Source: a virus. From it: a stretch of 64,000 nucleotides of DNA. The stretch lies in the IMG/VR virus record IMGVR_UViG_3300045988_167643. One strand, written 5' to 3'. How positions within the stretch are numbered: position 1 is the first letter of the stretch; each line of letters opens with the position of its first letter. The position numbers were made by a program, and so were the translations under genes. Below the pieces are notes generated by a model, which did no database searches, was not told the origin of the DNA, and saw only the letters and a list, made by a program, of their open reading frames with translations. Below are positions 1 to 64,000 of this stretch, in pieces.

Positions 1-1443
1 GTACTTGCACCTAAGAGTAACATTACAGAAAAATCACTTACACAAGATGAAAAAAATATGAGATGGGCTTTAAATAAATATTTTTATAGTACAAACAGAT
101 ATAGTTTAAAGTCTTCTTACTTATTTATGCTGAAAGAAAAATATTGCGATATAAATGGCAAGCTACAATCAAATATTCCATCTTTTTATCAGTTCCGCTA
201 TTTCTATAGGAAAACAAAAAATATGCAAACTTTTTACATCACAAGGGATGGTTTGAGTAATTATCAAAGAAATAAAAGACCATTATTGGGGGATGGAATA
301 CAAGAATTTGCACCTGCAGTTGGAACAGGATTACTTGATGCAACGGTATGTGATATATACCTTATAGATGAAACAAACAGCTTAGTTGGAAGACCTATAT
401 TAACAGTTTGTATAGACGCATATAGCAGTTTTTGTTATGGCTATGCATTAACTTGGGAAGGTGGTATTTATAGTTTAAAAGTACTTATGCAAAATATGGT
501 ATCTAATAAAAAGAAACATTGTGAAGAACTTGGTATATTCATAAATGAGAATCAGTGGAGCATATCTGAAATTCCTGGAACGTTTGTAACTGATATGGGA
601 AAAGAATATGTATCTGAGAATTTTGAACAAATAACTGAGCTTGGAGTTACACTAAAAAACTTGCCACCATACCGTCCTGAGTTAAAAGGTGTTGTAGAAA
701 AATTTTTTAATATAATTCAAGAAACATACAAACCTTATTTAAAAAATAAAGGTATAGTGGAACCTGATTTTCTTGAAAGAGGCGTACATGATTATAGAAA
801 AGATGCATGTTTGACAATAGAAGACTTTGAAAAAATCATAGTGCGATGTATTGTGTATTATAACTCGCAACGTATTTTAAAGAACTTCCCTTATACAGAA
901 GACATGATAGAAAACGATATTAAGCCATATGCAAATAATATTTTTGAGTACAGCAAATTATCTCCAGGAGCTAACTTAATACCGGTAACATTGAAACAAA
1001 TTATGCTTACATTACTTCCAAGGACCACTGGCGTATTTAGCAGATTTGGACTTAAAGTGAATAAAATGAGGTACAAAAATGAGAATTATGTTGAAAAATA
1101 TTTGGTTGGTGGGGAAGTAACGGTTGCTTATAATCCAGATAATGTAAGTTATGTATGGCTTATAGAAAATGGATGTTATATACAGTTTAAATTGATTGAA
1201 AGTAGGTATAATGGAAAAGAGTTAACTGATGTAGAATTGATCGAAAAAGAACATCGAAAACTCGTAAATAATCATTGTAATAGTAACACTCAGGCACAAA
1301 TTGATTTGGCAAATTCTTTAGAAGAGATAGTGGCTAATGTACAGAAACCTCAAAAATTAAATATGAAATGTGTTACATCTGTTAAAAATAGAGCTAAAAG
1401 AAAATGTCATATTGATTTCATGGAGGATATCTTAAATGGATGA
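1..1443 (+). CDS. tniA: DDE transposase, TnsB/TniA (Mu/rve) type, 5'-partial
   Basis: Frame 1 is open from nt 1 with no stop before the first ATG at 58, so the gene is truncated by the window edge. It has rve-type core motifs LLDATVCDIYLID and FVTDMGKEY. Its stop overlaps the next ORF start (1436-1443). Confidence 0.8.
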   Translation, partial: VLAPKSNITEKSLTQDEKNMRWALNKYFYSTNRYSLKSSYLFMLKEKYCDINGKLQSNIPSFYQFRYFYRKTKNMQTFYITRDGLSNYQRNKRPLLGDGIQEFAPAVGTGLLDATVCDIYLIDETNSLVGRPILTVCIDAYSSFCYGYALTWEGGIYSLKVLMQNMVSNKKKHCEELGIFINENQWSISEIPGTFVTDMGKEYVSENFEQITELGVTLKNLPPYRPELKGVVEKFFNIIQETYKPYLKNKGIVEPDFLERGVHDYRKDACLTIEDFEKIIVRCIVYYNSQRILKNFPYTEDMIENDIKPYANNIFEYSKLSPGANLIPVTLKQIMLTLLPRTTGVFSRFGLKVNKMRYKNENYVEKYLVGGEVTVAYNPDNVSYVWLIENGCYIQFKLIESRYNGKELTDVELIEKEHRKLVNNHCNSNTQAQIDLANSLEEIVANVQKPQKLNMKCVTSVKNRAKRKCHIDFMEDILNG

Positions 1444-2671
1444 TTATACAAAAATATTACCTAAAATGTTATCAGGAGATGGACTTGTAAAAGCATTGTC
1501 TGTTGTTCCAAAATATGATGAAAATAGTAAAAATATGGATATTGGAGAAAGGCTGATTGCCCTATCAAATCTATATGATATTTATATTCCATCTAAAATG
1601 TCCATAGAGATTTATAACAAATTATATTTGTCTTTATATCACTCACTAAAAAAGAAGAGTTCAAAATTGGCATCACAGCAAAGATACGAAAATTACAAAA
1701 GATTTTTAACAGGAAACTCTAATAGTATAATTGGCGGATCTGATTCATTTACAATAATAGGGAGTTCAGGTATTGGTAAAAGTACAGCCGTTAACAGGGC
1801 AGTAGATGTTATTGTTGAAAATTGTAAATTTGATTGCAATTTATTCTCAGATATAATTCCATTTGTAACTGTACAATGCCCATTTGATTCATCTGTAAAA
1901 GGTCTTGCGATCGAAATTTTGATGAAGATAAACAGTATGCTTAAAACACAATATTTAAATGGGAAAATTATTGATAAATGTACCACAGATGCCCTCATAA
2001 GCCAAATAAGTACAATAGCAATGAATAATATAGGTGTTCTTATCATTGATGAGATACAAAATGTTGCAAACTCAAAAAACGGTAAAAATATAATAGGATT
2101 TCTTACACAGCTTATCAACAATAGTGGAATAAGTATTTGCATGGTTGGGACTCCGGAAAGCGTGTTATTTTTTGAAGGCGCAGAGCATCTTGCCAGAAGA
2201 ACTATGGGGCTTAAATATACAACACTTTCTTATGATGAGTACTTTAAAAACATATGTAATATATTATTTAGATATCAATATACTATAAAAAATGCAACAA
2301 TAAATGAAGAGTTTTATAAATGGATATATGACCATTCCTGCGGTAACATTTCAATTGTAATATCATTATTACACGATGCTCAGGAAATTGCTATAATGTC
2401 AGGAGTTAGTAAGATTAATATTAATATATTGAATGAAGCATACCAAAATAGGATTGAAATGTATCACAAATTTATACAACCAAGCATTAACAAAGTCGAT
2501 AAAAAGAAAAATAAACACATAGTATCTGATAGAACAAATAATATCACACAAGATTGCGTAATAAAAGAGTTTAATAACATTGAAACGATATTGAAAATAT
2601 CTAAGGAAAAAAATATTGATTTTATAAAACTGCTCAAACAATCAATTATAGTGGAGGAAATAAAAATATGA
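1436..2671 (+). CDS. tniB: AAA+ transposition ATPase, TniB/TnsC type
   Basis: Walker A GSSGIGKST and Walker B LIIDEIQN are present. It overlaps the upstream ORF by 8 nt and the downstream ORF by ATGA. It sits between the transposase and TniQ. Confidence 0.8.
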   Translation: MDDYTKILPKMLSGDGLVKALSVVPKYDENSKNMDIGERLIALSNLYDIYIPSKMSIEIYNKLYLSLYHSLKKKSSKLASQQRYENYKRFLTGNSNSIIGGSDSFTIIGSSGIGKSTAVNRAVDVIVENCKFDCNLFSDIIPFVTVQCPFDSSVKGLAIEILMKINSMLKTQYLNGKIIDKCTTDALISQISTIAMNNIGVLIIDEIQNVANSKNGKNIIGFLTQLINNSGISICMVGTPESVLFFEGAEHLARRTMGLKYTTLSYDEYFKNICNILFRYQYTIKNATINEEFYKWIYDHSCGNISIVISLLHDAQEIAIMSGVSKININILNEAYQNRIEMYHKFIQPSINKVDKKKNKHIVSDRTNNITQDCVIKEFNNIETILKISKEKNIDFIKLLKQSIIVEEIKI

Positions 2672-3480
2672 CAAACAGACTTCCTAGCATCTATGATGAC
2701 GAAACAGTTTACAGCTGGTTCTGTAGATATCTTATAAGTAGCGGTATATGGAGAGAGCATGAGATTGCAAAAGAACTATTTGTAAACAGTACAAATGTTA
2801 TTAGTAAATTATTTATTGGAAATATTAATAAAGATACCGAAAATAATATTGAGAAAGTTATATCAATAGAAAATCTGTTAAAACATCATACAATGTTTTA
2901 TGTTTATACAGGGTATTGTTCAAATGACTATGCTAATGAATTCCTTTATAATTTAAAAACGGACTGCTATAAAACAGAGCTTAATATAAGAAGACCACGT
3001 AGCGAAAATAGACAATTGAAATATTGTCCAATGTGTATTATTGAGGATCGTAAAAAATATGGAGAAGCATATTGGCATAATATACATCAAATACGAATGT
3101 TACCGATATGTCCTATACACAAGTGCAAATTGCATAATAGTGAAATACGTTATATTGGTTATGGAAGAGTAAGAGAAAAATTATCTCCACTAGAAATGAT
3201 GAATCTTAACTCTGATGTAGAATATAACACAAATGAAATGCTTGATAAAATAGTTGAATACGCAATTGACAGGTATTATAAACAAGACATAAAAGATATT
3301 GGTATTGATTATTTGTCGATTAGAAAAGAAAATTGGGGATTAAGAAGTAACATAATTAGTTTTTATAAAAAACATGGAATAAATTTTTGCGGTAAAGAAA
3401 TAGACTCAATGGTATATGACAATAGAAAAAATTTTTATACAATGAGTGCCATATATTATTATTTAAAAATATGCCATTAA
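2668..3480 (+). CDS. tniQ: TniQ-family target-selection protein
   Basis: The N-terminal LPSIYDDETVYSWFCRY is TniQ-like and there is a CPMC...CPIHKC zinc finger. It is the third gene of the translationally coupled trio. Confidence 0.7.
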   Translation: MTNRLPSIYDDETVYSWFCRYLISSGIWREHEIAKELFVNSTNVISKLFIGNINKDTENNIEKVISIENLLKHHTMFYVYTGYCSNDYANEFLYNLKTDCYKTELNIRRPRSENRQLKYCPMCIIEDRKKYGEAYWHNIHQIRMLPICPIHKCKLHNSEIRYIGYGRVREKLSPLEMMNLNSDVEYNTNEMLDKIVEYAIDRYYKQDIKDIGIDYLSIRKENWGLRSNIISFYKKHGINFCGKEIDSMVYDNRKNFYTMSAIYYYLKICH

Positions 3481-3556
3481 TTTCAAAATTATCTTGAAAC
3501 TTTAGTTGTTATGGAGTAGTATAATTATAAAATTATCCAATAGGAGGAATTTTATT

Positions 3557-3844
3557 ATGGCAGCAAGAACAAGACGAACAAAAGAAGAAGTGCTTAATTC
3601 AAAACTTACAAAAATTGATGAAGAAATTAAAAAATTAACTGAGAAGATTAATGTATTATCAGAACAGAAGAAAAATATTGATAAAGAACTTGCTATTTTA
3701 AAAGACCAGAAATCTAAAGCCGAACGTGCAGCCCAGCTTACAGCTCTTGCAGATCTTATGGATTCCAACGGTTACACGATTGATGAACTGAAGGAGCTTA
3801 TGTCCATGCCGAAACCAACGGTAGAAGTAGCTGATGAGGAATAG
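3557..3844 (+). CDS. small coiled-coil protein (transposon cargo)
   Basis: The ATG at 3557 lies 7 nt after TAGGAGGAAT. The N-terminus is basic (MAARTRRTKEE) and is followed by heptad-like K/E/L-rich sequence. The track start at 3506 (TTG) lacks an RBS. Confidence 0.6.
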   Translation: MAARTRRTKEEVLNSKLTKIDEEIKKLTEKINVLSEQKKNIDKELAILKDQKSKAERAAQLTALADLMDSNGYTIDELKELMSMPKPTVEVADEE

Positions 3845-3923
3845 TAAACGAGGGATAATATAAACGTAGCGTTAGAAAAGTAGTAGAGTAGGGTAGTGGA
3901 ATGATAGAATTGTAATACACTAT

Positions 3924-3980
3924 AAAAGCCTGGGCGAGTGCATGTATTGATTTGCATTGTTGCCTGGGCTTTTATTATGG
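3924..3980 (+). terminator. putative rho-independent terminator
   Basis: AAAAGCCTGGGC (3924-3935) can pair with GCCTGGGCTTTT (3962-3973) as RNA, using two G-U wobbles. A U-rich tail follows. The large 26-nt loop lowers confidence. Confidence 0.4.
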
Positions 3981-4064
3981 TCATTAGACCACATTGTACA
4001 TGGAAATATACAGTAAAATATAGTAATATATTAGTAGAAAAGAACAGATTGGAGGGTTGACAAT

Positions 4065-4316
4065 ATGGACACATATACAGAACAAGACAGATTAAATGAT
4101 TTCAAATATTTTGTAAGTATATACCAAGATTTATATAATAAATATGGAGAATCCTTTATAGCGCTGAAAAATAAGAAAATTCTTGGAGCATTTAAAACAG
4201 TAAATGAAGCAATACAAGCGCTCTCAGACAAATATAAGCTCGGAACATACATTATTCAAGAATGTAATGGTGATGAATCTGGATATACTGCATCTATTAT
4301 GACAATAAGGATATAA
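4065..4316 (+). CDS. small protein, family A (partner of retropepsin-like protease)
   Basis: Strong RBS TTGGAGGGTTGACAATATG. It shares the motif YxKYGE/D-x-(F/Y)(I/L)x(I/L)(K/R)...G(A/S)(F/Y)KT with ORFs 44984..45331 and 45850..46140. Confidence 0.7.
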   Translation: MDTYTEQDRLNDFKYFVSIYQDLYNKYGESFIALKNKKILGAFKTVNEAIQALSDKYKLGTYIIQECNGDESGYTASIMTIRI

Positions 4317-4320
4317 TATT

Positions 4321-4806
4321 ATGGACTTATACTTGGCATTTACTTTAAAATCAAAAGATATATCAAAACGTTTAATTACAGATATATTTATTAATTTGGA
4401 TAAGGAAGATATTTACAAGAATAGAGCATGGCGAGGAGTATGGGATACTGGTGCTACAAGATCGGCAATAGATAAAAGAATAGTTGATGAATTAAATTTG
4501 ACATCAGTAGGTAAGGCTAGACTTAGTACAGCAAATGGTGAAAAAATCGTAAACACTTATCGCATATCTATGATATTGCCAAATGAAGTTACAATCAGTA
4601 ATGTACTTGTATCAGAAGTCGAGTTAGGTGAAGATTGTGATTTGTTGGTTGGAATGGATATTATATCAAAGGGGGATTTTTCAATAACAAATAAATATGG
4701 TGAAACTGTATTTAGTTTTAGAACTCCCTCAATAAAAGAAATTGATTATGTTAAAGAATCAAAGAAAGAAATAGAACAATTTATAGCGCTGAATTACAAT
4801 AAATAA
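4321..4806 (+). CDS. retropepsin-like (single DTG) aspartic protease
   Basis: WDTGATRSAI is a D-T-G-A active-site signature, and VGMDIISKGDF plus FSFRTPS are also present. It is a paralogue of 45376..45846. The RBS AAGGA lies 4 nt after the upstream gene. Confidence 0.75.
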   Translation: MDLYLAFTLKSKDISKRLITDIFINLDKEDIYKNRAWRGVWDTGATRSAIDKRIVDELNLTSVGKARLSTANGEKIVNTYRISMILPNEVTISNVLVSEVELGEDCDLLVGMDIISKGDFSITNKYGETVFSFRTPSIKEIDYVKESKKEIEQFIALNYNK

Positions 4807-4817
4807 TGCTAACTCTA

Positions 4818-4826
4818 TGCTATAAT
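4818..4826 (+). promoter_or_regulatory. extended -10 element TGcTATAAT
   Basis: TGCTATAAT lies 50 nt upstream of the strong RBS and ATG at 4876. No good -35 element is present. Confidence 0.4.
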
Positions 4827-4875
4827 ATCCCTAAAGAGATCCACCACTAATTCACCACGCAAGGAGGTAACCATA

Positions 4876-4968
4876 ATGCCAACACAGATTGCTGCAACAC
4901 CACAACAAGAGGTCGCAGCAACCACAGACTATCCAGTCACAGACCAGTCATCATCCGATCAGGATTAA
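4876..4968 (+). CDS. 30-aa peptide ORF (MPTQIAATPQQEVAATTDYPVTDQSSSDQD)
   Basis: Near-perfect SD AAGGAGGT lies 7 nt upstream of the ATG, in an otherwise ORF-free and visibly GC-richer spacer. It is below the 60-aa cutoff of the ORF track. Confidence 0.4.
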   Translation: MPTQIAATPQQEVAATTDYPVTDQSSSDQD

Positions 4969-5302
4969 CATACTTAATACATAACCACACAAAAGACAGT
5001 CAGGCTCACGCAGTTTGGCTTTTAACATTTCAATCTCACACAAAATCCACAAAATAGAGTTTACATATGCTTGAATTGGAAGCTTTTGGATTAGAAGCTT
5101 TAAAGGTTATCAAAGGTTACATTGTATCATGCTAGGCTTAAGGATATATGGGGTCATATAAATGATCCAAGACTATATGTGCACTCTCTTTTATGGATTT
5201 TTTGAAATGTGTTTTAGACAAGAATTATAATACTATAAAGTCACACATATGTCTATTAGAATCGTTCGACATAAATCTACATACAGTTAGTAAAAACAAA
5301 AC

Positions 5303-5350
5303 GCGAAAAAATGGGGTAGTAAGCTGTATAATAACAACTTATTACCCCAT
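5303..5350 (-). terminator. rho-independent terminator ending the phage late operon
   Basis: On the minus strand, ATGGGGTAATAAG...CTTACTACCCCAT forms a 13-bp stem with one mismatch (5311-5323/5338-5350). TTTTTT follows, 9 nt after the stop of 5359..5937. Confidence 0.85.
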
Positions 5351-5358
5351 AGGTATAA

Positions 5359-5937
5359 TTACTGCTTAAAGCCTTTTTCCATCAGTTCAAGATATTTATT
5401 ACGAACAAATTGCATTGATGAATTAACCTTTCCATTTTCGAGACCATTTTCTTCTAACACACGTTCATATTCTGTGTATGTATCAAAAATATGATCATAA
5501 ATTTCTTTATTATATACTCTACCGTTCATAACAGCATTTGAAAAGTCTAAAATTTCCCAACGCATGTCATTAATCTCTTTGTTAACTAACATTTTCCTTA
5601 AATTCTCAACTGAATTTTGCAGTAACGTCTGACTGTCGGTTAATTGTTTCTGTATATCAAATGATTGGTCTCTATCATGGATTCTATTATCCTTAAACTG
5701 TTGAATTTCTTTCTGTAAATCTATAATTTGATTATTCAAGTCTTTGATACGTTCCTCTTGTGCCTGTTTAGCTAAAGCAGATTTTGTAGTAATTCCAAAT
5801 GTAGAAACAACGAAGTCTTTAATTTTTACGCATAGCATTACAATACCTATTGCAATCAAAACTCCAATTACAACGGTCCACCAATCAAAACTGCGTACAA
5901 CTTCTACATTCTCTTTAATCCCACCAAACTTATCCAT
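5359..5937 (-). CDS. membrane-anchored coiled-coil protein, last gene of lysis cassette
   Basis: One N-terminal TM helix (WWTVVIGVLIAIGIVMLCV) is followed by a long Q/E/K/L-rich helix. It lies directly downstream of the endolysin. A holin or lysis-regulator role is inferred from position only. Confidence 0.55.
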   Translation of the reverse strand: MDKFGGIKENVEVVRSFDWWTVVIGVLIAIGIVMLCVKIKDFVVSTFGITTKSALAKQAQEERIKDLNNQIIDLQKEIQQFKDNRIHDRDQSFDIQKQLTDSQTLLQNSVENLRKMLVNKEINDMRWEILDFSNAVMNGRVYNKEIYDHIFDTYTEYERVLEENGLENGKVNSSMQFVRNKYLELMEKGFKQ

Positions 5938-5984
5938 TTAAATCACCTTATCCTCACTCCCTTTATTCATTGTGTGCTGTACTA

Positions 5985-7004
5985 TCATTTAACAAGATAC
6001 CTACTGGAAACAAATCCAGGTGTATCTTTGTATGTAACAAGATACCACTTGACTCCATTGACGGTAGTGTAGTATCCATAATTTGCAACAGATTTTCCAT
6101 TAGGGATTGTAATGATAAGATTTGAATTGGATGTATCTCCTGGTTTATAACGAAGATTAAGACCATTAGATGCTTTAACCTTGTAAGTACCAGCAATTGA
6201 TTTATTAAAGGACTGTGCAGAAGCAACTTTAGAAGATGATGCAATAGATGGCTTTGAACTTGGTTTTGGAGCCGATTCTGCTTTAATTTTAGCATTATAT
6301 AAGGTTGTAAGTTTAGCTTTTGTAGCCTCACCATAAAGACCGTCTGCAACAAGCCCATTATCACGCTGAAACGCTTTTACAGATGCTAATGATCCTGATC
6401 CAAAATCTCCATCAGCACCATATTTTCCACATGAATAACCAAGTTTAATAAGCATTGTCTGCATTGTTTTTACTGCATCACCTTTATCACCCATAGCAAG
6501 ATAATTTTTTGTAGTTACAGGCGGATTACCATCAGCTGCTTCAGTATATCTGAGAACAACATTCCATGGATAATTTCTATAAGAGCGAATTAAGAATTCA
6601 CGTCCAGTCTGGTCCCCAGGTTTACCTCCAGTAGCTCTACCATTTTCATTGATAGATGCTTCAACTTCAAGTCCATTACCACAATACATTGCGACATGAT
6701 ACTTTTCATTAAGTAAAATATCACCACGCTGCAATCCGGCTCCTGTTGCAAGATTTACTTTAGATGTTACGTCCTTAAATTCAAAATGTGTAAATACTGC
6801 TTTCATAACACCAGTATAAGCACAGCCATAAGTTTTAAATGAATAATCTTTTACAGGAATACCTGCATTAACCCACGCAGTGTAAACAGCAGAAGAGCAG
6901 TCATAATCGCCTTTTTCGTTCCAACGATAAGCCTGATCGTAACCATGACTATTATCACGAGCAGTTGCTTCCATCCAACGAGTAGCTTTTTCTGTTTTTG
7001 TCAT
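5985..7004 (-). CDS. endolysin: Cys-peptidase (Amidase_5/NlpC-P60-like) + PG_binding_1-like + SH3-like domains
   Basis: The N-terminus has NSHGYDQAYRW...DYDCSSAVY and a later HVAMY, a Cys/His papain-fold signature remembered from phage peptidoglycan hydrolases. The middle has GDKGDAVKTMQTMLIKLGY...DGDFG...FQRDNGLVADG, a PG-binding repeat. The C-terminus YKVKASNGLNLRYKPG...VKWYLVTY is SH3-like. Confidence 0.85.
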   Translation of the reverse strand: MTKTEKATRWMEATARDNSHGYDQAYRWNEKGDYDCSSAVYTAWVNAGIPVKDYSFKTYGCAYTGVMKAVFTHFEFKDVTSKVNLATGAGLQRGDILLNEKYHVAMYCGNGLEVEASINENGRATGGKPGDQTGREFLIRSYRNYPWNVVLRYTEAADGNPPVTTKNYLAMGDKGDAVKTMQTMLIKLGYSCGKYGADGDFGSGSLASVKAFQRDNGLVADGLYGEATKAKLTTLYNAKIKAESAPKPSSKPSIASSSKVASAQSFNKSIAGTYKVKASNGLNLRYKPGDTSNSNLIITIPNGKSVANYGYYTTVNGVKWYLVTYKDTPGFVSSRYLVK

Positions 7005-7137
7005 AAGATGTGACTCCTTTCTTAGAATTGAATTTAGAGTTAAATTTTAGAAGTGATCAATTACCATATATTTCCAGTGAAATATTTAATTAAAATTGGT
7101 ATAATTTAAAAAAAATAGAAAAGGATGGTAATAAAAA

Positions 7138-7494
7138 ATGGCAACTGATATGAAAGAAAAATTTGAAATCAAGAATTATGTTAAATTGATTTGCCTAAGA
7201 CTTGATCATTATGAAAGTTTTATAGAAGATGAAGTGAATACAGACTGTATCTCAGATATTAATAATTTTATACTTAAACATAAAAATGAAGAGGGAGTTA
7301 AGATTTTAATATTTGAGATGAAAAATATGAGAATGACTACGATTTCTCAGGCGAGAGAGTATATACAACATCTACATGCATTCGATTACATTCGTGGATT
7401 GATTGAATCCGGGCATGATCTTATTACTGCAGACCAAGTTGATAAAATGTCAATAGGTGAAATAATTACATATATGCTTGATTACAAAAAATAA
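7138..7494 (+). CDS. hypothetical protein (opposite-strand moron)
   Basis: RBS AAAGGATGG lies upstream of the ATG. The gene is convergent with 7526..7957 and shares a hairpin with it. No motif was recognised. Confidence 0.5.
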   Translation: MATDMKEKFEIKNYVKLICLRLDHYESFIEDEVNTDCISDINNFILKHKNEEGVKILIFEMKNMRMTTISQAREYIQHLHAFDYIRGLIESGHDLITADQVDKMSIGEIITYMLDYKK

Positions 7495-7502
7495 TAAAAT
7501 TA

Positions 7503-7520
7503 GGGGGCATGATAGCCCCC
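7503..7520. terminator. bidirectional GC hairpin between convergent genes
   Basis: GGGGGC-atgata-GCCCCC is flanked by A/T runs on both sides. Confidence 0.6.
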
Positions 7521-7525
7521 ATTTG

Positions 7526-7957
7526 CTATTTAAGCTTAAAATTGTAATGTGGTTCATCTTCATTAAAGAACCAGTACCTTAGATAATCGTCCAAGATAAT
7601 TCCAAATGCACATACCGGCAAAAAGAGTAATGCAAACTGCCAAGAAGTCTGTCCGAGAATATTTCCAGGAAGATTACTATAATCCCAAATTCCAAGACCA
7701 AACCATAAGTTTAAAACACATCCTGTCAAAAATTCTGCTATCAGTACAAATGCTTCAGATTTTGCTAATTGCTTCCAAAACGGATAATCCCATGAAGTTT
7801 TTTCATTTTGCAACCCACAATAAATGAAACATATTCCACCAAGAATAAACATACTTAAATAGCTATATCCTCTGAACAGGACTTCTATGTAGTAATAGAT
7901 AGAACCACCCATGTAAAACAAAAATAAATATTTAGCCCATGGCTTTAATTTATTCAT
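7526..7957 (-). CDS. polytopic membrane protein (DUF1113 / 'ABC-transporter type IV'-like)
   Basis: About 4 TM helices are present, with the motif GLGIWDYSNLPGNILGQTSW, remembered from the PF06541-type family. The family assignment is from memory. Confidence 0.55.
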   Translation of the reverse strand: MNKLKPWAKYLFLFYMGGSIYYYIEVLFRGYSYLSMFILGGICFIYCGLQNEKTSWDYPFWKQLAKSEAFVLIAEFLTGCVLNLWFGLGIWDYSNLPGNILGQTSWQFALLFLPVCAFGIILDDYLRYWFFNEDEPHYNFKLK

Positions 7958-7962
7958 TTATA

Positions 7963-8865
7963 TCACGCCTTTTTAGATGATTTTTCTGTAGCTGCATCTT
8001 CTATATTATCTGTACCATCTGTAGTATTTTCTGTGTCCTTAACATCTGTCTTAGTTTCTGGTACTGCAGTTTCAAGATACTGCTTTACAATACCTTCCAT
8101 TACAGCATTTCCCTGTGCAATTACGGTATCCATATTAGTCTTAATTGCCTGATCTGTAATTTCCTGACCATATTTAACAGCTGCAATCTGTTCTTTGGTA
8201 TTAAGTCCTCTTACATATGTATTCAAAGCATTACAATAAGATGTCTCTGCAAGAATGAGTTTCTGAATCTCACAGTAAATTTTAATAATATCCTGATAGG
8301 TATATACTTTACACTGTGAGCCATCTGCATGATATGGAAGAGATACCTTTGTTGCCATGGCAACATCAGATAAAGTTTTAATATTTGCCTGATCATCACC
8401 TGTGGCAGAGAAGTGTTCTTTACCATATGCAGTTTCCACATCAGCTCCAGCGTAGATTTTCTTCTGGCATTCATCGCCATACTGTTTAATTTTGTATGCT
8501 CTGTACTCTTCAAGAGACATACTTGATTCGTCAACAGTATCTTCACCCATAGCAGCTTCAATAGATTTGATTTTTTCATTGAGATCAACAGCCTTGAGAC
8601 GAACGGTAATTACAGGCTTCATGTTGTTCTCTTCATCCAGATAAAAGTTATATTTTATGGTAGAAGATTCAACGCCGCAATAATTTGTGATAGATTTGAT
8701 TGCCAGACCATACTGATCCATTACAATAATAGACTTCGCACTATTAAACAGATCTACAATTGCTTTTTCATCCTCAGACATGATCGTTACATAAAATGGC
8801 TCATAAGAAATCTCACAATACTTAAATACCTGGTCATCAACTTTAATTTTGCCTAAAATAATCAT
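7963..8865 (-). CDS. hypothetical protein downstream of tail fibre (possible fibre assembly/accessory)
   Basis: RBS GAAAGGAGC. It has an acidic C-terminal tail. The role is suggested only by its position immediately after the tail fibre gene. Confidence 0.45.
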   Translation of the reverse strand: MIILGKIKVDDQVFKYCEISYEPFYVTIMSEDEKAIVDLFNSAKSIIVMDQYGLAIKSITNYCGVESSTIKYNFYLDEENNMKPVITVRLKAVDLNEKIKSIEAAMGEDTVDESSMSLEEYRAYKIKQYGDECQKKIYAGADVETAYGKEHFSATGDDQANIKTLSDVAMATKVSLPYHADGSQCKVYTYQDIIKIYCEIQKLILAETSYCNALNTYVRGLNTKEQIAAVKYGQEITDQAIKTNMDTVIAQGNAVMEGIVKQYLETAVPETKTDVKDTENTTDGTDNIEDAATEKSSKKA

Positions 8866-8889
8866 AATATATTGCTCCTTTCAAATTTT

Positions 8890-8927
8890 GAGTAAAAAAA
8901 TAAAAGGTCACTCAATTAAGAGTAACC
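8890..8927 (-). terminator. rho-independent terminator after tail fibre gene
   Basis: On the minus strand, GGTTACTC-ttaatt-GAGTGACC is followed by TTTTATTTTTTT and starts right after the stop at 8928. Confidence 0.7.
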
Positions 8928-11900
8928 TTAGTTGCACATATTTAGTTTTTGTTTGAGTCGTTTGTTTTCTTGTTTCAGATCTGAAACCTGAGAGCTTAAT
9001 TCTTGAAGTGCTTTAACTATATATCCTTGAAGATAAAAACTATTTACAGATTTAACATCTATTCCACCATCTTTTGTAACTCCACCACCTTGTGAAAAAT
9101 TAGGGTCAAGTTTTTCTAGTTCATCTGCAACGAATCCTATTGACTGATGTATATTTGTTTCCTTCCAATCAAATTGTCGTACTTTAATTGAATTAATAAC
9201 AGAAAGAGCATTGGTAATTGATGTATTGTTAATATTTTTTTTCAATCTAATATCTGAATTAGAATATGTACAATGATATGTATTAAGCCCACATCTAACT
9301 TTAAGATAATTTGCATTATAATTTGATATAGAATAAACTCTATTATCATTTGAATCAGATACTACCACATATCCTCTTGCTGTAGACATACCATTATCAT
9401 ATGGAGATTTTTTTACTTGCCATTCACCATTTGGAGTGAAAATTGTATAATTGTCATTCCATCCACCCCATGGATCACCGTTCCCGGTCATCATGAAATA
9501 AACATTCGCCCCATCATTACGTATAATGAAGCCGTATTTTCCTTGTACAGCTCTAAATCCGTTTGCTGCAGTTGACTGTATTTCTCCACCCATTCTCAAT
9601 GAATGACCTGGACCATATATACCACCATGATATCCATATGTATAATCATAAAATCCGAACCAGTTTTGGTCACCGGAACCAGTAGCAGATCCAAAGCGCC
9701 AGTCTCTATTTACTTCTCCACCTTTACAAGACCGATATTCTGAAGATGTGCTAATTAGTCCACTTGCGTTTGTATTTACACAATTAACCGTATCAATATA
9801 TGCATTACTAAAATACCAACTACTTGTACCAAGTCCACAATGTCCTGCACCGGCTCCGCCAGACTGATATGGTATAATACCAGCTGTTGTAGTACGTATC
9901 CAATCTGATGTATTACCATCTGGTCTTGCCATACCATAGTAACCGTTTGCTGATACTGCACCAAGTTTTGCTCCTAACTTCGTATTTATTTCTGTTTCTG
10001 TATAGTAACGATCATCATGTGTATGTGACGATGGAGTATAACTAGATGGTTTACCACTTACGTTTCCCCATGCTACGGAACCGGCAGAACCAGCGCTTGT
10101 AGCATATTTTACAGATTGAGATCCAATTGTTGCAGAAGTAATGATAGTTCCTTCTTGCACTGGTAAATACACTGTTGTAGCCGAATTGTTTCCGGCATTA
10201 TAATTTGTGTTAGAAGTATAGCTAAATGCTAAATTATCATTTGATGCTAAGTTGCCAATTGTCCAATATCCATTTGGTGTAGCTTGACCAACCACAGGAT
10301 TCCATGAATCTTTACCAGTTGCAGTACCACGAACTGCTACATTATTTCTAGCTGATATCCAACTTCCTCCACTACTACGTATTATACTACCTGTAATTGT
10401 GCCTCCAGATAAAGGTATATATGCGTGTGTATGTGAAGCCGGTGTGAAAGTAGAGGGTTTACTGGTTATTTCACTCCAACTATATGAAGGTTTTGAGCTT
10501 GATTTAGCCCAAGAGTATACATCACTAGCAGGTAATGAAGAAGGTCTTCCGGAAACATTAGTCCAGGCTACACTACTTGCAGACGATGCATTGCCATTTA
10601 ACGAACCATTAAATTGACTTGCTGTGACTTGTGTTTTGTTTCCATCTCCTCCATCAAATATATATTCATTAATTAATTTTATTTTCGAACCATCAGACCA
10701 AGCCCATCCAATATGTAAAGATTGTGGCGATTTATATCCTGGTTTAGCAAATCTTATCTCATTACCAGCAACCCAATTGATAGCATTTGTACTATTAGCA
10801 GCTCCACCAGCCGAAGAACTTCCTGCGTAATTGTGCGTATGTGAACTAGGCGCAAATGTGCTCGGTTTACCTGTAATTTCTCCCCATGAATAACTTGGCT
10901 TGGATGAAGCTTTAGCCCATGCATAAACGTCTGATGCTGGAAGACTGGATGGGAAGTCAGTGATCTTACTTTTGGTAATACTAGGAATATCAGCAGCAAC
11001 TAATGCTCGAAAAGAAGCAGAACCAGCTTTCCCATTTGGAGCCGCTAATACTGTATTTGCAGTACGTGAAATTGTAGCATCATAAACATGTGTACTAAAA
11101 TCACTTATTTGTGATACAGTATGTGTATGACTGCTTGGTGTATATGTACTTGGTTTCCCAGTTACACCGCTCCAAGGAACAGATGATGCAGCAGTAACAG
11201 TATCGCTTGTAAATGCAAGTTTTCTCCAATTACCCCAATTACTAGAATCAAATACACGAATATAAATTTCTCCACTCGTCACAGTAAATTGTTGATAACG
11301 CCATCCACTCGCGTTACGACCTACATATAATTCAAACGCAGCAGACTCAACAGGAATGTTTGTGCAAGTATTGCCTCCACCAGCATAATACCATCTTCCT
11401 TCAGTTTGTAATGTATTTAAATTTGTGTTGGTAAGAGCAGTGTAAACAATGGTATTAGAGCTTCCAGATGATCCAGCATACTTGACACTTTTATTTGCAT
11501 CCGCCGTGTTGTCAACGTTTCCAAGACCTACTTCTGATTTAGTATAAGACGGTTTACTACTAGCCTTAGCCCATCCATATACGTCACTTGCCGGTAAACT
11601 CGTAGGGAAGTCTGTTATATCTGTTTTCTTGTGAGTATGTGCTTTAGGTCCAAATATCCCAAAAGCCTTTTTTACAGCTGCTGGTGTAACGCCCATAGTA
11701 TTACTATCTGATTCATATGATGTACACTCGTCGGACGTATAAGCTTGCTTGTGCGAAGATGCTGCATAACTACCCTTAGCCTGGTACTTATCGGCAAGAG
11801 TCTTACCGCCCTCATAAATCAAGTCAGAAGCAATACCACCAGAAGCTTTAATAGCAACATCAGTACCATTAAGCGGATCTGAATATGTACCATTAGAAAA

Positions 11901-12665
11901 TTTTGTCTCCTGAATGAATTGAACGTGAGTATGACCAGTATCAGATTTACCAGAAAGTAAAGAATCTACTTCATTTTTTCTGTAATAGAGTGAATCGTGA
12001 TTGTGCTGTTGGGGTGGGAATAAAGTGGGCTTATCGGTAATATTTTTCCACGATACGGCTCCTGCTGATGTTGCGTACTTAACTGATTTATTTATATCTG
12101 CCGTGTTATCTACATTACCAAGTCCAACCTCATCTTTTTTGTGAGTATGAGATTTTGCTGCAAAAATTCCTATATCTGAAAAGGCTGCTGATCCAAGACC
12201 AGCAACCTCAATATTGTCCGTAGTTATATTATTTACTTTAATTTTAATTGTTCCATTTTTTGTTCCAGATGAAAGAGTAATAGTCTGAACTGCGCTATCA
12301 GCCTTGGCTCCTTGAGCAGCTGTAGCAAATTTATTTGATTCTGTAAAAGCTGTGCTAGTCAAACCGTGAACTTTTGCATTTGATGCAATATTGTCCACTT
12401 TTAACGTGATTTCACCATTGTTTGTTCCCTCTGAAATAGCAATAGTACGTGGTGGTTTTGCCAATAAAACGAATTCTTTATCGGTATCGTTCCACCTGTA
12501 AATTGCATTAGTTGAAGTGTCAATATAAATATTATTTTCGTCTCCAGTTTCCGGAAACAAACTGAAAGAGGCTCTAGGAATAATTACTTTATGCTGCGCT
12601 ATACACAACTTCATATATGTCACAAGATCTGTTAATCCTGATAAATTTAAAAATTGCTCTTTCAT
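8928..12665 (-). CDS. tail fibre with HxH fibre repeats and C-terminal S74-type intramolecular chaperone domain
   Basis: Units such as SLPASDVY(A/G/S)WAK(A/S)SSKPSY and GKPS(T/S)(F/Y)(T/A)PSSHTH recur 5 or more times. The C-terminus SDIRLKKNI...FDWKE...GFVADELEKLDPNF plus a terminal coiled coil matches the self-cleaving chaperone (peptidase S74) signature. Confidence 0.9.
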   Translation of the reverse strand: MKEQFLNLSGLTDLVTYMKLCIAQHKVIIPRASFSLFPETGDENNIYIDTSTNAIYRWNDTDKEFVLLAKPPRTIAISEGTNNGEITLKVDNIASNAKVHGLTSTAFTESNKFATAAQGAKADSAVQTITLSSGTKNGTIKIKVNNITTDNIEVAGLGSAAFSDIGIFAAKSHTHKKDEVGLGNVDNTADINKSVKYATSAGAVSWKNITDKPTLFPPQQHNHDSLYYRKNEVDSLLSGKSDTGHTHVQFIQETKFSNGTYSDPLNGTDVAIKASGGIASDLIYEGGKTLADKYQAKGSYAASSHKQAYTSDECTSYESDSNTMGVTPAAVKKAFGIFGPKAHTHKKTDITDFPTSLPASDVYGWAKASSKPSYTKSEVGLGNVDNTADANKSVKYAGSSGSSNTIVYTALTNTNLNTLQTEGRWYYAGGGNTCTNIPVESAAFELYVGRNASGWRYQQFTVTSGEIYIRVFDSSNWGNWRKLAFTSDTVTAASSVPWSGVTGKPSTYTPSSHTHTVSQISDFSTHVYDATISRTANTVLAAPNGKAGSASFRALVAADIPSITKSKITDFPSSLPASDVYAWAKASSKPSYSWGEITGKPSTFAPSSHTHNYAGSSSAGGAANSTNAINWVAGNEIRFAKPGYKSPQSLHIGWAWSDGSKIKLINEYIFDGGDGNKTQVTASQFNGSLNGNASSASSVAWTNVSGRPSSLPASDVYSWAKSSSKPSYSWSEITSKPSTFTPASHTHAYIPLSGGTITGSIIRSSGGSWISARNNVAVRGTATGKDSWNPVVGQATPNGYWTIGNLASNDNLAFSYTSNTNYNAGNNSATTVYLPVQEGTIITSATIGSQSVKYATSAGSAGSVAWGNVSGKPSSYTPSSHTHDDRYYTETEINTKLGAKLGAVSANGYYGMARPDGNTSDWIRTTTAGIIPYQSGGAGAGHCGLGTSSWYFSNAYIDTVNCVNTNASGLISTSSEYRSCKGGEVNRDWRFGSATGSGDQNWFGFYDYTYGYHGGIYGPGHSLRMGGEIQSTAANGFRAVQGKYGFIIRNDGANVYFMMTGNGDPWGGWNDNYTIFTPNGEWQVKKSPYDNGMSTARGYVVVSDSNDNRVYSISNYNANYLKVRCGLNTYHCTYSNSDIRLKKNINNTSITNALSVINSIKVRQFDWKETNIHQSIGFVADELEKLDPNFSQGGGVTKDGGIDVKSVNSFYLQGYIVKALQELSSQVSDLKQENKRLKQKLNMCN

Positions 12666-12714
12666 AATTTTAATTCACCCCTTTCTTAATTGATGAGTTG
12701 TTTTTTAGTAATAT

Positions 12715-13012
12715 TATATTATATATTTTCTGTGATCGTGTTTACTATTTTCCTTACTTACTTTTGCATAAATGAGAGTAGTATCTAATTTTACGTGACC
12801 TAATATTTCCTTTATTTCTTCAACAGGCATACCACGGTCAATTGAATTTGTAGCTGTATCTATATAGATTCCGTCTATAATACCTTGTAAGGGGGAACGA
12901 TCCTAAAGAAGCATAAGGAAGAATTTCTTTATGGTCGGCAATACATTTTTTTATTAAATTTACGGCTTCCCCTAATCCGCTATAATCAAGAAATTGTGTT
13001 TTCATGTCCATT
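12715..13012 (-). pseudogene. chimeric remnant: tail-fibre N-terminus fused to tyrosine-recombinase C-terminus
   Basis: On the minus strand, M(D)MKTQFLDYSGLGEAVNLIKKCIADHKEILPYASLGSFP parallels the fibre N-terminus MKEQFLNLSGLTDLVTYMKLCIAQHKVIIPRASFSLFP. After a frame change at the C5 run it continues LQGIIDGIYIDTATNSIDRGMPVEEIKEILGHVKLDTTLIYAKV. IYIDTxTNxI matches the fibre, and LGH...TTxIY is the recombinase C-terminal motif with the catalytic Tyr. There is no intact ORF. Confidence 0.6.
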
Positions 13013-13020
13013 ATGCCCTT

Positions 13021-13048
13021 TCAAAAACGGAGGGGAATTTCCCCTCCT
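13021..13048 (-). terminator. rho-independent terminator
   Basis: On the minus strand, GGAGGGG-aaatt-CCCCTCC is followed by GTTTTTG, 10 nt after the stop of 13058..14134. Confidence 0.8.
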
Positions 13049-13057
13049 TTACAATAA

Positions 13058-14134
13058 TCATTCAGTTACTTTAAAAAGAGCCTGAATCTTTTCAGATGGA
13101 ATAGCTTCATAACCATCACCAACAAGTCCTTGTAAGGCTGCAATATCAGTTGCATTTTTTGCAATCTTTGGTTTCTCAACTGCAAGATCATCTTCAATAG
13201 CTTTGACTTTGCCTTCTACGGTTTCAACTCTAGTCTTAACACCATTAATGGCTTCTGTATTAGCTGTGTCGGCTGCTTCAAGAGTAGGAATTTTCTTCTC
13301 AATAGCATCTACTCTACCTACGCAAGCTTTCAGAGCCTCAGCTGTTGCATACTGAGAGAGATCAGAATCAGCAAGAGCTTTAGATACGTACTCAGCAATG
13401 TAGCTTACAATATCTTTAGAGGTTGCTGTGTCAGGTAAGGTACCAATCAAAGTTTTCAGATTAGTAATATCTGTTTTGTTTGTATTAATCTGGCTGTTCA
13501 TTGTAGCAGCATCTGATGTATGATTTGTGATCCAATCAGAAATTTCTTTCAGAGTATCATAAGCTTCTGGAGCCTCTGCTACGATTTTAGCTACAGCATC
13601 GGAAACGGCTTTCTTTACAGAACCATCGCCTGTTCCGTTCAGGGTATCAATAGCTCCTTTGTTTGCTGCGATGTCTGCTTTAATCTGAGTGTCGTTATAT
13701 GCACCAGCAGTAACGGCTTCTTTGATGTAATCTACAACAGTCTTTGCTGTTGCATCAGCTGGGATAGTACCAATTACTCCAAGCACCTCTGCTTTTGCAG
13801 AATCTGCAGTACCAGCAGCATCAAAGTCTGTAACAGATTTTCCGGAATCTACAAGGTTACCATCTTTGTCAAGACCTGCTAAATGTCCTGCGACAGCATT
13901 CTTAACTTTATCTGCTTTTGTCAGTGGCCGTGGAAGAGTAATAGTAAAAACAGCTTCATCTACTGTTACTGGAGCTGGTTTTGTGTAAAAATAAACTGTA
14001 TATCCGTCATCGGACTGTGATATAGTTTTAATAGAATTTGCAGTTGCATCGGAAATTTTTTTGTCAATCTGTATATTATGAAGAGTTAAAAACTCACGAA
14101 GATTGTCAATAGTCGTAAATTGTAATTTAGACAT
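13058..14134 (-). CDS. fibrous (alpha-helical, Ala/Thr/Asp-rich) tail fibre/whisker-like protein
   Basis: The N-terminus resembles the neighbouring fibre N-termini (LQFTTIDNLREFLTLHN). The rest is long low-complexity helical sequence. It sits in the fibre gene block. Confidence 0.55.
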   Translation of the reverse strand: MSKLQFTTIDNLREFLTLHNIQIDKKISDATANSIKTISQSDDGYTVYFYTKPAPVTVDEAVFTITLPRPLTKADKVKNAVAGHLAGLDKDGNLVDSGKSVTDFDAAGTADSAKAEVLGVIGTIPADATAKTVVDYIKEAVTAGAYNDTQIKADIAANKGAIDTLNGTGDGSVKKAVSDAVAKIVAEAPEAYDTLKEISDWITNHTSDAATMNSQINTNKTDITNLKTLIGTLPDTATSKDIVSYIAEYVSKALADSDLSQYATAEALKACVGRVDAIEKKIPTLEAADTANTEAINGVKTRVETVEGKVKAIEDDLAVEKPKIAKNATDIAALQGLVGDGYEAIPSEKIQALFKVTE

Positions 14135-14157
14135 TATATTTGTTCCTCCTTGGAAAT

Positions 14158-15012
14158 TTAGTTAAATATGTTTGCAATATCAGTGGATTCAAGCCCACCG
14201 ATTTTTTTATCTAAAGCTTCATCTATCTTTTTATCCACAAGCTCTGACACAGTCAGCTCAAGCTGTTCCTGAATGAATTGTTTTGCAGAATCCGCAGACA
14301 TAAAATTCTGATCATTTACCCATTTTTCAGTTACATATTTGTCCGTTACGTAATCACCATCTTGTTGGATAAAGTAGAGAAGTATAGAATTGCCTTGGAA
14401 TTGAGTAATAGATGTGCCGTGAGTATCTTCATCATGTGAAACTAAAAAGAACACTTCATCTGCAGAAGAGTGAACGGTGGTGCTATTACCACCAATAATA
14501 AATTGACCCTTGATTTTATAAATTCCATCATCAAGAGTCGAAATTGTGACCGGTACTGTAAGAGATCCGATCAAATATTCAATTGGTTTATCTGTGAGCT
14601 TTCTATAAGACAGACTGTTAATATAATCTACAACAGTTTGCTTATCTTCGAGATTTCCAATAATATTATCTAATATAGTAGATAGCTCTGAGGATTTTAT
14701 ATAACTATCAAGCCCGATTTGTCGTTTTACTTCATCAACAATATGGTCCTTGTCCTCGTCTGTCATGGATAGATCATAAGAGAAGAGTAATTTCTTTTCA
14801 TTAAAAAACTGAAGATTTGATCCAGAAAATTTTACGTCAGTGATTTGTTTATCACCTTTTGTATATCTGATCTCATTATCTTCAGTCATCCATGCAATTA
14901 CATTTCCGTCTTCTATATAGCAAAGCCCTGGATATTTTAAAATACCTCGCTGAATTGCTTTTTCCGCAATCGCTTTTGTTGAGGCAGTAAAAAATACTGG
15001 TAATTTTGCCAT
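14158..15012 (-). CDS. structural protein of fibre/baseplate block
   Basis: Tightly packed with its neighbours (1-nt gap to 15014..15280). No motif was recognised. Confidence 0.45.
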   Translation of the reverse strand: MAKLPVFFTASTKAIAEKAIQRGILKYPGLCYIEDGNVIAWMTEDNEIRYTKGDKQITDVKFSGSNLQFFNEKKLLFSYDLSMTDEDKDHIVDEVKRQIGLDSYIKSSELSTILDNIIGNLEDKQTVVDYINSLSYRKLTDKPIEYLIGSLTVPVTISTLDDGIYKIKGQFIIGGNSTTVHSSADEVFFLVSHDEDTHGTSITQFQGNSILLYFIQQDGDYVTDKYVTEKWVNDQNFMSADSAKQFIQEQLELTVSELVDKKIDEALDKKIGGLESTDIANIFN

Positions 15013-15013
15013 G

Positions 15014-15280
15014 TTAATCTACCTCGTGTAATTTTGCGTCTATTTCTTCGTATTCTAATCGTGAAATAGGCTCAATTTCGTATATTGTGTTGTCAAGTGG
15101 AAAATTATACAGCCCATCAATATGCCAGCCTTTTTTACCGTCAGAAGACAATATAGCCTGTGCAATTTTGATGTCACATAAAATCAGTATTTTATGTTTC
15201 TCTTGGTACTGTATATAGTGAATTTCCTTAATGACATCCACAATATCTTGTGTCATTGAATTAGTTACTTTGTAGTACAT
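15014..15280 (-). CDS. hypothetical small protein
   Basis: 88-aa ORF with RBS GAAGGGAGAAATCACATG, between the giant protein gene and 14158..15012. Confidence 0.5.
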   Translation of the reverse strand: MYYKVTNSMTQDIVDVIKEIHYIQYQEKHKILILCDIKIAQAILSSDGKKGWHIDGLYNFPLDNTIYEIEPISRLEYEEIDAKLHEVD

Positions 15281-15320
15281 GTGATTTCTCCCTTCATATT
15301 AAAAAGAGAGGTAGGTTTCC

Positions 15321-18300
15321 CTACCCCTCACATGTAATGCTAAACATCATTAAGACACCCATTTCCTGTCCAGGATAAGAGTATCCGTATGTATCACCTT
15401 GTTCATTTATAGAGTAAACCCAGTTAGATACCTGGGCATTTGGTGATCTAGTCCAGTAAGACTCATAGACATCTGGAGTTGAAGTTTTTGCTTTCTTTCT
15501 TGAATCGTTATCAACATAATATTGAATTGTTGCATTTGTTTCAGAACTATACGGATCACTTCCTGCAGAAGCATCAATATCATATAGTGCTGGTACATAA
15601 AAACGACAATTAGATGTTGATATTGTATTCGATTTATTTCCAGTAGAAGAACTAACTTTAACAGGCTTAATCAGTGCTTTCCAGAGTGGTGGTATAGCTT
15701 TCGTTATACGAGTGTTCATCCACGTATTAAGCGTAGATTCTGCCCATCCACCGGTATTTGTAGACTTGTTACTATAAGCTTTCTTAGAACCAAGAAGATT
15801 TGAAGCAATAAATGTTACATTTGCTCTCTTAGAAGCGACATCTGATAAGTAGTATGCTTTAAATTTAGCTACTTCCATTGGAATCGTTTCATGAATCCAT
15901 GCTGCAATGTCAGAACATTGTTCTTCACCAAGGTCTGAATACCACAGTTTGCACCAGTGGATCTTGCCTTTTGCATAGTTTTCATAAGCACCATCATCTG
16001 CCTTTGAGCATCCAAAAACAAGAGTTGATGTGATTTCGGGAATACGGATTGCCTGAAGAGTAGCAGTAGAGATTGCATTTCCAGACATATTAGAATTGTA
16101 TACATAGAGCTTTTGACTTCCTGCCTTATGACGAATTACAATAATTTCACGTCCACCGGAGCTTGATGCATTCGCACTATCAGTTCCCCATGATAATTTG
16201 TAACTCTGGCTATACCATAAGCGGAATCCGTTAGAACCATCTCCCTGGAAGCATTGTGCCAGAGTAGCACCTGTTGCGTTCTCGTTATCAAATTCAAAGT
16301 CAATCGCAAATGTGAAATCCTTATCCTTATCCATAATAGAGATTCCAGTATCAATATGGTTTGTTCCGTCAAATACTGTTGTGGAAGAGATTAATTCTTC
16401 TTCCTCAATATCGTTGTAATGGAAGTCAACTCCAAGTGTAAAATCAAATGAGTCTTTCAGTGACAGAACTTTCTGCTCAAGTCCCATTTTCATCATTGCA
16501 TATAACTCAACCTGAGACAGGTCTTTGAGATCTTTATCATTGAAGTATCCGTCTACATATTCACAGGTGTCAAACACTGCGTTTACAGTTTTATCACCGT
16601 TTACATATCCGGACTGGTCCCATCCTTTAAATAAATTGTATTTATAGGCAGCTTCCTCGGCTGTGTATACAGGAGTATCACCCTCGTATTTAACATAAGT
16701 TCCATATGGGGCTACAGTTTCCTGTAAGGTTAAACCTTTAGAGTTATACTTTACGGTATAATTTCTGATTGTACTTGTATAAACTGCATTGATAACTCTA
16801 TCCGCAAAGATTTTATCTGAGAGAATAGTGTCCCATCCCTTAAATGTAAAATCATTTTCAATGGTACTTTGTTTTATAGGTATAGCTATAGGATCATCCT
16901 GACGAGTTGTAGGATCTACAGCGCATGAGCCTTTGTCAACATACTGAATATCTAACACAGTTTTGTTTGAATCGTCATTTAAGAATGAAACTTTAAACTG
17001 TGCAATCATAGAATCGTATGTGATTGTAAGATTTGTCCAGATACCTGGCTCGTCATCAGTTCCAACAAAGTCTTTATACTCCTGTTGACGCATAACTGGA
17101 ATGTGAATAGTTCCTGTTAATACAGACTGGTCAATGGTAATACCATTTTCGTCAATACCACCAAGCTTTGCTAATTTCTTTAAAAGATCAGTATTTTCAA
17201 GATTCCAGTCAATACCTGTGATACTTACGGTCTTAAGTGTTGAAATAGCAGTTTTTATAATTTCAAGTGCATCCACAATAGAATTCTGGCAAACAAATGT
17301 CTGCAGATTATCATAAGATGCTACATTAAGATTTGTAAGGTCTTTCAGATTTTTAAACGTAAGAGTATTAATTGTTGCAGGTAAATATGCATTCTTAATC
17401 TTACCGTGATTAGCAAGCAGGAAAGAAGTAATAGCAGTATTCTGTGCGTAAAGATTAATAAGATTCTCACATGCAGAAAGATTTACAGATCCTGTTAAGT
17501 TTGGACAGTTCTTAATATTAAGAGTTTCAAGAAGTGTATTGTTACCCATATTGAGAGCCGTTAAGAACGTATTCTGATAGCCATTTGTTTCATTACCAAT
17601 AATAAGAGTTTTAAGCTTCGATGCCTTAGAGAAATCATTATCATGGATATAGCAAGCAGACAAATCATTCAATGCTTGAATCCTTGACGCACAATAAATA
17701 AGGATAGCAGTATCATCCATATTAGTTAAGTTAGTTGTAATTTCATATTCCTGTCCAGCTTTTGCACGAATCTGAGTTGTTTCCGGTGAATTACCGTAAA
17801 GTACAGAAATATACATATCTGAGTATGGAACAATTCTTAATGTATAATCTGGTTTTACAACAGCTGTTTTAGGAGTATTACAACGGAACATAATCTGGTC
17901 AGACTTAATATCAGTGTGAAGGAATTTTGTTCCCATATACGCATGTTGATCACGTTCCCACTGTCTACGCTGATATTTTTTACGTCCGTTCATCATTTCT
18001 TTAAGGAATCTGTCTGACTTTGTTACTTCAGTTTTTCCTGGAAAGATAACACCTTGATATGTACGAATATATAGTCTTTCGTAATGGAGTCTCCACAATT
18101 CCTCTGGAAATTGATTTTGCCAAGCATCGAATTCATTAATAAGATGAGTATCACTCCAACAGTTTGAATCTACAGACTGATATAATGATGCAAGTTGTTT
18201 TGGCATTAAATCACGAATTCTGCACCATAATACAGATTCTGCAGCGTTAAAGATGTATCCAGAGCTTGGATCACCATCTGTTTTATAATCGGTGTCCTCT

Positions 18301-21300
18301 TTTCCGTAAGACATTGTAAGCTCGCCACTGTTATTGATTCCAAGTCCTGTGTCGTTGTCGTAATCCCACAAGTCATATCTATATCCATTGTGGATAGCAG
18401 CTGCCGTATCATCTATAGTGTAATACTTAGCTTTATCACCAATGGTAGAAGCTTCTTCATTGCTAATATAATGTTTTGCCCAATGTGGGAATACATTTTT
18501 TGAACGATTGTCAATCATTGTATATCTAAGTGTGAAGAGGTATAAATACAACACCGAATTGACAATGCACCAATCGCCTAAATGAGCTACAAAATCTTCA
18601 TTAGAAGATGTAATTACAAATTCATAGAAGTCTCTCCAATTTTGTTTATTTTGTTTACGAATCTTTTCTTTTGCTTCATCACTAGAAATCGCAGAACCAT
18701 CCTTTGAATCTCCACAACAGTCATATCTAAATTCAAATGATCCATCCCAGTTATTATAAAGATTGTCGTATGCTGTATTACCAGCTTTCCATTCATCTTT
18801 AGAAATAGGATATTTCATTGAACCATCTGAATTTGTTACACCGGTTTGGAATACAGAGTTTGGAAGTGTATTATCGCTAATTTCAATACAGCATTCGTTC
18901 ATATCATCTGGATCATAAGCTCTTGTTACATCAGTTTTTTTTGAATCACCCATATTGGCAAGAGAGTAGAAGTGCCATTCTGTATCATTAAACTCTCTAT
19001 GAGTAGAAATATCCGGATCACTCTCTTTTACAAAAATAATACAGTTTACAAACTCCATTGAGTTTTTAATCTTTTTATCCCTACGAGATGCAGGAGTAGA
19101 ATATGGCAGATAATCATTATATCTTTTCTGAAGAAGTGCGTTATTTGCCATTTCAGAAGAAGCCACATTTACTTTAAAATTCAGCCAGTTATTAGGAGCG
19201 GAGTTTCGAGTAAGAGATATCTTACCATCACCCTCTGTATATTCGGTTCCATCGCCAAGAACAAGTTTTGTTTTATAATTTGGATCAAGATCAATTTTAC
19301 TATTTACCTTATGAATTCCATCAAAACAGCAAATAACATCAATGTTTCTTGCTGCAAAACCATATTCATTAGAGGTAGTGCCCTGTCCAGCGTGACAGGC
19401 GTTAGTAAATTTCCAGTTATCAAATTTTGGATCGCCATTTACATAAACACATTCCATGGAAGTATTTAGCACAAAATCCTTCTTATCATTTGTAAAATGT
19501 GGCGCTTCAATCTTAATAACTCTTAAATCAGGACATGCTTTTGCAACCGAATCCGGTGTAAGAGCATTGTTTTCGTTATAAATCTGATTTCGATTATATC
19601 TATCAATCATATCATCTGAATCTCTTGCGTCTGCAATGAAGTTAGATAATACGTCAGAATCTGTTAGAGCTGCACTATAAGCTTTTATCCTGTAAATCAA
19701 CACATCACAGTCTGGAGATCCGATAGAAATTGGAGCAGGAGTGTACTGATGTAATCTATGTGAATTATCATAAATAATAGGTCTGCCACCAACACCATCT
19801 TCATATGTCATGATAATAGATGTTGCTGTTGTACTTTTAGTATCAATTGAGTTAATATTATATTCATACTCAATAATATCTTCTTCGGAATATGGGAAAT
19901 AAAGATCGTCTGTAGACGTGTAAATGTTTGCCTCATGAACTTTCATTTCAAGTCCAATATTAGAATCTGCCAATCCATCGAGACATGACAAGAAAGTGGC
20001 AGAAGCATTTCTTACATTTTTAGTTTTGAAAATAATCTTAAATTCAGCACCAGTTTGTTTTGGGTCTTTGGCAAACAAATTGTAGCTGATAGAAGCAGTA
20101 GTACCTGCTTTTACACAGAAATACTGATTTCCCTCCTCATCAATCTGATAACCGCCATTGTCCCAATCAAAGTTGTCTGATACTGTTAAGGCAACTTCCG
20201 GATGATTTTCATCGCTCCAAAGTCTGTTCTCATCACCATTTGATAAACCAACTGGGTTAAAATCAAATGCAAGATTTGTAGTAATTGGATTTACATCTAT
20301 ATCAAGTTTTTCAATATGTGCGGTAAGAATTTTTGTGATTTTCTGACATGAAATAGTAAGATTTTTCTGACCAACCTCAGAAGATTTAAAGCTCCAAACT
20401 TGAGCAGTTCTGTCTACGGTTAATGTAGATACAGTTTTTCCATCAACTGCCAACTTGACAGTAGAAGGATTATGAACTGGGTCATAAACTACATATTTAA
20501 TACTTGTAGCCTGATATTGTTTTGCTGTAAATTCTTGCTGTGAGCATCCAATAATAGGAGTTCTGTTTGACGGATCAACGCATACAATATCTTTATAGAT
20601 AGTAGCAGAAGTAATATCTTTATTATTTACTGTTGCTGTCATATATACTTTAAGGAAATGAGCACCATGTTCCTGTTTTGGAATATTGTATGATATAATA
20701 CGACCGGAAGCCTGTGTTGTTACGGATTCTAATTCCTGTCCATCCAAGATAAAATGAATGGTCTTATTTACATTACCATAAGGTGTATATCTAAATACTA
20801 CGTCTGTATCAGTGTAAATCAGTGTATCATCAAATGTACTTTCAAGCTTAAATTCTACAATAGTAACAGTCCAAGTTTTATATGACATTGTTCCAAAGCT
20901 ATCCGTGATACTAACTCTAATCTGATTAGAGCCTACTGATAAATACTCTGTTAAATCAACCTTATTTGTTCCCTGAGAAGCAGTGGTTGTTGATACAATT
21001 GTATTTCCAACTTTCCAAATTGCTGTACCATCACCAGTTGTATCGCCAGTATTATCAACAGAGCTAAATGTGTATTCGATTTCTGCTTTATCTCCAAGTA
21101 AGAAGATTGCATCTGCAGGGGTTACACGTTCAATCGTGATAGTTGAAGTATCAGATCCGCCACCACCTCCGCTTTGGATTGTAAATGTTTTAAGAACTTC
21201 TCCATTTTTCATCCAACTAAATGTACTACCAACATAATCTACATCATACTCAGATGCAGCTGGATTCTTTTTAATTTCATCAATATCAGCCTGAATATTT

Positions 21301-22592
21301 GTAATGTCACCGTTAATCGTATTAAACTGTGAATCGTAGTCGGCAATATTCTGTTTTAAAATATCTGCTGTATTTTTGGCTTCAGATGCAGTTGAACGAA
21401 TTGCTTCGTCTGCTTTCTCAAGGTCCGTTGTCTTTGTTTTTAATGCTGTAATATCAAAAGTATTTGTTTCAACCTTTTGGGAAAGGTTAGTTACCGAAGA
21501 TTCCACAGCATTTACCTTTTTTGATACAGGACTGATTTTTGTATCAACACTTGTATTAATTTCTTCTTTAAGAGCAGCTGTCCATTGTGCAGATGGCTCA
21601 ATAGAGCTAAGTTCTACAGACTGGATTTCTGTTTCACCATTCTTAAAAGTAAGCTTACCCTTGCCACCTTCAACGGTATATGTAACTTTTAGGTTTGATA
21701 AACTGTTAATGGTGATAGTTGTCAGAATAACAGTACCATCTTTAAATACAAGCTTTCCTGTTGTATTGTCGTATTCAACCTTAAGATTCTTTAAACTGTC
21801 AATATTACTGATCGCATCATTGAGTGTTTTAACCTTAGTATCAATCTCTGTTTTGTTATAATAATTTTCTGCAAGATTTGCGTTCACATCTGCTGTTACA
21901 GATTTTTTTACGTCCGCCTTAATAGTATTAACATCTACGGATTCTGCAGAGGCTTTTGCCTGATCAGCATATTTCTTAGCTTCATCAACATGTCCCATTA
22001 TGGTTGCTACAAATCCTGTGTACCAGTCATCTGATGGCTCAACAATACCATCATAATTTAATCCCTCAAGGACAGTAAGTCTACCATTTGGTCTTGTTCT
22101 CCAAACGTATGTATTTCCTTTCTCGTTTGAGCCAGTTGCCATAATTTCAAATCTGACATCACCGGAGATAGCAGTAACATTCTGATCAACTAACCAACCA
22201 AACGTAATATTTGTTGTACTTGATGCAACATTTACAGCTGTAGATACTTGTCCTTTTTTAGTAGACACATTTTCGTATCTAATTTGAATCAGCATTTTCA
22301 TCAGGTCAATACCATCCCAATATCTCGGAATACGGAATGGAATATACTGACTGTTTGTTTCCTGAACAATATTAATCTGTGAAGAGTCTACTGTTACATT
22401 TTTTAATTTATCCACTGTTGAATATGAATTATCATAGTATTCATCATAGATAACATATCGTCCATCTGTGCATAATACATATCCATCGTCAACAACAGCA
22501 GTAGTGGCTAAATCAGCCTCCATGGTAGAGATATCACTATCATCGGAAGCTGAATTAGCCAATATTTGTGCTTTTGAATCTTTAAATGACAT
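15321..22592 (-). CDS. giant (2423 aa) multidomain host-interaction/fibre protein
   Basis: The ORF is uninterrupted. It contains an LRR block (LETLNIKNCPNLTGSVNLSACENLINLYAQNTAITSF...LTNLNVASYDNLQTF). It has Listeria-Bacteroides-type repeats (FKGWDT...VINAVY; YNLFKGWDQ...KTVNAVF). A CotH-like stretch (MIDNRSKNVF...YDLWDYDNDTGLG) and a C-terminal YWTRSP motif are also present. Domain names are from memory. Confidence 0.75.
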   Translation of the reverse strand: MSFKDSKAQILANSASDDSDISTMEADLATTAVVDDGYVLCTDGRYVIYDEYYDNSYSTVDKLKNVTVDSSQINIVQETNSQYIPFRIPRYWDGIDLMKMLIQIRYENVSTKKGQVSTAVNVASSTTNITFGWLVDQNVTAISGDVRFEIMATGSNEKGNTYVWRTRPNGRLTVLEGLNYDGIVEPSDDWYTGFVATIMGHVDEAKKYADQAKASAESVDVNTIKADVKKSVTADVNANLAENYYNKTEIDTKVKTLNDAISNIDSLKNLKVEYDNTTGKLVFKDGTVILTTITINSLSNLKVTYTVEGGKGKLTFKNGETEIQSVELSSIEPSAQWTAALKEEINTSVDTKISPVSKKVNAVESSVTNLSQKVETNTFDITALKTKTTDLEKADEAIRSTASEAKNTADILKQNIADYDSQFNTINGDITNIQADIDEIKKNPAASEYDVDYVGSTFSWMKNGEVLKTFTIQSGGGGGSDTSTITIERVTPADAIFLLGDKAEIEYTFSSVDNTGDTTGDGTAIWKVGNTIVSTTTASQGTNKVDLTEYLSVGSNQIRVSITDSFGTMSYKTWTVTIVEFKLESTFDDTLIYTDTDVVFRYTPYGNVNKTIHFILDGQELESVTTQASGRIISYNIPKQEHGAHFLKVYMTATVNNKDITSATIYKDIVCVDPSNRTPIIGCSQQEFTAKQYQATSIKYVVYDPVHNPSTVKLAVDGKTVSTLTVDRTAQVWSFKSSEVGQKNLTISCQKITKILTAHIEKLDIDVNPITTNLAFDFNPVGLSNGDENRLWSDENHPEVALTVSDNFDWDNGGYQIDEEGNQYFCVKAGTTASISYNLFAKDPKQTGAEFKIIFKTKNVRNASATFLSCLDGLADSNIGLEMKVHEANIYTSTDDLYFPYSEEDIIEYEYNINSIDTKSTTATSIIMTYEDGVGGRPIIYDNSHRLHQYTPAPISIGSPDCDVLIYRIKAYSAALTDSDVLSNFIADARDSDDMIDRYNRNQIYNENNALTPDSVAKACPDLRVIKIEAPHFTNDKKDFVLNTSMECVYVNGDPKFDNWKFTNACHAGQGTTSNEYGFAARNIDVICCFDGIHKVNSKIDLDPNYKTKLVLGDGTEYTEGDGKISLTRNSAPNNWLNFKVNVASSEMANNALLQKRYNDYLPYSTPASRRDKKIKNSMEFVNCIIFVKESDPDISTHREFNDTEWHFYSLANMGDSKKTDVTRAYDPDDMNECCIEISDNTLPNSVFQTGVTNSDGSMKYPISKDEWKAGNTAYDNLYNNWDGSFEFRYDCCGDSKDGSAISSDEAKEKIRKQNKQNWRDFYEFVITSSNEDFVAHLGDWCIVNSVLYLYLFTLRYTMIDNRSKNVFPHWAKHYISNEEASTIGDKAKYYTIDDTAAAIHNGYRYDLWDYDNDTGLGINNSGELTMSYGKEDTDYKTDGDPSSGYIFNAAESVLWCRIRDLMPKQLASLYQSVDSNCWSDTHLINEFDAWQNQFPEELWRLHYERLYIRTYQGVIFPGKTEVTKSDRFLKEMMNGRKKYQRRQWERDQHAYMGTKFLHTDIKSDQIMFRCNTPKTAVVKPDYTLRIVPYSDMYISVLYGNSPETTQIRAKAGQEYEITTNLTNMDDTAILIYCASRIQALNDLSACYIHDNDFSKASKLKTLIIGNETNGYQNTFLTALNMGNNTLLETLNIKNCPNLTGSVNLSACENLINLYAQNTAITSFLLANHGKIKNAYLPATINTLTFKNLKDLTNLNVASYDNLQTFVCQNSIVDALEIIKTAISTLKTVSITGIDWNLENTDLLKKLAKLGGIDENGITIDQSVLTGTIHIPVMRQQEYKDFVGTDDEPGIWTNLTITYDSMIAQFKVSFLNDDSNKTVLDIQYVDKGSCAVDPTTRQDDPIAIPIKQSTIENDFTFKGWDTILSDKIFADRVINAVYTSTIRNYTVKYNSKGLTLQETVAPYGTYVKYEGDTPVYTAEEAAYKYNLFKGWDQSGYVNGDKTVNAVFDTCEYVDGYFNDKDLKDLSQVELYAMMKMGLEQKVLSLKDSFDFTLGVDFHYNDIEEEELISSTTVFDGTNHIDTGISIMDKDKDFTFAIDFEFDNENATGATLAQCFQGDGSNGFRLWYSQSYKLSWGTDSANASSSGGREIIVIRHKAGSQKLYVYNSNMSGNAISTATLQAIRIPEITSTLVFGCSKADDGAYENYAKGKIHWCKLWYSDLGEEQCSDIAAWIHETIPMEVAKFKAYYLSDVASKRANVTFIASNLLGSKKAYSNKSTNTGGWAESTLNTWMNTRITKAIPPLWKALIKPVKVSSSTGNKSNTISTSNCRFYVPALYDIDASAGSDPYSSETNATIQYYVDNDSRKKAKTSTPDVYESYWTRSPNAQVSNWVYSINEQGDTYGYSYPGQEMGVLMMFSITCEG

Positions 22593-22608
22593 GTTCTCCC
22601 TCCATCTT

Positions 22609-23322
22609 TTATTTTAATAATTCATCAAGGCTCTGTACGCCTGTAACTTTGTCAATATGTGTAATACCATCTTGAGTGCCATCTGGATCTGTACCTGTAA
22701 GTTCTTTTGCAATAGAGTCTGAAAGGTCTGCAATCCCAACACCATCACCTGTATTTCCATTAGCGTTTACAAGAGTCAGTTTCTTTGCTTCTGAATCAAG
22801 TTTCATATCAATTGGCATATTGTCATAAGTTGCCTGACCAAGTTTTTTAATATCTTCAGCAGTTGCCATAAGTGCAAGAATTCTCTGGTCAAGTTCAGTT
22901 AACATTTCACTTGGTTCATAACTATCAAACTGTGCTAATTTTGTAATGTGGATAAGTCCAGATTCAGTTTTTCGAACATAAGAAGTGGTAGTATCAGATT
23001 CTTCATCATGAACAAGTTTTAAGAAAGTAAATGATACCTCGATATCACCTGGTTCTGCAGAGATATTGGCTGTCACAGGAATAGTATATAAAATATGACT
23101 CTCATCAGTTGTTGTATCTGCAATGAGCTGAGTCATCTTAATTTTCTTTGTAACCGGAAGAACATATTTCATATAAGCAGTAGTATCTGTCATATCAATT
23201 TGTTCTTTATAAAGTTTATTAATAATAATCTGGATAGAGTTCACGCAATTACTTTTCTCCATCAGACTTTCTTTTACTGTAGTAATAACATTATTGTCAT
23301 CTGTAATTCTAAGAGTGTACAT
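22609..23322 (-). CDS. structural protein (baseplate block)
   Basis: The start was moved to the ATG at 23322 (MYTLRITDD), which is preceded by GAAAGGTGGTG. The track start at 23352 lacks an RBS. Confidence 0.5.
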   Translation of the reverse strand: MYTLRITDDNNVITTVKESLMEKSNCVNSIQIIINKLYKEQIDMTDTTAYMKYVLPVTKKIKMTQLIADTTTDESHILYTIPVTANISAEPGDIEVSFTFLKLVHDEESDTTTSYVRKTESGLIHITKLAQFDSYEPSEMLTELDQRILALMATAEDIKKLGQATYDNMPIDMKLDSEAKKLTLVNANGNTGDGVGIADLSDSIAKELTGTDPDGTQDGITHIDKVTGVQSLDELLK

Positions 23323-23361
23323 TTTACACCACCTTTCTAACAATAATAACAAATATATAAT

Positions 23362-23976
23362 TTACGGAATAATAGCCATCCAACTAACCGTCAGTTTTTT
23401 ATCAACCCCATTTTCATTGTTATAAATACAAATAGTGGCACCAGTTTGACTTTTATTTGTTATTGAAACGGCATAGTTTTGGGGATCTGTTTGATTAGTT
23501 GTCGCGAATACGACTGGAATAGATTTGAATTTATTTGGGAATGTTAAAGTATAAGTTTTTGCGCCAGCTGTAGATCCAGTTGTAAATTCAAAAGAACCAA
23601 CCTGATAACTGACTACAAAATCTACATTATTTATATAATAATAATCTGATGGTTTTTGTCTTTGTTTTAGTGGAATACGAATCTGTGCGACTGTTTCAGA
23701 AGTGCTATTTGATTCAGATATATAAATATATCCAATAAGAGGGTATGGCTCTTGAAGCAATGAGTTTGGGACATCTACATAAAATTTATTATTTTTCAAA
23801 GATGATTTAACCTGAAGTGCTTCTTCACTCATTCTATTGCACCAATGAATCACAGGCGGAGAAGTCAGACCAAATGTTTCAAAACATATGGTCTGTCCTT
23901 TATCCCATTGTGTAAGATGATTTATTCTAGTAACACCATCAGACTCATAGCAAGTGATATCAAGTACACTTCGCAT
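23362..23976 (-). CDS. baseplate protein, BppU-N-like with H-type-lectin-like C-terminus
   Basis: The N-terminus has LTQWDKGQTICFE. The C-terminus has TYTLTFPNKFKSIPVVFATT...SITNKSQTGATICIY, an H_lectin-like pattern. Assignment is from memory and weak. Confidence 0.45.
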   Translation of the reverse strand: MRSVLDITCYESDGVTRINHLTQWDKGQTICFETFGLTSPPVIHWCNRMSEEALQVKSSLKNNKFYVDVPNSLLQEPYPLIGYIYISESNSTSETVAQIRIPLKQRQKPSDYYYINNVDFVVSYQVGSFEFTTGSTAGAKTYTLTFPNKFKSIPVVFATTNQTDPQNYAVSITNKSQTGATICIYNNENGVDKKLTVSWMAIIP

Positions 23977-23991
23977 ATGTGCCTCCTTAAT

Positions 23992-24438
23992 TTATTCAAC
24001 TGCAGCTTCTTTTGTTTCATCAGGTTCTGTATCTGCTTTTTCCTCTTTCTTTTCTGGTTCCGGTTTCTTTACAAGAAAAGCGTCAATAATAGCATAATCA
24101 TTCATAGTTGCGTTAGGTGCATCAACCTCATAAAGAGAATCAAATTCTTCCTCGGTGAGCTGTGGAATATCTACATCAATCTGATACAGAAGGATAGGAG
24201 TGAATTTAGCCATAAATTTCTCATAAGCTTCTTTGTCATCGTTAGGAATAGCTATTCCACCTTCTACCTCTTTACCATATTCCTGAATTAATTTATTTTT
24301 CTGATCATCACAGTCTTTAATTTCATCTTGAAGTTTACGAAGTACACGGAAGAGTACGAATGCTGTTTTGCCTTTAGCGTTACTGAATTTCTTAGTTGCC
24401 TCAATAATATCGTAAATAGCTGCGTTTGTGATTTTCAT
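23992..24438 (-). CDS. hypothetical protein with acidic C-terminal tail
   Basis: RBS AAAAGGAGAAAAACTACTATG. It follows the terminator after the Tal gene. Confidence 0.5.
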   Translation of the reverse strand: MKITNAAIYDIIEATKKFSNAKGKTAFVLFRVLRKLQDEIKDCDDQKNKLIQEYGKEVEGGIAIPNDDKEAYEKFMAKFTPILLYQIDVDIPQLTEEEFDSLYEVDAPNATMNDYAIIDAFLVKKPEPEKKEEKADTEPDETKEAAVE

Positions 24439-24469
24439 AGTAGTTTTTCTCCTTTTTATCTTAATTTTT

Positions 24470-24504
24470 AATATAAAAAGAGCATTCCTGTTATAGAATG
24501 CTCT
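24470..24504 (-). terminator. rho-independent terminator after Tal gene
   Basis: On the minus strand, AGAGCATTC-tataacag-GAATGCTCT is followed by TTTTTAT. Confidence 0.75.
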
Positions 24505-27500
24505 TAGTTGATTTGTTGCTCTAAATATTCAATTCGTTGCTTTAATTGCTTGTTTTCTGCTTTTAATTCAGCATACATTTCTTGGATTGATTTTGTAATA
24601 AGACTTTCCATATAGAATGTATTTACACCATATGGTTCATTGCTTTCAGATGGTTTTATTACCATGTTAGGGTTTATATCTTCTAATTCTTGAGCAATAT
24701 ATCCTAAATCTATATAATTATTTGATTCTTTCCATATAAATTCTCTATGATTTATTTTTAAGATTTGGCTTAATGCATTGTCGATATTGGTGTTTTTTAT
24801 ATTTCTTTTTAATCTCCTATCAGATGTTGTAAGTTGAAATGTTCTTGTCTCAAATTTTTGATAATCCCATTTTCCACGAATTGTAATTTTATTGTCTACG
24901 TTAGTTCTGATAATTGATACATAATATTTTCCACCATCATCTGTTGATGTACAAATTGCAGGTCGATAACTTGTTGACTCTGAATTAATTATGTATCCAT
25001 TAACATTACCACTAACATCTCCAGTAACATTTCCATTTAATGTCCCTCTTATAATACCACCAGATATAGAAACGCTTGTATATGGGGCGACAGAATAAAA
25101 ATACAAATATGGTTCATTATTTCCATCGAGTCCCATTAAAAGTTTTGGCAATGGTTCTACGTCACTTATTCCATAATCATACTTCATAGATAATTGTCCA
25201 TTCCTTAATTCTGTTATGGTGTTGTTTCCCTTTGATGTTATGCCACCTAAAATATCTGCGTTTGAGCAATGCATACTACCATCTTGATTTACATAAAATG
25301 CTCCACTTCCAGCCCAGAATGCATATTTTCCAGAAGTTACACTAAGACCACAACTATCAGAGCCACTTCCTGCTGTGCCGTATGGTTTATTGTAAATAGA
25401 ACCATCATTACTAATATTGAAAAGCCCAATCTTTCCAGACGATGCGGTGATTGTTCCTGATATAGTAGCATCAGTTGCGGTCATATTACCTTCACTATCA
25501 ACAATAAATTTATCAGATATACTTAATCCAGAATTACCAAAATATGCATTACCAGGGCCGCCTATGTTATATCCACTTCCCTTATAAATAGCATCAGAAT
25601 TTATATTCCACGGACCAATACTTCCTGTTGATGCAGTAATATTTCCACTAAAACTTCCGGTAGCTGCCTTTAACTCTCCTGAAAAGGTTCCGGTGGCTGC
25701 CTTTAATTCTCCTTTAAACCATCCAGAGCTTGCATATATTGTTCCGTAAATTATTGCATTACTTGCTTGAAGAAGCCCATTTGTAGATACTTTTATTCCA
25801 GTTTGACCATCAACAATGGTTCCATAATCTTTATCTTTTTCAAAATATACAGACAAGGATTCTGTTTTTGCATACGGTTCAAGATCTACTGTTCTTACAT
25901 ATCCATTAAGATCTGATGATTTTGCATATTCTCCAAGACCGCTTATTTTATCGGTAGAAATATCCACTCCGTCACCAAGAGTTAATGAATTTGCTATGAT
26001 ATCTCCAGTAAATTTTCCTGCTTTTGCATAAATAGTTCCATAAACTACTGCATTTTGTGCAATCATTAACCCATCTGTATTTACAGAAAAATAACCTTTC
26101 GTATCATCTGGATTAATAGTTCCATCAAACTGTCCAATAGAACCATTTTTCTTGACAATAAAAGCAAGTCCTTCATTTTGCATATCGGAAGTAGTTGTGT
26201 AATCTTTTAATTTTTCATCAAGCCCACTGGTTGTAACATAATTTTTTAAATCAGAAATGTTTTCACTGCTAATATTTACATTTTTACCAAGTGTAAGACT
26301 ATTAGCAATAATGTCTCCACGAACAGTAAGAGTCTGTCCGTTCCACGCCATAAGTCCTGCGGAATTGTCTTCTTCTGACGCTTCTTTAATACCTACATAA
26401 TTTTTAATAAGATTATACTTTGTTGTACGTTCTGCATCAGATAGAGTATTGATTCCAAACTCTTTTTCAAGATCTGTTCGAGTCATCTGATTTAATGTAC
26501 TTGCAGATTTATTTTCTTTGTAAATTTTGTCATTTACATTTAGCCAAATGATATAGTTGTCCAATTCTCCAAGGAATCTTATTAACGTACTTTTCTGTAA
26601 TGTAGTTAAAACTTCACTTGAATCAGTAGTATACGGTTTTAACTCTTCAATCTTACTTTTCAACTTTTCCTGGTTTAATCCGATAGGTGAAAAACTCATA
26701 GATTCTTTATATCTTAAATCATCACCGCTAGTTCCTCTTGGAGATTCCCACGAAGATATGTAATTATCAAGGAGTTTTTTATCCTTATTTATATCATCAA
26801 TAATTACCTTTTCTGATTTGCCATAGAAAGTAAAAGTACCGGAATGAAGATTAATCCATCCATTTATACCACGTAAGTCATCAGTAGTAATTTCAGATGC
26901 AGTTAATGAATTTGCAAGAATCTGATCGGCAGTAATAGTATGTGCCTGAATATTTTTACCACCCATGTAATACTTATCATAATCTTCTGGTGGAATGTTC
27001 TTTGATTCAACAGCTCCAAGACTTTCATTAAACGAATACATGATAGAATTCTTTTCACCACGAATGATAAGTCTATCTACAGAAAGAGTACCTGCAGATA
27101 TACGTGTCGCATTAATATCAAGTGCAAGAACGAGTTTAGATGTGGTCGCATCAACATTAATTGTTTCAAAAAGACCACTGTTTGCCATCATATCTCTAGC
27201 ATTAACCATTTTTGATATAACCTGTCCGAAAGCACCTGTATTAGCATTTATTGTATCAAACACACCGTTAGATACCGCATTTGAAAATCTGGTTGAACTC
27301 ACCATTGCCTTAATAAGTGCATCTGAAACTTCAATTCCGGATGTATCTAATTTGCTTTTTACAGATTCTGTAATTTGGTCTTTAGCTGTGCTTACTGTAT
27401 TATCAAGTAAAACAGCAAAGTCATCACGACCACCGTTATAACTAATCATGTTTGTGAATTCAATTTGAAAATTATTTTCAATAACGCATGGATTAAAAGT

Positions 27501-29522
27501 GAGAGATGAGATACGAAGTTTTAAAAAATACTGATCATCTTTATCGAATGAGAGATGGATAAAATTACCTATATCAAAATTTCCTTGCCATTCTTTAAAT
27601 CCAGGAATAGCAAAAATGTTATCCATTGTAAGAGTGAATGATAATTGTGGCTGACACACCTTAGAAAGCTCTGTTGTTGCATCTTGGAATAATTCGTATT
27701 GAGTATTGATTATCTCTGCAGCAGTGTTTGTAGAAATGGTGATAATATTATCATTTACATAATCTGTCTCATTGTACAGTTTATTTAATGTTTCAAGATC
27801 TTCCTTTGTAAATATGCCGCATTTTTCTTTATTGTTAATTGTTGCAACTTCGGACATATTTTTTGAAAAACCATTCATTAAATTCTGAATATCATCATAT
27901 TCGCCTTGTCTTTGCTTAATGGCACCAGAGCATCCACCTTTTTCTGGTTCCGCATATAAGTTCCCATTTTCATCTTTTCCGTATTCGTATTCCCAATACT
28001 TCAAATACTTATTATGAGAAATATTATAATTGGACTCTGTTAAGTGACCTTTTTCATCTTCACTTAAATCTTTCCATGCCTTTTTATAAGCTTTTAAAGC
28101 ATCAATATTATTCAGATATGTTTTCTCTTTTGTTTTTAACTCTTGAAGACCAAACAGATCCCAATTTGTATTCCATTCTTCAATCAAATCATCTACTTCA
28201 TTGGACTTTTTATCATCCTGTGTAGGATCTGTATTATTTTTATATTCAATGGTTTTGTCGATAATTTCAAGAATACCCTGATATGCAATATAATCTTGCT
28301 CCGCACCTTTATTAAGCCACTTCTGGTTTTTTTCATCCCAGTAGCCAAGATTCACATCTTTCAGTGCATCCATATATGTAGTATACTTCTTTTTAATAGT
28401 TCCAAGGTCTTTTACGGTAAATTGTTTCCAATTATTATTCAACCCATCATTCGGAACTCTAAGATTGATTTCATCACGCTTTTCCATATATAAGCTGTAC
28501 TGACGATTGTAATACATGTATTTTTTACGTGCTTCGTCAAGCTTAGATAACCATTGATTATATCTGTCAATTAACCCTTGACTTACATGTTTTGTACTAA
28601 GATAATAAGAAAGATTCTCAATAGTAGAAGAACCAAAATTGACTGCATCAATTGTAAGGTCATCTCCACCACGTACTTCAAATCTTGTCATAATATTATC
28701 TTCTTGAGCTGGTGCATAATTCAACGTCTGAATCAAATTACGATAAGAGATAAATACATTTGAATCCTTACCGTAATCTTTTACGCTATATACATTAATT
28801 GTCCTGGTCATAATATTAAAATCGAAAATACATTCGAATTTCTTTGATACATCCTGCGTTAGAAATGCATATACATTTTTTGAGTCTATATCAAATGACC
28901 GCTTAGAATCAACCATTTGTGAAGTAGTAGTAACAGTTCCATCATCGTTTACTTTAGTCTCTATAACCGTTGTTTCTCTTATTGTCTGATCAACCCAACC
29001 AATTTTCCATCCAAAAACCTTTTCAATTGCAATATCAAGCAATGAAAAATCTTTGTACAGTTCATCATATAAAATAATGTTTTTAACTGCTACTTTAACA
29101 CCTTCATCGGTTTCTTTTACATTGCCATTAATCAAATATTCACGGCTGTCTGTCTCTCCGGTATTAATCTTAAAGTTTTTTAGGGTTTTTAATGCAAGTT
29201 CGCATTCGCATGATTGTGCAGATACTGATTTATATTCATCAAATCCATCATTTGAAACTTCCGGATAGGACATACGAAAATATCCAATTCCATCAACAAA
29301 TATGTACATTGCCTCGTCAAGCATGTCATATCCATTAGATTCTTCGCCGTTCACATATCTATGCACATCAAACTGGATAGTATCAAAATTATTAAGCTGT
29401 TTCGTATAACTGACAGATTGAAGATCAATTCCATTCAATTCACAGATTATTGTATTATCTGTTTTGCATAAATAAAAACGAGCCGGTTCAGCAAGCCCAA
29501 AATAGTCGTAATTAAAATTCAT
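24504..29522 (-). CDS. tail-associated (Tal / prophage-tail-endopeptidase-like) fibre protein with C-terminal S74 chaperone domain
   Basis: The start ATG at 29522 (MNFNYDYF) is preceded by GGTAGGTG and overlaps the Dit stop (TAATG). It sits after Dit. The C-terminus SDRRLKRNIKNT...FIWKE...GYIAQELEDINPNMV plus coiled coil is S74-like. Repeated GDIIANSLTLG and GTIYA motifs are present. Confidence 0.8.
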   Translation of the reverse strand: MNFNYDYFGLAEPARFYLCKTDNTIICELNGIDLQSVSYTKQLNNFDTIQFDVHRYVNGEESNGYDMLDEAMYIFVDGIGYFRMSYPEVSNDGFDEYKSVSAQSCECELALKTLKNFKINTGETDSREYLINGNVKETDEGVKVAVKNIILYDELYKDFSLLDIAIEKVFGWKIGWVDQTIRETTVIETKVNDDGTVTTTSQMVDSKRSFDIDSKNVYAFLTQDVSKKFECIFDFNIMTRTINVYSVKDYGKDSNVFISYRNLIQTLNYAPAQEDNIMTRFEVRGGDDLTIDAVNFGSSTIENLSYYLSTKHVSQGLIDRYNQWLSKLDEARKKYMYYNRQYSLYMEKRDEINLRVPNDGLNNNWKQFTVKDLGTIKKKYTTYMDALKDVNLGYWDEKNQKWLNKGAEQDYIAYQGILEIIDKTIEYKNNTDPTQDDKKSNEVDDLIEEWNTNWDLFGLQELKTKEKTYLNNIDALKAYKKAWKDLSEDEKGHLTESNYNISHNKYLKYWEYEYGKDENGNLYAEPEKGGCSGAIKQRQGEYDDIQNLMNGFSKNMSEVATINNKEKCGIFTKEDLETLNKLYNETDYVNDNIITISTNTAAEIINTQYELFQDATTELSKVCQPQLSFTLTMDNIFAIPGFKEWQGNFDIGNFIHLSFDKDDQYFLKLRISSLTFNPCVIENNFQIEFTNMISYNGGRDDFAVLLDNTVSTAKDQITESVKSKLDTSGIEVSDALIKAMVSSTRFSNAVSNGVFDTINANTGAFGQVISKMVNARDMMANSGLFETINVDATTSKLVLALDINATRISAGTLSVDRLIIRGEKNSIMYSFNESLGAVESKNIPPEDYDKYYMGGKNIQAHTITADQILANSLTASEITTDDLRGINGWINLHSGTFTFYGKSEKVIIDDINKDKKLLDNYISSWESPRGTSGDDLRYKESMSFSPIGLNQEKLKSKIEELKPYTTDSSEVLTTLQKSTLIRFLGELDNYIIWLNVNDKIYKENKSASTLNQMTRTDLEKEFGINTLSDAERTTKYNLIKNYVGIKEASEEDNSAGLMAWNGQTLTVRGDIIANSLTLGKNVNISSENISDLKNYVTTSGLDEKLKDYTTTSDMQNEGLAFIVKKNGSIGQFDGTINPDDTKGYFSVNTDGLMIAQNAVVYGTIYAKAGKFTGDIIANSLTLGDGVDISTDKISGLGEYAKSSDLNGYVRTVDLEPYAKTESLSVYFEKDKDYGTIVDGQTGIKVSTNGLLQASNAIIYGTIYASSGWFKGELKAATGTFSGELKAATGSFSGNITASTGSIGPWNINSDAIYKGSGYNIGGPGNAYFGNSGLSISDKFIVDSEGNMTATDATISGTITASSGKIGLFNISNDGSIYNKPYGTAGSGSDSCGLSVTSGKYAFWAGSGAFYVNQDGSMHCSNADILGGITSKGNNTITELRNGQLSMKYDYGISDVEPLPKLLMGLDGNNEPYLYFYSVAPYTSVSISGGIIRGTLNGNVTGDVSGNVNGYIINSESTSYRPAICTSTDDGGKYYVSIIRTNVDNKITIRGKWDYQKFETRTFQLTTSDRRLKRNIKNTNIDNALSQILKINHREFIWKESNNYIDLGYIAQELEDINPNMVIKPSESNEPYGVNTFYMESLITKSIQEMYAELKAENKQLKQRIEYLEQQIN

Positions 29523-30469
29523 TAATAGGCACCTACCTTTCTTGGGCATCTGAATGTCATTTTAATACTGCATCCACCTGTTATTTTAAATTTGTTTACA
29601 CCAGGAACTAACCTAACCCAATATAATTCCAAACTACCATTATCTAAATTTGTAAGGTTGTCAGATGTAAACCCAAGATCGGATAATTGAACCGGAATAT
29701 TCTTTTTCTTTGTATTACTGTAATAATAAATTTTATGATTTTTTGAATCTATATAAAGTGGATTTGTGTAATCAATTGCATTTGGAATTGTAAGAGTAAG
29801 ACTATGACTTAATAAATCATTAGTAGAAATTTCGGAATAATTATCAATTGTAATTTGCGTACCTGCATAAGAATAAATTGCTATTAACGGATATGTAAAA
29901 TCACCAATCTCATCTGTATCATTGTTCACTTCAAATAATTCTGCGTTTTGAATTGTTACCTCAACATTTTTATTGTTTACAGATACATTTTTATCATTTA
30001 CTGCAAGTAAACAATTCTCTAAGTTGTTATAAGCAAACTCACGTTCGTTACTCCATCCATATGGAGAATCTGCAGTAAATGTATACGTAAGCATTAAAAT
30101 ACCACTACCATAAACGTTAGTTACATCTGTAAATACTCCATAATAATTAATAGGGTCAAAAGCTTCATCTTCAAAAAATAGAAGAGTAGGTGTACGTGGT
30201 CCTGTTAACCAGGCGTTTATATCTCTAACTTCTTCTCTTGAAAAAGCACGATTTTCAGGTTTGGTAATTGTTACTTCAAATGTAAGTACATCTGAATATT
30301 TTGTATTATACCAATTTGATACAGGTCGTCTGCTTGTAATTTCACCTTTTAAAATTTCTCTTGTTAATCCCATTGGAATTGATTCTGGCTGTTCAGAGGC
30401 ACAAATAATAACTCCAAAATCATCGGAAGATTTTCCGTTATATGTAAAAGAAGAGCCAAATATAGCCAT
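29522..30469 (-). CDS. distal tail protein (Dit)
   Basis: The N-terminus MAIFGSSFTYNGKSSDDFGVII is typical of siphovirus tail-family proteins. It lies between the TMP and Tal. The start ATG at 30469 follows AAAGTAGGTG. Confidence 0.7.
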   Translation of the reverse strand: MAIFGSSFTYNGKSSDDFGVIICASEQPESIPMGLTREILKGEITSRRPVSNWYNTKYSDVLTFEVTITKPENRAFSREEVRDINAWLTGPRTPTLLFFEDEAFDPINYYGVFTDVTNVYGSGILMLTYTFTADSPYGWSNEREFAYNNLENCLLAVNDKNVSVNNKNVEVTIQNAELFEVNNDTDEIGDFTYPLIAIYSYAGTQITIDNYSEISTNDLLSHSLTLTIPNAIDYTNPLYIDSKNHKIYYYSNTKKKNIPVQLSDLGFTSDNLTNLDNGSLELYWVRLVPGVNKFKITGGCSIKMTFRCPRKVGAY

Positions 30470-30500
30470 ATTAATCACCTACTTTCTATTCAGACTATTA

Positions 30501-30529
30501 TTGACAAAAATTATTACTTGAATCATAAT
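30501..30529 (+). promoter_or_regulatory. sigma-70-like promoter TTGACA-17-CATAAT
   Basis: It has a consensus -35, a 17-nt spacer and a near-consensus -10. It lies 40 nt upstream of the plus-strand gene embedded in the minus-strand operon. Confidence 0.6.
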
Positions 30530-30569
30530 GGATTTTATATATAGATTTGTTTGAAGGATGGGAGAGAAG

Positions 30570-31112
30570 ATGAGTCTAGTAATTGCTGCAATCTCAAAAG
30601 ATAATGATATTATTGTATGCGCTGATTCCAGAATTGTGGATAAAAATGGTAATATAGTTACCGAAAACGAGAATAAAATTTACCAGATTAGTGATAGAGT
30701 TGTTATTGGTTATGCTGGCAGTAAAAATGATTTTGATTGCCTTAAGGTATACTTAGAAATTAAATCAATACTATTAGATATAAATGATGTAGAATGTATA
30801 TACGAAGAAGTGAAAAGTTATGAAGAAAATCATGCATCAAATGATGGAATTCATTTACTTATTGCAGGATTTAATAAGTGTGAAATACCACAAATATATC
30901 TTGTAGGTACTGAAAAACATGAATGTGGTATCAGTAGACTATTATCTACAGACTATATGGCGATTGGTGATTATGGTTTTGATCTTTCTCTAAATACTCA
31001 AAAAGAGCTGACTGAAATCATATGTGATATGAAAATAATAATAAGTAATAGAGCAGAAGTGAATAATGGTATAAATACAAATATTAATACAGTTATTTTA
31101 AAGTCCAAATAA
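30570..31112 (+). CDS. HslV/CodW-like Ntn-hydrolase (proteasome beta-type) homologue, copy 1
   Basis: The N-terminus MSLVIAAISKDNDIIVCADSRIV...NKIYQISDRVVIGYAGS parallels the remembered HslV [21 protein letters not shown]...KVRRLYNDKVIAGFAGG. Ser follows the initiator Met, as in B. subtilis CodW. The later MAIGDYG resembles AIGSGG. The ATG at 30570 was preferred for RBS spacing and agreement with the paralogue. Confidence 0.55.
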   Translation: MSLVIAAISKDNDIIVCADSRIVDKNGNIVTENENKIYQISDRVVIGYAGSKNDFDCLKVYLEIKSILLDINDVECIYEEVKSYEENHASNDGIHLLIAGFNKCEIPQIYLVGTEKHECGISRLLSTDYMAIGDYGFDLSLNTQKELTEIICDMKIIISNRAEVNNGINTNINTVILKSK

Positions 31113-31295
31113 TCCACCTGGATGACCGCAAAAGTGATATTTGCCTTTTATAAAAAGCCAATCAAAATATTCTTTTACATCCTGTGGAGAAAGTGATACT
31201 TTACTATAAAAACTACTTATTTCTTTGCCATTATGGTATTCTATAATTTTATAATTACCTATTATAAATGTATGATCAAAAATTTTAACATGCAT
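31098..31295 (-). CDS. small protein, family B (MHxKIFD...), convergent and overlapping with Ntn-hydrolase gene
   Basis: The start was refined to MHVKIFDHTF (RBS AAAAGGAC). Its 3' end overlaps 30570..31112 by 15 nt. It shares FxWLFIxxK...GxxGG with 31321..31512 and MHxKIFD with 41853..42053 and 44726..44935. Confidence 0.6.
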   Translation of the reverse strand: MHVKIFDHTFIIGNYKIIEYHNGKEISSFYSKVSLSPQDVKEYFDWLFIKGKYHFCGHPGGLFGL

Positions 31296-31320
31296 AATTA
31301 GTCCTTTTATTACATAAAAA

Positions 31321-31512
31321 TTAACATATTGTTCCACCATGTGCTGTTCCAATAAATTTATCATTAATAAATAACCATTCAATAAAATTATTTACATCAG
31401 TTGGATTTATTCCATTGCAGCATGACATACCACCAACATATTTTTCGTTTTCATATAAACGTATAGATGTATTATTTATTTTTAGCTTAAAATTAAAAAA
31501 ACTTACTTCCAT
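31321..31512 (-). CDS. small protein, family B paralogue
   Basis: RBS AGAGGTAATAATTATG. FIEWLFINDKFIGTAHGG aligns with YFDWLFIKGKYHFCGHPGG in the neighbouring gene. Confidence 0.6.
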   Translation of the reverse strand: MEVSFFNFKLKINNTSIRLYENEKYVGGMSCCNGINPTDVNNFIEWLFINDKFIGTAHGGTIC

Positions 31513-31534
31513 AATTATTACCTCTGTTCAAAAT

Positions 31535-31562
31535 TAATAAAAGAGAGCATAGCTGTGACACT
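31535..31562 (-). terminator. rho-independent terminator after TMP
   Basis: On the minus strand, GAGGGCATAG-tgtcacag-CTATGCTCTC is followed by TTTTATT. Confidence 0.7.
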
Positions 31563-31576
31563 ATGCCCTCCTGTGT

Positions 31577-34500
31577 TTATCTAAGACTCTTAAAATCTCT
31601 TACACGCTTCTTTTCGTATGCATCGATCTTCTTAACGACAATATCACCTACTGCGTTTGCATCAGTAGCTTCATTTACAACAATATTGTAAACTGTACTA
31701 TGTTCATAAGATTGATTATTTGTGTTGGTAATCGCATTCATAAGTTCCTTATACATTTCACCAAATTGTGGTTGGCTACTCTGTGTAGCGATACCTGCAT
31801 TATCAATAAGCCTCTTAGTAAAGTCTGCTGTAAATATTTTATCGCCCTGATTTAAAAATGTGAGAGTACCGTATTTCCTTGACAGTACGGATTCCATACC
31901 ATTTTCGTTTACACGGTACATTCCAGACTTAGGTACATAATCAGTTCCGGAAGCATAACCGGTAAGTCCTGATAATGTAGAACTAACCTGTTCGTCTGTT
32001 AATCCAACATTTTTCAGAATAGTAGAAAGATTATTGAGAACCTGCGCATTACTAAGAGCAGAATTTGAAACTGCTTCATTAATAGCTTTACTCATTTTCT
32101 CTACGTTAGAGCTTATGTCGTTAGACCATTTGTCAAAATCATCACTCATATCTGAGGATAATTTATCAAGCGCATCACTTTGCATACTGAAAGCATGGTC
32201 TGTCATAGTATCAGAAAGATCTTCTCTTGCATCTGATAATTGTTCCTGGATCTTTGCCAAACGTGCTTTATCTTCAGCGTTTGTTGAACCCTGGAGAGCT
32301 GCCGCTTGACGTTCAAGGATCTGAATGTCTTTAGTCTTATCCTTTAAAGTTTTATCGTAATCGTAATAGTCTTTCTTTGCGGAAAGGGCTTCCTTACGCT
32401 TAGATATTACTTTATTAAGAGCATCAAGTTCTGCTTGAGCCTGATTTTTGACAAGAGAGAGCATATCATTTTGAAGAGAACTATTTGATGAAATTAAAGA
32501 ATTATATTTAGACTGAATGTCTTTTATATATTCATCATAAGTCTTTTCGCCAAATTCAGAAGACATATCTTCGCCATTAGCGTATCGTTTTTTCACATCA
32601 TTTTCTTTTTCAAGAAGCTTTTGTATTTCTTTCTGATTTGCAGAAAACTGATTTCTATTCAACATTACAGAAGTAGCTCCCAATTCTGTAAGTAGTCCAG
32701 TATTCTTATCAACTTTCATATCATCAGAGATAATTTCGTTCAGTGTATCAAGACGGTCCTTGAACTGATCAATTTTCTCTATTGCACGATCAAACTGTTC
32801 TTCATAATAAACACCAATTTGTTGCTGTTTCAGATTTTCAATACTTGTGTCGTAATCGGTTACAGCTTTTTTTGCTTCTATAATCTCGGATTTCATATTA
32901 ATCCATTCCTGAGATCCTTCTACAATTGTGCCATTGTCAACACCTTCTTGGAGTCTTTTCTCAAGTTCATCAACTTTATCCTGTGCGATATTTCTCAGAC
33001 TTTCAGTATTTGAGATCTTAATCTCATAATCAGAAGAACGCTCATAATTTCCATGAGCATTGTATAAATCAATGTTTGCTTCTTCCATTTCATTATACTT
33101 TTCCTGATATCCTAACAATCCTTCATAATACGTCTTCGCATTATCAAATTTACTTTGAATAGCTTCGACTGTGGCTTTAGCTGCTTCTGTCTGTGATTCC
33201 GCTGCATTAGCTGCCGCTGTTGATTCTGCATCTGTGACAATATTTAATTTCTGTTCTGTTTCGGCTGCAGTAGTAACATATTTATTATATGCTGTAAGAG
33301 CCTTTTTAAGAGACTTGTCTTTTATCTTATCGACATTTATTTCTTTACCTGCTGCTAATTTCTTTTTCTGATTATCACTCAGCTTACTACCAAACTTTTT
33401 CTTAATAGCTTTAGCTTTTTTACTAACCTTATCGTCTGCTTGTTTCTTGGCTTTCTCCTGTGCGTTAAGATTTTTCTTAGTTTCCTCCCAAGCCTTGTTG
33501 TTAATATCTGCAGCTTGCTTTGTCTGTGTCACATTCTGATCAGTTAAGGAATCCATATAGGAAAGTTCGTTTCCTTCCTGATATCCGGCGATTGCTGTTT
33601 CTGCATCTGTCTTAAGAGATGAAGAATTCTTATTTGCAGTGTTAAATTTAGTCTGAGCCGTTTTCTTTTTAGAATCTGCTTTCTTTTTATTTTTAACTGC
33701 AGAATTATACTCTTCGGCACGTTTCTTCGTAGTCTTGTTAGTAATCTTACTGGTATCAATAGTCTTTCCGGATTTAATAGCTTTTTTCTGCTCATTCGTA
33801 AGACCTTTTGATTTAAGAAGTGCTTTTTTCTTTCTATTTACAGCTGTAGTTGCCTTATCTGCTTTCGCAGTTGCTGTGTCAAGATTTGATTGTGCTTTTT
33901 CTGTAACTACCTGTGCTGATTCGTAACTTGCAGTAGCAGCGTCTGCTATAGCTTTTTGTGTTGATCCACCTGTCTGAACAGCAGATAACCTTGACTGAGT
34001 TGCATTCAATCCATTAAATCCGTTTTGTAAACGTTCCAATTTCTGCTCTGCTGTTTCAGTTGGCATATTAGCCCATTGCTCAAACAATTCCATTTGCTCT
34101 TTTTTCAGATCAACAACAGCTTGTTTACAATCCTGTGCCTTGTCGTAATATGTCTTATACTGATCGATAGCCTCTGCCAGAGCCTTACCCTGATCTGTTG
34201 AAGTGTCCATATCTTCAATACGGTAAGCACCTTTTTGTACAAGTTTCTGATATTTCTTTGGTACATTGGTTTTAATCTCTTCTCCATCGCTATTATAATA
34301 AGTGTACTCATTTGCTATAGAGTTAGCCTTTTTCATATAGGTTTTTGCACCTTTCTGATTAGACCCAATCTCATAGTTCATCTTACGAATTTGCTGTTTG
34401 AGCAAAGATGTTTTAAGTGACTTCTTAATATAATCAGTGATTTTATCAGCGATTTTTTGAACCTGATCAGACCAATGTTTAATACGAGTTTCTACCCAGT

Positions 34501-37500
34501 TATATACCTTAGTAGATTTTTTTACCTTTTCAGTATTGTCATTTACGGTGTCTGTATTTTTCTTAACAGAAATTGTATTTTTATCGGTAATTGTGGAATT
34601 AGAGGGAGATGACTGATTACCTTTATTTAAACCAAAGCTATTGCCACCACCTTTTGGTGATCCGTCTAAGAATGCACTCATTCCACTATGAACCGTTCCA
34701 CCAGCAAGTGCTCTAGCATGTCCACCTCCAGACATGACACGTCCTGAATTTATAAGTTCAGATGTTTGTTTTGAATTAAAGATAATATCGCCCTTTTTTA
34801 AATTCTCAAAATGAGCACCACCAGGAATTACCATCCATTTTCCGTCACGTACAATTGACTCCGGACCATCAGGAAGCTCATTTACAAGAGCTTTTTCATT
34901 ACTTTGTAATGCTACGTTTCCATCTGCATGAGCAGGAGAGTAGTTAAGAACATTATAAGCTGTACCAGAAGCGTGTGCTACACGGAGCATAGTACCAGAA
35001 GCAAATCCACCACCAGTTCCACCAGAATTATTTTTAACATTTGTAGTTACATTTGCGGTGACATTAACTGAATGTGGTTTGTTTAATTCAGCTTGTATTG
35101 TGCTTACCATAGAAGAAATATTTGCACCAACATTGATATTCGCAGTCTTATTATTAATTTCTTCTACTGCTGCATTAGCCGCTGAAATTGCAGGTCCTTT
35201 ATTACCATCAATTTTCATTTCAGGCTTTTGATTTTCTGCGTATTTTTTAGCTTCATCAACACTTTTTTTGTATGGAGTATTATTCCCATCAATAGGTATA
35301 CTTGATTGTTCAGTTGCTTGTGATTGTAAATTCTTTGCACTGACTGAAACTGAAAGAGATGGGTTAGAAGATTGCAATTTAGAAACAGTGGAATTAATAA
35401 GACTTAAAGTCTGACGAGATGTATTGTCAAGATTTACACTAACTGTTATCTTTTGAGTATCCTTTGGAAGACCTGCAATTTTATCAAGAAATGCATTTGC
35501 ATCCTCTTCATTATCAATATTAAAATGATATGTTAACTGCTGAATACCATCATCAAAAGCACTTAAATCAAGTTTATTAATTGCATCTTGAATTCCTGCA
35601 TCATCTAGTCCTTGAATATCAAACTTCAGAGTCTTTTTAGTCTCATCATCAATGCTATCCAACTCTGCTTTTGCATCATTTACGGCTTTTTGAGCATCAG
35701 ATGTATCTAATCCAAGAGATTTCTGCTTATCTAACTCGTTAACAGCTGTTTGGTAATTTTGAATTGCCGTAATAGCATTTTGAAGATCTGCATTAACACT
35801 ATTTAACTGATCATCTGAAATATTCATTACAGCAGGAGCTTCTAACTCTTGTTTTCTTTCTATAAGAGTCTTTAAAATTGTTTCAGCAGCTGAAATTTTA
35901 TCTGTGTTGACATCAATATCAGAACTCTCTCTAAGACCTTGCAAATACTTTGAAAGATCAGATATTTCACTATCCAGATCATCCCCTGTTGCGGAAAGAT
36001 TTATTTCAACATCTGGTTCTATAGTGTCGATCTGTTCTTCCAACGAGGTAATATTACCATCAACATCAATAATAAGATGATAATCTTTTGCAAAAGAGTC
36101 TAATTGCTTTTGAAGCACTTCTTTTAACTGGACATCATCTGTATTATTGATATCATCTATCATTGTCTTGGCAACAGATTTAGCATAATCTGTCTGCTCT
36201 TTAGTATATTTACCTTTCTTATCAACAAGCTCATCCATGTTGGCATTTGCATTTTTGATCCGCTCTTCGAATTCTGCAATTTTCCTTTCAGATTCAGAGA
36301 GAGCAGTATCATAGTCCTCGGTGTTCGGATTTGCTTTTATCTGAGCAAGATGCATTTTTTCAGCTGCTAATTTACTATATAAGTCAGAAATTTTCTCCGT
36401 ACCGGCTTCTTCAGTTGTAAAGAAATCATTATAGAAACCATAGTCTTCAAGTTTTCCGAAAACAGACATAAGAGGTTCAAACCCAATTCCAAGTTTGTCT
36501 GCAGTTTCTTTAAGCTCCTCCATATTATTTCCAAGAGAATAAGTCCAGTTACCATTTTCTTGTTCGGCCAATCCAAGAGCCTGAAGATCATTAAGGAAAT
36601 TGATACATCCATCAGAACCTTCAGTAAAATATTTCTCGATCTTTGACATATTTTCTGCAAAATTTGCATAGTCATCTGATCCAGTAGGAGAGAACATTGC
36701 GGCTGTGGTCTTGAAATCATCCGTTCCAACCAAACCTTTTTCATATGCTTCTTTAGCAGTATTATACATGGAAAGCATATCATCATAGGTCGCTCCTCCA
36801 TTCTCAGTAGAAGAAGCATCTTTTGCAGCTTCATATTGTGGAGTTGGAATTTTTAAACCAGCAATTTTTTTATATGCTCCCTCAATGTCGTGAGCACCGG
36901 CAATTACATCATCGACATATTTTTGAAGAGCATCTGCGTTTGCATCTTCACCGGCATCTCGTAAAGCCTCTATAGCATCTGTAAACTGGTTAGTTACATC
37001 ACTGTCCATAGAATCCATCAGATCATCAATAGCAGAAGAGAGGTCTTCTGTATTTCCTGCATATTTTGCAAGATCTGGGAATTTATCCAGGAATGTCTTT
37101 CTTGTAGAACCAGTCATAAGACCGTTCTTTAGATCTTTTTGAGCTTGATAGAGTGACTGATATTTATCCTGATAATCTGTGAGCTGGGATTGGATTGTTT
37201 CATTATTAATAAAATCTGCTGTAGTTGGAAGAAAATTCTGAATTTCTTTTCCCCAATCGAATCCAGTAGAAGTGATATTTCCAATATTCTGTTCGACCGC
37301 TTTAAGCATTGCTTGGGCGCCTGTGTCAGATGTCATATAGCTTGAATAAGAATTGATAAATCCTTTTGCCATATTTTCTGCAACTGTCTGTGGCGCAGAG
37401 CTATAAGCATTTTTGAACAGTTTTTCTATTTCCTGCTTCGCTGTAGCAGCATCAATATCAGACAAATCAGCTTCTTTCAGAATGCTTCCTTTAAGAGCTT

Positions 37501-39685
37501 TAGCATATTCCATCTCTTCTTTAGAAGCACCAACCATCGCATCATCTATTTTTTTTATACTATCTGTTACTTTAGATACTTTGAGGTTTGAAATAGATTT
37601 CTGTAAATCGTCTGTACCAGAAGCTAGTTGTGGAAACTGTTGAATAAGGTCAGTGAGATCTGAATCTTTAAACTCGCCTGTTTTAAGCTTTGTAAGAGTA
37701 TCTGATAAAGAAGAAATATCTGACTGCAAAGAATCAATAGAAGATGAGATTTCATTATCAGAATCGCCAAGAATTGATGAGAGAGTAGGACCATCTGTGG
37801 ATTCTGCTACCGTTTTCTTATATCTTTCAATGGCAGAAACTAATCCATCTGTGCCTTTCTCAATATCAACTGAACCATTATCAATTAACTGTGCAGCAAT
37901 TGACAGATCGCCTGTCTGCATCTGGTCAATAAAATCACTGGCATTTGGAAAATCTGCATATGCTTCTTTAAGACGTTCTGCGTTATCTTCCATGTCCTCA
38001 ATAGATGAATCAATACCATAAGCATTCTTGAACCGCTCCTGGAGTTCTTTCTTTTCCTCTGTGTCATTTCCAAAAGCATCTTTAAATGCTTCATCAACTT
38101 GCGACCTGTATTCATCAATAGTTAATTTAGAAGGATCAATTTGTAGTGCTTTTGCAAGACTTTCTTGTACATCCGTACTAAACTGAGACATTGGCCCAAG
38201 AAATTCACCATACAGAAAATCAAGTACCTGTCCTTTATATTCACCATCAGGATCATTTAATGCAGTTAAATCAAGATTTGAAATATTAGCCAGAAATGCA
38301 CTCTGAAGACTATCATCAAGCTCATTAAATGATTTTGATGTCTGAAGATAATTTCCAAGTGATTGAGCCATGCTACGCCATTGATCTTCAATCATTAAGT
38401 CATAGGAATTAATTTCGCTCTGAAGTTGACTTCTCTGAGATTCCAATGTTAAATAATAGGATTCCATACCAGCTGTAATCTGTTCATTCATCCTATCTAT
38501 TTCTTGTTTTGACTTGTCAGCAAGACCTTCAGCATAGAAATTCCAGATGCTTCCGTCATCACCAGTATTCTCTTTGTATAATCCGTTCTCTTTTAGAACA
38601 TCAGTAATAACATTTTCTTTATCGCCATACAAATTCTGAACTTCAAAATTGTTACTTCCATATGTTAAAATACTACGTTTGTTCTCAGAAATATCAATAT
38701 CTAGTTGAGCTAGTTCATCACGTTTTTTCTGAATATCTTCCGCATATTGACTTGTCTGTGTAACAACACCATCATATGTTGCTTGTAGATTTTTCCCCAT
38801 ATCAACATTTGCAGAAGAAACTTGTGCCTCATATAAGTTACGAATACTATCAGCAGCCTTATCTGCATTGGAAGCAAGGTTTAATACAGCATTTCCCTGA
38901 CTATCGTAACCTGCTACCAGACCAGGAAACTGAGAGGCAAGCTTACTACTGAGATCAATATATTGCTGATACTCGTCTGTAGATAATGATACATTCTCGT
39001 TTGTATTCTGATTTACTCCCTTACGAAGCTCTACATATTTTTCGGCAACTTGATCGATTGCATCACCGGTATTTTTTATTTGTTCTGTCTGATCACCGAA
39101 TGAAGATCCAAGGTCCATGATGGACTGCTTACCTTCTTCGAAGCTTTTGAATGTGCTGTCAATAGAATCCTTTGCTTCCTGTCCAGCTTTGATGATATTT
39201 TCGCTACGATGTCTATAATCATCTATGGCTTCAAATACTTTGCCAATAGCCCAGGATGCAGCCATAGCTATTGCCATATTGCCAAGAGTTCCAACAAATG
39301 TCTTTGCGACATTACCTGCGGTTTTTAAAGCAGCGCCAAATTTTGTTGTACCTTGTATAACTGTTTGCTGAGATTGAGCAAAATTGGCTAAATTTTGAGA
39401 TCCTAATTCTGTATTAGAATTATATTCAATTAATTTATTATTGCCTTCATCTAACTCATTAGCCCATGTTGAAGCCAGATTTTTATATTCATCACTTGAT
39501 AAATCAGCTTCTTTTGGAATATCGTTAATTAATCTTTTAAAATATTCTTGCTCATTATTGGTTGGATTATAATTTTTAACAACATCTTGCTTCTTTGTAA
39601 AAAAGTCTTTAATACTTTCCCAAAATTCAGATAAATTCTTTCCATTATTAAATGTACCCTCAGTTTTATCGTAGTTAAAAATCAA
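31577..39685 (-). CDS. tape-measure protein, distal 2702-aa segment (no credible own start)
   Basis: The frame opens only 5 codons upstream. The sole start candidate is TTG with no SD (AAATAGATTATTTCAATTTG). It contains a post-core hydrophobic segment (FGAALKTAGNVAKTFVGTLGNMAIAMAASWAIG), kilobases of coiled coil, and two ...NE(L/N)...GPE/GME-type motifs (ALVNELPDGPESIV; RVNENGMESVL). Confidence 0.85.
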   Translation of the reverse strand: MIFNYDKTEGTFNNGKNLSEFWESIKDFFTKKQDVVKNYNPTNNEQEYFKRLINDIPKEADLSSDEYKNLASTWANELDEGNNKLIEYNSNTELGSQNLANFAQSQQTVIQGTTKFGAALKTAGNVAKTFVGTLGNMAIAMAASWAIGKVFEAIDDYRHRSENIIKAGQEAKDSIDSTFKSFEEGKQSIMDLGSSFGDQTEQIKNTGDAIDQVAEKYVELRKGVNQNTNENVSLSTDEYQQYIDLSSKLASQFPGLVAGYDSQGNAVLNLASNADKAADSIRNLYEAQVSSANVDMGKNLQATYDGVVTQTSQYAEDIQKKRDELAQLDIDISENKRSILTYGSNNFEVQNLYGDKENVITDVLKENGLYKENTGDDGSIWNFYAEGLADKSKQEIDRMNEQITAGMESYYLTLESQRSQLQSEINSYDLMIEDQWRSMAQSLGNYLQTSKSFNELDDSLQSAFLANISNLDLTALNDPDGEYKGQVLDFLYGEFLGPMSQFSTDVQESLAKALQIDPSKLTIDEYRSQVDEAFKDAFGNDTEEKKELQERFKNAYGIDSSIEDMEDNAERLKEAYADFPNASDFIDQMQTGDLSIAAQLIDNGSVDIEKGTDGLVSAIERYKKTVAESTDGPTLSSILGDSDNEISSSIDSLQSDISSLSDTLTKLKTGEFKDSDLTDLIQQFPQLASGTDDLQKSISNLKVSKVTDSIKKIDDAMVGASKEEMEYAKALKGSILKEADLSDIDAATAKQEIEKLFKNAYSSAPQTVAENMAKGFINSYSSYMTSDTGAQAMLKAVEQNIGNITSTGFDWGKEIQNFLPTTADFINNETIQSQLTDYQDKYQSLYQAQKDLKNGLMTGSTRKTFLDKFPDLAKYAGNTEDLSSAIDDLMDSMDSDVTNQFTDAIEALRDAGEDANADALQKYVDDVIAGAHDIEGAYKKIAGLKIPTPQYEAAKDASSTENGGATYDDMLSMYNTAKEAYEKGLVGTDDFKTTAAMFSPTGSDDYANFAENMSKIEKYFTEGSDGCINFLNDLQALGLAEQENGNWTYSLGNNMEELKETADKLGIGFEPLMSVFGKLEDYGFYNDFFTTEEAGTEKISDLYSKLAAEKMHLAQIKANPNTEDYDTALSESERKIAEFEERIKNANANMDELVDKKGKYTKEQTDYAKSVAKTMIDDINNTDDVQLKEVLQKQLDSFAKDYHLIIDVDGNITSLEEQIDTIEPDVEINLSATGDDLDSEISDLSKYLQGLRESSDIDVNTDKISAAETILKTLIERKQELEAPAVMNISDDQLNSVNADLQNAITAIQNYQTAVNELDKQKSLGLDTSDAQKAVNDAKAELDSIDDETKKTLKFDIQGLDDAGIQDAINKLDLSAFDDGIQQLTYHFNIDNEEDANAFLDKIAGLPKDTQKITVSVNLDNTSRQTLSLINSTVSKLQSSNPSLSVSVSAKNLQSQATEQSSIPIDGNNTPYKKSVDEAKKYAENQKPEMKIDGNKGPAISAANAAVEEINNKTANINVGANISSMVSTIQAELNKPHSVNVTANVTTNVKNNSGGTGGGFASGTMLRVAHASGTAYNVLNYSPAHADGNVALQSNEKALVNELPDGPESIVRDGKWMVIPGGAHFENLKKGDIIFNSKQTSELINSGRVMSGGGHARALAGGTVHSGMSAFLDGSPKGGGNSFGLNKGNQSSPSNSTITDKNTISVKKNTDTVNDNTEKVKKSTKVYNWVETRIKHWSDQVQKIADKITDYIKKSLKTSLLKQQIRKMNYEIGSNQKGAKTYMKKANSIANEYTYYNSDGEEIKTNVPKKYQKLVQKGAYRIEDMDTSTDQGKALAEAIDQYKTYYDKAQDCKQAVVDLKKEQMELFEQWANMPTETAEQKLERLQNGFNGLNATQSRLSAVQTGGSTQKAIADAATASYESAQVVTEKAQSNLDTATAKADKATTAVNRKKKALLKSKGLTNEQKKAIKSGKTIDTSKITNKTTKKRAEEYNSAVKNKKKADSKKKTAQTKFNTANKNSSSLKTDAETAIAGYQEGNELSYMDSLTDQNVTQTKQAADINNKAWEETKKNLNAQEKAKKQADDKVSKKAKAIKKKFGSKLSDNQKKKLAAGKEINVDKIKDKSLKKALTAYNKYVTTAAETEQKLNIVTDAESTAAANAAESQTEAAKATVEAIQSKFDNAKTYYEGLLGYQEKYNEMEEANIDLYNAHGNYERSSDYEIKISNTESLRNIAQDKVDELEKRLQEGVDNGTIVEGSQEWINMKSEIIEAKKAVTDYDTSIENLKQQQIGVYYEEQFDRAIEKIDQFKDRLDTLNEIISDDMKVDKNTGLLTELGATSVMLNRNQFSANQKEIQKLLEKENDVKKRYANGEDMSSEFGEKTYDEYIKDIQSKYNSLISSNSSLQNDMLSLVKNQAQAELDALNKVISKRKEALSAKKDYYDYDKTLKDKTKDIQILERQAAALQGSTNAEDKARLAKIQEQLSDAREDLSDTMTDHAFSMQSDALDKLSSDMSDDFDKWSNDISSNVEKMSKAINEAVSNSALSNAQVLNNLSTILKNVGLTDEQVSSTLSGLTGYASGTDYVPKSGMYRVNENGMESVLSRKYGTLTFLNQGDKIFTADFTKRLIDNAGIATQSSQPQFGEMYKELMNAITNTNNQSYEHSTVYNIVVNEATDANAVGDIVVKKIDAYEKKRVRDFKSLR
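39664..39678. repeat. 15-nt inverted-repeat arm (TTTTATCGTAGTTAA) inside first codons of distal TMP segment
   Basis: It is the perfect reverse complement of 47220..47234. The RNA duplex is extendable to 17 bp with one G-U. Confidence 0.9.
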
Positions 39686-39692
39686 ATTGAAA
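39685..39692. repeat. 8-bp direct repeat AATTGAAA (island left junction)
   Basis: Identical to 47240..47247. Both copies read xT-TTC-AAT-Tx (Phe-Asn) in the same codon phase on the minus strand. Confidence 0.85.
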
Positions 39693-39747
39693 TAATCTAT
39701 TTATAATGTTATACTTGCAATATAAAATTATAAATTGGAGGGTGATT

Positions 39748-40275
39748 ATGAAGATTTATTGCTGTCGTAATTGTATGGAGAAAAACAGAAGCAAGATTAA
39801 AAGCGACAAAGATTATTTTAACTCATTACTTAAATATAAAACCTTTGAAGCAGAAAAAGAATATTTTGTAGGATTTGGACTAGAAAACAAAGTTAAAGAC
39901 GGTAAATGTATATTTTGCAACTCTCCAGTAGAACTTTTAAATATTGAGGATGGTGAATTGGCAAAAATATCACACTTTGGATCTCCAAATCCAGATTATG
40001 TTCTTGCTATGAATAAACTTAAAGGCGATGATATTATTTCATTTACTTCAAAATATAATGAATTAATTGAGATTCAAAATCAAAGAAAAGCAATGAATTT
40101 AGCGCAACAACAGTCCGAGCAACAAAATATAAACCAAGTACGTTGTCCTAAATGTGGATCTACCCAGATCACCACAGGACAGAGAGGATACAGTTTATTC
40201 TCTGGCTTTTTAGGTAGCAGCAAGACCGTTAATCGTTGTGCGGCTTGTGGACATACTTGGAAGCCTGGAAGGTGA
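39748..40275 (+). CDS. double zinc-ribbon protein (Zn-ribbon cassette copy 1 in frame)
   Basis: RBS GGAGGGTGATTATG. The N-terminus has CCRNC...CIFC. The C-terminus is [40 protein letters not shown]. Confidence 0.75.
40135..40275 (+). repeat. 141-nt Zn-ribbon cassette, copy 1 (in frame)
   Basis: It has the same length and the same [13 protein letters not shown]...NRCAxCG pattern as 41186..41326, 43280..43420 and 44153..44293. Confidence 0.9.
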
Positions 40276-40485
40276 CTATAAATAGTTCTTTCGATCATCA
40301 AGAATATCAAACAGTTCTTGAATGTTTTTTTCAAATTCTATAAAGCTTAGATACTTTTGATGATTGAATATTCTATAGTATGCTTTTTGGATTTTAAATT
40401 TTATATTGCGAATTGCCATTTTTGCATCCAAATAAAAAACATTTACTCTTAATTTTAGAAGTAATAAAGTTTTATTTTGTTTCAT
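40276..40485 (-). CDS. small protein, family C (~69 aa), divergent partner of HExxH gene
   Basis: RBS GAAAGGA. It shares K(K/A)YY(R/K)IF(N/D)xxKY...EK(D/N)(I/M)Q(E/D)...D(D/E)R with 42104..42316 and 42344..42550. Confidence 0.65.
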   Translation of the reverse strand: MKQNKTLLLLKLRVNVFYLDAKMAIRNIKFKIQKAYYRIFNHQKYLSFIEFEKNIQELFDILDDRKNYL

Positions 40486-40518
40486 ATAAATAAAATCCTT
40501 TCGTATAAGTAAATAAAT

Positions 40519-41202
40519 ATGAATAAAGAATATATAGAAAATTTATTTAAAGAATACAATAATAATTATTTTAAAATACCAGAAATACAGCAATATATCG
40601 AAATACAAGATAATTATGTAGCTGGTAAATTTAATAGTGTAGATTTATACAATCAAATATATACATTAGAAATAAGTAATAATTTAAATGAGTCTGATGG
40701 AAGCAAAGCAATATTATTCCATGAATTTACTCATGTATATGATTCGTTACAATTTCTAAAATATCCATTTGAAGATTACAAAAAATTAATGTATGTATAT
40801 TCGGAAGTACATGCTTCTGAAGTAGAAATGGATGTGTATTTAAAAATATCAAACTTTCATTATGAAAAATATATGCAATTACAATTAAGAGACCTAATAG
40901 AAAGCTTTATTTTGCCAGATGGTCCTATTGTCAAAGGACAGCTAGGATTTAATGAAAGACTTCTATATTATTACATTGGTTATCTTGTATCATTAAATAA
41001 TCATAATATTAAGTATGAATATAAATATGATTATATTAATGAAGATTTTCAAAATCTGTTTATGGAAATTACAGATTACTTTATTCAAAACAATACATAT
41101 AATTATGATATCTTATTAACTTACTATGATAGATTGAGTAAACTTGTAAAAGATACATTAATAAAACATCAAAAAAAATACAAATCAAGTTCGTTGCCCT
41201 AA
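40519..41202 (+). CDS. HExxH metallopeptidase-like protein, copy 1
   Basis: Contains [12 protein letters not shown] (HExxH) and [11 protein letters not shown]. It is roughly half-identical by eye to 42580..43266. It ends 17 nt into the +1-frame Zn-ribbon cassette. Confidence 0.65.
41171..41178 (+). repeat. A8 homopolymer at HExxH/Zn-ribbon junction
   Basis: The sequence reads CATC-AAAAAAAA-TAC. Loss of one A fuses the HExxH ORF to the Zn-ribbon (…[16 protein letters not shown]…). Confidence 0.9.
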
Positions 41203-41326
41203 ATGCGGTTCCACACAAATCACCACAGGTCAACGTGGATACTCATTATTCTCTGGTTTCCTTGGCTCAAATAAGACAGTCAACAGATGTGCGAATTGCG
41301 GATATTCTTGGAAACCTGGAAAATAA
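41186..41326 (+). other. Zn-ribbon cassette copy 2, +1 frame relative to upstream ORF, no own start codon
   Basis: It encodes [46 protein letters not shown]. Against copy 1, 22 codons differ synonymously and 5 non-synonymously. Its frame opens at 41165 with no ATG, GTG or TTG. Confidence 0.8.
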
Positions 41327-41338
41327 GGAGAGTATAAT

Positions 41339-41890
41339 ATGAGTATTATACTGGCTGCTATTTCAAAAAATAATGATATTGCTGTATGCTCCGATGGAAG
41401 AGCAACTGATAGTAATGGAAAAGTTGTAGGAGAGTATGAGCAAAAAATATATAAAATTAATAAGAAATGTATAATTGGTGGGACTGGAACTGCTGCTAAA
41501 TATCTAAAATTAAAAGATTATGTTAAAGATAATTTTTCATCAGACCAATACAATGTGAATCAAATCCACGACTCATGCATTAAGTATTTAGAAAAAAATA
41601 AATCTGACGAATCAGATGTACATATTCTTATTACTGGGTATGATGAAGAATGTAATCCACACTTGTATGTAATATCTGTATCCAGTACTATTTCATCTCG
41701 CGATTACAATGATATAAAAAGAACTATATTAGGCGATGTATTTTGCAATTATATACTTAATGAAACCGAAGATGACATCAATAAAATTTTAGATTCCATG
41801 GAAGAATGCATTATTAATAGAGCAATGTTTCATTTTTTAATTAACAAAAATGTTAGTAAATTGCATCTTTTGGCAAAGGATGTTCGATGA
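41339..41890 (+). CDS. HslV/CodW-like Ntn-hydrolase homologue, copy 2
   Basis: RBS AAGGAGAG. The N-terminus MSIILAAISKNNDIAVCSDGRATDSNGKVVGEYEQKIYKINKKCIIGGTGTA follows the HslV pattern. It is a paralogue of 30570..31112. Confidence 0.55.
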   Translation: MSIILAAISKNNDIAVCSDGRATDSNGKVVGEYEQKIYKINKKCIIGGTGTAAKYLKLKDYVKDNFSSDQYNVNQIHDSCIKYLEKNKSDESDVHILITGYDEECNPHLYVISVSSTISSRDYNDIKRTILGDVFCNYILNETEDDINKILDSMEECIINRAMFHFLINKNVSKLHLLAKDVR

Positions 41891-42053
41891 GTCTTTTTTC
41901 AGGAACAAAAAATGATTCAATAGTTTCTTTTACTACAATTGGTTTAAGTGGAATATATTTATTACAAGTGACTGATTCTTGTCCATCGTTATCAGATACT
42001 GATATTTTGTGCGAATCAATAAATATGTCACAATCAAAAATTTTAGCATGCAT
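41853..42053 (-). CDS. small protein, family B, convergent and overlapping with Ntn-hydrolase gene
   Basis: The start was refined to MHAKIFDCDIFIDSHK (RBS AGAAGGT). It overlaps 41339..41890 by 38 nt. Its 5' 53 nt are about 92% identical to 44883..44935. Confidence 0.6.
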   Translation of the reverse strand: MHAKIFDCDIFIDSHKISVSDNDGQESVTCNKYIPLKPIVVKETIESFFVPEKRLIEHPLPKDAIY

Positions 42054-42103
42054 TGTCATACCTTCTTTCTATATATTGTAGAATAAGTGGAACAAGTAAA
42101 TAA

Positions 42104-42316
42104 CTATAATCTATTCATACGTTCATCGTATTCATTAAATATTTCTTTGATGTCTTTTTCGAATGCACAAAGTTTTTCGTATTTGGAATAATTGAAAATT
42201 TTATAGTATGCCTTTTTTACCTGTAAAATGAAATTTTTCTTTTTCATATTTAAAGAAAGTAATAATGCGTCTATTTTTAAGAGTATTAATGAATGCTGTT
42301 TTATTTGTTTTTTCAT
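42104..42316 (-). CDS. small protein, family C paralogue
   Basis: The start was refined to MKKQIKQ (RBS AAAGGA). It carries the family C motif KKAYYKIFNYSKY...EKDIKEIF...DER. Confidence 0.6.
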   Translation of the reverse strand: MKKQIKQHSLILLKIDALLLSLNMKKKNFILQVKKAYYKIFNYSKYEKLCAFEKDIKEIFNEYDERMNRL

Positions 42317-42343
42317 AGAACATCCTTTCATAAGAAAAGTAAT

Positions 42344-42550
42344 TTACACCCATTTCATTCTGTCGTCAATAGCATCCAGGACATCTTGCATATCTTTTTC
42401 TATCTGCAGGAGGTCCTGGTACTTTTGATTATCAAAAATGCGATAATACTTTTTTTGAATTGCAAATTTTATATCTAATTTTAGATTTTTTAATTTTATG
42501 AACAGTATATCACGTTTTAATCTAATAATTAGCATTTTGTTTTTTATCAT
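42344..42550 (-). CDS. small protein, family C paralogue, divergent partner of HExxH gene
   Basis: RBS GAAAGGAATTATTATG. Only 29 nt separate it from the divergent 42580 start. Confidence 0.65.
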   Translation of the reverse strand: MIKNKMLIIRLKRDILFIKLKNLKLDIKFAIQKKYYRIFDNQKYQDLLQIEKDMQDVLDAIDDRMKWV

Positions 42551-42579
42551 AATAATTCCTTTCTATTGCAGGAGATAAA

Positions 42580-43266
42580 ATGGACAAAGAGTATCTTGAT
42601 AAAATATTTAAGGAATATAATGAGTTATATTATGAAATTCCAGAAATACAAGAATATATTGAAGTTGACAAAGGAGATTGTGCAGCCGCACAATTCAATA
42701 CATTGGAATTGTATAATCAAAAATATATACTAAAAGTCAACAAGCAATTAGATAAATCAAAAATATACAAAGGAATTTTCTTTCACGAGTTCACACATGT
42801 ATATGATTCTACTCAGTTATTAAATTATCCGCTTGAAAATTTTATTAAATTAATGTACATATATTCTGAAGTTCACGCTTCAGAAGTTGAAATGGATATA
42901 CATTTAAAAATAGAAAATTTCTCATATAAAAAATATGTAGATAAAGGAATAGTAAATTTAACTGAGAGTTTTATATTACCAAATAATCCTATTTTAAAAG
43001 GTGAGGTATATTGTGACGAAAGACTTTTATATTATTGTATTGGATATTTGACATCACTTAAAAAGCATAATATCGAATATGTTTATAGTTATAAGTATGT
43101 ACCAGATGTGTTTCGTTCATTATTTATAGAGATAACGGAATATTTTTTGTCAACAACAAAATATAATTATAATGTATTGCTTAATTATCAAATTAAATTA
43201 CATGATTTAGTCAAGACTACAATAAAGGAACATATAGAAAAATATAATAAACCTAATACAAATTAA
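42580..43266 (+). CDS. HExxH metallopeptidase-like protein, copy 2
   Basis: RBS GCAGGAGATAAAATG. Contains [12 protein letters not shown] and [11 protein letters not shown]. Confidence 0.65.
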   Translation: MDKEYLDKIFKEYNELYYEIPEIQEYIEVDKGDCAAAQFNTLELYNQKYILKVNKQLDKSKIYKGIFFHEFTHVYDSTQLLNYPLENFIKLMYIYSEVHASEVEMDIHLKIENFSYKKYVDKGIVNLTESFILPNNPILKGEVYCDERLLYYCIGYLTSLKKHNIEYVYSYKYVPDVFRSLFIEITEYFLSTTKYNYNVLLNYQIKLHDLVKTTIKEHIEKYNKPNTN

Positions 43267-43279
43267 TACAAAAACCAAT

Positions 43280-43420
43280 ACTGTTCACTGTCCTCGCTGC
43301 GGTAGCACACAGATCACTACAGGGCAGAGAGGTTATTCCTTTTTAACTGGTTTCTTAGGTTCCAATAAAGCTGTTAATAGATGCGCAAAATGTGGACATA
43401 CTTTGGAACCGAGAGGGTAA
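43280..43420 (+). other. Zn-ribbon cassette copy 3, +1 frame relative to upstream ORF, no own start codon
   Basis: It encodes [46 protein letters not shown]. Its frame is open from 43238 without a start codon. The junction contains the tandem AATACAAA-tt-AATACAAA. Confidence 0.75.
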
Positions 43421-43421
43421 T

Positions 43422-43691
43422 TTATTTAATACCATGTTCTTCCAAAAACTCATCAGCTATTTGACTAGAAACTTGTTTTATAATTTGAGTAAGATTACCA
43501 TGAACGTCAATTTCCGGCATCTTACCAGTTGTTTCGAATTTAATAATGTCATCAATTGACATATTCTTAAAATGATTTCGCACTAATGTAAATGTGGTTT
43601 CAATATCACCTTCATCAGTACAATTATTTTCGTATAACAATTTAATAATTTTTGTTGCAATATTTTCTGTCTCAGAAATTGACCACAACAT
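43422..43691 (-). CDS. hypothetical 89-aa acidic protein, divergent partner of 43723..44154
   Basis: RBS AGAAAGGTCGTG. Its start lies 31 nt from the divergent gene's start. Confidence 0.6.
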   Translation of the reverse strand: MLWSISETENIATKIIKLLYENNCTDEGDIETTFTLVRNHFKNMSIDDIIKFETTGKMPEIDVHGNLTQIIKQVSSQIADEFLEEHGIK

Positions 43692-43722
43692 ATTTTCACG
43701 ACCTTTCTATGGAGGATTGAAT

Positions 43723-44154
43723 ATGATATTAAACTATGATTGTTTTAGAGATGTACTCTTATATATTGAAGAACAAGATAATATGAAGCTTAATGGAGAT
43801 TTCAAGCGGATTATGTTAAAAGATATAAAGGATCACTTTTCAGGCAAATACACTGAAGAGGATGTACAATATTGTGTGAAAAACTTATTTGACGGAAGAT
43901 TCTTAGAAGGATTGTATTCTATAGATGATAACTATAAATATGAAAACTGTAAAATTTATGATGTTACATTCGAAGGACATAAATTAGCAGAATCAATTAG
44001 ACCTGACTCTATATGGAGGAAGAGTAAAGCTAAATTAAAATCTGTAGGTATTTCTTCTATAAATATGATCTCAGCAGTATGTGTAGAAGTTGCTAAAGTA
44101 GCTGTTACTGATCCTAAATTTATTACCGATATTGCCAATGGAATATTTAAATAA
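43723..44154 (+). CDS. DUF2513-like (winged-helix-like) protein
   Basis: RBS GGAGGATTGAATATG. The N-terminus MILNYDCFRDVLLYIEEQ...F resembles the remembered DUF2513 family. The track start at 43594 lies inside the divergent gene. Confidence 0.5.
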   Translation: MILNYDCFRDVLLYIEEQDNMKLNGDFKRIMLKDIKDHFSGKYTEEDVQYCVKNLFDGRFLEGLYSIDDNYKYENCKIYDVTFEGHKLAESIRPDSIWRKSKAKLKSVGISSINMISAVCVEVAKVAVTDPKFITDIANGIFK

Positions 44155-44293
44155 AGTTCACTGTCCTCGCTGTGGCTCAACGCAAATTACCACAGGTCAA
44201 ACCTTGCAAAGAGCATTGTTTAGCTTAATGTATAATCAGATTACTGTCAATCGATGCGCAAATTGTGGGTGCACTTGGAGACAAGGAATATAA
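44138..44293 (+). CDS. Zn-ribbon cassette copy 4 as possible 51-aa stand-alone ORF (+1 frame, overlaps upstream stop)
   Basis: An ATG at 44138 lies in the cassette frame but has no SD. It encodes [51 protein letters not shown]. The central loop has diverged. Confidence 0.45.
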   Translation: MEYLNKVHCPRCGSTQITTGQTLQRALFSLMYNQITVNRCANCGCTWRQGI

Positions 44294-44307
44294 GGAGATT
44301 ATATAAT

Positions 44308-44466
44308 ATGGAAGAAAACATATTTGATAAGTTTAAAAATGTGGTTCGTAAGCCGAAACCAGAACCAACTAAGCCAAAGGCAACTAAAATTTCTGATATT
44401 AATTTAGAAAAGAATAAACGAGAAATTTTTACTCTCCATGACGAAAAAGATAAAAACAAGAAGTAA
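44308..44466 (+). CDS. 52-aa Lys/Pro-rich peptide
   Basis: RBS TAAGGAGATTATATAATATG. The sequence is highly basic and low-complexity. Confidence 0.5.
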   Translation: MEENIFDKFKNVVRKPKPEPTKPKATKISDINLEKNKREIFTLHDEKDKNKK

Positions 44467-44607
44467 TACATTTTTTTAAAAAATCTATTGTTTTTATATA
44501 TGGCGTAAAGAAAAGTTCAATAGCATGGGGAAATGGATCTGGAACTTCTCTAAACAATTCTATATCTTTTATTTTTAAATCTTCTGTGTCATTAGGAGGT
44601 GTATTTA

Positions 44608-44808
44608 GTGAACTCAAATTTCGATTCAAAAGAATCATTCCTTTCTTATAAGTTAAATATTTTTAAAGAATTGTATAATGATGAATGTGAAAGAAGAAAC
44701 ATTGCTTCACAAAAAATTTCAAGAATTATTCCATTAATTGTGGCAATGTTTGGTGGTGACACCAATATTTTTCAAAAGCTTTTTCTGGCAACAGATAATC
44801 CTCTATGA
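44608..44808 (+). CDS. 66-aa ORF, possibly a truncated N-terminal fragment
   Basis: A GTG lies 8 nt after AGGAGG. It ends inside the convergent gene 44726..44935, in the position the Ntn-hydrolase gene occupies in the paralogous module. Confidence 0.35.
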   Translation: MNSNFDSKESFLSYKLNIFKELYNDECERRNIASQKISRIIPLIVAMFGGDTNIFQKLFLATDNPL

Positions 44809-44935
44809 CTTCCTTGACAAAGAAAGTAGGCAAGGGAGTATTAAAAGATTTTTCACTAGATCCACCACGAGAATCGTTTATTGATATTTTGTGTGAATCA
44901 ATAAATATGTCGCAATCAAAAATTTTTACATGCAT
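44726..44935 (-). CDS. small protein, family B paralogue
   Basis: The start was refined to MHVKIFDCDIFIDSHK (RBS GAAGGTGAAG). Confidence 0.6.
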   Translation of the reverse strand: MHVKIFDCDIFIDSHKISINDSRGGSSEKSFNTPLPTFFVKEVIEDYLLPEKAFEKYWCHHQTLPQLME

Positions 44936-44983
44936 AAAAATCTTCACCTTCTTTTTTTATTTAATTAATAGACCAAGAGAGTA

Positions 44984-45331
44984 TTAGTGCTCTTGGTCTG
45001 ATTCTTCATGCTTGGTCCATGCTAATGTATAAGTTTTTAACCAAAAGTAATCTTTACCGAAATCACCATCAGACCGATATATATCAAATTCATTTATATT
45101 ATAAATACCTAATGTCTCATACATGGCATCACGGTATGTCTTATAAGATCCAAGAACCTTATTATCATCTTTTCTTATTACTAGATAACAATCTCCGTAT
45201 TTTTCAAATAATTCTTTCTCGTGGTCTGTAAAATAGCAGTGGGCTTTACCATCTCGATCTGTTGACATATTAGTATAATTAAAGAAATCTTTATCTTCAA
45301 ATATAACAGTTCCTCTTTGTATTAATTTCAT
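44984..45331 (-). CDS. small protein, family A paralogue
   Basis: RBS AAAGGAGT. FEKYGDCYLVIRKDDNKVLGSYKTYRDAMYETL aligns with the family A members. Confidence 0.65.
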   Translation of the reverse strand: MKLIQRGTVIFEDKDFFNYTNMSTDRDGKAHCYFTDHEKELFEKYGDCYLVIRKDDNKVLGSYKTYRDAMYETLGIYNINEFDIYRSDGDFGKDYFWLKTYTLAWTKHEESDQEH

Positions 45332-45375
45332 TTAATAATACTCCTTTTTAATCATAATAATAGACCAGGAGAGTG

Positions 45376-45846
45376 TTAATTCTCCTGGTCTAAATTATCA
45401 TATTCATTTAAGAAATTTGCTGTTCCAAAAGATGGGATTCTAAATGAAAAACTTGTTTTTCCATTTAAATTTGATACTGCAAAATCACCTTTTGAAATAA
45501 TATCCATACCAATAATAATATCAAAAACATCATGTTTTTCAATTTTTAATACTCGCAAGTTATTAAAAACAAAATCGTCTCTAAACATTAAATCAATTGA
45601 ATAAATATTTGTTAATTTTGACTCACGATGACCTCCAGTATAGAAATTTGATTTTCCAGTTGAAGTAAGATTATATTTTTCCACTATATTGCTTGTTATA
45701 CATGAGACAGAAGCACCTGTGTCCCAAATACAAATAAAGCGATTTTTATCAATTAAATCATCTTTCTCTTTTCCTACATAAACATAGGAAGTAAGTTGAT
45801 TCATTATCTTATTTGAACTATATGTAAGAACTCGTATTTTATCCAT
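45376..45846 (-). CDS. retropepsin-like aspartic protease, copy 2
   Basis: Contains IWDTGASVSCIT, IIGMDIISKGDFAVSN and FSFRIPS. Its start lies 4 nt after the upstream family A gene's stop. Confidence 0.75.
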   Translation of the reverse strand: MDKIRVLTYSSNKIMNQLTSYVYVGKEKDDLIDKNRFICIWDTGASVSCITSNIVEKYNLTSTGKSNFYTGGHRESKLTNIYSIDLMFRDDFVFNNLRVLKIEKHDVFDIIIGMDIISKGDFAVSNLNGKTSFSFRIPSFGTANFLNEYDNLDQEN

Positions 45847-45849
45847 ATC

Positions 45850-46140
45850 TTATTCACTTATAGAAATCCATTTATATTCTGGTATGCGAACATATTTTCT
45901 ATTAAAAACACCATCACAATGATATATATTAAATTCACCTACATCATAATAGAAAAGTGTTTCTCTTAATGCTTCTCTATATGTTTTATATGATCCAATG
46001 ATAATATTATCTAATTTTCTAATAGACAGATAACATTCTCCATATTTTTTATATAATTCTTCATGATGATAATAAAACCAATCTGTAGGATGATTTGGAA
46101 TTTCTACAATTTCCCCTTCATAATAATGTATTTTTCCCAT
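45850..46140 (-). CDS. small protein, family A paralogue
   Basis: The start was refined to MGKIHYYEG after AAGAGGTG. Contains YKKYGECYLSIRKLDNIIIGSYKTYREALRETL. Confidence 0.65.
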   Translation of the reverse strand: MGKIHYYEGEIVEIPNHPTDWFYYHHEELYKKYGECYLSIRKLDNIIIGSYKTYREALRETLFYYDVGEFNIYHCDGVFNRKYVRIPEYKWISISE

Positions 46141-46187
46141 ATTAAATTTCACCTCTTATCATATCATATAATGGATTAATTTCAATC

Positions 46188-46224
46188 TATATAAATAAAA
46201 GCACCACGTTTGCAAGCCGTGGTG
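46188..46224 (-). terminator. rho-independent terminator ending the ORF-poor RNA region
   Basis: On the minus strand, CACCACG-gcttgcaaa-CGTGGTG is followed by CTTTTATTTAT. Confidence 0.7.
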
Positions 46225-46681
46225 AGTGTGTGCAGTTAGTGCATTTCAGGTAGTAGGAGAGTAGTAACCTCACGGTTCTATCCATACTATTCGATCCATC
46301 ATGCTACCCAGGCTTTCCCTGGTTGGACTGTATATTGTACTATATGTTGTAACGCCACACATAATACGCCTTGTCAGCCTCTCGCACGTTAACTGTAAAA
46401 CTACACTTTTACATGAAAACACATATGTTCTGGATTTACAAAAATGGACAATTATACTACAATCGAAGTCAGATAAACTTGTGATCACAGTTCTACATTG
46501 TGATTCGTTGCACGACAGTATATCTGACAATCGTCATGTAGTATTGAATTAATGGTACGCAATTTGTACCAGAAATGAGATTATCTAAAATGAAGCATTC
46601 TAAATATTATATTCATTTCTATGGGATTCTCCCAACATCAAATCTCTTTCTTGATACTTTCGTACAGGAAGGAGGTGAGAT

Positions 46682-46855
46682 ATGGAAGATGTATTTCTAT
46701 TCGTTTTAACTCTTGTAGGATTATTAATCCTATGGTCGTTAATCCGCAGAATACCATCTAAGAACATGAAAAACTTTCACATCCATTTTGGATTTTTGAA
46801 AGGATTTGACATGTCTGGAGAATTCTATAAGGATGACACCAAAAATAATAAATAG
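46682..46855 (+). CDS. 57-aa hydrophobic-N-terminus peptide (type-I-toxin-like)
   Basis: Strong RBS GGAAGGAGGTGAGATATG. It encodes MEDVFLFVLTLVGLLILWSLIRRIPSK..., a TM helix followed by a charged tail. Its own terminator lies downstream. It is below the ORF-track cutoff. Confidence 0.55.
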   Translation: MEDVFLFVLTLVGLLILWSLIRRIPSKNMKNFHIHFGFLKGFDMSGEFYKDDTKNNK

Positions 46856-46892
46856 TTTAGTTCATATTTTTGTAATCTCCTTTTGTCATTTA

Positions 46893-46945
46893 AGAGAGTG
46901 GAGAGTTGTTAGCGCAACTTTCTGCTCTCTATTTCTTTCTTTCTT
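46893..46945 (+). terminator. rho-independent terminator of the small peptide gene
   Basis: AGAGAG-tg-GAGAGTTG-ttagcg-CAACTTTC-tg-CTCTCT is followed by ATTTCTTTCTTTCTT. Confidence 0.7.
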
Positions 46946-47219
46946 CCTGTTATAATTGCGTTTTATTCGTGAATTTATCATCCACTTTTGTAAATTTAAA
47001 CATATGTGTTTGCTAACGTGTCGGAACTACCATCTTCAATATATCCCTTTCATTCATTTTCAGAACTAAGGTACCACAGTGATGTGGATTACGGCTTCCT
47101 CCGATATTCGGCTTTATAGCTCTAAGGCTAAAGGTCTGTCAATAGGTGTCGAATCACCATCTTGAACAAGTTCTATACTAACTGTCGCGATTATGACAGC
47201 AGCATATCAAATGGGCATC

Positions 47220-47234
47220 TTAACTACGATAAAA
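47220..47234. repeat. 15-nt inverted-repeat arm (TTAACTACGATAAAA) at island right end
   Basis: It is the reverse complement of 39664..39678. It supplies the codons FYRS* that terminate the proximal TMP segment. Confidence 0.9.
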
Positions 47235-48053
47235 TTTTGAATTGAAACTAGCTTTATGGTTTATGTTAAGCTGTTTACCCAGACCTGCTTGTGAAAGTTT
47301 AAATCCTGCGAATCCTCCAATTGCTGTTGAGAGCAGTGGAAGTTTATCCAGGATCTGAGTTACGATGTTAAGAAAGGCGGTTGCTGTATCTATTACGCCT
47401 TTAAACATATCTGAGTTGATAGTTACTGTTGCAAGCTCTTGGAGCTGTGTTTGGAGCTTTGTGATATGAGCTTCTAACGAAGATAAATACGTCTCATTTT
47501 CACGATCTGCCGAGCCTTTCGCATTTTTTGATGACTCGATTGCTTCCCTTAAAATATCAGGTGACTGCAATATACTAGCAGCTGTATTTGCGCGGTTTTT
47601 GCCGGCAATTGTTTCAAGCAAAAGATTTACATTGTTACTTTTGGTCTTTTTATCGGTTTCTTCGATCTCATTATAGATATCTGCTATATCCTGTAATACA
47701 CTTGCCGTTGAACGGTAGTTCCCGTTATTATCAAGAATATCTATACCTTTAAAACCATTAGAAGCGACTTTTGTTGCGCTCATAATTACGTCTCTAAGCT
47801 TAGAAACAGTTGTTACAACACCATCTGTCTCTTCGCCAAGTTCTTGCAATTGCTGAACGGCAACGCTTGTTCCTGTTAGACGGAGAGCAATCGTTCTCAT
47901 TGCGGCACCAACGGATTCTGGGTCCTGCACAACCTGGTTGCCTGCCGTAATTAATCCTATACTTTCGTCTATATTATTACCTGCTGTTTTAAGAGCAGAT
48001 GCTGATCTTTGTAATGCTGATGCTAACCCATCGGTGGAGATGGAAAAATTATT
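47220..48053 (-). CDS. tape-measure protein, middle segment (exon 2 of intron-split TP901-type core)
   Basis: It begins NNFSISTDGLASALQRSASALKTAGNNIDESIGLITAGNQVVQDPESVGAAMRTIALRLTG, the hallmark TP901-family core block as remembered from Firmicutes phage TMPs. The track codons MVSRACLESNSL upstream belong to the intron 3' end. Confidence 0.85.
   Translation of the reverse strand, partial: NNFSISTDGLASALQRSASALKTAGNNIDESIGLITAGNQVVQDPESVGAAMRTIALRLTGTSVAVQQLQELGEETDGVVTTVSKLRDVIMSATKVASNGFKGIDILDNNGNYRSTASVLQDIADIYNEIEETDKKTKSNNVNLLLETIAGKNRANTAASILQSPDILREAIESSKNAKGSADRENETYLSSLEAHITKLQTQLQELATVTINSDMFKGVIDTATAFLNIVTQILDKLPLLSTAIGGFAGFKLSQAGLGKQLNINHKASFNSKFYRS
47240..47247. repeat. 8-bp direct repeat AATTGAAA (island right junction)
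   Basis: Identical to 39685..39692 and in the same codon phase. Confidence 0.85.
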
Positions 48054-49627
48054 CAAACTGTTACTTTCGAGACAAGCTCTACTAACCACACAAAATTAGT
48101 ATGGCGCATAGGCATTTCTACCTATGTCTCACGCTTTATATGAATTGGGATTATAACGTGACGATTATACTTAAAAGTATAAAAGAGCCTTTCGGCTGTT
48201 CGGACTAGATCTTCATCCTATAAAATAGGAGAGTAGCGAAACTCTATTTGTTTATTATCCAAATAGAGTATTATGGTCTCTACGGATATATGTAATTAAT
48301 TATTTTATAATATATGTATATTCTTTTCTGTTTAAATCTTGATATGGGGTAATTATATTAGAATTTAAAGAAAGACTAGATTCTGAAATACTATAATTAA
48401 AAGAATGATAATTATTTAATACACCATTACAATTTATATATTCTTGAATTAATTTTTTACATAATTCTTCGTTTTTATTTATATCAGTTTCCCACAAATA
48501 TAAAATTTTTATATCATATTTATTGGTAATATATGATTTCTTTTGCTTATCTTTTATAATTGTTCTGTCTTGTATTGAATTCAAAGTATATTTATTTTCA
48601 TTGTATCTTATTGGGTTACCATGCCAATAATCGCCCATAACCTCTATTATTAAATTAAAATCATTTAAATAATTATCAGCAGCATAATATTCAAATATTT
48701 TCTCGCGTTCATAATTAATCTTTAATTCATCTAATATAGAATTTATTTTTAACTGAATTTTAGAATTTCTTTTATTTGAACGAGCGCTATTTTGGGCAAT
48801 TCTAAGACGTATTTTTTCTTTTTGTTCTGGCGTAAATTTTTTATTAAACATGGGGGATTTTTCTTGAATATAATGTTTAGATTTGAATTCATAATAACAT
48901 TGTCTGGAGCAATAATTGAAATTTTCTCCAAATGAATTGACTTTATTATAATTAGATGGAATAATTGCAAGAGGTTTACCACAATTAGTGCAAAACGTAT
49001 TTATTCTATTATAAAATTGACTTTCCTTACCATGGTCTAATTTATTTGGTTTATCTTTATGATAACATTCATTAGAACAATACGAATGTTTATTTACTAA
49101 ATAAACACTTGGAAAATCTTCAATTTCTTGTCCACAATATTCACAATTGGTTTTTACTAATATTTTTCTACTATGATTCCCTAATTGCTGAACCATTTTA
49201 CAAATATCTTTTAGCGATCTATTCTTATACATACTTTGCAAGGTGTTCAAATAAGGATCGTCTGTTGTTAATAAAAAAGATAATGCTGTTTTTACATCTT
49301 CCTTAGTCCATCCATCAATATTAGGAACAATATTTTTATGACGTTTTAACCAATCACAATAGGCACACGTTCCATTATTTCCATTTTCTTTTAAATTTCT
49401 AATTCTAATAAATCTCTTTTCTAAATTTCTTCCACACACATCACAATGGACTATATGATTCAATGGAATACTATCATATTTTTCTTTACTTCGCATAAAA
49501 CCTCTTTAAATTAATTACATATCTTTCCACGGTCTTGGCTTTCCCATAAGCTATTAACCGTTATAGCTACTTACAGGGAATATAAAAATTCCCCACATGT
49601 TACCATGTGTTTAGGCATAATCATTTC
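48054..49627 (-). mobile_element. group I intron (1574 nt) in the tape-measure gene
   Basis: P1 pairs exon UAGGU (49632-49628) with intron GCCUA (49616-49612), with a U-G wobble at the splice site. P10 pairs intron AUUAU (49621-49617) with 3'-exon AUAAU (48052-48048). The intron ends in G (48054). An S-like element GAAGAUCUAGUCCGAAC lies at 48201-48217. The spliced junction reads VNQVG|NNFSIS. Confidence 0.8.
48300..49496 (-). CDS. intron-encoded homing endonuclease, Zn-finger N-terminal half + PD-(D/E)XK (Vsr/EDxHD-like) C-terminal domain
   Basis: It has multiple CxxC pairs (CDVCGR, CAYCDW, CEYCGQ, CTNCGK). The C-terminus has LIIEVMGDYWHGNP...D..KD...KILYLWE, a Vsr/DUF559-like pattern. It lies wholly within the intron. 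Confidence 0.7.
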   Translation of the reverse strand: MRSKEKYDSIPLNHIVHCDVCGRNLEKRFIRIRNLKENGNNGTCAYCDWLKRHKNIVPNIDGWTKEDVKTALSFLLTTDDPYLNTLQSMYKNRSLKDICKMVQQLGNHSRKILVKTNCEYCGQEIEDFPSVYLVNKHSYCSNECYHKDKPNKLDHGKESQFYNRINTFCTNCGKPLAIIPSNYNKVNSFGENFNYCSRQCYYEFKSKHYIQEKSPMFNKKFTPEQKEKIRLRIAQNSARSNKRNSKIQLKINSILDELKINYEREKIFEYYAADNYLNDFNLIIEVMGDYWHGNPIRYNENKYTLNSIQDRTIIKDKQKKSYITNKYDIKILYLWETDINKNEELCKKLIQEYINCNGVLNNYHSFNYSISESSLSLNSNIITPYQDLNRKEYTYIIK

Positions 49628-51319
49628 ACCTACCTGATTAACCTTGTCCACCAAATCTGTTTCTGCAACTTCGCTATACGCAGCTTTCATAGAAATCAGC
49701 GCAGAAGTTGCATCATCAATATTATCAAACTCTGATACATTTAATAATTTATTAGCATTTACAGCTGACTGCTTGGCATCCGAGAATGATTCTCCGAGCC
49801 TCTGGAAATCGGCCGTACTATTCTGGATCTGCAGAGCAGTAGTACCAACGCTCTTTGCCATATCGAAGCTTTCTTTTTGGAACTCTTTCAGCTTACTGAT
49901 CGGCTCATCTGATACTTTTCGCATTTCTGTAAGAGCAGTATCAAACTCTTTAACTATTTCTAAACCTTGTTTGAACGTATTCCAAACTTGATTCATTGCC
50001 TGGAATGAAGTCAAATATTGGGCAAGGTTTACCATTTTTTCTTTCCAACCTGAGAAGAATTTGCTAAGTCCACTTTCGACAGGTTTTACAGAAGTTCCAA
50101 GATTTTTAATCTGTCCATTCAGTGTATTTAATTGAACACTTAAAGTCTGCGCTTCACCGGCACTATCCTTAAAAGTTCCTTTAAGTGAAACAATTCCATT
50201 CTTTTCTGTAAATCCACTAAAGGTAATATCCTGTATACCGGTAAGTTCTTTCAGATAACTTTCCAATTCCCCTTTAGCATCTGTGATACTTGCAGGATCG
50301 ATGATTTTACCAATACTTCCAACAGATCCAATTAGCCCACTGACTTTCTTCTCAAATTCACCAATGCTCATTTTGCCTTTTGCGACAGCAGTAGCCCATT
50401 TGTTTATCTGTTCTTCACTGGATTTAAATACATCTTCAATTCCAGCGATGCCACTTTTGTCAGCCTTTATCTTGTCGAAAGCATTATAAGCGCTCTGAAT
50501 TCGATCTCCGTATTTACTAAGATTGTCTGTGATAGTCTTATCAATATCATCAAATCTCTGCTTTGCATTTATTTCAGAAGTGTTCTGTGGTGTTTTTGCG
50601 TTTACTCTTGCCATAACTTTATTTCGTTCTTCTATGGCGGCTTGAGCTTCTGTTGTATTATGTCTAAACGTACTAAGAGTATGAACAAAAGCTTCATTAT
50701 CTGCAAGTGTCTTATAATCACCAACATAAGACTGGTCAGTTACATATTTTGGGGTTTTAGTAGAAGTGGAAGACGATGTGTTATTTGTAGACTTCTTATT
50801 ACTACTTCCAGTTGCTTTTGCAGCTTTATTTAAATCTTCCTTATTGCTTTTTAAAATATTCGCAAGATTCTGTAACTCATCTTTTTTTGCAAGCATCTCA
50901 TTAATCTGAGTCATTAATCCGGAAGTAACTTCTGATCCTAATGTTTCTTTAAGATTCTGAGCAGAAGTAGCAATTTCACTCATGCTTGATTTAATAACAT
51001 CAATAGATGTTAAATCTAATAAAGTAAACTGCTTTGAATTTCCTGAGACAATGCTTTCTGCACCTTTCCCAATATTAGTTAATGGCTTTCCAGCACCATT
51101 GGCAGACTTCTGTAATTTATCAATCTCTTTAGTGACGTTTTGAATATTTTTTCCTGCATTTGTCAACCCAGAGAAAATATCACCATTAAATTTTACGTTA
51201 TTAATTTTCTGTAAAGCTTTCGCTGTTTTTTCAAGCTCATCAGCAATACTTTTTAATTGGCTGACTTTACTATCATCAACCTCTATACCAGTTTTTATAC
51301 TAAAATCTTCATTAGGCAT
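49628..51319 (-). CDS. tape-measure protein, proximal segment (exon 1)
   Basis: The coiled-coil N-terminus is followed by FDTALTEMRKVSDEPISKLKEFQKESFDMAKSVGTTALQIQNSTADFQRLG...DKVNQVG, the start of the TP901-type core. The last 18 codons of the track ORF (EMIMPKHMVTCGEFLYSL*) are intron read-through. Confidence 0.85.
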
Positions 51320-51337
51320 ATAAATTCACTTCCTTTC

Positions 51338-51871
51338 TTACCATTTTAGATATCCAATAAACGTACTCCACGTAAGTTCCTTAATTGGATCTTTCTTTTC
51401 ACTAATGTATTTCTGCATAAGCATATAAGCAGAAGTTGTTTTTGGAGCAGGTCTTCCCCATTCTGAAAAATTAAATCCTGTTCTCCAATATGGAGTTCCA
51501 GGAGCTGGATGTTCAGGACCATCAATGGCTCCACCGTGATAACCTTGTTTAAATATATACTCATAAATGTAGTCATTACCTACTCTATGTCCACCTAATT
51601 CATCAGAGCTTAAATTAACATTAATTTCCCCTGATAATGGCTTTACATCATATACATTTAATAGAGATTCAGTTCTTTCATAGTATTCAGGATTGAATGA
51701 CATATACCAATCTTCAACTGCGAACCTGCTTGCACTTTCAATCTCAGGAGCAGCCTTTTTAGGTATTTCTTCATTTGTTTTTTTTTCTGCAGTCTCAATA
51801 CTATCAGCTAATTTTCTAAATTTTCTAGCCGCCTTATTGAGATCAGAGGCGTTAATTTTTAATGAAATCAT
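51338..51871 (-). CDS. hypothetical protein immediately upstream of TMP
   Basis: RBS GGAGTTAAAATATG. No motif was recognised. It occupies the position typical of tail-assembly proteins. Confidence 0.45.
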   Translation of the reverse strand: MISLKINASDLNKAARKFRKLADSIETAEKKTNEEIPKKAAPEIESASRFAVEDWYMSFNPEYYERTESLLNVYDVKPLSGEINVNLSSDELGGHRVGNDYIYEYIFKQGYHGGAIDGPEHPAPGTPYWRTGFNFSEWGRPAPKTTSAYMLMQKYISEKKDPIKELTWSTFIGYLKW

Positions 51872-51889
51872 ATTTTAACTCCTATTCAA

Positions 51890-51928
51890 ACTGTAAAAAG
51901 CTCCATGACCTTTGACAGCCATGGAGCT
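51890..51928 (-). terminator. hairpin/terminator between 51947..52501 and 51338..51871
   Basis: On the minus strand, AAGCTCCATG-gctgtcaaaggt-CATGGAGCTT is followed by TTTAC. The U-tract is short. Confidence 0.5.
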
Positions 51929-51946
51929 TAACTAAATGTTCATATT

Positions 51947-52501
51947 TTATTTTGAAGAAATCGCTTTAACAAGCTTTATAATATCTTCCTTACTAATATC
52001 TTTCATCGCTTCAGCAAATACTGGTGCGAGAGAAGTACCAACCTGTTTCAACACATCATTCAGTCTGGTAACCTGGTTCTGAATAAATGCCTGTGTTCCA
52101 TAATGATTAGTCATAAAATCCTGTGCAGTCATTTCCTCAATAGCTGTAAATTCTTTGACATCATTACCAATTGCTTTAATAAGTTCTACAACAAGTCCGT
52201 CTCTGTTAAGATAGTCATAATCTTCGGCCATAGTCTTATTGTCCATATGAATATATGTATAGTTGTTAATAATCGTGTACACATGAAGTACATGTCTAAC
52301 TGGAGAACTTACACTTACAATATCCTTCTTCTCAATATCTTTCCAATATGCGTTCTCAACAATTTTTTCAGCAAGAGTCATTTTTGTATTAATCGGCATA
52401 TACTCAATTTTTACCATTGATTTAATATAATCCTGTTTCTCCTGATCGGATTCCTTCTTATTATATGTATTAATAAATTCCTGTACGGTAATATCTTTCA
52501 T
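51947..52501 (-). CDS. hypothetical protein (tail-chaperone position)
   Basis: RBS AAAAGGAGTAATTAACTATG. The call rests on synteny only; no slippery site or overlapping frame was seen. Confidence 0.4.
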   Translation of the reverse strand: MKDITVQEFINTYNKKESDQEKQDYIKSMVKIEYMPINTKMTLAEKIVENAYWKDIEKKDIVSVSSPVRHVLHVYTIINNYTYIHMDNKTMAEDYDYLNRDGLVVELIKAIGNDVKEFTAIEEMTAQDFMTNHYGTQAFIQNQVTRLNDVLKQVGTSLAPVFAEAMKDISKEDIIKLVKAISSK

Positions 52502-52534
52502 AGTTAATTACTCCTTTTCAAACAATTTTTCCTT

Positions 52535-52714
52535 TTACTCATAAACAGTAACTTTCCAATAGTTTCCATCGGATGTCCAAATTTCTATACAATCACCATA
52601 TGGATTATATTTAACTCTGCATACCTGTGATGATTCACATATTTTCCAATAAACATCCGATGGAATTCTATAGTTACTTCTTGTTAATAGTTCACTAATC
52701 TCATAAGAGTACAT
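52535..52714 (-). CDS. possible 59-aa ORF (MYSYEISELL...WKVTVYE)
   Basis: It fills an otherwise empty 230-nt gap on the operon strand. The SD is weak (TGGAAAA). It is below the track cutoff. Confidence 0.3.
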   Translation of the reverse strand: MYSYEISELLTRSNYRIPSDVYWKICESSQVCRVKYNPYGDCIEIWTSDGNYWKVTVYE

Positions 52715-52731
52715 AATAATTTTTCCAATAT

Positions 52732-53301
52732 TTAATTTTTCATTTCAGAGTATTTTTCACATACATAATCTTTGATTTCCGGTTGAATTCTTCCTTCAAT
52801 AGCTTTTCTTAGTAAACTACAATTTCTAGCATAGCGTTTACATGCTTTGCATTTGTCTTCAAATTTCACCTTATCATCGTCATTATCAAAGATCCCAATA
52901 TATTCAACAGGATAAATAGTCAGTTCAATTCTTGGATTATCCTTGTCGTAGTAAATTCTCTGAGGGCGGAAGAGTGCTACGTTATCATCCTTCCATATTA
53001 ATTGTGTTTCTGTGATTGTATCATCTAAGCATTTTTCATAGTTTGCACAATCTTTATCAATTCTGTCAAAATAAAAAACAGCATCTATAAAAAAATGCTG
53101 TGTGTTATTTACCTCTCTGGTCCAGTTCTGTTTTTTTACTTCTTCCTCAATTATTTTCTTGAATGCTTTTTTATAGTCTTTGGCTTCTTTAGTCTCATAT
53201 ACCATTGAAAGTGGTCTACCATTTTTCATTATGGTACGCACAGAAGTATAATGGTTAACTGAAGGTGGCATAGGAGAGGTCAGGTATAATTTTTCTGTCA
53301 T
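52732..53301 (-). CDS. rusA: RusA-family Holliday-junction resolvase with C-terminal Cys cluster
   Basis: MPPSVNHY, FDRIDKDCANYEKCLDDTIT and IWKDDNVA follow the RusA pattern PPSxNxYY...DxDNxxKxxxDxL...DD. The extra tail reads CKACKRYARNC...VCEKY. Confidence 0.65.
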   Translation of the reverse strand: MTEKLYLTSPMPPSVNHYTSVRTIMKNGRPLSMVYETKEAKDYKKAFKKIIEEEVKKQNWTREVNNTQHFFIDAVFYFDRIDKDCANYEKCLDDTITETQLIWKDDNVALFRPQRIYYDKDNPRIELTIYPVEYIGIFDNDDDKVKFEDKCKACKRYARNCSLLRKAIEGRIQPEIKDYVCEKYSEMKN

Positions 53302-53306
53302 CTGTA

Positions 53307-53603
53307 TTATTTAATCTGTCCAATAAACTGTTTTACTTTATCAAAACCAACCATTGCACCAATACCACTTAAAATTCCAAGTAGCACTGCACAAATAATA
53401 TTGTTTACATCAAAAGCAATACCATATAACTGGTAATATACAAGTGTTCCTACAGTTCCGATAACAATTGCAACAATAAAAGCAAGTAAATTAGAAGCAT
53501 ATTTTCTATTTGCTTCATCAAGTAATTTTTTAATTGTCTCAACTACAAGTCCTGTTGCAATACTATAAATTGCAAATAACATAATAAAAGTATTTGTATT
53601 CAT
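53307..53603 (-). CDS. 3-TM small membrane protein (holin-like)
   Basis: It is 98 aa with three hydrophobic helices and a charged C-terminus (FDKVKQFIGQIK). The holin call is based on size and topology only. Confidence 0.45.
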   Translation of the reverse strand: MNTNTFIMLFAIYSIATGLVVETIKKLLDEANRKYASNLLAFIVAIVIGTVGTLVYYQLYGIAFDVNNIICAVLLGILSGIGAMVGFDKVKQFIGQIK

Positions 53604-53616
53604 TCATTTCACCTCT

Positions 53617-54006
53617 TTAACCGGCTGCTTTATTTTCTTCTTTATTATTTAAGTCTAAAGTTACAGATGGAGTCTCTATCGGATTTTCAAACTGTCCCAT
53701 TTGATGTTCCACACGACTATTTTTCATATAACTTAAAACAGTTGGAATTAATGAGGCAGGAATAGCGACAAGTGCATACATAAAACTTGTGTCACCTGTA
53801 ATAGTTGCCATATGTTCTGTAAACCATAAAATCTGTATACAAATAGCAATCACAGTCCATAACACCATCTTACTTGTTCTTGGTTTCTTAAACTTAGGAA
53901 ATCTGCGTTTTGCTTCTCTAAGTTCTTTTCTCATTTCATATTGACGCTTTTGCTGTTTGATCTGCGTCATTTCTTTTTCAAATTCTTTTTCTGTTAAATA
54001 TTTCAT
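53617..54006 (-). CDS. 2-TM membrane protein with basic coiled N-terminus
   Basis: The hydrophobic segments are MVLWTVIAICIQILWF and FMYALVAIPASLIPTVL. Confidence 0.45.
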   Translation of the reverse strand: MKYLTEKEFEKEMTQIKQQKRQYEMRKELREAKRRFPKFKKPRTSKMVLWTVIAICIQILWFTEHMATITGDTSFMYALVAIPASLIPTVLSYMKNSRVEHQMGQFENPIETPSVTLDLNNKEENKAAG

Positions 54007-54016
54007 AATGTATCAC

Positions 54017-54238
54017 CTATAATTCGTGATTTTTCCATTTTTCTCTAAGTCTCTTATGATCACTGATAAGGAATGCGAATACAAAGCGTCCTGGATTTCT
54101 TTTTGAATCTAAGACTGCCTGTAGTTCTGCATTACCGCGAAAAATATAAGCATTACTCTGAAGCGCATTTTCAAAGAATACACATTTTTCAGGATCATAA
54201 TATTTATTCATTACTTCGTTATATTCGCGCATAAGCAT
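54017..54238 (-). CDS. hypothetical 73-aa protein
   Basis: RBS AAAAGGATAAATG. No motif was recognised. Confidence 0.45.
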   Translation of the reverse strand: MLMREYNEVMNKYYDPEKCVFFENALQSNAYIFRGNAELQAVLDSKRNPGRFVFAFLISDHKRLREKWKNHEL

Positions 54239-54348
54239 TTATCCTTTTGGTCATATAGAAAGGCGAAAAAATGAGGTAAGAATGATTTTAAAACGCGAAC
54301 AATGCGAATAGGTCATATTTTTCTTACCTCCTTAATCACTCTTCAAAA

Positions 54349-54801
54349 TTATTTATTAGTAGCTTTATTAACTACTGGTTTTACTGTAGAAACCGGTTTA
54401 ATCTTTACTGCCTGTTTCTTTTTCTCATCAGCTTTCTCAAAAACTTTGTCATTTTTAAGAACTGGTTCGATATTTTTGATTCCATCCATTACCTCATCAG
54501 AATCATCAATTTCGTCATGAACTTTTTTTAATTCTTCATCAGAAATCTGCATGATTTTATCAATATTTCCCTGTACAGATGAGTTAAACGGAATATTCTT
54601 AATATTCATCACAAGAAGTTTTTCTCTAGCTTCTTTCTGAGTAAGTCGTTTACCAAGCCAATCGCTAATAATGTAATAAACATCCTGGCACTCAGATCTG
54701 TCAAAAAGAGTTCTCCATTTTGGCTGACGTTCATATTCCCAACAGTATGGACAGTATTCATACTCAGTTTCACACATTAAACATTTTCTTTTCTTAGACA
54801 T
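54349..54801 (-). CDS. Cys4 zinc-finger protein
   Basis: The N-terminus reads CLMCETEYEYCPYCWEY. RBS AAGGAAAGGAGATACCATG. Confidence 0.5.
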   Translation of the reverse strand: MSKKRKCLMCETEYEYCPYCWEYERQPKWRTLFDRSECQDVYYIISDWLGKRLTQKEAREKLLVMNIKNIPFNSSVQGNIDKIMQISDEELKKVHDEIDDSDEVMDGIKNIEPVLKNDKVFEKADEKKKQAVKIKPVSTVKPVVNKATNK

Positions 54802-54860
54802 GGTATCTCCTTTCCTTCAAAAATCCCATGGACATATTAGCCCATGGGATTAAGAAAATA

Positions 54861-55673
54861 TCAGTCTTCGTCTGCCTGTACATCATCTTTTGGGAATACC
54901 ATATAGAACAGACGTTTCTTTCTAGCACAGTAGTCAGACTGAGCATCACCCTTGTAATCGAATGTAGAATCATTCTTCATAGCAATTGTGGTCTCTGGAC
55001 TTGGCTGGAAGCTTGGGAATACAATGTAACCAAGACGCAGAACGTCTTTTTCACATGGGTCACAATATAATCCAACGATTGTAAGGCGAACTGTTTTAGG
55101 AAATTTATTTGCATGATTCTCAATAATAACAGTGTCTTTACACTTGTACTCATATTTAATAAGCAGCTGTACGATTTCTGCATTGTCCTTTACTTTAGTT
55201 GGGAAAGTAATCTTCTTTGCTGCCAACTGGAATTTTGTATTCTCGTCAGCCTCACCATCAGATAAAGTAAAGGATTTACCTGTACCACCATCTTTATAAA
55301 TTGGTGTTACACTAACAGTACCAGTAACAGGCTCATCTGGAAGATCGAAATCTGCTTTGCTTGGATCTACAAGAAGCATTTTTGGAGCTTCAATTTCACC
55401 TGCGGTATCAACCATAACCTTTTCAGAACCAGTTGTACCTGCATAAGCACCAAGTACAAGATGAGTATTTGTCAGAGTAACGGCTGCAGCTTTAGCAGTA
55501 TAAGATCTCTTAATAAGGGCACCATCCTTGTCAACAGAGTCTTTTGTATCTGCAGAAATGTCGATAGAAACATCACTGATATCCGGAAGTCTGTAATAAA
55601 CTTCTCCAGTGTCTTTATTATCAGCGACAGCATGAAGGGCTGAGTCCCAAATTACACCATCAAGATTAAACAT
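54861..55673 (-). CDS. putative major tail (tube) protein
   Basis: RBS AAAGGAGGATACACACATG is the strongest SD in this block. Its size and its position after the connector-sized genes fit a tube protein. There is no motif proof. Confidence 0.45.
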   Translation of the reverse strand: MFNLDGVIWDSALHAVADNKDTGEVYYRLPDISDVSIDISADTKDSVDKDGALIKRSYTAKAAAVTLTNTHLVLGAYAGTTGSEKVMVDTAGEIEAPKMLLVDPSKADFDLPDEPVTGTVSVTPIYKDGGTGKSFTLSDGEADENTKFQLAAKKITFPTKVKDNAEIVQLLIKYEYKCKDTVIIENHANKFPKTVRLTIVGLYCDPCEKDVLRLGYIVFPSFQPSPETTIAMKNDSTFDYKGDAQSDYCARKKRLFYMVFPKDDVQADED

Positions 55674-55715
55674 GTGTGTATCCTCCTTTAAAATTTTTGC
55701 ATAAAAAAAACAGAC

Positions 55716-56483
55716 CTAAGTTTGGTCTGTGCTACGTAACCAGTTAAATGATTCTTGCTTAATATTTTTTGTATCCATAAATCCACTATAAGCTCCTTGT
55801 GTAAGAGCAATAGTAGAAGTGTAGATTTGTGAACGCTTAACAGCATCCATAAATTCATATATTCCACATTCTTTTAACTGATCTTTACTATATTTGAAGC
55901 CAGGATAAACAAGCATGGCAGAAATCAAATTAACTAATTGAGATTCATACGGCTTATTTGCCTGAGCTTTCATTCTGTTTCGGTCTCTTTCAATGACCAA
56001 TTTCTTTGCAGTTGCTCCTTTTATAATCTTAGTCCCTGTATAAGTCATACCATTAATACGTCTTACATAAGAAATCATATGATGATAAATAAAAGAATCA
56101 ATTGCAAAATCAAGTTCTTCATTATAAAGAACTGTTTCGCCTGTCTCATTTTTTGTAGCTAAGCGGAATTTACTAAAATCTAAATCTCCAAATAAAATTC
56201 CTGTTTTGTCTGGTGTTAAGCTTGTGGCAAAAACACAGAAAAAATCAAATTCACTAATCTTATTCCAATCTTGCCCATTATCCCAAAGCATTACCTTAAA
56301 ATCTGACGGTGTACCACATAACAAGCCTATCATCTGATAATATTCCTGCTCACCAAAATTAATAATATCCTGCATAGTCGGTTGCGAAATTGTTATATAA
56401 CTGTTCAGTCTATATGGTTCTCTAAATAGAAGTTTGCACTCATCATATTTAAAGACTGATTCATCAAACTCTAACTTGTCCAT
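55716..56483 (-). CDS. structural/neck protein, unknown family
   Basis: It overlaps the upstream gene by 13 nt, suggesting translational coupling within the morphogenesis block. Confidence 0.4.
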   Translation of the reverse strand: MDKLEFDESVFKYDECKLLFREPYRLNSYITISQPTMQDIINFGEQEYYQMIGLLCGTPSDFKVMLWDNGQDWNKISEFDFFCVFATSLTPDKTGILFGDLDFSKFRLATKNETGETVLYNEELDFAIDSFIYHHMISYVRRINGMTYTGTKIIKGATAKKLVIERDRNRMKAQANKPYESQLVNLISAMLVYPGFKYSKDQLKECGIYEFMDAVKRSQIYTSTIALTQGAYSGFMDTKNIKQESFNWLRSTDQT

Positions 56484-57091
56484 GGTTGTTTATTAATAAC
56501 CTGTCGCTTTCCATTTCGAATACCGGTGATATTATTTGTGGTTTCCTGTTCAAGAACAATAGTTCGGATGATATAATTTGAATCTGTAAAAGATTCCTTG
56601 TCGCTTACAATATTGCAATGTGCACCAAAAATATTAGACCAATTAAATCTGTCACGAATAATTGAGCCAATAAGATCATGCCGTGTAATTCCTGTAAGTG
56701 GATCAATTGCATCACGTACATCTACCATTACTAAAAAAGTAACATTCATATAACACATGATTTGGTTGTACTTTGGAATGTCTGTGAATTCAGTTTTAAA
56801 ACAAAGATGATGTCTAACTTTATCTTGTGTATTAGGTAAATAGAAATGAGGGTGGATATTCCCTTCTTCTCCATAGTACATGGTCCAGTCGCCATCGTAG
56901 TTGATAGTTCCGTCCGGATTAAAAAGTTCAGTATCTTCTAGGTCTAAATTGTGAAATGCATACAAGAGTTCTGGAGATTTTAGTAAGGCTTTTTTAACCT
57001 TTTCTTTTAGATAAATATTATTATCATCAGGAACGCTCGTTAATGCTGTAAGCTTTGCAAGAAGTTCCTGCTTTGTTTGAAGCTTATCCAT
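56471..57091 (-). CDS. structural/neck protein, unknown family
   Basis: RBS AAGGGAGGCTCATAAATG. Tightly packed in the operon. Confidence 0.4.
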   Translation of the reverse strand: MDKLQTKQELLAKLTALTSVPDDNNIYLKEKVKKALLKSPELLYAFHNLDLEDTELFNPDGTINYDGDWTMYYGEEGNIHPHFYLPNTQDKVRHHLCFKTEFTDIPKYNQIMCYMNVTFLVMVDVRDAIDPLTGITRHDLIGSIIRDRFNWSNIFGAHCNIVSDKESFTDSNYIIRTIVLEQETTNNITGIRNGKRQVINKQPWTS

Positions 57092-57104
57092 TTATGAGCC
57101 TCCC

Positions 57105-57770
57105 TTATAATACAGATGAAATTTGAAGTTGAATTTCTCCAACAATATTTCTTCCATCTTTATTTATAGAGCATTTAATTACAAGAATTTTCGTTAAATA
57201 CTCTTTATTGTCTGCTATTTTAATTTTAATTTTGTTGCTTTCTTTTTGCTCTAACCAGGTGATTAAATCAGTATTATCCGTGACTTCGATTTCATCTGGG
57301 TCTTCATGTCTGTTATTTTTTACATAACATGACCAGCTACTTTTTGCTAAATAAGGGACAAATTCATCTGTGATTTCGTTACCCTGTATATTAAAGAATT
57401 TTGCAGTAATTAGTTTATAACTACCACCAATCTTAATTTTATTGGCATTACATAATAAATCACAATGAGTAGTATCCATTTTTGTTTCAGTGTCTGTATG
57501 GAATGGAGTGTCAGTAGGGACTTCATTGTCATATAAATCTGCATACATAGCAAAAATGTCGCCTTGAGCAACTTCAACATCATCTCTACCATCTGTATAA
57601 GGATCAAATTTATCCTGTGCAAAAGTAAGTCTCTTCAGTCCAAATAAAGGAGCTGTTTCAACTTTACTTATCTGGAATACATTTGGTTTTTCTACAGGTG
57701 CAGAAATGATTATACGCATATTTTTATTGTCTTCTTCTACATAGTAGATATCTTCAGTAATTGGATTCAA
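57105..57770 (-). CDS. 3' exon part of an intron-split structural gene
   Basis: It has only a TTG start and no SD. Its frame stays open upstream through 57771-57838 into the endonuclease gene's 3' end. It is collinear with 59173..59763. Confidence 0.6.
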   Translation of the reverse strand: MNPITEDIYYVEEDNKNMRIIISAPVEKPNVFQISKVETAPLFGLKRLTFAQDKFDPYTDGRDDVEVAQGDIFAMYADLYDNEVPTDTPFHTDTETKMDTTHCDLLCNANKIKIGGSYKLITAKFFNIQGNEITDEFVPYLAKSSWSCYVKNNRHEDPDEIEVTDNTDLITWLEQKESNKIKIKIADNKEYLTKILVIKCSINKDGRNIVGEIQLQISSVL

Positions 57771-59215
57771 CGGAACGATTGCCTTAAACTGGCTCTCGGT
57801 GGAAGTGGAGTAATACCTTATGTTACTTTTACAGTTCGTTAAGCTGCAAAAGAATTATTTACATAGCGTGAAATATAAACTTCATATTTTCTTTTTAAGT
57901 GAATTGTGGAATTGTTGTAAATGTAATCTAAAAATATTTTAGTATTATGTATATTATTAATTTTTAAATCACAAGTTATATCATTATATTTATAAATTGT
58001 AGATTCAATATTTAAAGTATCATATAGAACATCTTTTAGCTTATATAAAAACATGCAAGTACCTGTTAAAGAAACTCTATTTCGTGTTTTTATAATAGAT
58101 CCATCACCATCTAAATAACCTCGAATTAAATGCGGAAGCAAATTATTAGATACCCATTCTGGGTACTCTAATTTAAGACTTTTCTGATTAACTATTCCTA
58201 AATTCCGAAGTTGATTTGCCATATATTTATTAACAATAGAAAGTTTGTATTGATTTTTATATGTAATTTTCTTCTTTTTCATATTTATAGGCTTTATTGG
58301 TCTATTACTACCTAATAATGAGTTTATTTTTTCCAAAATGTATTTATCATCTTCTTGGAGACTTATTGATATGGTGTTTTTGTGAACACATCCATCTGCC
58401 ATTAATAATCCAATAATATAAGCTTTTTCTTGATTGTCTATTTCATCAAAATAATGCTCATTTAAAGTATATTTTTGATTAAATTTTTCCGATCCAATTA
58501 TTTCAACATTATTTCTTTTTAGTATTTCAGAAACCGTTGATTGGCTAATTTTATATTTTTCTGCAATTTTATGTATTGGCAATGGTGAAAGATAATCATT
58601 AATGATATCTTTTTCATCAATATCAGATACTTTTGTTCTGGTGTGAATTCCATTTTCTAATAATAATCTACCTATACTTCGTGACGGAACATTAAATTTT
58701 TCTGCTATAATTTTCAATTGCATTCCACTTTTTTGTAGTTCAACAATTTCATTAAAATGTTTTTTTAATTCTTGTTTATATTTCCCTGAGTACATAATAA
58801 ATTCCTCCAAAATTTTTCATATGATAAATTGCAGTAATTGTGCAATTGGAGGTTGCAACAAAATGGGAGCTACCCACTGTCCTGCAATATTATCTTCTCA
58901 ATTAGTAAATAATTTTTCTCATAAAATGAGAGCTGACTATATCTTCACCATGCCTTGCGGTTTAGGTGCTCTCCGTTTCGAACACTTGTCCTACATAAAT
59001 AGTCGATGAGCCTTATCCTATTCGGATCTTGGTTGCTGATTGTCCAACACTTGTAATTTTCAAACATTCACACTTGATCGTATTTCATATCTATGTTGTA
59101 GTTTACAAATTTCATACAGATTTCCAGCAGTTAAAAGAGATTCACTGCATAGTTTCCAAATGCAGTGGACAATTACTTATCGGTCCAGAGGCCGCTGTTG
59201 TACGAGGATTGTGTC
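57771..59215 (-). mobile_element. group I intron with LAGLIDADG endonuclease (splice sites approximate)
   Basis: R element CAUCGACUAUUUAUG lies at 58994-59008 and S element GAAGAUAUAGUCAGC around 58932-58947. P7 pairs GACUAU with AUAGUC. Several perfect hairpins are present (ACGAGGA/TCCTCGT, CACTGCAT/ATGCAGTG). The region outside the HEG is ORF-free and GC-richer. Confidence 0.75.
57839..58795 (-). CDS. LAGLIDADG homing endonuclease with N-terminal HTH repeats
   Basis: Two LAGLIDADG motifs are present: YIIGLLMADGCV and LIRGYLDGDGSI. The start was refined to MYSGKYKQ, 8 nt after GGAGG. Confidence 0.85.
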   Translation of the reverse strand: MYSGKYKQELKKHFNEIVELQKSGMQLKIIAEKFNVPSRSIGRLLLENGIHTRTKVSDIDEKDIINDYLSPLPIHKIAEKYKISQSTVSEILKRNNVEIIGSEKFNQKYTLNEHYFDEIDNQEKAYIIGLLMADGCVHKNTISISLQEDDKYILEKINSLLGSNRPIKPINMKKKKITYKNQYKLSIVNKYMANQLRNLGIVNQKSLKLEYPEWVSNNLLPHLIRGYLDGDGSIIKTRNRVSLTGTCMFLYKLKDVLYDTLNIESTIYKYNDITCDLKINNIHNTKIFLDYIYNNSTIHLKRKYEVYISRYVNNSFAA

Positions 59216-59763
59216 CTCGTCACTCCCCAAATTTTCCGTTTATACCGTTTACCATTTTTCTTTACAATAAAATGAAACCAATAATCACATGGAAGGATAT
59301 TGTATTTGACAAACTGATTACCTATTTCTTTTGTACAGATAATCCATCTATGATAAATACCTTGATCATCAGCTATATCAATATATAATCCTACAAAGTC
59401 TTCATTAGAGTATTTTCGTCTGTAATCTGTTTCAAAATAATAGAGTTCATCAGTTGGTTCGAATTGTGTCTTCTGACTTGGTTTAAATTGTAGATAATAC
59501 TCAACTTGATCTTTATCCAGTGAGCTATAAGATTTGACAATAAATTTTGCATCAATGCGAGTTTTGGTTGTATGTGGTCCATGAGTAATATTTCTATTCA
59601 AAGTAGGAGAGTCATCATGATAATAATCATAGATATAACAAACCCTTGATGCGATAGAATTATTCCATGTCGCTTCCATAGCATCATCAGATTGTTTTTT
59701 AATCTGTTGACCAATCGTTCCAATATTCGCATATAATTGCTGCATCTCTCTAAAGGTAGGCAT
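59173..59763 (-). CDS. 5' exon part of the intron-split structural gene
   Basis: RBS AAAGGAGGACTGATTATG. The C-terminal codons (...GVTRTQSSYNSGLWTDK*) run into the intron hairpins and are probably intron read-through. Confidence 0.6.
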   Translation of the reverse strand: MPTFREMQQLYANIGTIGQQIKKQSDDAMEATWNNSIASRVCYIYDYYHDDSPTLNRNITHGPHTTKTRIDAKFIVKSYSSLDKDQVEYYLQFKPSQKTQFEPTDELYYFETDYRRKYSNEDFVGLYIDIADDQGIYHRWIICTKEIGNQFVKYNILPCDYWFHFIVKKNGKRYKRKIWGVTRTQSSYNSGLWTDK

Positions 59764-59765
59764 AA

Positions 59766-60098
59766 TCAGTCCTCCTTTATTTTAAGCACTGCAACACCGG
59801 CATCTAAAATGAGTTTTCTATAATCCTCAAATTTAGAATCTGGTTTATTGTATGTAACTCTGGCAGCTTCTAATAATTCAATAATTGGTACCAACTCAAC
59901 AGGGTAGAAGAGTAGGCTGTTTAATCCATCTAAGTCATATTGAATATTCTGAAATATTTCATTTACGTCTTTACCTGGATATTTACTTGAAGTATTTGGA
60001 TCTGCACATTGTAATAAAAAGAAAATAGAACCTCGTAATGTCTTCTTAATTTCCGACATTTGCATATCACTAAATTTTCCGTAACGGTGCTTCATCAT
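59766..60098 (-). CDS. head-tail connector-sized protein
   Basis: It is 110 aa with an ATGA overlap to the upstream gene. The call rests on synteny only. Confidence 0.4.
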   Translation of the reverse strand: MMKHRYGKFSDMQMSEIKKTLRGSIFFLLQCADPNTSSKYPGKDVNEIFQNIQYDLDGLNSLLFYPVELVPIIELLEAARVTYNKPDSKFEDYRKLILDAGVAVLKIKED

Positions 60099-60550
60099 GA
60101 CGTTTCACCTCCGGAGATATAACTGTTATTTATATATCCATCATCACGGATAAATTTTCGAAGATTACGCTCTAAAGATTCTAGTCGTTCTATATTCGTC
60201 TTATAGTTGGATTGGATGTTCTTTTCTTCCTTACTACCAATAATTCTTGCAGTATTAATCGCATTATCAACCTGTGGCTTTAACCATCCGATTACCATAT
60301 ATTGAGCAAAAATATTTATTACAAAATCATCATCTGATTCCTGATCTGATGGATTATTGAGAGAGTATGTCAACTCTAGTAATCTATCATCTAATTTCAA
60401 TTGAGAAAATTTTTTCTTAATATATGGCTTCGATGCAGCGTCATGCAACCATGAACGCATACGATCATACGCGAAATCTTGTGGTAATTTATAGAAGTTT
60501 GGATCATCCATTAGATTATAAAATCTGTTAAATATCTCATCGTAGGTCAT
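60095..60550 (-). CDS. head-tail connector-sized protein
   Basis: It is 151 aa with RBS CGGAGGTGCTATATG. The call rests on synteny only. Confidence 0.4.
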   Translation of the reverse strand: MTYDEIFNRFYNLMDDPNFYKLPQDFAYDRMRSWLHDAASKPYIKKKFSQLKLDDRLLELTYSLNNPSDQESDDDFVINIFAQYMVIGWLKPQVDNAINTARIIGSKEEKNIQSNYKTNIERLESLERNLRKFIRDDGYINNSYISGGETS

Positions 60551-60572
60551 ATAGCACCTCCGATCTTATTAA

Positions 60573-61235
60573 TTACATTTTCAGATCAAAACGAGTACCA
60601 CAAACTTTGTCAATGATTTTCGCTTTGTTCCACTGTTCAAATGTACCGTTTTCCATCTGTGTAGCATAAGTAGTGATAATTCTATTTTTAGCTGTAATTG
60701 GAAGCTGAATAAATGCTTTTTCAAAGTCACGATATGGAAGGTTCATTACTTTCTCAATATCTTTTTCATTAAACATATTTTCATAAACTTCCTTTACTTC
60801 AAACCAGTGCTCGTCATTTATAAGATTTTCATCCTCAATAATAATATCTGGATCAAATATAGAACCTTTATGCTGAAGCATTGCAGCTTTTAAATCCTGA
60901 TATTCAATATTTCGTCTATCACCAGCACCATTAAACGCATATGTCATGTGTGTATGATCACCTGTAAACAAGAGCACACCAGCAAAAAGTGACCTACATG
61001 GAATCATTTCCTCTGGTCTATAATCTGCATCTGTTTTTACTACTTTTTTAGGTTCTTTTACCTCTACTTTTTCAGGTTCATCCTGAACCGTAATATAATT
61101 GGCTCTTACCATTTCAATTGCTTCGTCAGAAAGTGGAGTCATATGATTTTTCACAGGAACTTCGTTTTCCTTTAATAACGCTACAACATCTGAACTTGGT
61201 ACACCAATTTCTTTTGCAAGCTCAAAAACTTTCAT
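60573..61235 (-). CDS. protein with N-terminal IF2-N/HeH-like helical motif
   Basis: The start was refined to MKVFELAKEIGVPSSDVVALLKE after GAAAGGAAAAATAACTATG. It lies directly downstream of the capsid gene. Confidence 0.45.
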   Translation of the reverse strand: MKVFELAKEIGVPSSDVVALLKENEVPVKNHMTPLSDEAIEMVRANYITVQDEPEKVEVKEPKKVVKTDADYRPEEMIPCRSLFAGVLLFTGDHTHMTYAFNGAGDRRNIEYQDLKAAMLQHKGSIFDPDIIIEDENLINDEHWFEVKEVYENMFNEKDIEKVMNLPYRDFEKAFIQLPITAKNRIITTYATQMENGTFEQWNKAKIIDKVCGTRFDLKM

Positions 61236-61313
61236 AGTTATTTTTCCTTTCATTCATAAAAATAGGAGTGTAGTAAACAACCACACTCCTAAATATTTTT
61301 ATATTAGACGAAA

Positions 61314-62417
61314 TTACGCCTCAAGAGTCCATGTACCAAAACGTACATTAGTCATTGTCTCAAGACCCATGCAAGTTCTAATACGGTAATCTTTTGTCTC
61401 ATCACCAGTCTCGCCCATTTCGTTTCTTTCAAATGTTGCATCAGAACCTTCATAAACGAACTTAACGAACTTATCAATATTATTAGGCATAATCAGAAGT
61501 TTCTTATCATCTTCCAGATAGTGCTCAACATCATTGTAAGCAAATGCCTGTGGAATCTCTACAATTTCTGTTCCTTCGAATGATCCAAGACGACCCATTC
61601 TATAGATATCAGATTTTGCTTCATTAGAAATCCACTGTACACTACCGAAGTTCTGAAGTTCTCCAAGAGCTACCTCAGTACCCATAATTACTGCCTTAGA
61701 ACCGGTAGCAAGCTGTACATCAGAGATAAGTCTTTTCAGTTTAGCTCTATTTTCAGCTTTAGCTTCACCTTTGATATTCCATTTTGTAGGAACTGGAAGC
61801 TGCTGAGATGCAGACATAACAGCATCATGAAGCATTGTATTTACATAACGATCAAATGCTTCTGTAATTTTATTAATCAGCTCATTCCAGTCTTCAACAC
61901 CCTGCATAAACCTAAGAAGGCTCATGTATACGCCTAATCCAAAGTAACTTGTACTAACTGTGCGAGTCTGTCCTGCGCCAAGTCTCTGACGTTCAATTGC
62001 GTGCTGTCCACCAGAAAGTTTTGCTACAGTAAGGATACAATCATCTTTAATGTAGAAACTGTTTTTCTCTCCGATTGTTGTATTCTTAAAATCAACATAT
62101 TTTCTAAAGAATGGATCTGCTGACCAACCTGTTACCAATGTATCATCAATTGTGTCCTCGATAATCTCGAATAACGCTTCTCTTACTGCAGTTCTTCCTA
62201 AAGCACGTTTAATCTGAATATCAGTTGCGTCCTCGGAAAGTCCTGCAATTTCTCTAAATTTTGTTCTAATTACAGTATTGGCATCTGCTACAGACTGGTT
62301 CTGAAGTGTGCCATTATATGTATCAATACAAATTTTTGTAAAAGTTTTAATATCTTTTGCGTCTTTAAATTTTTTCTGATTTAAATCAGTATATTCAGCA
62401 AATAATAATTTTCTCAT
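61314..62417 (-). CDS. putative major capsid protein (HK97-fold size class)
   Basis: It is 367 aa with a strong RBS (AAAGGAGGATATATCATAATG). It lies between a scaffold/decoration-sized gene and the connector genes. No motif-level proof. Confidence 0.55.
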   Translation of the reverse strand: MRKLLFAEYTDLNQKKFKDAKDIKTFTKICIDTYNGTLQNQSVADANTVIRTKFREIAGLSEDATDIQIKRALGRTAVREALFEIIEDTIDDTLVTGWSADPFFRKYVDFKNTTIGEKNSFYIKDDCILTVAKLSGGQHAIERQRLGAGQTRTVSTSYFGLGVYMSLLRFMQGVEDWNELINKITEAFDRYVNTMLHDAVMSASQQLPVPTKWNIKGEAKAENRAKLKRLISDVQLATGSKAVIMGTEVALGELQNFGSVQWISNEAKSDIYRMGRLGSFEGTEIVEIPQAFAYNDVEHYLEDDKKLLIMPNNIDKFVKFVYEGSDATFERNEMGETGDETKDYRIRTCMGLETMTNVRFGTWTLEA

Positions 62418-62438
62418 TATGATATATCCTCCTTTCTA

Positions 62439-62984
62439 TTAGGCTTCAACAGCAGCATTTCTCTTAACGAATACTGCATATTCACCGTTTGGCCACTGCT
62501 TGTAGATATAGCCAACAAAACCATGTGTCACAGTTGTTTTATTTGGATCTTCTGCAGCAGTTGTTAATTTGAAACCAGTTCCATCAACAACAACATATTT
62601 TCCAACCTCAACCTCTGTTTCGTCCTTGAAAGCTTCTTTAGAAAGGCTAAATCTGTCTGTTTCGAATGTTTCAAATGCACGAATTCTTTCTCCCTGACCA
62701 ATAAAATACTGGGACTCTTCCTGCATTCTCTTTGTGTACTCTTCGTAGATTTTTACATCATTTGCAAGGATTACAACTTTATCTGTAATCTTTGGTGCCT
62801 CTACCTTAAATACATCGTCCTCTACGTAATTCTCTGGCTTCAGAACAGATACAGAACCATTTTCCATCTCTGCATCTTCATTAACCATTGTGTAAAATGC
62901 ACTTGGAATATCAGTTGCATGCATTAATGTGGCATGAAATACGCCATGTTTGTCGTATAAATATTTTTCGAAATTAGATGCCAT
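62439..62984 (-). CDS. capsid-associated (scaffold/decoration-position) protein
   Basis: The start was refined to MASNFEKY after AAAGGAGGAAACCGAAATG. Confidence 0.45.
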   Translation of the reverse strand: MASNFEKYLYDKHGVFHATLMHATDIPSAFYTMVNEDAEMENGSVSVLKPENYVEDDVFKVEAPKITDKVVILANDVKIYEEYTKRMQEESQYFIGQGERIRAFETFETDRFSLSKEAFKDETEVEVGKYVVVDGTGFKLTTAAEDPNKTTVTHGFVGYIYKQWPNGEYAVFVKRNAAVEA

Positions 62985-63011
62985 TTCGGTTTCCTCCTTT
63001 AATATTTTTAG

Positions 63012-63045
63012 GCAATAAAAAAGAACCTCCACTATAGAAGGTTCT
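63012..63045 (-). terminator. rho-independent terminator after HEG-like gene
   Basis: On the minus strand, AGAACCT-tctatagtgg-AGGTTCT is followed by TTTTTTATT. Confidence 0.65.
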
Positions 63046-63053
63046 GAATGATT

Positions 63054-63854
63054 TTAAATTCGTTTCCAATGAAGAACTGTTCCGTTATCTAAATGACCAG
63101 TATATTTAATACGTCCAGATAAATAACTACTTACACATCCACCATATTTTTTATCCGCTGCATCCATAGAATTAAATATTTCACCTGTTTCAATACATTT
63201 AACAGGAGTTCGATTAAATCCGTTTGGATTATTTTCATTTCGCTGTTTGTTTTTTTCGTAACCGAGAGCAAGCGATTGTTTTTTTAGATCTTTATAATCC
63301 ATATTAAGATATCCTGATTCACAAGCAGTTTTTAAATACCTGCTTACAGTAGTGTTTGATATTTCAAGCTTTTCGGCTATTTCAACAAAACTTCGCATTC
63401 CTTGTTTAACTAAGTCACAAACTGAAATAAATATAGATTTTTCTGCAACGACACGGCATAAAGAAAAGTTTATTTTTGATAAATTTAAGATTTGAGCCAC
63501 TTCAGAAATTAAAATATGTTCTTTTATATAATCATATCTATTTTCTATATTAACATAATTGCAATTAACTCGAATTACTTTTATATTATGTAATTTTGCT
63601 AATACGTCTTTCTTATCATCAATTTGTTTTCCAGCAATATCTTGTTTACCATTGAGAGTAAAATTCCCATGTCCAAGTCCGCCATCCATTTCAACAATAT
63701 ATTCTACTACAATATATTTATGGTTAATATCCCTTACAGCCAGTAAGGAATTATCCATCTTGTTGCTTAAGCTGTATAATGATGGAGCAATCGGTATATC
63801 GAATACTTTCTTGGACTCCGCGTCCGTAATTAAGACTGATAACCAGCTCCTCAT
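63054..63854 (-). CDS. homing-endonuclease-like protein: PD-(D/E)XK-like + HTH + NUMOD-like C-terminus
   Basis: EYIVEMDGGLGHG...DDKKDVLAKLHNIKVIRV follows the DUF559/Vsr-like pattern. FVEIAEKLEISNTTVSRYLK is an HTH. The C-terminus VKCIETGEIFNSMDAADKKYG...GHLDNGTVLHW resembles phage endonuclease DNA-binding tails. There is no SD at the annotated ATG. Confidence 0.5.
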   Translation of the reverse strand: MRSWLSVLITDAESKKVFDIPIAPSLYSLSNKMDNSLLAVRDINHKYIVVEYIVEMDGGLGHGNFTLNGKQDIAGKQIDDKKDVLAKLHNIKVIRVNCNYVNIENRYDYIKEHILISEVAQILNLSKINFSLCRVVAEKSIFISVCDLVKQGMRSFVEIAEKLEISNTTVSRYLKTACESGYLNMDYKDLKKQSLALGYEKNKQRNENNPNGFNRTPVKCIETGEIFNSMDAADKKYGGCVSSYLSGRIKYTGHLDNGTVLHWKRI

Positions 63855-63980
63855 TCGCAGCGTTCGTTTTATGCAGGTTGAATCGCCATAGGTGCATTCG
63901 CGTCACACCACAGTAGATTGAATAGGCAATGAGTAAAACTGGTACTTATCCATTGCAATAATCTTAAGGAGTGACAATTT

Positions 63981-64000
63981 ATGAACGCAGTAGGTATCGA
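63981..64000 (+). CDS. start of a plus-strand gene (3'-truncated by window)
   Basis: AAGGAGTGACAATTTATG is followed by MNAVGI.... It is divergent from the minus-strand operon. Confidence 0.4.

Follow-up and report, generated by a model that had tools for sequence, protein, structure and literature searches.

Genes and repeats at the locus

The window, i.e., the whole 64,000-nt stretch of viral DNA that was analysed (IMG/VR record IMGVR_UViG_3300045988_167643), carries a CxxC-ZnR gene at the edge of a low-GC hypervariable accessory island in the tape-measure region. The GC content of the island is 19-30%, against ~38-43% in the flanking tape-measure gene. The island is placed inside this gene, which is split. 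The features of the locus are as follows.

31577-39685, minus strand: tape-measure piece C (2702 aa), left flank, matching phrog_4211 positions 967-1556
39748-40275, plus strand: CxxC-ZnR gene (175 aa), the only gene using a cassette in frame
40121-40275, plus strand: cassette copy 1, in-frame, functional 3' end of the CxxC-ZnR gene
40276-41171, mixed strands: module M1, a 69-aa gene (40276-40485, minus) and HExxH-1 (40519-41202, plus)
41171-41178, plus strand: A8 run at the junction of HExxH-1 and copy 2
41172-41326, plus strand: cassette copy 2, +1-frame orphan without start codon; putative displaced 3' end, probably followed by its original downstream partner
41327-43265, mixed strands: module M2, comprising the next five genes
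41339-41890, plus strand: HslV/proteasome-like gene (Pfam Proteasome, E 7.5e-12)
41853-42059, 42104-42331 and 42344-42550, minus strand: three small genes
42580-43266, plus strand: HExxH-2
43266-43420, plus strand: cassette copy 3, +1-frame orphan without start codon
43421-44138, mixed strands: module M3, an 89-aa gene (43422-43691, minus) and the DUF2513 gene
43723-44154, plus strand: DUF2513 gene (Pfam DUF2513, E 1.8e-15)
44139-44293, plus strand: cassette copy 4, +1-frame orphan of a divergent allele class (TLQRALFSLMYNQIT)
47220-48089, minus strand: tape-measure piece B (289 aa), right flank, Pfam PhageMin_Tail, matching phrog_4211 positions 722-942

Piece C and the CxxC-ZnR gene form a divergent neighbourhood that is kept in many phages. 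The host of these uncultivated gut-type phages is probably one of the Lachnospiraceae or other Clostridia. Scans of all module proteins against Pfam, PHROG and PADLOC matched only DUF2513 and the HslV/proteasome-like family, and revealed no recombinase or integrase. A scan for promoters and terminators gave chance-level results, with none centred on the cassettes.

Judged by its homologues, the cassette encodes the zinc ribbon at the C-terminus of phage proteins that form a large and conserved family. We found 232 homologues of the copy-1 protein, most of them 172-182 aa long, with full-length homologues at 33-93% identity. The zinc ribbon was C-terminal in 159 of 162 homologues. The protein itself shows the traits of the family: a length of ~175 aa, an N-terminal CxxC...CxxC, a conserved NPDY..AM..LK helix, a linker of polar residues and, at the C-terminus, a CPxCGST...NRCxxCG ribbon. 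It matched no specific Pfam family, and its PHROG matches were weak only (phrog_2546 and phrog_3845).

A repeat search of the window returned one family of four ungapped 150-nt direct copies, starting at 40121, 41172, 43266 and 44139. Nucleotide identity to copy 1 was 75, 64 and 60% for copies 2, 3 and 4, respectively. All four scored 99-117 bits against a profile built from cassettes of this kind, and their likeness is therefore not due to chance. A first-pass annotation, made from the sequence before our analysis, had described four direct 141-nt cassettes of 47 codons including the stop. Every detail of it that we checked by repeat search and translation holds: the stretches at 40135, 41186, 43280 and 44153 each encode 46 residues and a stop, with CPxCGST...NRCAxCG. 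The homology begins ~14 nt further 5', and in copy 1 takes in ~5 additional linker codons. Copies 2-4 are all intact (four cysteines each, no stops), and copy 3 has a leucine in place of the conserved tryptophan. Between copies 1 and 2, 19 codons are identical, 22 differ synonymously and 5 non-synonymously, the last two figures being those reported before.

The reported frames and missing starts are equally borne out by the ORFs and their translations. Copy 1 shares the frame of the CxxC-ZnR ORF. Copies 2, 3 and 4 lie in the +1 frame relative to HExxH-1, HExxH-2 (HEFTH motif in both) and the DUF2513 gene, respectively. The upstream stop is inside the cassette at copy 2 (TAA 41200-41202, HExxH-1 ending 17 nt into it), 14 nt 5' of the 141-nt cassette at copy 3 (TAA 43264-43266), and overlaps the first cassette codon at copy 4 (TAA 44152-44154). 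The open frames of copies 2 and 3 contain no ATG, GTG or TTG 5' of the first cysteine. That of copy 4 has two candidate starts (ATG 44138 and TTG 44132), with no Shine-Dalgarno sequence before them. None precedes any of the orphans, whereas the neighbouring genes have strong ones, and a Shine-Dalgarno sequence with the next gene comes directly after copies 2 and 4. The CxxC-linker homology extends 5' of each orphan, in the cassette frame and without indel. The A8 run is the sole long homopolymer at any junction, the longest run before the stops at copies 3 and 4 being at most A5. It aligns without indel with CAACAAAAT of copy 1, in the CxxC linker, and has the same length in all six independent assemblies with the copy-2 junction.

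Cassettes and modules in related phages

Cassette alleles are interchanged between in-frame and orphan positions. Over 124 nt, copy 2 matches the in-frame cassette of a sibling phage (L012) at 100% identity; its identity is 97% to L002 and 92% to L001. The nearest relatives of copy 1 are the out-of-frame orphans of L001 and L002 (91% nucleotide identity). The allele class of copy 4 is found in frame in P0101, P0028, P0039, P0069 and P0110; identity to L170 (P0101, in frame) is 90% over 161 nt, downstream TAAGGAGA flank included. Copy 3 had no close in-frame counterpart (at least 84% nucleotide identity) among the loci fetched, and the site matching it in L012, L018 and L008 is the in-frame end of the CxxC-ZnR gene. 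A different cassette type stands behind the same junction as copy 4 in L009. Some orphans are chimeric, their 5' part being constant with the module and their 3' part differing by allele. Crossover points vary, within and beyond the cassette, and leave no identical core.

Modules are present in some relatives and absent from others, with breakpoints at the cassettes. M1 is present and M2 absent in L001, L002, L166, L168 and L169. Both M1 and M2 are absent from L012, L018 and L008, where M3 lies directly 3' of the CxxC-ZnR gene; the synteny of M3 with this gene is repeated in two distant phages (L023 and L067). In L003, L004 and L006 the gene is directly followed by the M2 sub-block 42345-43302, with HExxH-2, again with breakpoints at cassettes. 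In L005, an 84-codon piece lies behind a DUF2513 gene and aligns with CxxC-protein residues 96-175 at 59% identity (E 2e-34). The junctions of copies 3 and 4 were found again in several IMG/VR contigs.

HExxH-1 and HExxH-2 share only ~53-55% amino acid identity. The short clade of HExxH proteins (226-228 aa) is never in frame with a cassette. A long clade of ~30 clusters (297-318 aa, 41-43% identity to HExxH-1) comprises in-frame HExxH-ZnR proteins. By eye, in printed sequences, the L010 long-clade cassette and the CxxC cassette of L011 look the same, EEEKNT linker included. The computed comparison of the long form of L009 with L011 gave 166 matches in 210 positions (cassette and 60 nt of upstream flank), nearly all mismatches being in the flank. 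No in-frame DUF2513-ZnR fusion was seen among the sequences compared.

The frame of the orphans varies among homologues: the offset can be 0 (with a stop or as a fusion), +1 or +2. It is +2 in L003, L004, L049, L056 and L061 (with TGA at the copy-3 site of L003 and L004); in L022 and L015 it is 0 and a stop intervenes. Orphans are also frequently damaged: all 58 distinct in-frame cassettes were intact, against 12 of the 25 short or orphan ones (Fisher p ~1e-8). The lesions are internal frameshifts, premature stops, loss of a cysteine (Cys1) and truncations. The orthologues of copy 2 in L001, L002 and L168 have a 1-nt insertion, three of the six contigs with the identical A8 junction are frameshifted inside the cassette, and the counterpart of copy 3 in L006 has a Gly-to-Trp change and has lost its stop. 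From this comparison set, the chance of three intact orphans in the window is ~11% if they are unconstrained. The open frame of copy 4 is kept with its ATG in the window, L001, L012, L018 and L009. Copy 4 differs from its L018 orthologue by 12 synonymous and 5 non-synonymous changes, i.e., dN/dS is low.

Origin of the orphan cassettes

Taken together, the allele identities and breakpoints make it probable that copies 2-4 are displaced 3' ends of the CxxC-ZnR gene, left by the recombination of accessory modules, and not frameshift sites. At the 3' end of this gene, modules would have recombined in time and again; every block that arrived would have brought a cassette, or recombined inside one, such that the gene was kept intact. 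The prior 3' end would each time have been shoved downstream, behind the new module, giving rise to copies 2, 3 and 4. Whichever ORF now sits 5' would read into the orphan out of frame and then stop. The orphan sequences would have evolved as in-frame alleles of other genomes and would continue to exchange with them; this would take place at the cassettes, by gene conversion or homologous recombination, and not through translation in this genome. Their apparent protein-level constraint would thus stem from other genomes, in which these sequences are functional alleles. The direct repeats would also act as homologous sites where recombination can add, remove or reshuffle modules in later rounds. 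As neither a recombinase nor a circular intermediate was seen, we infer the route, which may be unequal crossover or a Campbell-type pop-out and pop-in of circles. The order of events is reconstructed in the same way. Copies 2-4 are presumably untranslated in this phage, although the ATG of copy 4 and its low dN/dS relative to L018 count against this. The intact state of all three orphans weighs against the reading of displaced ends, as does the lack of a close in-frame counterpart of copy 3 among the loci fetched.

Among the options of the first-pass annotation, recombinational swapping comes closest to the data, but not as one constant 3' cassette passed among variable 5' modules. The best explanation appears to be a single CxxC-ZnR gene whose successive 3' ends were moved downstream as modules entered. 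The annotation's view that the cassettes are translated, or were until very recently, stands in its second half, given that sibling phages use the same cassettes as functional ends of genes, in frame.

A more tentative extension, which we find possible but doubtful, is that the orphan cassettes are a mobility device: the module would carry a copy of the 3' end of the recipient gene. Homologous recombination of the Campbell type would then give it access to any phage that has a CxxC-ZnR gene, and this gene would survive. Part of the orphan would join the functional copy after each transfer, and spread would be limited to modules in which the cassette, though untranslated, can still specify a functioning zinc ribbon. 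There would then be purifying selection at the protein level on an untranslated sequence, acting through the viability of recombinants. This would explain the three intact orphans of the window and in-frame captures such as the long clade of HExxH-ZnR proteins.

Translation of the orphans alone, as small zinc-ribbon proteins, is unlikely. Copy 4 might start at ATG 44138, coupled to the termination of DUF2513, and copies 2 and 3 might use non-canonical starts or reinitiation. The genes following copies 2 and 4 suggest that the cassettes lie within transcribed operons, which would favour such expression, as would the conserved frame and ATG of copy 4 and its low dN/dS. Yet this ATG falls within the DUF2513 coding sequence, and its conservation is therefore not independent evidence of translation. 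The low dN/dS can equally be due to exchange between copy 4 and the in-frame alleles of its class. Translation is further opposed by the missing Shine-Dalgarno sequences, by the lack of starts in copies 2 and 3, and by the broken orphans of relatives.

We also regard as improbable that ancestral HExxH-ZnR or DUF2513-ZnR fusions, once in frame, were frameshifted in place (e.g., from A7 to A8) and that the orphans are their C-terminal domains in decay. Removal of one A from the A8 run does restore a clean 268-aa fusion, and the long clade provides in-frame examples. However, the run matches CAACAAAAT of the CxxC linker base for base, and is therefore not an insertion. The orphans are near-identical to alleles of the CxxC-ZnR gene instead of forming a separate HExxH-specific lineage, the long-clade cassette itself looks identical to a CxxC one (L010 and L011, by eye), and L005 contains displaced sequence from the body of the CxxC protein. 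Given the divergence of HExxH-1 and HExxH-2, the cassettes are far better kept than an untranslated relic of that age would be, and among the sequences compared no DUF2513-ZnR fusion was seen in frame.

Programmed +1 ribosomal frameshifting or transcriptional slippage, fusing the zinc ribbon to HExxH or DUF2513 in some of the products, has very little probability in our assessment. This had been proposed, together with phase variation, because the three offsets have the same direction, which was held to argue against random decay. Three equal offsets among non-zero frames are expected by chance in ~1 of 4 cases. In addition, the other non-zero frame is open across most of the cassette and would append a long nonsense tail, hence a simple bias toward +1. 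The A8 run is exactly at the copy-2 junction in six assemblies, and the in-frame HExxH-ZnR proteins indicate that a fusion is viable, but the three junctions share no slippery or shift-prone motif, no GGAGG-like stimulator lies 5' of them, no Rfam element was found, and a homopolymer is missing before the stops at copies 3 and 4. The invariant length of the run speaks against slippage and phase variation, for which tract-length polymorphism would be expected. The offset is not constant in homologues (+2, or 0 with a stop). Finally, cassettes accumulating stops in homologous islands, which the first-pass annotation had itself named as evidence against its proposal, are what we observe, along with the other lesions described above.

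Sequencing or assembly errors in plain fusion genes, for which the homopolymer at one junction might speak, can be dismissed: the copy-2 junction is identical in six assemblies and the others recur in independent assemblies of different projects, the 2702-, 2423- and 1681-aa ORFs of the window are unbroken (which indicates a low indel error), and copies 3 and 4 have no homopolymer able to restore the frame before the stop.

The locus is a concrete, sequence-level case of the stacking and shuffling of accessory genes in uncultivated gut-type phages. A resident gene provides the recombination "linker" with its coding 3' end, of which four generations can still be read in one genome. The in-frame HExxH-ZnR proteins suggest that displaced ends may become raw material for new domain fusions. 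The case also calls for caution, since same-direction offsets and an excess of synonymous changes mimic programmed recoding. No translation is needed for such a signature where untranslated copies trade sequence with functional alleles.

Comparison with known systems

Programmed frameshift sites (prfB-type +1, dnaX and phage tail-chaperone -1, poly-A slippage) likewise have a startless downstream domain in another frame, and the island has one A8 run. Unlike them, it has no conserved shift site, its offset varies, and the downstream frame is often disrupted in relatives.

Silent-cassette gene conversion is known from pilE/pilS and vlsE. The island appears similar in having one expressed copy, startless partial copies nearby in the same orientation, and sequence exchange between them. 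Its copies differ mostly synonymously, unlike in these systems, and exchange therefore yields little protein diversity; they are also parted by unrelated genes, with no sign of a dedicated conversion mechanism.

Elements that integrate 3'-terminally into tRNA, tmRNA or protein genes are flanked by displaced gene 3' ends. The incoming DNA restores the end of the gene, the old end becomes a direct repeat on the far side, and serial insertions produce arrays of repeats. The island has the same intact target gene and displaced 3' ends as direct repeats, but its modules encode no integrase or recombinase, and the crossovers are variable, with no identical core. Recombination is therefore more likely to be general (homologous and illegitimate) than site-specific.

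A further parallel comes from T4-type phages, whose hyperplastic regions undergo modular shuffling mediated by PeSLs (Arbiol et al. 2010, PMC2839356; also PMC4122927). As described there, PeSLs are short conserved repeats around non-essential genes of a hypervariable region, and insertions, deletions and replacements between close relatives break in these repeats (PMC2839356). Recombination between neighbouring repeats was proposed to free circles able to reinsert elsewhere (PMC2839356); in the island, circles were not observed. The island shares with this description the conserved repeats around variable modules, the breakpoints in the repeats and the chimeric cassettes. Whereas the PeSL is presented as a non-coding cassette of promoter and terminator, the repeat described here is the ~150-nt coding 3' end of one gene, and one of its copies must stay in frame and functional.

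Four copies of a zinc-ribbon cassette

We searched the window for repeats and found a single ungapped family of 150 nt, with direct copies at 40121, 41172, 43266 and 44139. These contain the 141-nt zinc-ribbon cassettes at 40135, 41186, 43280 and 44153 (copies 1 to 4), each of which translates into 46 residues and a stop, with two CxxC pairs. Copy 1 is in frame and forms the end of the CxxC-ZnR gene. Copies 2 to 4, the orphans, lie in the +1 frame relative to the ORFs upstream of them, as the first-pass annotation had described:

39748-40275 (+), CxxC-ZnR gene, 175 aa, ending in copy 1
40519-41202 (+), HExxH-1 ORF with an HEFTH motif, upstream of copy 2
42580-43266 (+), HExxH-2 ORF with an HEFTH motif, upstream of copy 3
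43723-44154 (+), DUF2513 ORF (E 1.8e-15), upstream of copy 4

Ahead of each orphan, the homology to the linker of copy 1 reaches back a few codons, still in the cassette frame and with no indel; the run of eight A at 41171-41178, at the junction of HExxH-1 and copy 2, aligns to CAACAAAAT in copy 1. Neither copy 2 nor copy 3 has a start of its own: ATG, GTG and TTG are all absent ahead of the first Cys. Independent translation might, at a stretch, be envisaged for copy 4 only, which has an ATG at 44138; no Shine-Dalgarno motif precedes this codon, and the neighbouring genes have one.

The protein that ends in copy 1 has 232 homologues, mostly of 172-182 aa, and represents a large conserved family, in which the ribbon is C-terminal in 159 of 162 members. 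In many phages its gene is solitary, flanked by tape-measure segments that are encoded on the other strand.

Orphan and in-frame cassettes share alleles

The sequences of orphans recur as functional gene ends in related contigs. Orphan copy 2 and the in-frame cassette of L012 are identical over 124 nt; the match is 97% to L002 and 92% to L001. Conversely, the functional copy 1 shares 91% identity with the orphans of L001 and L002. The unusual class of copy 4 is the in-frame end of CxxC proteins in five sequences (P0101, P0028, P0039, P0069 and P0110), and its in-frame version in L170 shows 90% nucleotide identity over 161 nt, TAAGGAGA flank included. We found no close in-frame counterpart of copy 3 among the loci fetched. 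In L005, an open fragment of 84 codons located after a DUF2513 gene matches the CxxC protein at residues 96-175 (E 2e-34).

In L170 the gene directly after CxxC-ZnR is HslV-like, the same layout as downstream of copy 2, and this pair suggests an ancestral two-gene operon. The window encodes two such paralogues (Pfam Proteasome), at 41339-41890 (+, E 7.5e-12) and 30558-31112 (+, E 1.6e-8); the latter stands alone on the plus strand amid minus-strand tail genes.

HExxH proteins with an in-frame ribbon form a widespread clade of 297-318 aa. The cassette of one of them (L010) seems nucleotide-identical, linker included, to a CxxC cassette (L011) when the printed sequences are compared by eye; the computed comparison of L009 with L011 gave 166 matches in 210 positions of cassette plus flank, with nearly all mismatches in the flank. 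The 304-aa fusion (L009/L010, P0084, P0091) is widespread, P0091 occurring on 207 contigs, and looks like a domain fusion that would have arisen when a displaced gene end was captured in frame.

Modules, frames and lesions in relatives

The blocks between cassettes are polymorphic. In the window, M1 (with HExxH-1) lies between copies 1 and 2, M2 (HslV-like gene and HExxH-2) between 2 and 3, and M3 (DUF2513) between 3 and 4. In L001, L002, L166, L168 and L169, M1 is joined straight to M3 with a single cassette at the joint. M3 directly follows the CxxC gene in L012, L018 and L008, and the HExxH-2 block does so in L003, L004 and L006, where the CxxC gene has a different type of ribbon. The order of blocks differs in L018. 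At identical HExxH-1 junctions the cassette is constant over its first ~45 nt and beyond that depends on the allele.

Orphans are in the +1 frame in the window, L001, L006 and L037, in the +2 frame in L003, L004, L049, L056 and L061, and in frame 0 after an intervening stop in L022 and L015. The cassettes of homologous islands carry stops, which the first-pass annotation had named as evidence against its reading, and other lesions: a 1-nt insertion (L001, L002, L168), TGG to TGA at a conserved Trp (L003, L004), Cys1 to Tyr with an upstream TAG (L005), and Gly to Trp with loss of the stop (L006). Orphans truncated at the 5' or 3' end occur in nine loci (L015, L018, L022, L049, L056, L060, L061, L067, L070). 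Counting distinct sequences only, all 58 in-frame cassettes are intact vs 12 of the 25 that are short or orphan (Fisher p ~1e-8).

Two stop codons, TGA and TAG, are known to be reassigned in recoded phages. The TGA at Trp in L003 and L004 (~3830) and the TAG at Gln in L005 (~3700) suggested stop-codon recoding, which we rejected because the giant structural ORFs of the window remain uninterrupted when read with the standard code, and the adjacent DNA of L003 is 97% identical to that of the window. We judged the position of these orphan stops on exact Trp and Gln codons to be a coincidence.

Frameshifting, constraint and decay

The first-pass annotation had proposed programmed +1 or transcriptional slippage, or phase variation, at the junctions. 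The comparison of relatives does not support such mechanisms: the junctions share no signal, the offset is not conserved in homologues, the target cassettes there are often not intact, and the A-tract shows no length polymorphism. The first-pass annotation took the equal offsets of the three orphans as an argument against random decay; offsets in homologues are 0, +1 or +2, and three equal ones are only a ~1-in-4 event. The other non-zero frame is open across most of the cassette, a simple reason why the +1 arrangement would be favoured.

The low dN/dS between copies stands (copies 1 and 2 have 19 identical codons, 22 synonymous and 5 non-synonymous differences), but it is not diagnostic, because the cassettes differ more than the flanking DNA does and are built as mosaics from in-frame alleles. 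Copy 3 shows 74-79% identity between genomes whose flanks are ~95% identical, and between L006 and L009 its dN/dS is ~1, with changes grouped at one end. As read from these alignments, the synonymous excess stems from functional alleles that have diverged in the phage population and not from in-place selection on the orphans, and the higher divergence of cassettes than of flanks is consistent with this.

Two observations contradict a decay in place of ancestral fusions: the orphans match CxxC alleles, and L005 carries displaced body sequence of the CxxC protein. Assembly or sequencing error is excluded, since identical junctions recur in independent assemblies.

Proposed mechanism

In the simplest account, modules would have recombined at the 3' end of the CxxC-ZnR gene, and every such event would have retained an intact in-frame cassette and displaced the older end downstream; the direct repeats so formed would then mediate later deletions, insertions and exchanges. 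A TAA ends each upstream ORF where the A-rich linker or CCT-AAA-TG is read out of frame. We infer in which order the insertions took place and by which route recombination occurred.

Genomic setting

The phage has 33% GC and encodes giant tail genes on the minus strand. The cassette region is a plus-strand island of 19-30% GC with a piece of the tape-measure gene on either side; from profile matches, this gene appears to be split into three collinear ORFs:

49571-51319 (-), tape-measure piece, phrog_4211 positions 244-721
47220-48089 (-), tape-measure piece, phrog_4211 positions 722-942
31577-39685 (-), tape-measure piece, phrog_4211 positions 967-1556

The second and third pieces enclose the entire accessory island, from 39706 to ~47200; in many distantly related phages this gap likewise holds the CxxC-ZnR gene, encoded on the other strand. 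The first two pieces are separated by a 1.5 kb insert (48090-49570) and adjoin each other in L050 (VDKFNEVGNRFAISSGG...), with an exact profile junction (721/722). The insert contains a Cys-rich ORF of 398 aa (48300-49496, -) and resembles an intron or a free-standing mobile gene, although Rfam found no intron in it and Pfam gave weak zinc-finger matches only. The suspicion that this ORF encodes a homing endonuclease found no support in Pfam.

Two families of small paralogous minus-strand genes (40276-40485, 42104-42331, 42344-42550; 41853-42059, 44726-44947) had no database match. Genes of the former (69, 75 and 68 aa) lie upstream of each HExxH gene in divergent orientation and may form a conserved two-gene module with it. 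Neither the small genes nor the HExxH proteins were assigned to a family by Pfam, PHROG, PADLOC or PDB profile searches. A retropepsin-like aspartyl protease (45376-45846, -; Pfam Asp_protease_2, E 2e-7) is flanked by paralogues of 115 and 100 aa (44984-45331 and 45850-46152, -), each followed by a similar GC-rich hairpin repeat (44950-45009, 45342-45401). The ~1 kb at 46194-47220 has no convincing ORF and a higher GC content than the island, and is 96-98% identical across relatives with differing neighbour modules.

Rfam matched no frameshift element, intron or other RNA in the cassette region or the whole window, and promoter and terminator signals were at chance level. Among GenBank phages, neither a near-identity DNA search nor tblastn with the copy-1 protein gave a match. 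The relatives, 100-220 kb contigs from IMG/VR and metagenomes, include no cultured phage; the lineage is known from metagenomes only. The zinc-ribbon domain also occurs in assemblies of Lachnospiraceae, Oscillospiraceae and other Clostridia.

Comparison with known systems

This locus is chiefly of value as a transparent example, and it cautions against taking frame offsets together with a surplus of synonymous changes as evidence of recoding. Integrative elements leave displaced gene 3' ends. The orphans resemble these, but the cassette system has neither a recombinase nor a fixed core. Functionally, it is similar to the PeSL-mediated shuffling described for the hyperplastic regions of T4-type phages (PMC2839356). 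The repeated unit differs: the PeSL repeat is a regulatory cassette, whereas here it is the coding end of a gene.

Follow-up and report, generated by a model that had tools for sequence, protein, structure and literature searches.

A predicted metallopeptidase gene paired head-to-head with a small divergent partner in a variable accessory island of a gut phage

A hypervariable accessory island in an uncultivated phage of gut Firmicutes carries two cassettes in which a gene for a predicted metallopeptidase with an HExxH motif lies head-to-head with the gene for a small cognate partner, famC. The window, that is, the whole stretch of 64,000 nucleotides that was analyzed (IMG/VR record IMGVR_UViG_3300045988_167643), places this island between tail-gene transcription units. 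Four direct repeats coding for a Zn-ribbon domain border the cassettes, and recombination breakpoints fall at these repeats. Taken as a whole, our explanation, which may well hold although we stop short of calling it probable, is that a zincin-fold HExxH protein and a cognate famC neutraliser share a cassette that is exchanged at Zn-ribbon arms.

Organization of the island

A preliminary description of this DNA, made from its letters, had assigned these genes to a phage tail operon; the island is instead an accessory insertion between tail transcription units. The open reading frames (ORFs) that it listed are all present, with gaps of 33 nt and 29 nt between the divergent start codons, and the motifs it noticed occur in both HExxH copies. 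The extra famC copy is also there (42104..42316, minus strand), and the back-to-back layout does recur, with a 22-nt gap, in the gene at 43422..43691 (minus strand) and the DUF2513 gene (plus strand), a pair that is kept in related loci L008, L010, L015, L088, and L093. The two duplicated pairs are true paralogues, matched by the DNA repeat families D2 and D4, and the famC paralogues are 40% identical. The cassettes follow a fixed grammar of Zn-ribbon repeat, small minus-strand gene, larger plus-strand gene, and Zn-ribbon repeat. Features are given below in window order.

39687..39715, plus strand: best sigma-70-like promoter match of the scan (TTGAAA-17-TATACT with TG), a consensus match only
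39706..40275, plus strand: protein with a Cys-rich N-terminal domain and an in-frame C-terminal Zn-ribbon (copy w1, core 40144-40260)
40276..40485, minus strand: famC1, 69 aa, pI 9.8, cognate partner of HExxH1; its stop abuts that of the w1 gene
40486..40518: head-to-head spacer of famC1 and HExxH1, 33 nt, holding CCTTTC (famC1 Shine-Dalgarno, minus strand)
40519..41202, plus strand: HExxH1, 227 aa, zincin-fold predicted metallopeptidase (invariant family residues and model)
41165..41326, plus strand: Zn-ribbon copy w2, lacking a start codon, in the +1 frame relative to HExxH1, with an A8 run (41171-41178) at the junction
41339..41890, plus strand: proteasome/HslV-like protein, 183 aa, N-terminus MSIILAA; cassette cargo between w2 and w3
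41853..42059, minus strand: 68-aa ORF, convergent and overlapping with the proteasome-like gene; paralogue of 44726-44947 (DNA repeat D5)
42104..42316, minus strand: famC2, 70 aa, an orphan here; its sub-family pairs elsewhere with its own HExxH
42344..42550, minus strand: famC3, 68 aa, cognate partner of HExxH2 and paralogue of famC1
42551..42579: spacer of famC3 and HExxH2, 29 nt, with back-to-back Shine-Dalgarnos TTCCTTTC and GCAGGAG
42580..43266, plus strand: HExxH2, 228 aa, paralogue of HExxH1 (54% identity)
43238..43420, plus strand: Zn-ribbon copy w3, lacking a start codon, in the +1 frame relative to HExxH2; conserved Trp changed to Leu
43422..43691, minus strand: acidic protein, 89 aa, head-to-head (22 nt, 43692-43713) with the DUF2513 gene
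43714..44154, plus strand: DUF2513 protein, 146 aa (profile match E = 1.9e-15; phrog_585)
44138..44293, plus strand: Zn-ribbon copy w4, 51-aa ORF that starts at an ATG of its own; +1 frame, overlapping the DUF2513 stop; divergent loop variant

The w1 gene, which likely starts at the ATG at 39748 after GGAGG, is resident in every related island, and in its family (41 loci) the Zn-ribbon is fused in frame throughout. The promoter match at the left edge of the island could drive the plus-strand genes; across the region, the scan returned 64 sites with 53.5 expected, which is not above background.

A family of predicted metallopeptidases

HExxH1 and HExxH2 belong to an unannotated family of 167 cluster representatives, and signature and fold support their prediction as metallopeptidases. 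Five residues (H68, E69, H72, D75, and E96) are invariant among 86 aligned members, and the HExxH motif is kept in 135 of the 150 listed family representatives. A confident AlphaFold2 model (pLDDT 95.9, pTM 0.92) has a zincin-like layout with the motif on helix 60-78 and E96 on the next helix (84-107), 24 residues after H72. In this gluzincin-like position E96 is a candidate third zinc ligand; the invariant D75 and H98, which is at least 90% conserved, are alternative candidates. The top Foldseek matches in the PDB are all M1/M2 gluzincins (IRAP, ACE, LTA4H) at weak scores (E 0.2-2, TMq 0.35-0.42), and in BFVD the full length matches phage proteins named 'Lethal factor' (TM 0.74) and 'Peptidase' (TM 0.68). 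At the level of sequence, searches matched the protein to none of the PDB chains and placed it in no Pfam, PHROG, or NCBIfam family. Since the matches to solved peptidases are weak (E of at least 0.2, TM about 0.4), we infer catalytic competence from the conserved residues only.

The likeness to gluzincins (clan MA(E), which includes thermolysin, the M1 aminopeptidases, ACE, and anthrax lethal factor) lies in an HExxH motif on one helix and an invariant Glu 24 residues on in the next, in the weak M1/M2 fold matches, and in the annotation of the best viral structural match as 'Lethal factor'. ACE has the same HExxH-to-Glu spacing of 24 residues. Unlike these enzymes, the HExxH protein is short, at 227 aa, consists entirely of helices in its C-terminal half, and has an additional invariant Asp that extends the motif to HExxHxxD. 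This resembles the motif HELIHAFD of Atp23.

The metallopeptidase reading of the preliminary description is supported by signature and fold, and the affiliations it named are not. An affinity to SprT-like proteins is remote. About a quarter of members have weak profile similarity around the HExxH helix, with Peptidase_M76 (Atp23, PF09768; 21/86) and SprT-like (PF10263; 20/86, best E = 1.4e-6) as the two most frequent weak Pfam matches. Neither window protein matches the SprT-like profile at E <= 0.1; for Peptidase_M76, HExxH1 is below threshold with 15.5 bits (E = 0.016) against a cut-off of 25.2, and HExxH2 has no match. SprT-like models match the fold no better than noise (E 0.8-2.6, TM 0.2-0.3). 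Membership of the ImmA/IrrE family is not supported, as Peptidase_M78 gives no signal in either window protein and is missing from the top families of the 86 members, BFVD models of IrrE-like domains reach only E 0.8-1.5 and TM 0.28, and famC is not of the Xre-type HTH class. Among PADLOC defence-system models, neither famC nor HExxH has a match, and the sole match is weak (E = 0.002) and concerns a retropepsin-like neighbour.

Pairing of famC with the HExxH gene

The famC proteins (68-70 aa) are basic, with a pI of about 9.7, and form 70 protein clusters in a search of 5.8 billion sequences. With an omega of 0.09-0.2, which indicates purifying selection, and with conservation in homologous regions, famC is confirmed as a real gene family. 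It has no detectable fold or family, no HTH or other Pfam match, and no homology to regulator or inhibitor families.

Wherever a related locus has an intact HExxH gene, famC lies head-to-head with it at 15-34 nt (L001-L005, L006, L008/9, L016, L021, L066/67, L088-93, L096-98, and L115/116; about 20 loci). A small divergent ORF at 0-40 nt accompanies 16 of 26 distinct HExxH genes; for the background genes of these loci the figure is 13 of 362, so that the pairing is far above chance (Fisher p = 3e-14, for HExxH sequences that are related and hence not fully independent). More distant HExxH clades have other small divergent ORFs at 16-32 nt, mostly basic and with no detectable homology to famC, some of which may be spurious.

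Three cognate sub-lineages can be distinguished: famC1 with HExxH1, famC2 with an HExxH protein of 231-233 aa (L021, L096-98, L115), and famC3 with HExxH2. Such co-diversification is weak evidence of a functional link, because adjacent genes in a mobile cassette are co-inherited anyway, and a recombination breakpoint inside famC3 shows that the pairing is not strictly kept from allele to allele.

Furthermore, famC occurs without a partner. In addition to the orphan famC2 of the window, famC3 and famC2 lie in a minus-strand gene run without HExxH in L015, a context that matches the N-extended 89-aa protein calls in about 25 of the 70 famC clusters (P0199, for example, is on 102 contigs). In L100-102, from three samples, a frameshifted HExxH gene stands beside an intact famC2. 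The reverse, an HExxH gene of the famC-linked clades without famC, was never seen in related loci, and this asymmetry would favour a model of an effector with a cognate neutraliser. Judged from sequence, the orphan famC genes, the decay of HExxH beside intact famC, and the three cognate sub-lineages fit a toxin/antidote-like or effector/regulator relationship.

The spacer between the two genes contains CCTTTC and AGGAG only. At 42551..42579 it is conserved in L001 and L090-93, and at 40486..40518 there is no clear Shine-Dalgarno for HExxH1. As the spacer holds only two back-to-back Shine-Dalgarnos, there is room for the promoters only within the partner gene or past it. The earlier proposal that they lie inside the partner's coding sequence thus stands as regards the lack of room in the spacer, and their position may also be beyond the partner gene. 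With both promoters so placed, the 5' ends of the famC and HExxH mRNAs are necessarily complementary.

Zn-ribbon repeats as recombination arms

The Zn-ribbon that had been described as following the HExxH domain is not part of either HExxH ORF: placed in the +1 frame, it overlaps the stop codon or comes after it, and none of ATG, GTG, and TTG is available as a start. Only w1 is in frame, and the three detached copies of the window are all in the +1 frame. In-frame HExxH-Zn-ribbon fusions occur in relatives from other sub-clades (P0026, P0064, P0071, P0084, and a 304-aa protein of L006).

Several comparisons place recombination at these repeats. When the window is compared with L092, HExxH2 is 98-100% identical, but identity drops to about 75% within both the Zn-ribbon and famC3, with a breakpoint in w3 at about 43300-43320. 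L088 corresponds to the window minus the w2-to-w3 segment. The Zn-ribbon body at position 1 in one of them matches that at position 2 in the other, and vice versa, while the flanks remain position-specific, as expected if crossovers took place to the left and right of the repeat body. The core DNA of w2 is 94-97% identical to functional in-frame copies in L008-L010. Decay is also visible, with a T insertion in L088/89, a C-terminal frameshift and two stop codons in L001, Cys to Tyr in P0013 and P0017, and Trp to Leu in w3. The Zn-ribbon-coding repeats are the homology arms for the gain, loss, and exchange of cassettes, and the downstream copies are best read as leftover arms or scars. Their recent membership of functional genes makes them look selected, and some are already decaying.

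This arrangement recalls modular phage mosaicism at conserved linkers and the orphan arrays of CDI/Rhs systems, where a conserved coding repeat likewise flanks variable cassettes at breakpoints. The orphan modules of CDI/Rhs arrays lack start codons, like the downstream Zn-ribbon copies. A difference is that the conserved element here is the 3' end of the gene, coding for the C-terminal domain, so that recombination adds or deletes whole cassettes rather than swapping toxin tips onto a main gene.

Proposed mechanism and alternative explanations

In the explanation proposed at the outset, HExxH would be a potentially harmful effector peptidase for host takeover or phage-phage conflict. Its cognate neutraliser, famC, could work on the HExxH gene, by repression or by antisense-coupled regulation, or could inhibit the HExxH protein directly. 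The 5'-complementary mRNAs would give reciprocal expression. A more far-reaching proposal, which we offer as a speculative and rather doubtful one, is that HExxH and famC are previously unrecognised effector/immunity pairs carried by phages in conflicts with other phages or with the host. The peptidase would be the weapon and famC its cognate immunity factor, orphan famC genes would be kept against the peptidases of relatives, and cassette exchange at the Zn-ribbon arms would diversify the repertoire, with peptidase-Zn-ribbon fusion proteins arising now and then from in-frame joins at these arms. Type II toxin-antitoxin and toxin-immunity modules with orphan immunity genes are similar in having cognate pairs across sub-lineages, in a small partner that outlives the large one (orphan famC, and HExxH pseudogenes beside intact famC), and in their location in variable accessory islands. 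They differ in that famC and HExxH are divergent, with a 29-33-nt spacer in the window, rather than in one operon, and in that famC falls into no known antitoxin or immunity fold. Co-transcription, not divergence, is the usual arrangement of toxin-antitoxin modules and protease-inhibitor pairs. The missing Shine-Dalgarno of HExxH1 and a promoter scan at background level also speak against the neutraliser explanation.

The pairing might instead be linkage without functional coupling, with famC and HExxH as independent accessory genes that travel jointly only through their place in a single recombination cassette, the genome being densely packed on its two strands; famC, oriented as the tail genes are, could then be expressed late with a role of its own. 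A minus-strand ORF does fill every gap between the plus-strand genes of the island, the L015-type context without HExxH is common, the breakpoint inside famC3 lies beside a nearly identical HExxH2, and famC lacks homology to regulators or inhibitors. We nevertheless regard this as unlikely, though to be taken seriously, since the head-to-head arrangement with a 15-34-nt spacer recurs across HExxH clades down to 26-37% identity and with different small partners, the cognate sub-lineages number three, and famC is found without HExxH but HExxH never without famC in those clades. It is improbable that HExxH, with its Zn-ribbon in cis or in trans, is a nucleic-acid-associated protease of the SprT/Spartan type that acts on DNA-bound proteins in phage replication, with famC as a small basic DNA-binding cofactor. 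The frequency of weak SprT-like matches and the basic character of famC agree with this idea, as does the layout of bacterial SprT, a protease with a C-terminal Zn-ribbon, which the in-frame fusions of relatives share. Against it stand the lack of a profile match for the window proteins, the noise-level fold matches, and a candidate third ligand that is Glu96 and not His, there being no nearby third His of the HExxHx(n)H type; moreover, the Zn-ribbon is of a different type, common to many unrelated N-terminal domains, and is detached in the window. Least probable of all, and disfavoured, is a lysogeny or antirepressor switch like ImmA/ImmR, in which HExxH would cleave a repressor that is famC itself. 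Only a general analogy speaks for it, that of an HExxH + Glu zincin beside a small regulator-sized gene in a mobile element. Profile and fold similarity to ImmA are lacking, famC has no HTH signature and is found without HExxH, the region of structural genes contains two or three paralogous pairs, and the genes are divergent here whereas immR and immA are co-transcribed.

A further alternative concerns the start-less Zn-ribbons, which recoding might attach to the upstream protein as C-terminal extensions to give an HExxH-Zn-ribbon isoform. We think this very improbable; it would call for the ribosome to shift frame by +1 (or -2), or for slippage in transcription at the A-runs (A8 at 41171-41178; A5 at 43238-43242). 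In its favour, the +1 frame is found not only in all three detached window copies but also at independent junctions in L037 and L116, in-frame fusions are a natural architecture, and pS is 0.7-0.9 against a pN of 0.1-0.2 between Zn-ribbon copies. An assembly error does not explain the frame offset, since many sequences have the 227-aa (82 members) and 228-aa (134 members) HExxH forms. The signature of selection is, however, accounted for by recent recombination with functional copies, and the junction sequences are not conserved between copies or lineages and have no common slippery motif. The HExxH2 junction in L066/67 has a different Zn-ribbon in the -1 frame, and five +1 junctions against one -1 is not significant. 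The two stop codons in L001 are in frame, and the orthologous copy in L088/89 is internally frameshifted. Genes with a programmed +1 frameshift, such as prfB and the cps and tsh genes of Listeria phage PSA, have a conserved shift site and a maintained downstream frame, both of which are absent here.

Significance

These results provide a nucleotide-resolution record of a conserved domain-coding repeat that serves as a recombination arm in the gain and loss of accessory cassettes. They also hold a warning for annotators: a start-less ORF fragment recently copied from a functional gene can mimic strong purifying selection, and this can be mistaken for a sign of programmed frameshifting. Two protein families without annotation are defined, a zincin family of 167 clusters, now with a confident fold model and a five-residue signature, and a small partner family of 70 clusters. 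Both are found in abundant human-gut phages, for which they offer the testable hypothesis that a peptidase effector may be carried together with its cognate neutraliser.

Phage, island and relatives

The GC content of the window is 30–37%, and it carries no tRNA genes. The paired genes lie within an island of lower GC content (27%), in which genes switch strand alternately with hardly any non-coding DNA between them. The island is bounded by the gene for a 2702-aa protein and by a retropepsin-like gene. These and the other principal features are as follows.

8928–12665, minus strand: tail fibre with Gp34_trimer and Peptidase_S74 domains
29522–30478, minus strand: DUF6558 tail protein
31577–39685, minus strand: 2702-aa gene, one of the giant ORFs (2702, 2423 and 1681 aa), all on this strand
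39706–40275, plus strand: resident protein of ~180 aa, containing Zn-ribbon copy w1
40276–40485, minus strand: famC1, small basic protein
40519–41202, plus strand: HExxH1, predicted metallopeptidase
41165–41326: Zn-ribbon copy w2
42104–42316, minus strand: famC2
42344–42550, minus strand: famC3
42580–43266, plus strand: HExxH2, predicted metallopeptidase
43238–43420: Zn-ribbon copy w3
44138–44293: Zn-ribbon copy w4
45376–45846, minus strand: retropepsin-like aspartic protease with a DTGAS motif (Asp_protease_2, E = 2e-7)
47220–48089, minus strand: PhageMin_Tail protein

Neither DNA nor protein comparison matched the island to any cultured or GenBank phage, and GTDB representative genomes gave no match. 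Relatives of the phage are known as contigs of 100–220 kb in viromes and metagenomes of the human gut. One of these contigs belongs to a Lachnospiraceae MAG, and an isolate assembly of Ruminococcus contains one famC homologue. When viral and metagenome contigs were scanned with degenerate patterns for famC and HExxH, the matches listed included few loci. The region matches no Rfam family, and promoter and terminator scans of this AT-rich DNA gave nothing informative.

The resident protein has a CCRxC...CxxC N-terminal domain, a conserved motif, a Q/E-rich linker and a Zn-ribbon, and belongs to no assigned family. In the window and its relatives (41 loci) it is always the divergent neighbour of the giant gene of 2700–3000 aa.

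A family of predicted metallopeptidases

The HExxH proteins of the window belong to no curated family in Pfam, PHROGs, NCBIfam or PADLOC, and their sole Pfam match, of HExxH1 to M76, is sub-threshold (E = 0.016). Sequence searches of the PDB returned nothing for the HExxH or the famC family, and no literature on this architecture was found. A word-indexed search recovered 5 HExxH relatives; an exhaustive profile search was required to identify 167 cluster representatives, mostly of 230–260 aa, and the motif is kept in 135 of the 150 listed (the best 150 of the 167). Across an 86-sequence alignment H68, E69, H72, D75 and E96 are invariant, and T71, Y94, S95, H98, A99, Y151 and G154 are at least 90% conserved.

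An AlphaFold2 model built from this alignment reached a pLDDT of 95.9 and a pTM of 0.92, its quality depending on the depth of alignment (pLDDT 38 with 4 sequences). It comprises an N-terminal helix, a small sheet, the HExxH helix (60–78), an antiparallel helix carrying E96 (84–107) and a helical C-terminal half. Foldseek matches in the PDB are weak (E of at least 0.2, TM about 0.4), and all are gluzincins (IRAP, LTA4H and ACE). In BFVD there are full-length matches to two phage proteins ('Lethal factor', TM 0.74; 'Peptidase', TM 0.68). The commonest Pfam matches in the family are also weak: Peptidase_M76 in 21 of 86 members and SprT-like in 20 (best E = 1.4e-6), followed by PhageMetallopep in 6 and YgjP-like in 3. 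These proteins thus form a new, unannotated family of predicted zincin-fold metallopeptidases, probably of gluzincin type. The preliminary description had likened them to SprT/Wss1 or ImmA/IrrE peptidases; the resemblance to SprT is remote and does not amount to membership, and nothing among the commonest matches supports ImmA/IrrE.

Small divergent partners of the peptidase genes

On re-checking, the five ORFs, the spacers of 33 and 29 nt and the motifs that had been described all proved correct. The pairs are paralogous, HExxH1 and HExxH2 being 54% identical and the three famC proteins (68–70 aa) about 40% mutually identical. As judged from its conservation in homologous loci, where omega is 0.09–0.2 against orthologues at a dS of 0.5–1.2, famC is a genuine gene. 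In a collection of 5.8 billion proteins the family comprises 70 clusters of 57–89 aa, none annotated, and it divides into three sub-families (famC1, famC2 and famC3).

Profiles of both families were run by local hmmsearch across all related loci collected. Nearly all famC genes proved to be divergent neighbours of an HExxH gene at a gap of 15–34 nt, and each famC sub-family has its own specific HExxH sub-family. For example, famC2, previously regarded as an extra copy, is partnered in other loci (L021, L096–98 and L115) by an HExxH protein of 231–233 aa. Distant HExxH clades (26–37% identity) are without famC and have other small divergent ORFs 16–32 nt away, of 48–100 aa and mostly with a pI of 9–10.6. 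No homology between these and famC was detectable (hhalign probability 0.2, with scores within the range of control ORFs). A small divergent ORF at 0–40 nt accompanies 16 of 26 distinct HExxH genes and 13 of 362 background genes (p = 3e-14, although the sequences are related and the test is not fully independent); several of the ten apparent absences are artefacts of ORF-start calling. The same layout had been noted for an 89-aa minus-strand gene and a plus-strand DUF2513 gene, and the two genes, 22 nt apart, are found in this arrangement also in L008, L010, L015, L088 and L093. No literature on DUF2513 was found.

The conserved spacer is made up of a back-to-back pair of ribosome-binding sites, CCTTTC (GAAAGG on the minus strand) for famC and AGGAG for HExxH. 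HExxH1 has lost its Shine-Dalgarno sequence, and in locus L004 the start codons of the pair overlap. As had been proposed, the spacer leaves no room for promoters, and therefore each mRNA must start inside or beyond the partner gene, which makes the 5′ regions of the pair complementary. The convergent gene ends, 0–2 nt apart, have no terminator between them. Expression of famC and HExxH may therefore be reciprocal.

Zn-ribbon repeats and mosaic recombination

A direct repeat of ~150 nt (family D1), present in four copies, encodes a Zn-ribbon with the motif ...NRCAxCG. Of the four, w1 alone is read in frame, forming the C-terminal end of the resident protein. The Zn-ribbon reported to follow HExxH is indeed present downstream, although outside the HExxH ORFs: w2 (after HExxH1), w3 (after HExxH2) and w4 (after the DUF2513 gene) are all in the +1 frame, and neither w2 nor w3 has an ATG, GTG or TTG start.

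Translation of these copies by a programmed +1 frameshift has several attractions. Between copies, synonymous sites are saturated (pS 0.7–0.9) while pN is 0.1–0.2, the HExxH1/w2 junction contains an A8 run (41171–41178), and relatives encode in-frame HExxH-linker-Zn-ribbon proteins (the representatives P0026, P0064, P0071 and P0084, and a 304-aa protein of L006/L092). Recoding is nevertheless very improbable as the main explanation in view of the mosaic structure of the loci. The window and L092 carry almost the same HExxH2 sequence (dS 0.016), but their identity drops to ~75% inside the Zn-ribbon (from about 43300) and inside famC3. L088/89 correspond to the window without the whole w2-to-w3 segment, and in a five-sequence alignment the window and L088 have traded the bodies of Zn-ribbons 1 and 2 but kept position-specific flanks. 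The core DNA of w2 is 94–97% identical to functional in-frame Zn-ribbons of 182–189-aa proteins in L008–L010. Downstream copies have decayed: L088/89 have a T insertion, L001 has two stop codons and a C-terminal frameshift, P0013 and P0017 have lost Cys ligands, and w3 has a Trp-to-Leu change. Behind the same HExxH2 junction, L066/67 carry a different variant in the −1 frame. Translational bypassing across the two stops of L001 was also rejected, as it does not restore the frame.

The loci counted contain 97 Zn-ribbon occurrences: 82 form the in-frame C-terminus of proteins with several unrelated N-terminal domains, 9 are start-less and a few are free-standing ORFs of ~51–88 aa. Because of this in-frame majority, together with the breakpoints, swapped bodies, close identity and decay, we interpret the start-less Zn-ribbons as recombination arms or scars, whose apparent selection is inherited from functional copies. 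A cassette of Zn-ribbon, famC1 and HExxH1 would have recombined into a resident Zn-ribbon like that of L010, and crossover to either side of the repeat body would yield the expected pair of products, matching the window and L088.

Two free-standing ORFs of 77–88 aa have their own ATG (L085, 6001–6234; L116, 1329–1592) and share a conserved Q/E-rich N-terminal linker (QLNDRDNQAK...). The genes upstream are unrelated: that in L085 codes for a membrane protein, and that in L116 for a 246-aa HExxH paralogue. The close relative L005 (from 3812–4441 onward) has an HExxH1 whose first two thirds match the window copy exactly before the sequence diverges to give a 209-aa ORF. This ORF is joined to a nucleotide-metabolism module encoding a DNA ligase OB domain, nucleoside deoxyribosyltransferase, NrdD/NrdG, dUTPase, ThyA and DHFR; by this comparison there is a recombination junction within the peptidase gene.

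Other island genes and mobile elements

The island holds three types of peptidase: proteasome-like, HExxH and retropepsin-like. The proteasome-like proteins (window 41339–41890, plus strand; L093 4615–5157) begin MS[IL][IV][IL]AA, so that removal of Met would leave Ser, in place of the customary Thr, as the nucleophile. A second proteasome/HslV-like gene (30558–31112, plus strand; Pfam Proteasome, E = 1.6e-8) lies within the minus-strand tail operon, with a small ORF (31098–31382, minus strand) convergent on and overlapping it, the same layout as 41339–41890/41853–42059. The retropepsin-like gene is flanked by two paralogous genes of 100 and 115 aa (44984–46152, minus strand), and closely similar GC-rich hairpins (repeat D6; 44950–45009 and 45342–45401) follow the 115-aa gene and the protease gene. 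This trio is conserved beside the island in L015, L085, L087, L088 and L090.

A 69-aa ORF (44599–44808, plus strand) is a truncated remnant of a predicted membrane protein of 185–187 aa, intact in L085 (5414–5971) and L015 (5323–5886), and by this comparison adds to the signs that cassettes of the island decay. Two small minus-strand paralogues that have otherwise diverged share an N-terminus (KIFDCDIFIDSHKIS) encoded by a 57-nt repeat (D5; 41997–42053 and 44879–44935, 91% identity), which may be another recombination patch. Directly after the island in L001–L003, an IS21-family IstA/IstB pair (L001 9432–11764) disrupts the homologue of the 115-aa gene, and in L096 a LAGLIDADG homing endonuclease (275–955) adjoins the PhageMin_Tail gene.

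Novelty and possible role of the pair

Each of the parts belongs to a known kind: zincin peptidases, accessory (moron-like) islands and recombination at conserved sequences that yields mosaics. Nothing is categorically new, and function is inferred. Both protein families are new, as is a head-to-head module with only ribosome-binding sites between its genes that recurs across a whole peptidase family, and the service of a C-terminal-domain-coding repeat as a cassette homology arm is a new use.

The two genes differ in how they occur alone. In the window famC2 is an orphan, and L015 has famC3 and famC2 with no HExxH gene. Contexts of the L015 type give N-extended famC calls of 89 aa (about 25 of the 70 clusters), a type whose representative P0199 is found on 102 contigs. 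Furthermore, in L100–102, from three different samples, famC is intact beside a frameshifted HExxH. Within the famC-linked HExxH clades of the related loci, no HExxH gene lacks famC. The main rival reading, simple linkage of the two genes within a mobile cassette, is judged unlikely. Since famC occurs without HExxH and, within those clades, never the reverse, the favoured reading, held tentatively and at somewhat under even chances, is that HExxH is an effector peptidase and famC its cognate neutraliser. Neutralisation might operate through famC as a repressor or antisense-coupled regulator, as its basic pI and the divergent layout suggest, or alternatively as a protein inhibitor. Such an asymmetry would be expected of a large gene that can do harm and a small gene that protects against it.

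Follow-up and report, generated by a model that had tools for sequence, protein, structure and literature searches.

The window analysed here, a 64,000-nt stretch of the IMG/VR virus record IMGVR_UViG_3300045988_167643, comes from a large SPbeta/Sundance-like siphophage of human-gut Clostridia, and its minus strand carries a tape-measure protein (TMP) gene whose reading frame is broken by an island of accessory genes. The end of the island that adjoins exon 2 (46225-47239) is, as a sequence-only reading had noticed, enriched in GC (0.35-0.39, against 0.24-0.30 in the neighbouring island), and its minus strand has no ORF preceded by a Shine-Dalgarno sequence (SD). The description of this block as ORF-poor holds for that strand and fails for the plus strand, on which a 57-aa gene with an SD and a terminator had been missed. 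The features of the locus are listed in Table 1.

Table 1. Features of the interrupted TMP locus, ordered along the minus strand
Feature	Coordinates	Strand	Remarks
TMP exon 2, ending ...CUG GGU	47277..48053	-	Sundance and PMBT24 TMPs align over 48053-47301; Pfam PhageMin_Tail
P1	UGGGU 47281-47277 with GCCCA 47216-47212; span 47212..47281	-	pairs kept in all 20 variants
P1-extension hairpin, variable, enclosed by P1	within 47212..47281	-	indels sit in its loop
P10 part of guide sequence, AAGAU	47221-47217	-	L043 keeps AUGCCCA
P2	47200-47195 with 47186-47181	-	3-4 compensatory pairs
Two peripheral hairpins after P2	47173-47164, 47158-47145	-	GGUG/CACC with one compensatory pair
P3 5' arm, GCC	47112-47110	-	followed by J3/4 GAAUAU
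P4, enclosing extended P5	CGGAG 47103-47099 with UUCCG 47026-47022	-	G.U to A-U in L008
P6, 9 bp	CACGUUAGC 47020-47012 with GUUAACGUG 46393-46385	-	fully paired in 18/20 variants
Antisense mini-gene inside L6	46671..46930	+	SD, ORF and terminator
P7 5' arm GGCUG, with J6/7	46379-46375	-	catalytic 3' domain 46308..46385
P3', GGC	46370-46368	-	catalytic 3' domain
P8	46367-46337	-	catalytic 3' domain; J8/7 is AAUAUA
P7', CAGUC	46330-46326	-	catalytic 3' domain
P9, GAAAG loop	46322-46308	-	catalytic 3' domain
Distal P9 extensions, end of conserved block	46190..46307	-	block stops here in every relative
Terminal hairpin CACCACG/CGUGGUG, then U-run	46224-46202	-	U-run absent in L008
Accessory-gene cargo, both strands	39729..46189		Pfam
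Asp-protease-like protein	45376-45846	-	Pfam
HslV/proteasome-like protein	41339-41890	+	Pfam
Zn-ribbon protein	39748-40275	+	Pfam
Intron 3' end, terminal G at 39683	39683..39728	-	G and conserved 23-mer in all loci
TMP exon 3, beginning AUU UUU AAC UAC	31577..39682	-	homology from first codon in all loci

Helices P1 to P9 can be drawn on the minus strand between 47281 and 46308, placed by homology with a compact intron in a distant relative, the human-gut metagenome contig ODAI012395556.1 (L043), and with the Rfam alignment. The order of the core helices (P3-P4-P5-P6, P7-P3'-P8-P7'-P9) and of the P, Q, R and S elements is canonical for a group I intron, and all catalytic helices fall within the first 1.09 kb of the intron. 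In the P3/P4 region (47022..47112), a 12-nt stretch identical in L043 coincides with the P element in the Rfam alignment. The layout is IA-type, a type also present in Clostridial IStrons. Judged from its sequence, the flagged 1 kb is probably the ribozyme core of a group I intron in the phage TMP gene. The weak point of the fold is P3, which has only 3 bp and is mismatched in L004. GCCUU (47128-24) was considered as an alternative 5' arm of P3 and rejected, as it is broken without compensation in the L004, L008 and L016 variants.

This anatomy reassigns several elements of the sequence-only reading, although the motifs that it quoted all occur where it placed them. Among its hairpins, CUGUC/GACAG and CCACA/UGUGG exist, and the former is kept by compensatory changes in a 77%-identical relative (L008), whereas CCGA-aua-UCGG is no hairpin and matches the stretch of P3, J3/4 and P4 in the L043 intron. 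The string 'UUCGACACCUAUUG' (47153-47140), taken for R, belongs to a peripheral hairpin (GGUG/CACC, GAUG/CAUC in L008), supplying its loop and 3' arm, and 'UUGAAGAUGGUAGUUCCGAC' (47039-47020), taken for S, comprises the P5 3' arm, J5/4 and P4' (Q element). No P7 can be formed between 47153 and 47039, both motifs falling in other helices, and the UGAAGAU..UAGU pattern thought to be shared by three loci has a spacing here unlike that in the other two introns. A second S-like motif that had also been pointed out (46321-46336) proved to be the true S. It pairs with the real R at 46385-46368, the two elements spanning 46385-46326 on the minus strand, and the two bulges that P7 had seemed to need then vanish. 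The block does end, as proposed, in a terminator-like element, a 7-bp hairpin followed by a U-run (46224-46190), which the terminator scanner did not call because its loop measures 9 nt.

The two halves of the core are separated by an insert of 618 nt in the loop of P6 (L6, 47011-46394). On the plus strand, this insert carries an SD (GGAGGTG, 46671-46677), an ORF for a 57-aa single-pass membrane-type protein (46682-46855) and a 17-bp intrinsic terminator (46893-46930). The protein has only close relatives in the protein database and matched no family; the architecture, a transmembrane peptide gene fully overlapped by the intron strand, fits the layout of type I toxin-antitoxin loci. Between the window and L008, the ORF is retained (58 aa in the relative) despite a DNA identity of only ~58%, the core segments are 88-96% identical, and the N-terminus of exon 3 shows 48% protein identity.

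The proposed check for covariation among homologous loci bore out the fold. Over 20 distinct variants, 98% of the cells of P1-P9 are paired and double compensatory changes occur at 8 base pairs, compared with 0-1 in slid controls; most copies are 92-100% identical, and most of the covariation signal comes from the L008/L042 and L041 lineages. In the P7-P9 domain (46308..46385), 99.4% of the cells are paired and 5 pairs change on both sides (0 in slid controls), a covariation score that none of 500 shuffles reached. A model built from this domain of the window (R1) matched the R-S region of L043 and nothing else in 126 kb.

The covariance-model search, likewise proposed, gave a divided outcome. 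Neither the Rfam scan of the whole window at the gathering score nor scans of 38-52 kb and of 46150-47300 at E<=10 gave a group I match for the TMP locus, whereas the L043 intron is matched by Intron_gpI (RF00028) over the full model (26.3 bits against a gathering score of 50, E 6e-5). We attribute the missing match in the window to the 618-nt insert, which splits the core beyond the span of the model; Rfam thus supports the core indirectly, by way of L043. The null result was also taken as uninformative because the whole-window scan at the gathering score missed the nearby LAGLIDADG intron, which was found only by a short-stretch scan of 58780-59260 (50.3 bits). Other group I introns are present in the same phage, for example this one at 58912-59211.

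About 30 human-gut phage contigs contain the same core, in one copy per genome and always at the single TMP site; their introns measure 2.5-7.9 kb, and 16 different sets of cargo occur among them. Exact-pattern scans of IMG/VR and GTDB genomes returned only the same family and one Hadza gut Clostridia MAG, and neither megablast nor blastn matched the block to any GenBank phage. The compact L043 intron lies after the homologous Gly codon of TMP and is linked to the window by three colinear identities; P3, J3/4, P4, P7, P3', J8/7 and P9 are homologous, and the exon context is G followed by (I/M)FNY. In contrast to the window, it has a plain 6-bp P6 hairpin, a total length of ~1.36 kb and a single sense-strand ORF (GmrSD_N/DUF262) after P9. 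Its P1 is weak at the frame-keeping position.

The predicted splice sites make it likely that the intron extends from 47276 to 39683 on the minus strand (7594 nt). The 5' splice site would lie between 47277 and 47276, after UGGGU, which is 37 nt upstream of the start at 47240 given by the sequence-only reading. A guide sequence, AAGAU-GCCCA, pairs with both exons, as is characteristic of group I introns: GCCCA with UGGGU, including a U47277.G47216 wobble at the 5' splice site in P1, and AAGAU (47221-17) with the 3' exon AUUUU (39682-78), directly after the conserved G, forming P10. The 3' exon variants AU(U/C)UU and GUCUU still pair with AAGAU, and P10 covaries in L043 (IGS ACAU, exon AUGU). 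A 5' site after CAGCUU (47268) was rejected, since it offers no U.G pair and these bases form a hairpin loop in L008. All 16 arrangements, with introns of 2453-7925 nt, preserve terminal G39683 and the reading frame, and the junction of GGU with AUU falls on a codon boundary, so that the exons join in frame. Indels that are not multiples of three start at 47264 in relatives, and indels of 7 nt and 20 nt that relatives show in the in-frame tail before the stop at 47220 mark this tail as intronic. The Sundance TMP aligns to exon 3 from 39340, and the unsplit TMPs of Sundance and L015 continue straight across the junction. A search with the spliced junction peptide recovered only split exon-2 proteins and no close unsplit relative that would confirm the exact position of the junction.

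Between the core and the 3' splice site lies cargo whose transcription units, each self-contained, occupy both strands and are exchanged among related phages; its content differs among the 16 arrangements. Besides the proteins in Table 1, Pfam recognised two HExxH proteins, DUF2513 and others; for most cargo proteins, PADLOC, PHROGs and Pfam indicated no function. The minimal cargo comprises the Zn-ribbon and HslV-like genes. A plus-strand promoter within 39683..39728, composed of TTGAAA (39687-92), a 17-nt spacer and TGnTATACT (39707-15), drives the cargo genes from the outside inwards. The conserved 23-mer before exon 3, considered as an RNA pairing element, is better explained as this extended -10 promoter.

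Together, the core and the distant 3' site would probably constitute a giant self-splicing intron that carries a variable gene island. This agrees with the earlier idea that accessory genes have invaded the 3' periphery of a group I intron, an idea supported by the covarying core, the homology to L043 and the splice-site pairing. The sequence shows the fold and its covariation, a homologous intron of recognised group I type at the same codon, complementarity at the splice sites and the reading frame. What we infer is that the RNA is catalytic, that transcription passes the terminator-like hairpin inside the intron and that the distant 3' site is used. Late transcription would pass through the whole island, and the 5' core would fold. 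Guanosine would then attack after U47277, held in P1 as a U.G pair, and the guide sequence would bring in the remote 3' exon through P10, beside the terminal G at 39683. In-frame ligation (...AGLG joined to IFNYDK...) would give a single TMP of ~3500 aa, with a predicted RNA junction of ...GCAGGUCUGGGU followed by AU(U/C)UUUAACUACGAU and a predicted junction peptide of ...SQAGLGIFNYDK.

The terminator-like hairpin at the end of the core and the convergent plus-strand transcription units between the core and the 3' splice site should lower the amount of full-length precursor, and they are compatible with a relic intron, in which the core is real or recently active, the cargo blocks splicing and two TMP polypeptides are made, exon 3 being translated from a TTG or ATG at 39685. 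Every locus has such an in-frame codon at the start of exon 3; however, its conservation is also explained by the G that ends the intron. A purine-rich SD, which most genes on the minus strand possess, is absent before exon 3 in all 16 arrangements, and a minus-strand promoter is not evident there. We consider it unlikely that exon 3 starts alone because it lacks an SD and is adjoined by a divergent plus-strand promoter. The core is, moreover, better conserved than the flanking coding sequence, and P10 complementarity (covarying in L043), terminal G and frame are all maintained, so that we regard a relic as unlikely. The position of the hairpin, with the whole catalytic core upstream and the cargo downstream, would also suit splicing in trans, in which an RNA of 5' exon plus core is set free at the 46190 hairpin and U-run, and exon 3 is transcribed separately with a short intron tail. 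TATAAT-like minus-strand hexamers do occur just before exon 3 in most loci, but they come with no convincing -35 element, apart from P10 the 3' tail showed no extended complementarity to the core, and the 15-20 nt that precede the terminal G vary although the core is invariant, so that the two do not covary. Trans-splicing group I introns are known only from organelles. We judge this arrangement quite improbable.

Two further explanations dispense with a spliced RNA. In the first, two separate genes would have between them a 3' UTR, or else a locus of the sRNA or type I toxin-antitoxin kind centred on the plus-strand membrane protein; such a locus would suit the short hydrophobic ORF, which has a strong SD, its own terminator and possibly a long 5' UTR and lies wholly within a stretch transcribed on the minus strand. 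Nevertheless, the small gene fills only the L6 insert, its antisense relationship could coexist with an intron, and the covarying helices outside the insert, specific to the minus strand by their G.U pairs, would be left unexplained, as would the P1/P10 guide and the Rfam-recognised group I intron at the same codon; we hold it to be very improbable. The island could also be an integrated element that site-specific recombination removes at the DNA level, restoring TMP before late expression. CTTAAC/TTTAAC-like strings near both ends, the variable, cassette-like content and a repeated 150-nt module would be in keeping with this. Yet Pfam, PHROGs and PADLOC detected no recombinase, integrase or transposase among the scanned island ORFs, the smallest islands hold just two or three small genes, and an empty site appears in none of the ~30 contigs, which leaves DNA excision with hardly any likelihood.

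Bacterial and phage group I introns are viewed as small elements, of less than ~1.5 kb and with at most one homing endonuclease, a picture that IStrons widened to transposase cargo. If the intron described here splices, a single intron would be able to accommodate 6.5 kb of unrelated cargo and to withstand both convergent transcription and a 3' splice site far from the core, and a hypervariable accessory island would be hidden in an essential phage gene at no coding cost. The annotation of gut phages would be affected, with "split" tape-measure genes in hundreds of contigs, and the family would offer a natural system in which to study how a group I ribozyme selects a 3' splice site over a long distance. 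We give an even chance to the broader idea that the intron is a portable 'safe harbour', a self-splicing unit of up to ~8 kb within an essential tail gene, holding interchangeable, independently transcribed cassettes on both strands, one of them in the P6 loop; splicing, possibly gated by hairpin read-through or antisense transcription, would couple TMP production to the expression state of the cargo.

The closest known parallels are the IStrons, group I intron/IS605 or IS607 chimeras of Clostridia such as CdISt1 (PMC10690162). They share with the element in the window Clostridial hosts, a 5' group I core followed by cargo other than a homing endonuclease, a 3' splice site at the far end of the cargo and an interrupted ORF restored by splicing, which is predicted here. 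In contrast to them, the element is without TnpA, TnpB, omega-RNA and transposon ends (no transposase or TnpB domain was detected in those island ORFs that were scanned), and it has up to 6.5 kb of unrelated cargo on both strands, with its own promoters and terminators and differing between relatives. Phage introns that house an ORF in one of their peripheral loops (T4 td, nrdB and nrdD/sunY; Twort orf142) likewise interrupt phage genes, the gene here being a structural one. The td intron has its insertion in L6, as in the window, and in the sunY intron the core is also far from the 3' splice junction. Those introns, however, measure ~0.25-1.5 kb and carry at most one sense-strand homing endonuclease gene, whereas the members of this family measure 2.5-7.9 kb and contain several genes, one of them antisense in L6 and none recognised as an endonuclease; the scanned cargo proteins include no nuclease domain of the kind that marks a mobile intron with a homing endonuclease (LAGLIDADG, GIY-YIG, HNH, His-Cys box, PD-(D/E)xK or similar), and L043 has GmrSD_N in place of one. 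The group I introns described in tail and TMP genes of B. cereus-group prophages and Cluster J mycobacteriophages (PMC2504315, PMC3706429) belong with these small phage introns. Finally, the cargo resembles phage morons and accessory hot spots in its promoter-gene-terminator layout and in its variability between otherwise similar phages; morons, however, sit between genes, whereas this hot spot would lie inside an intron of an essential structural gene.

The minus strand carries all structural genes of the window, and the gene for the tail tape-measure protein (TMP) was found in three ORF pieces; its exon 2 matches Pfam PhageMin_Tail. The nearest isolated phages (Brevibacillus phage Sundance, Enterocloster PMBT24 and the C. 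difficile LIBA phages) are only ~30% identical. Since the unsplit Sundance TMP aligns on both sides (residues 849-1083 on 48053-47301, residues 1097-1241 on 39340-38834), the 7.6-kb island of accessory genes is spanned by one ancestral TMP gene, and L015, a distant IMG/VR relative, has an uninterrupted TMP of 4068 aa. The conserved block 47300-46194, which opens the interruption, is predicted to be the ribozyme of a group I intron that carries the island as cargo. We found the block in 14 IMG/VR contigs, ~17 human-gut metagenome contigs and one Hadza-gut Clostridia MAG, once per contig, always immediately after TMP exon 2 and with its end at ~46194. Its identity is 92-100% (77% in the L008/L042 lineage) and stays high in contigs with only 61-72% identity in the exon 2 protein and 47-50% in the N-terminus of exon 3; the sequence downstream varies by contig.

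The sequence-only reading had proposed an intron-borne gene island, and the features it described were confirmed: the strings it quoted are there, GC content is raised, the minus strand has no ORF, and a hairpin followed by a U-run closes the region. The minus strand is the folded one, because several pairs are G.U. Over the whole fold, 98% of cells were paired and 8 pairs were doubly compensated among 20 distinct variants, against 0-1 compensated pairs in slid controls. A formal count restricted to the P7-P9 domain gave 99.4% paired, with both sides changed in 5 pairs; in 500 shuffles the covariation score never reached the value observed, and compensated pairs appeared in none of the slid registers.

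Features of the TMP gene, the predicted intron fold and the antisense gene
Feature	Position (window)	Strand	Detail
TMP ORF piece 1	51319-49571	-	
TMP ORF piece 2	48089-47220	-	
TMP ORF piece 3	39685-31577	-	
P1	47281-77 / 47216-12		UGGGU with GCCCA
P2	47200-47181		
P3			GCC with GGC
P4	47103-099 / 47026-22		CGGAG with UUCCG; encloses P5
P5			extended
P6	47020-12 / 46393-85		CACGUUAGC with GUUAACGUG; encloses 618-nt insert holding the antisense gene
P7			GGCUG with CAGUC
P8			11 bp
P9			CCAGG-GAAAG-CCUGG
Further P9 extensions	as far as hairpin 46224-46202		
Identity 1 with L043	47112-47101		GCCGAAUAUCGG
Identity 2 with L043	46382-46368		AGAG(A/G)CUGACAAGGC
Identity 3 with L043	46335-46325		AUAUACAGUCC
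Shine-Dalgarno of antisense gene	46671-46677	+	GGAGGTG
57-aa ORF	46682-46855	+	N-terminal hydrophobic helix
Terminator	46893-46930	+	17 bp

A compact intron occupies the same site in L043, a human-gut metagenome contig (ODAI012395556.1) whose TMP exon 2 is 54% identical to that of the window. After the homologous Gly codon, a 230-nt structured segment is followed by a GmrSD_N/DUF262 ORF, and TMP resumes at MFNYNK. Scanned alone, this segment gave a full-model match to Rfam Intron_gpI (26.3 bits, E 6e-5), and it shares three colinear identities with the window. From R to S there are 36 nt in L043 and 33 nt in the window, but the first and second identities lie 43 nt apart in L043 and 719 nt apart in the window, which shows that an insertion splits the window's core. 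A covariance model built from the P7-P9 domain of the window family alone found L043 948-1029 (E 9e-4) and nothing else in 126 kb. In the L043 TMP exon (27-806), in-frame TAG codons stand where relatives have Gln (NQVL*DP versus NQVVQDP), which suggests that this phage decodes TAG as Gln.

The insertion in L6 holds a plus-strand gene that the sequence-only reading overlooked. In the L008/L042 lineage its ORF is retained at 58 aa, with ~45% protein and only ~58% DNA identity, against 88-96% for the non-coding DNA on either side; the protein matches no family, only close relatives. The excised intron would be wholly antisense to the mRNA of this gene. The ~200 nt upstream (46395-46600), also in the L6 insert, are 88-96% identical to the L008 lineage, a conservation well above that of the ORF; they may represent a P6 extension or a structured 5' UTR that includes a promoter (TTTACA, 17 nt, TACAAT, 46435-46463).

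The main rival reading is a relic intron with a TMP made in two pieces. A Shine-Dalgarno sequence is absent before exon 3 in every locus, and most true starts on the same strand have one. The 18-codon tail past 47277 is non-coding, since relatives carry 7-nt and 20-nt indels in it. The guide sequence UUAAGAU-GCCCA is invariant; its GCCCA pairs with the 5' exon end UGGGU, U47277 facing G47216, and its AAGAU base-pairs with the start of exon 3, which reads AUUUU in the window and AUCUU or GUCUU in relatives. Guide and exon change in concert in L043 (ACAU/AUGU). The base preceding exon 3 is G in 16 of 16 arrangements, and joining the exons at GGU|AUU keeps the reading frame, giving ...AGLG|IFNYDK. 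For the spliced intron that we favor, the RNA would be catalytic, RNA polymerase would pass both the terminator-like hairpin and the transcription units that run convergently, and the remote 3' splice site would be used. The conserved 23-mer directly upstream of exon 3 is a plus-strand extended -10 promoter (TTGAAA, 17 nt, TGnTATACT), predicted to drive the cargo gene 39748-40275.

Intron length spans 2453-7925 nt. At its smallest, the cargo comprises two antisense-strand genes, one for a Zn-ribbon protein and one for an HslV/proteasome-like protein, to which the window adds two HExxH proteins, a DUF2513 protein, an Asp-protease-like protein and others. PADLOC matched none of the cargo, and the island ORFs that were scanned yielded neither a recombinase nor a transposase nor a homing endonuclease.

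Several cargo sequences are repeated in the window. A 150-nt module occurs in four plus-strand copies (40121-40270, 41172-41321, 43266-43415 and 44139-44288; 60-75% DNA identity), each encoding an intact ~45-aa Zn-ribbon peptide, V(R/H)CP(K/R)[10 protein letters not shown]...NRCA.CG..W..G*, with a stop codon at its end. The 39748-40275 gene has copy 1 as its C-terminus; copies 2-4 start at the stop of the preceding ORF in its +1 frame, copy 2 at an A7 run, and may represent fusions made by frameshifting or joints at which recombination exchanges cassettes. Three paralogous minus-strand ORFs of 68-75 aa (...KAYYRIFN.QKY...; 40276-40485, 42104-42331, 42344-42550) were also observed. The HExxH proteins are themselves paralogous (227-228 aa, HEFTHVYDS; 40519-41202 and 42580-43266, plus strand), and each has a small divergent partner gene, the three small ORFs lying divergently next to the two HExxH genes; these look like repeated two-gene modules, with no PADLOC or Pfam match. 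On either side of the Asp-protease-like gene, the minus strand encodes two paralogous proteins of 100 and 115 aa (45850-46152 and 44984-45331) that share ...YGDCYL.IRK.DN...GSYKTYR.A..ETL.... Immediately past the intron-core hairpin is a promoter-like site (TTGAAA, 16 nt, TGnTATGAT, 46185-46158).

Elsewhere on the minus strand, an earlier TMP interruption of ~1.5 kb (49590-48090) holds a 398-aa Cys-rich ORF (48300-49496) with only weak zf-FCS/TRASH matches, flanked by R-like (CCGUAGAGACC) and S-like (AAGAUCUAGUCC, 48198-48217) motifs. It is probably another group I intron, which Rfam did not detect. A bona fide group I intron lies at 59211-57839 (Intron_gpI, 50.3 bits at 58912-59211), and the ORF after the Rfam match, 57839-58810, encodes a LAGLIDADG_3 endonuclease that also has HTH domains. 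This intron was overlooked by the whole-window Rfam scan at the gathering score.

Group I introns are already known within phage tail and TMP genes. The closest architecture is that of the clostridial IStron (PMC10690162), which likewise has its core at the 5' end, genes as cargo and a distant 3' splice site; in contrast, the window element is without a transposon, and its cargo is much larger, exchangeable and bidirectional.
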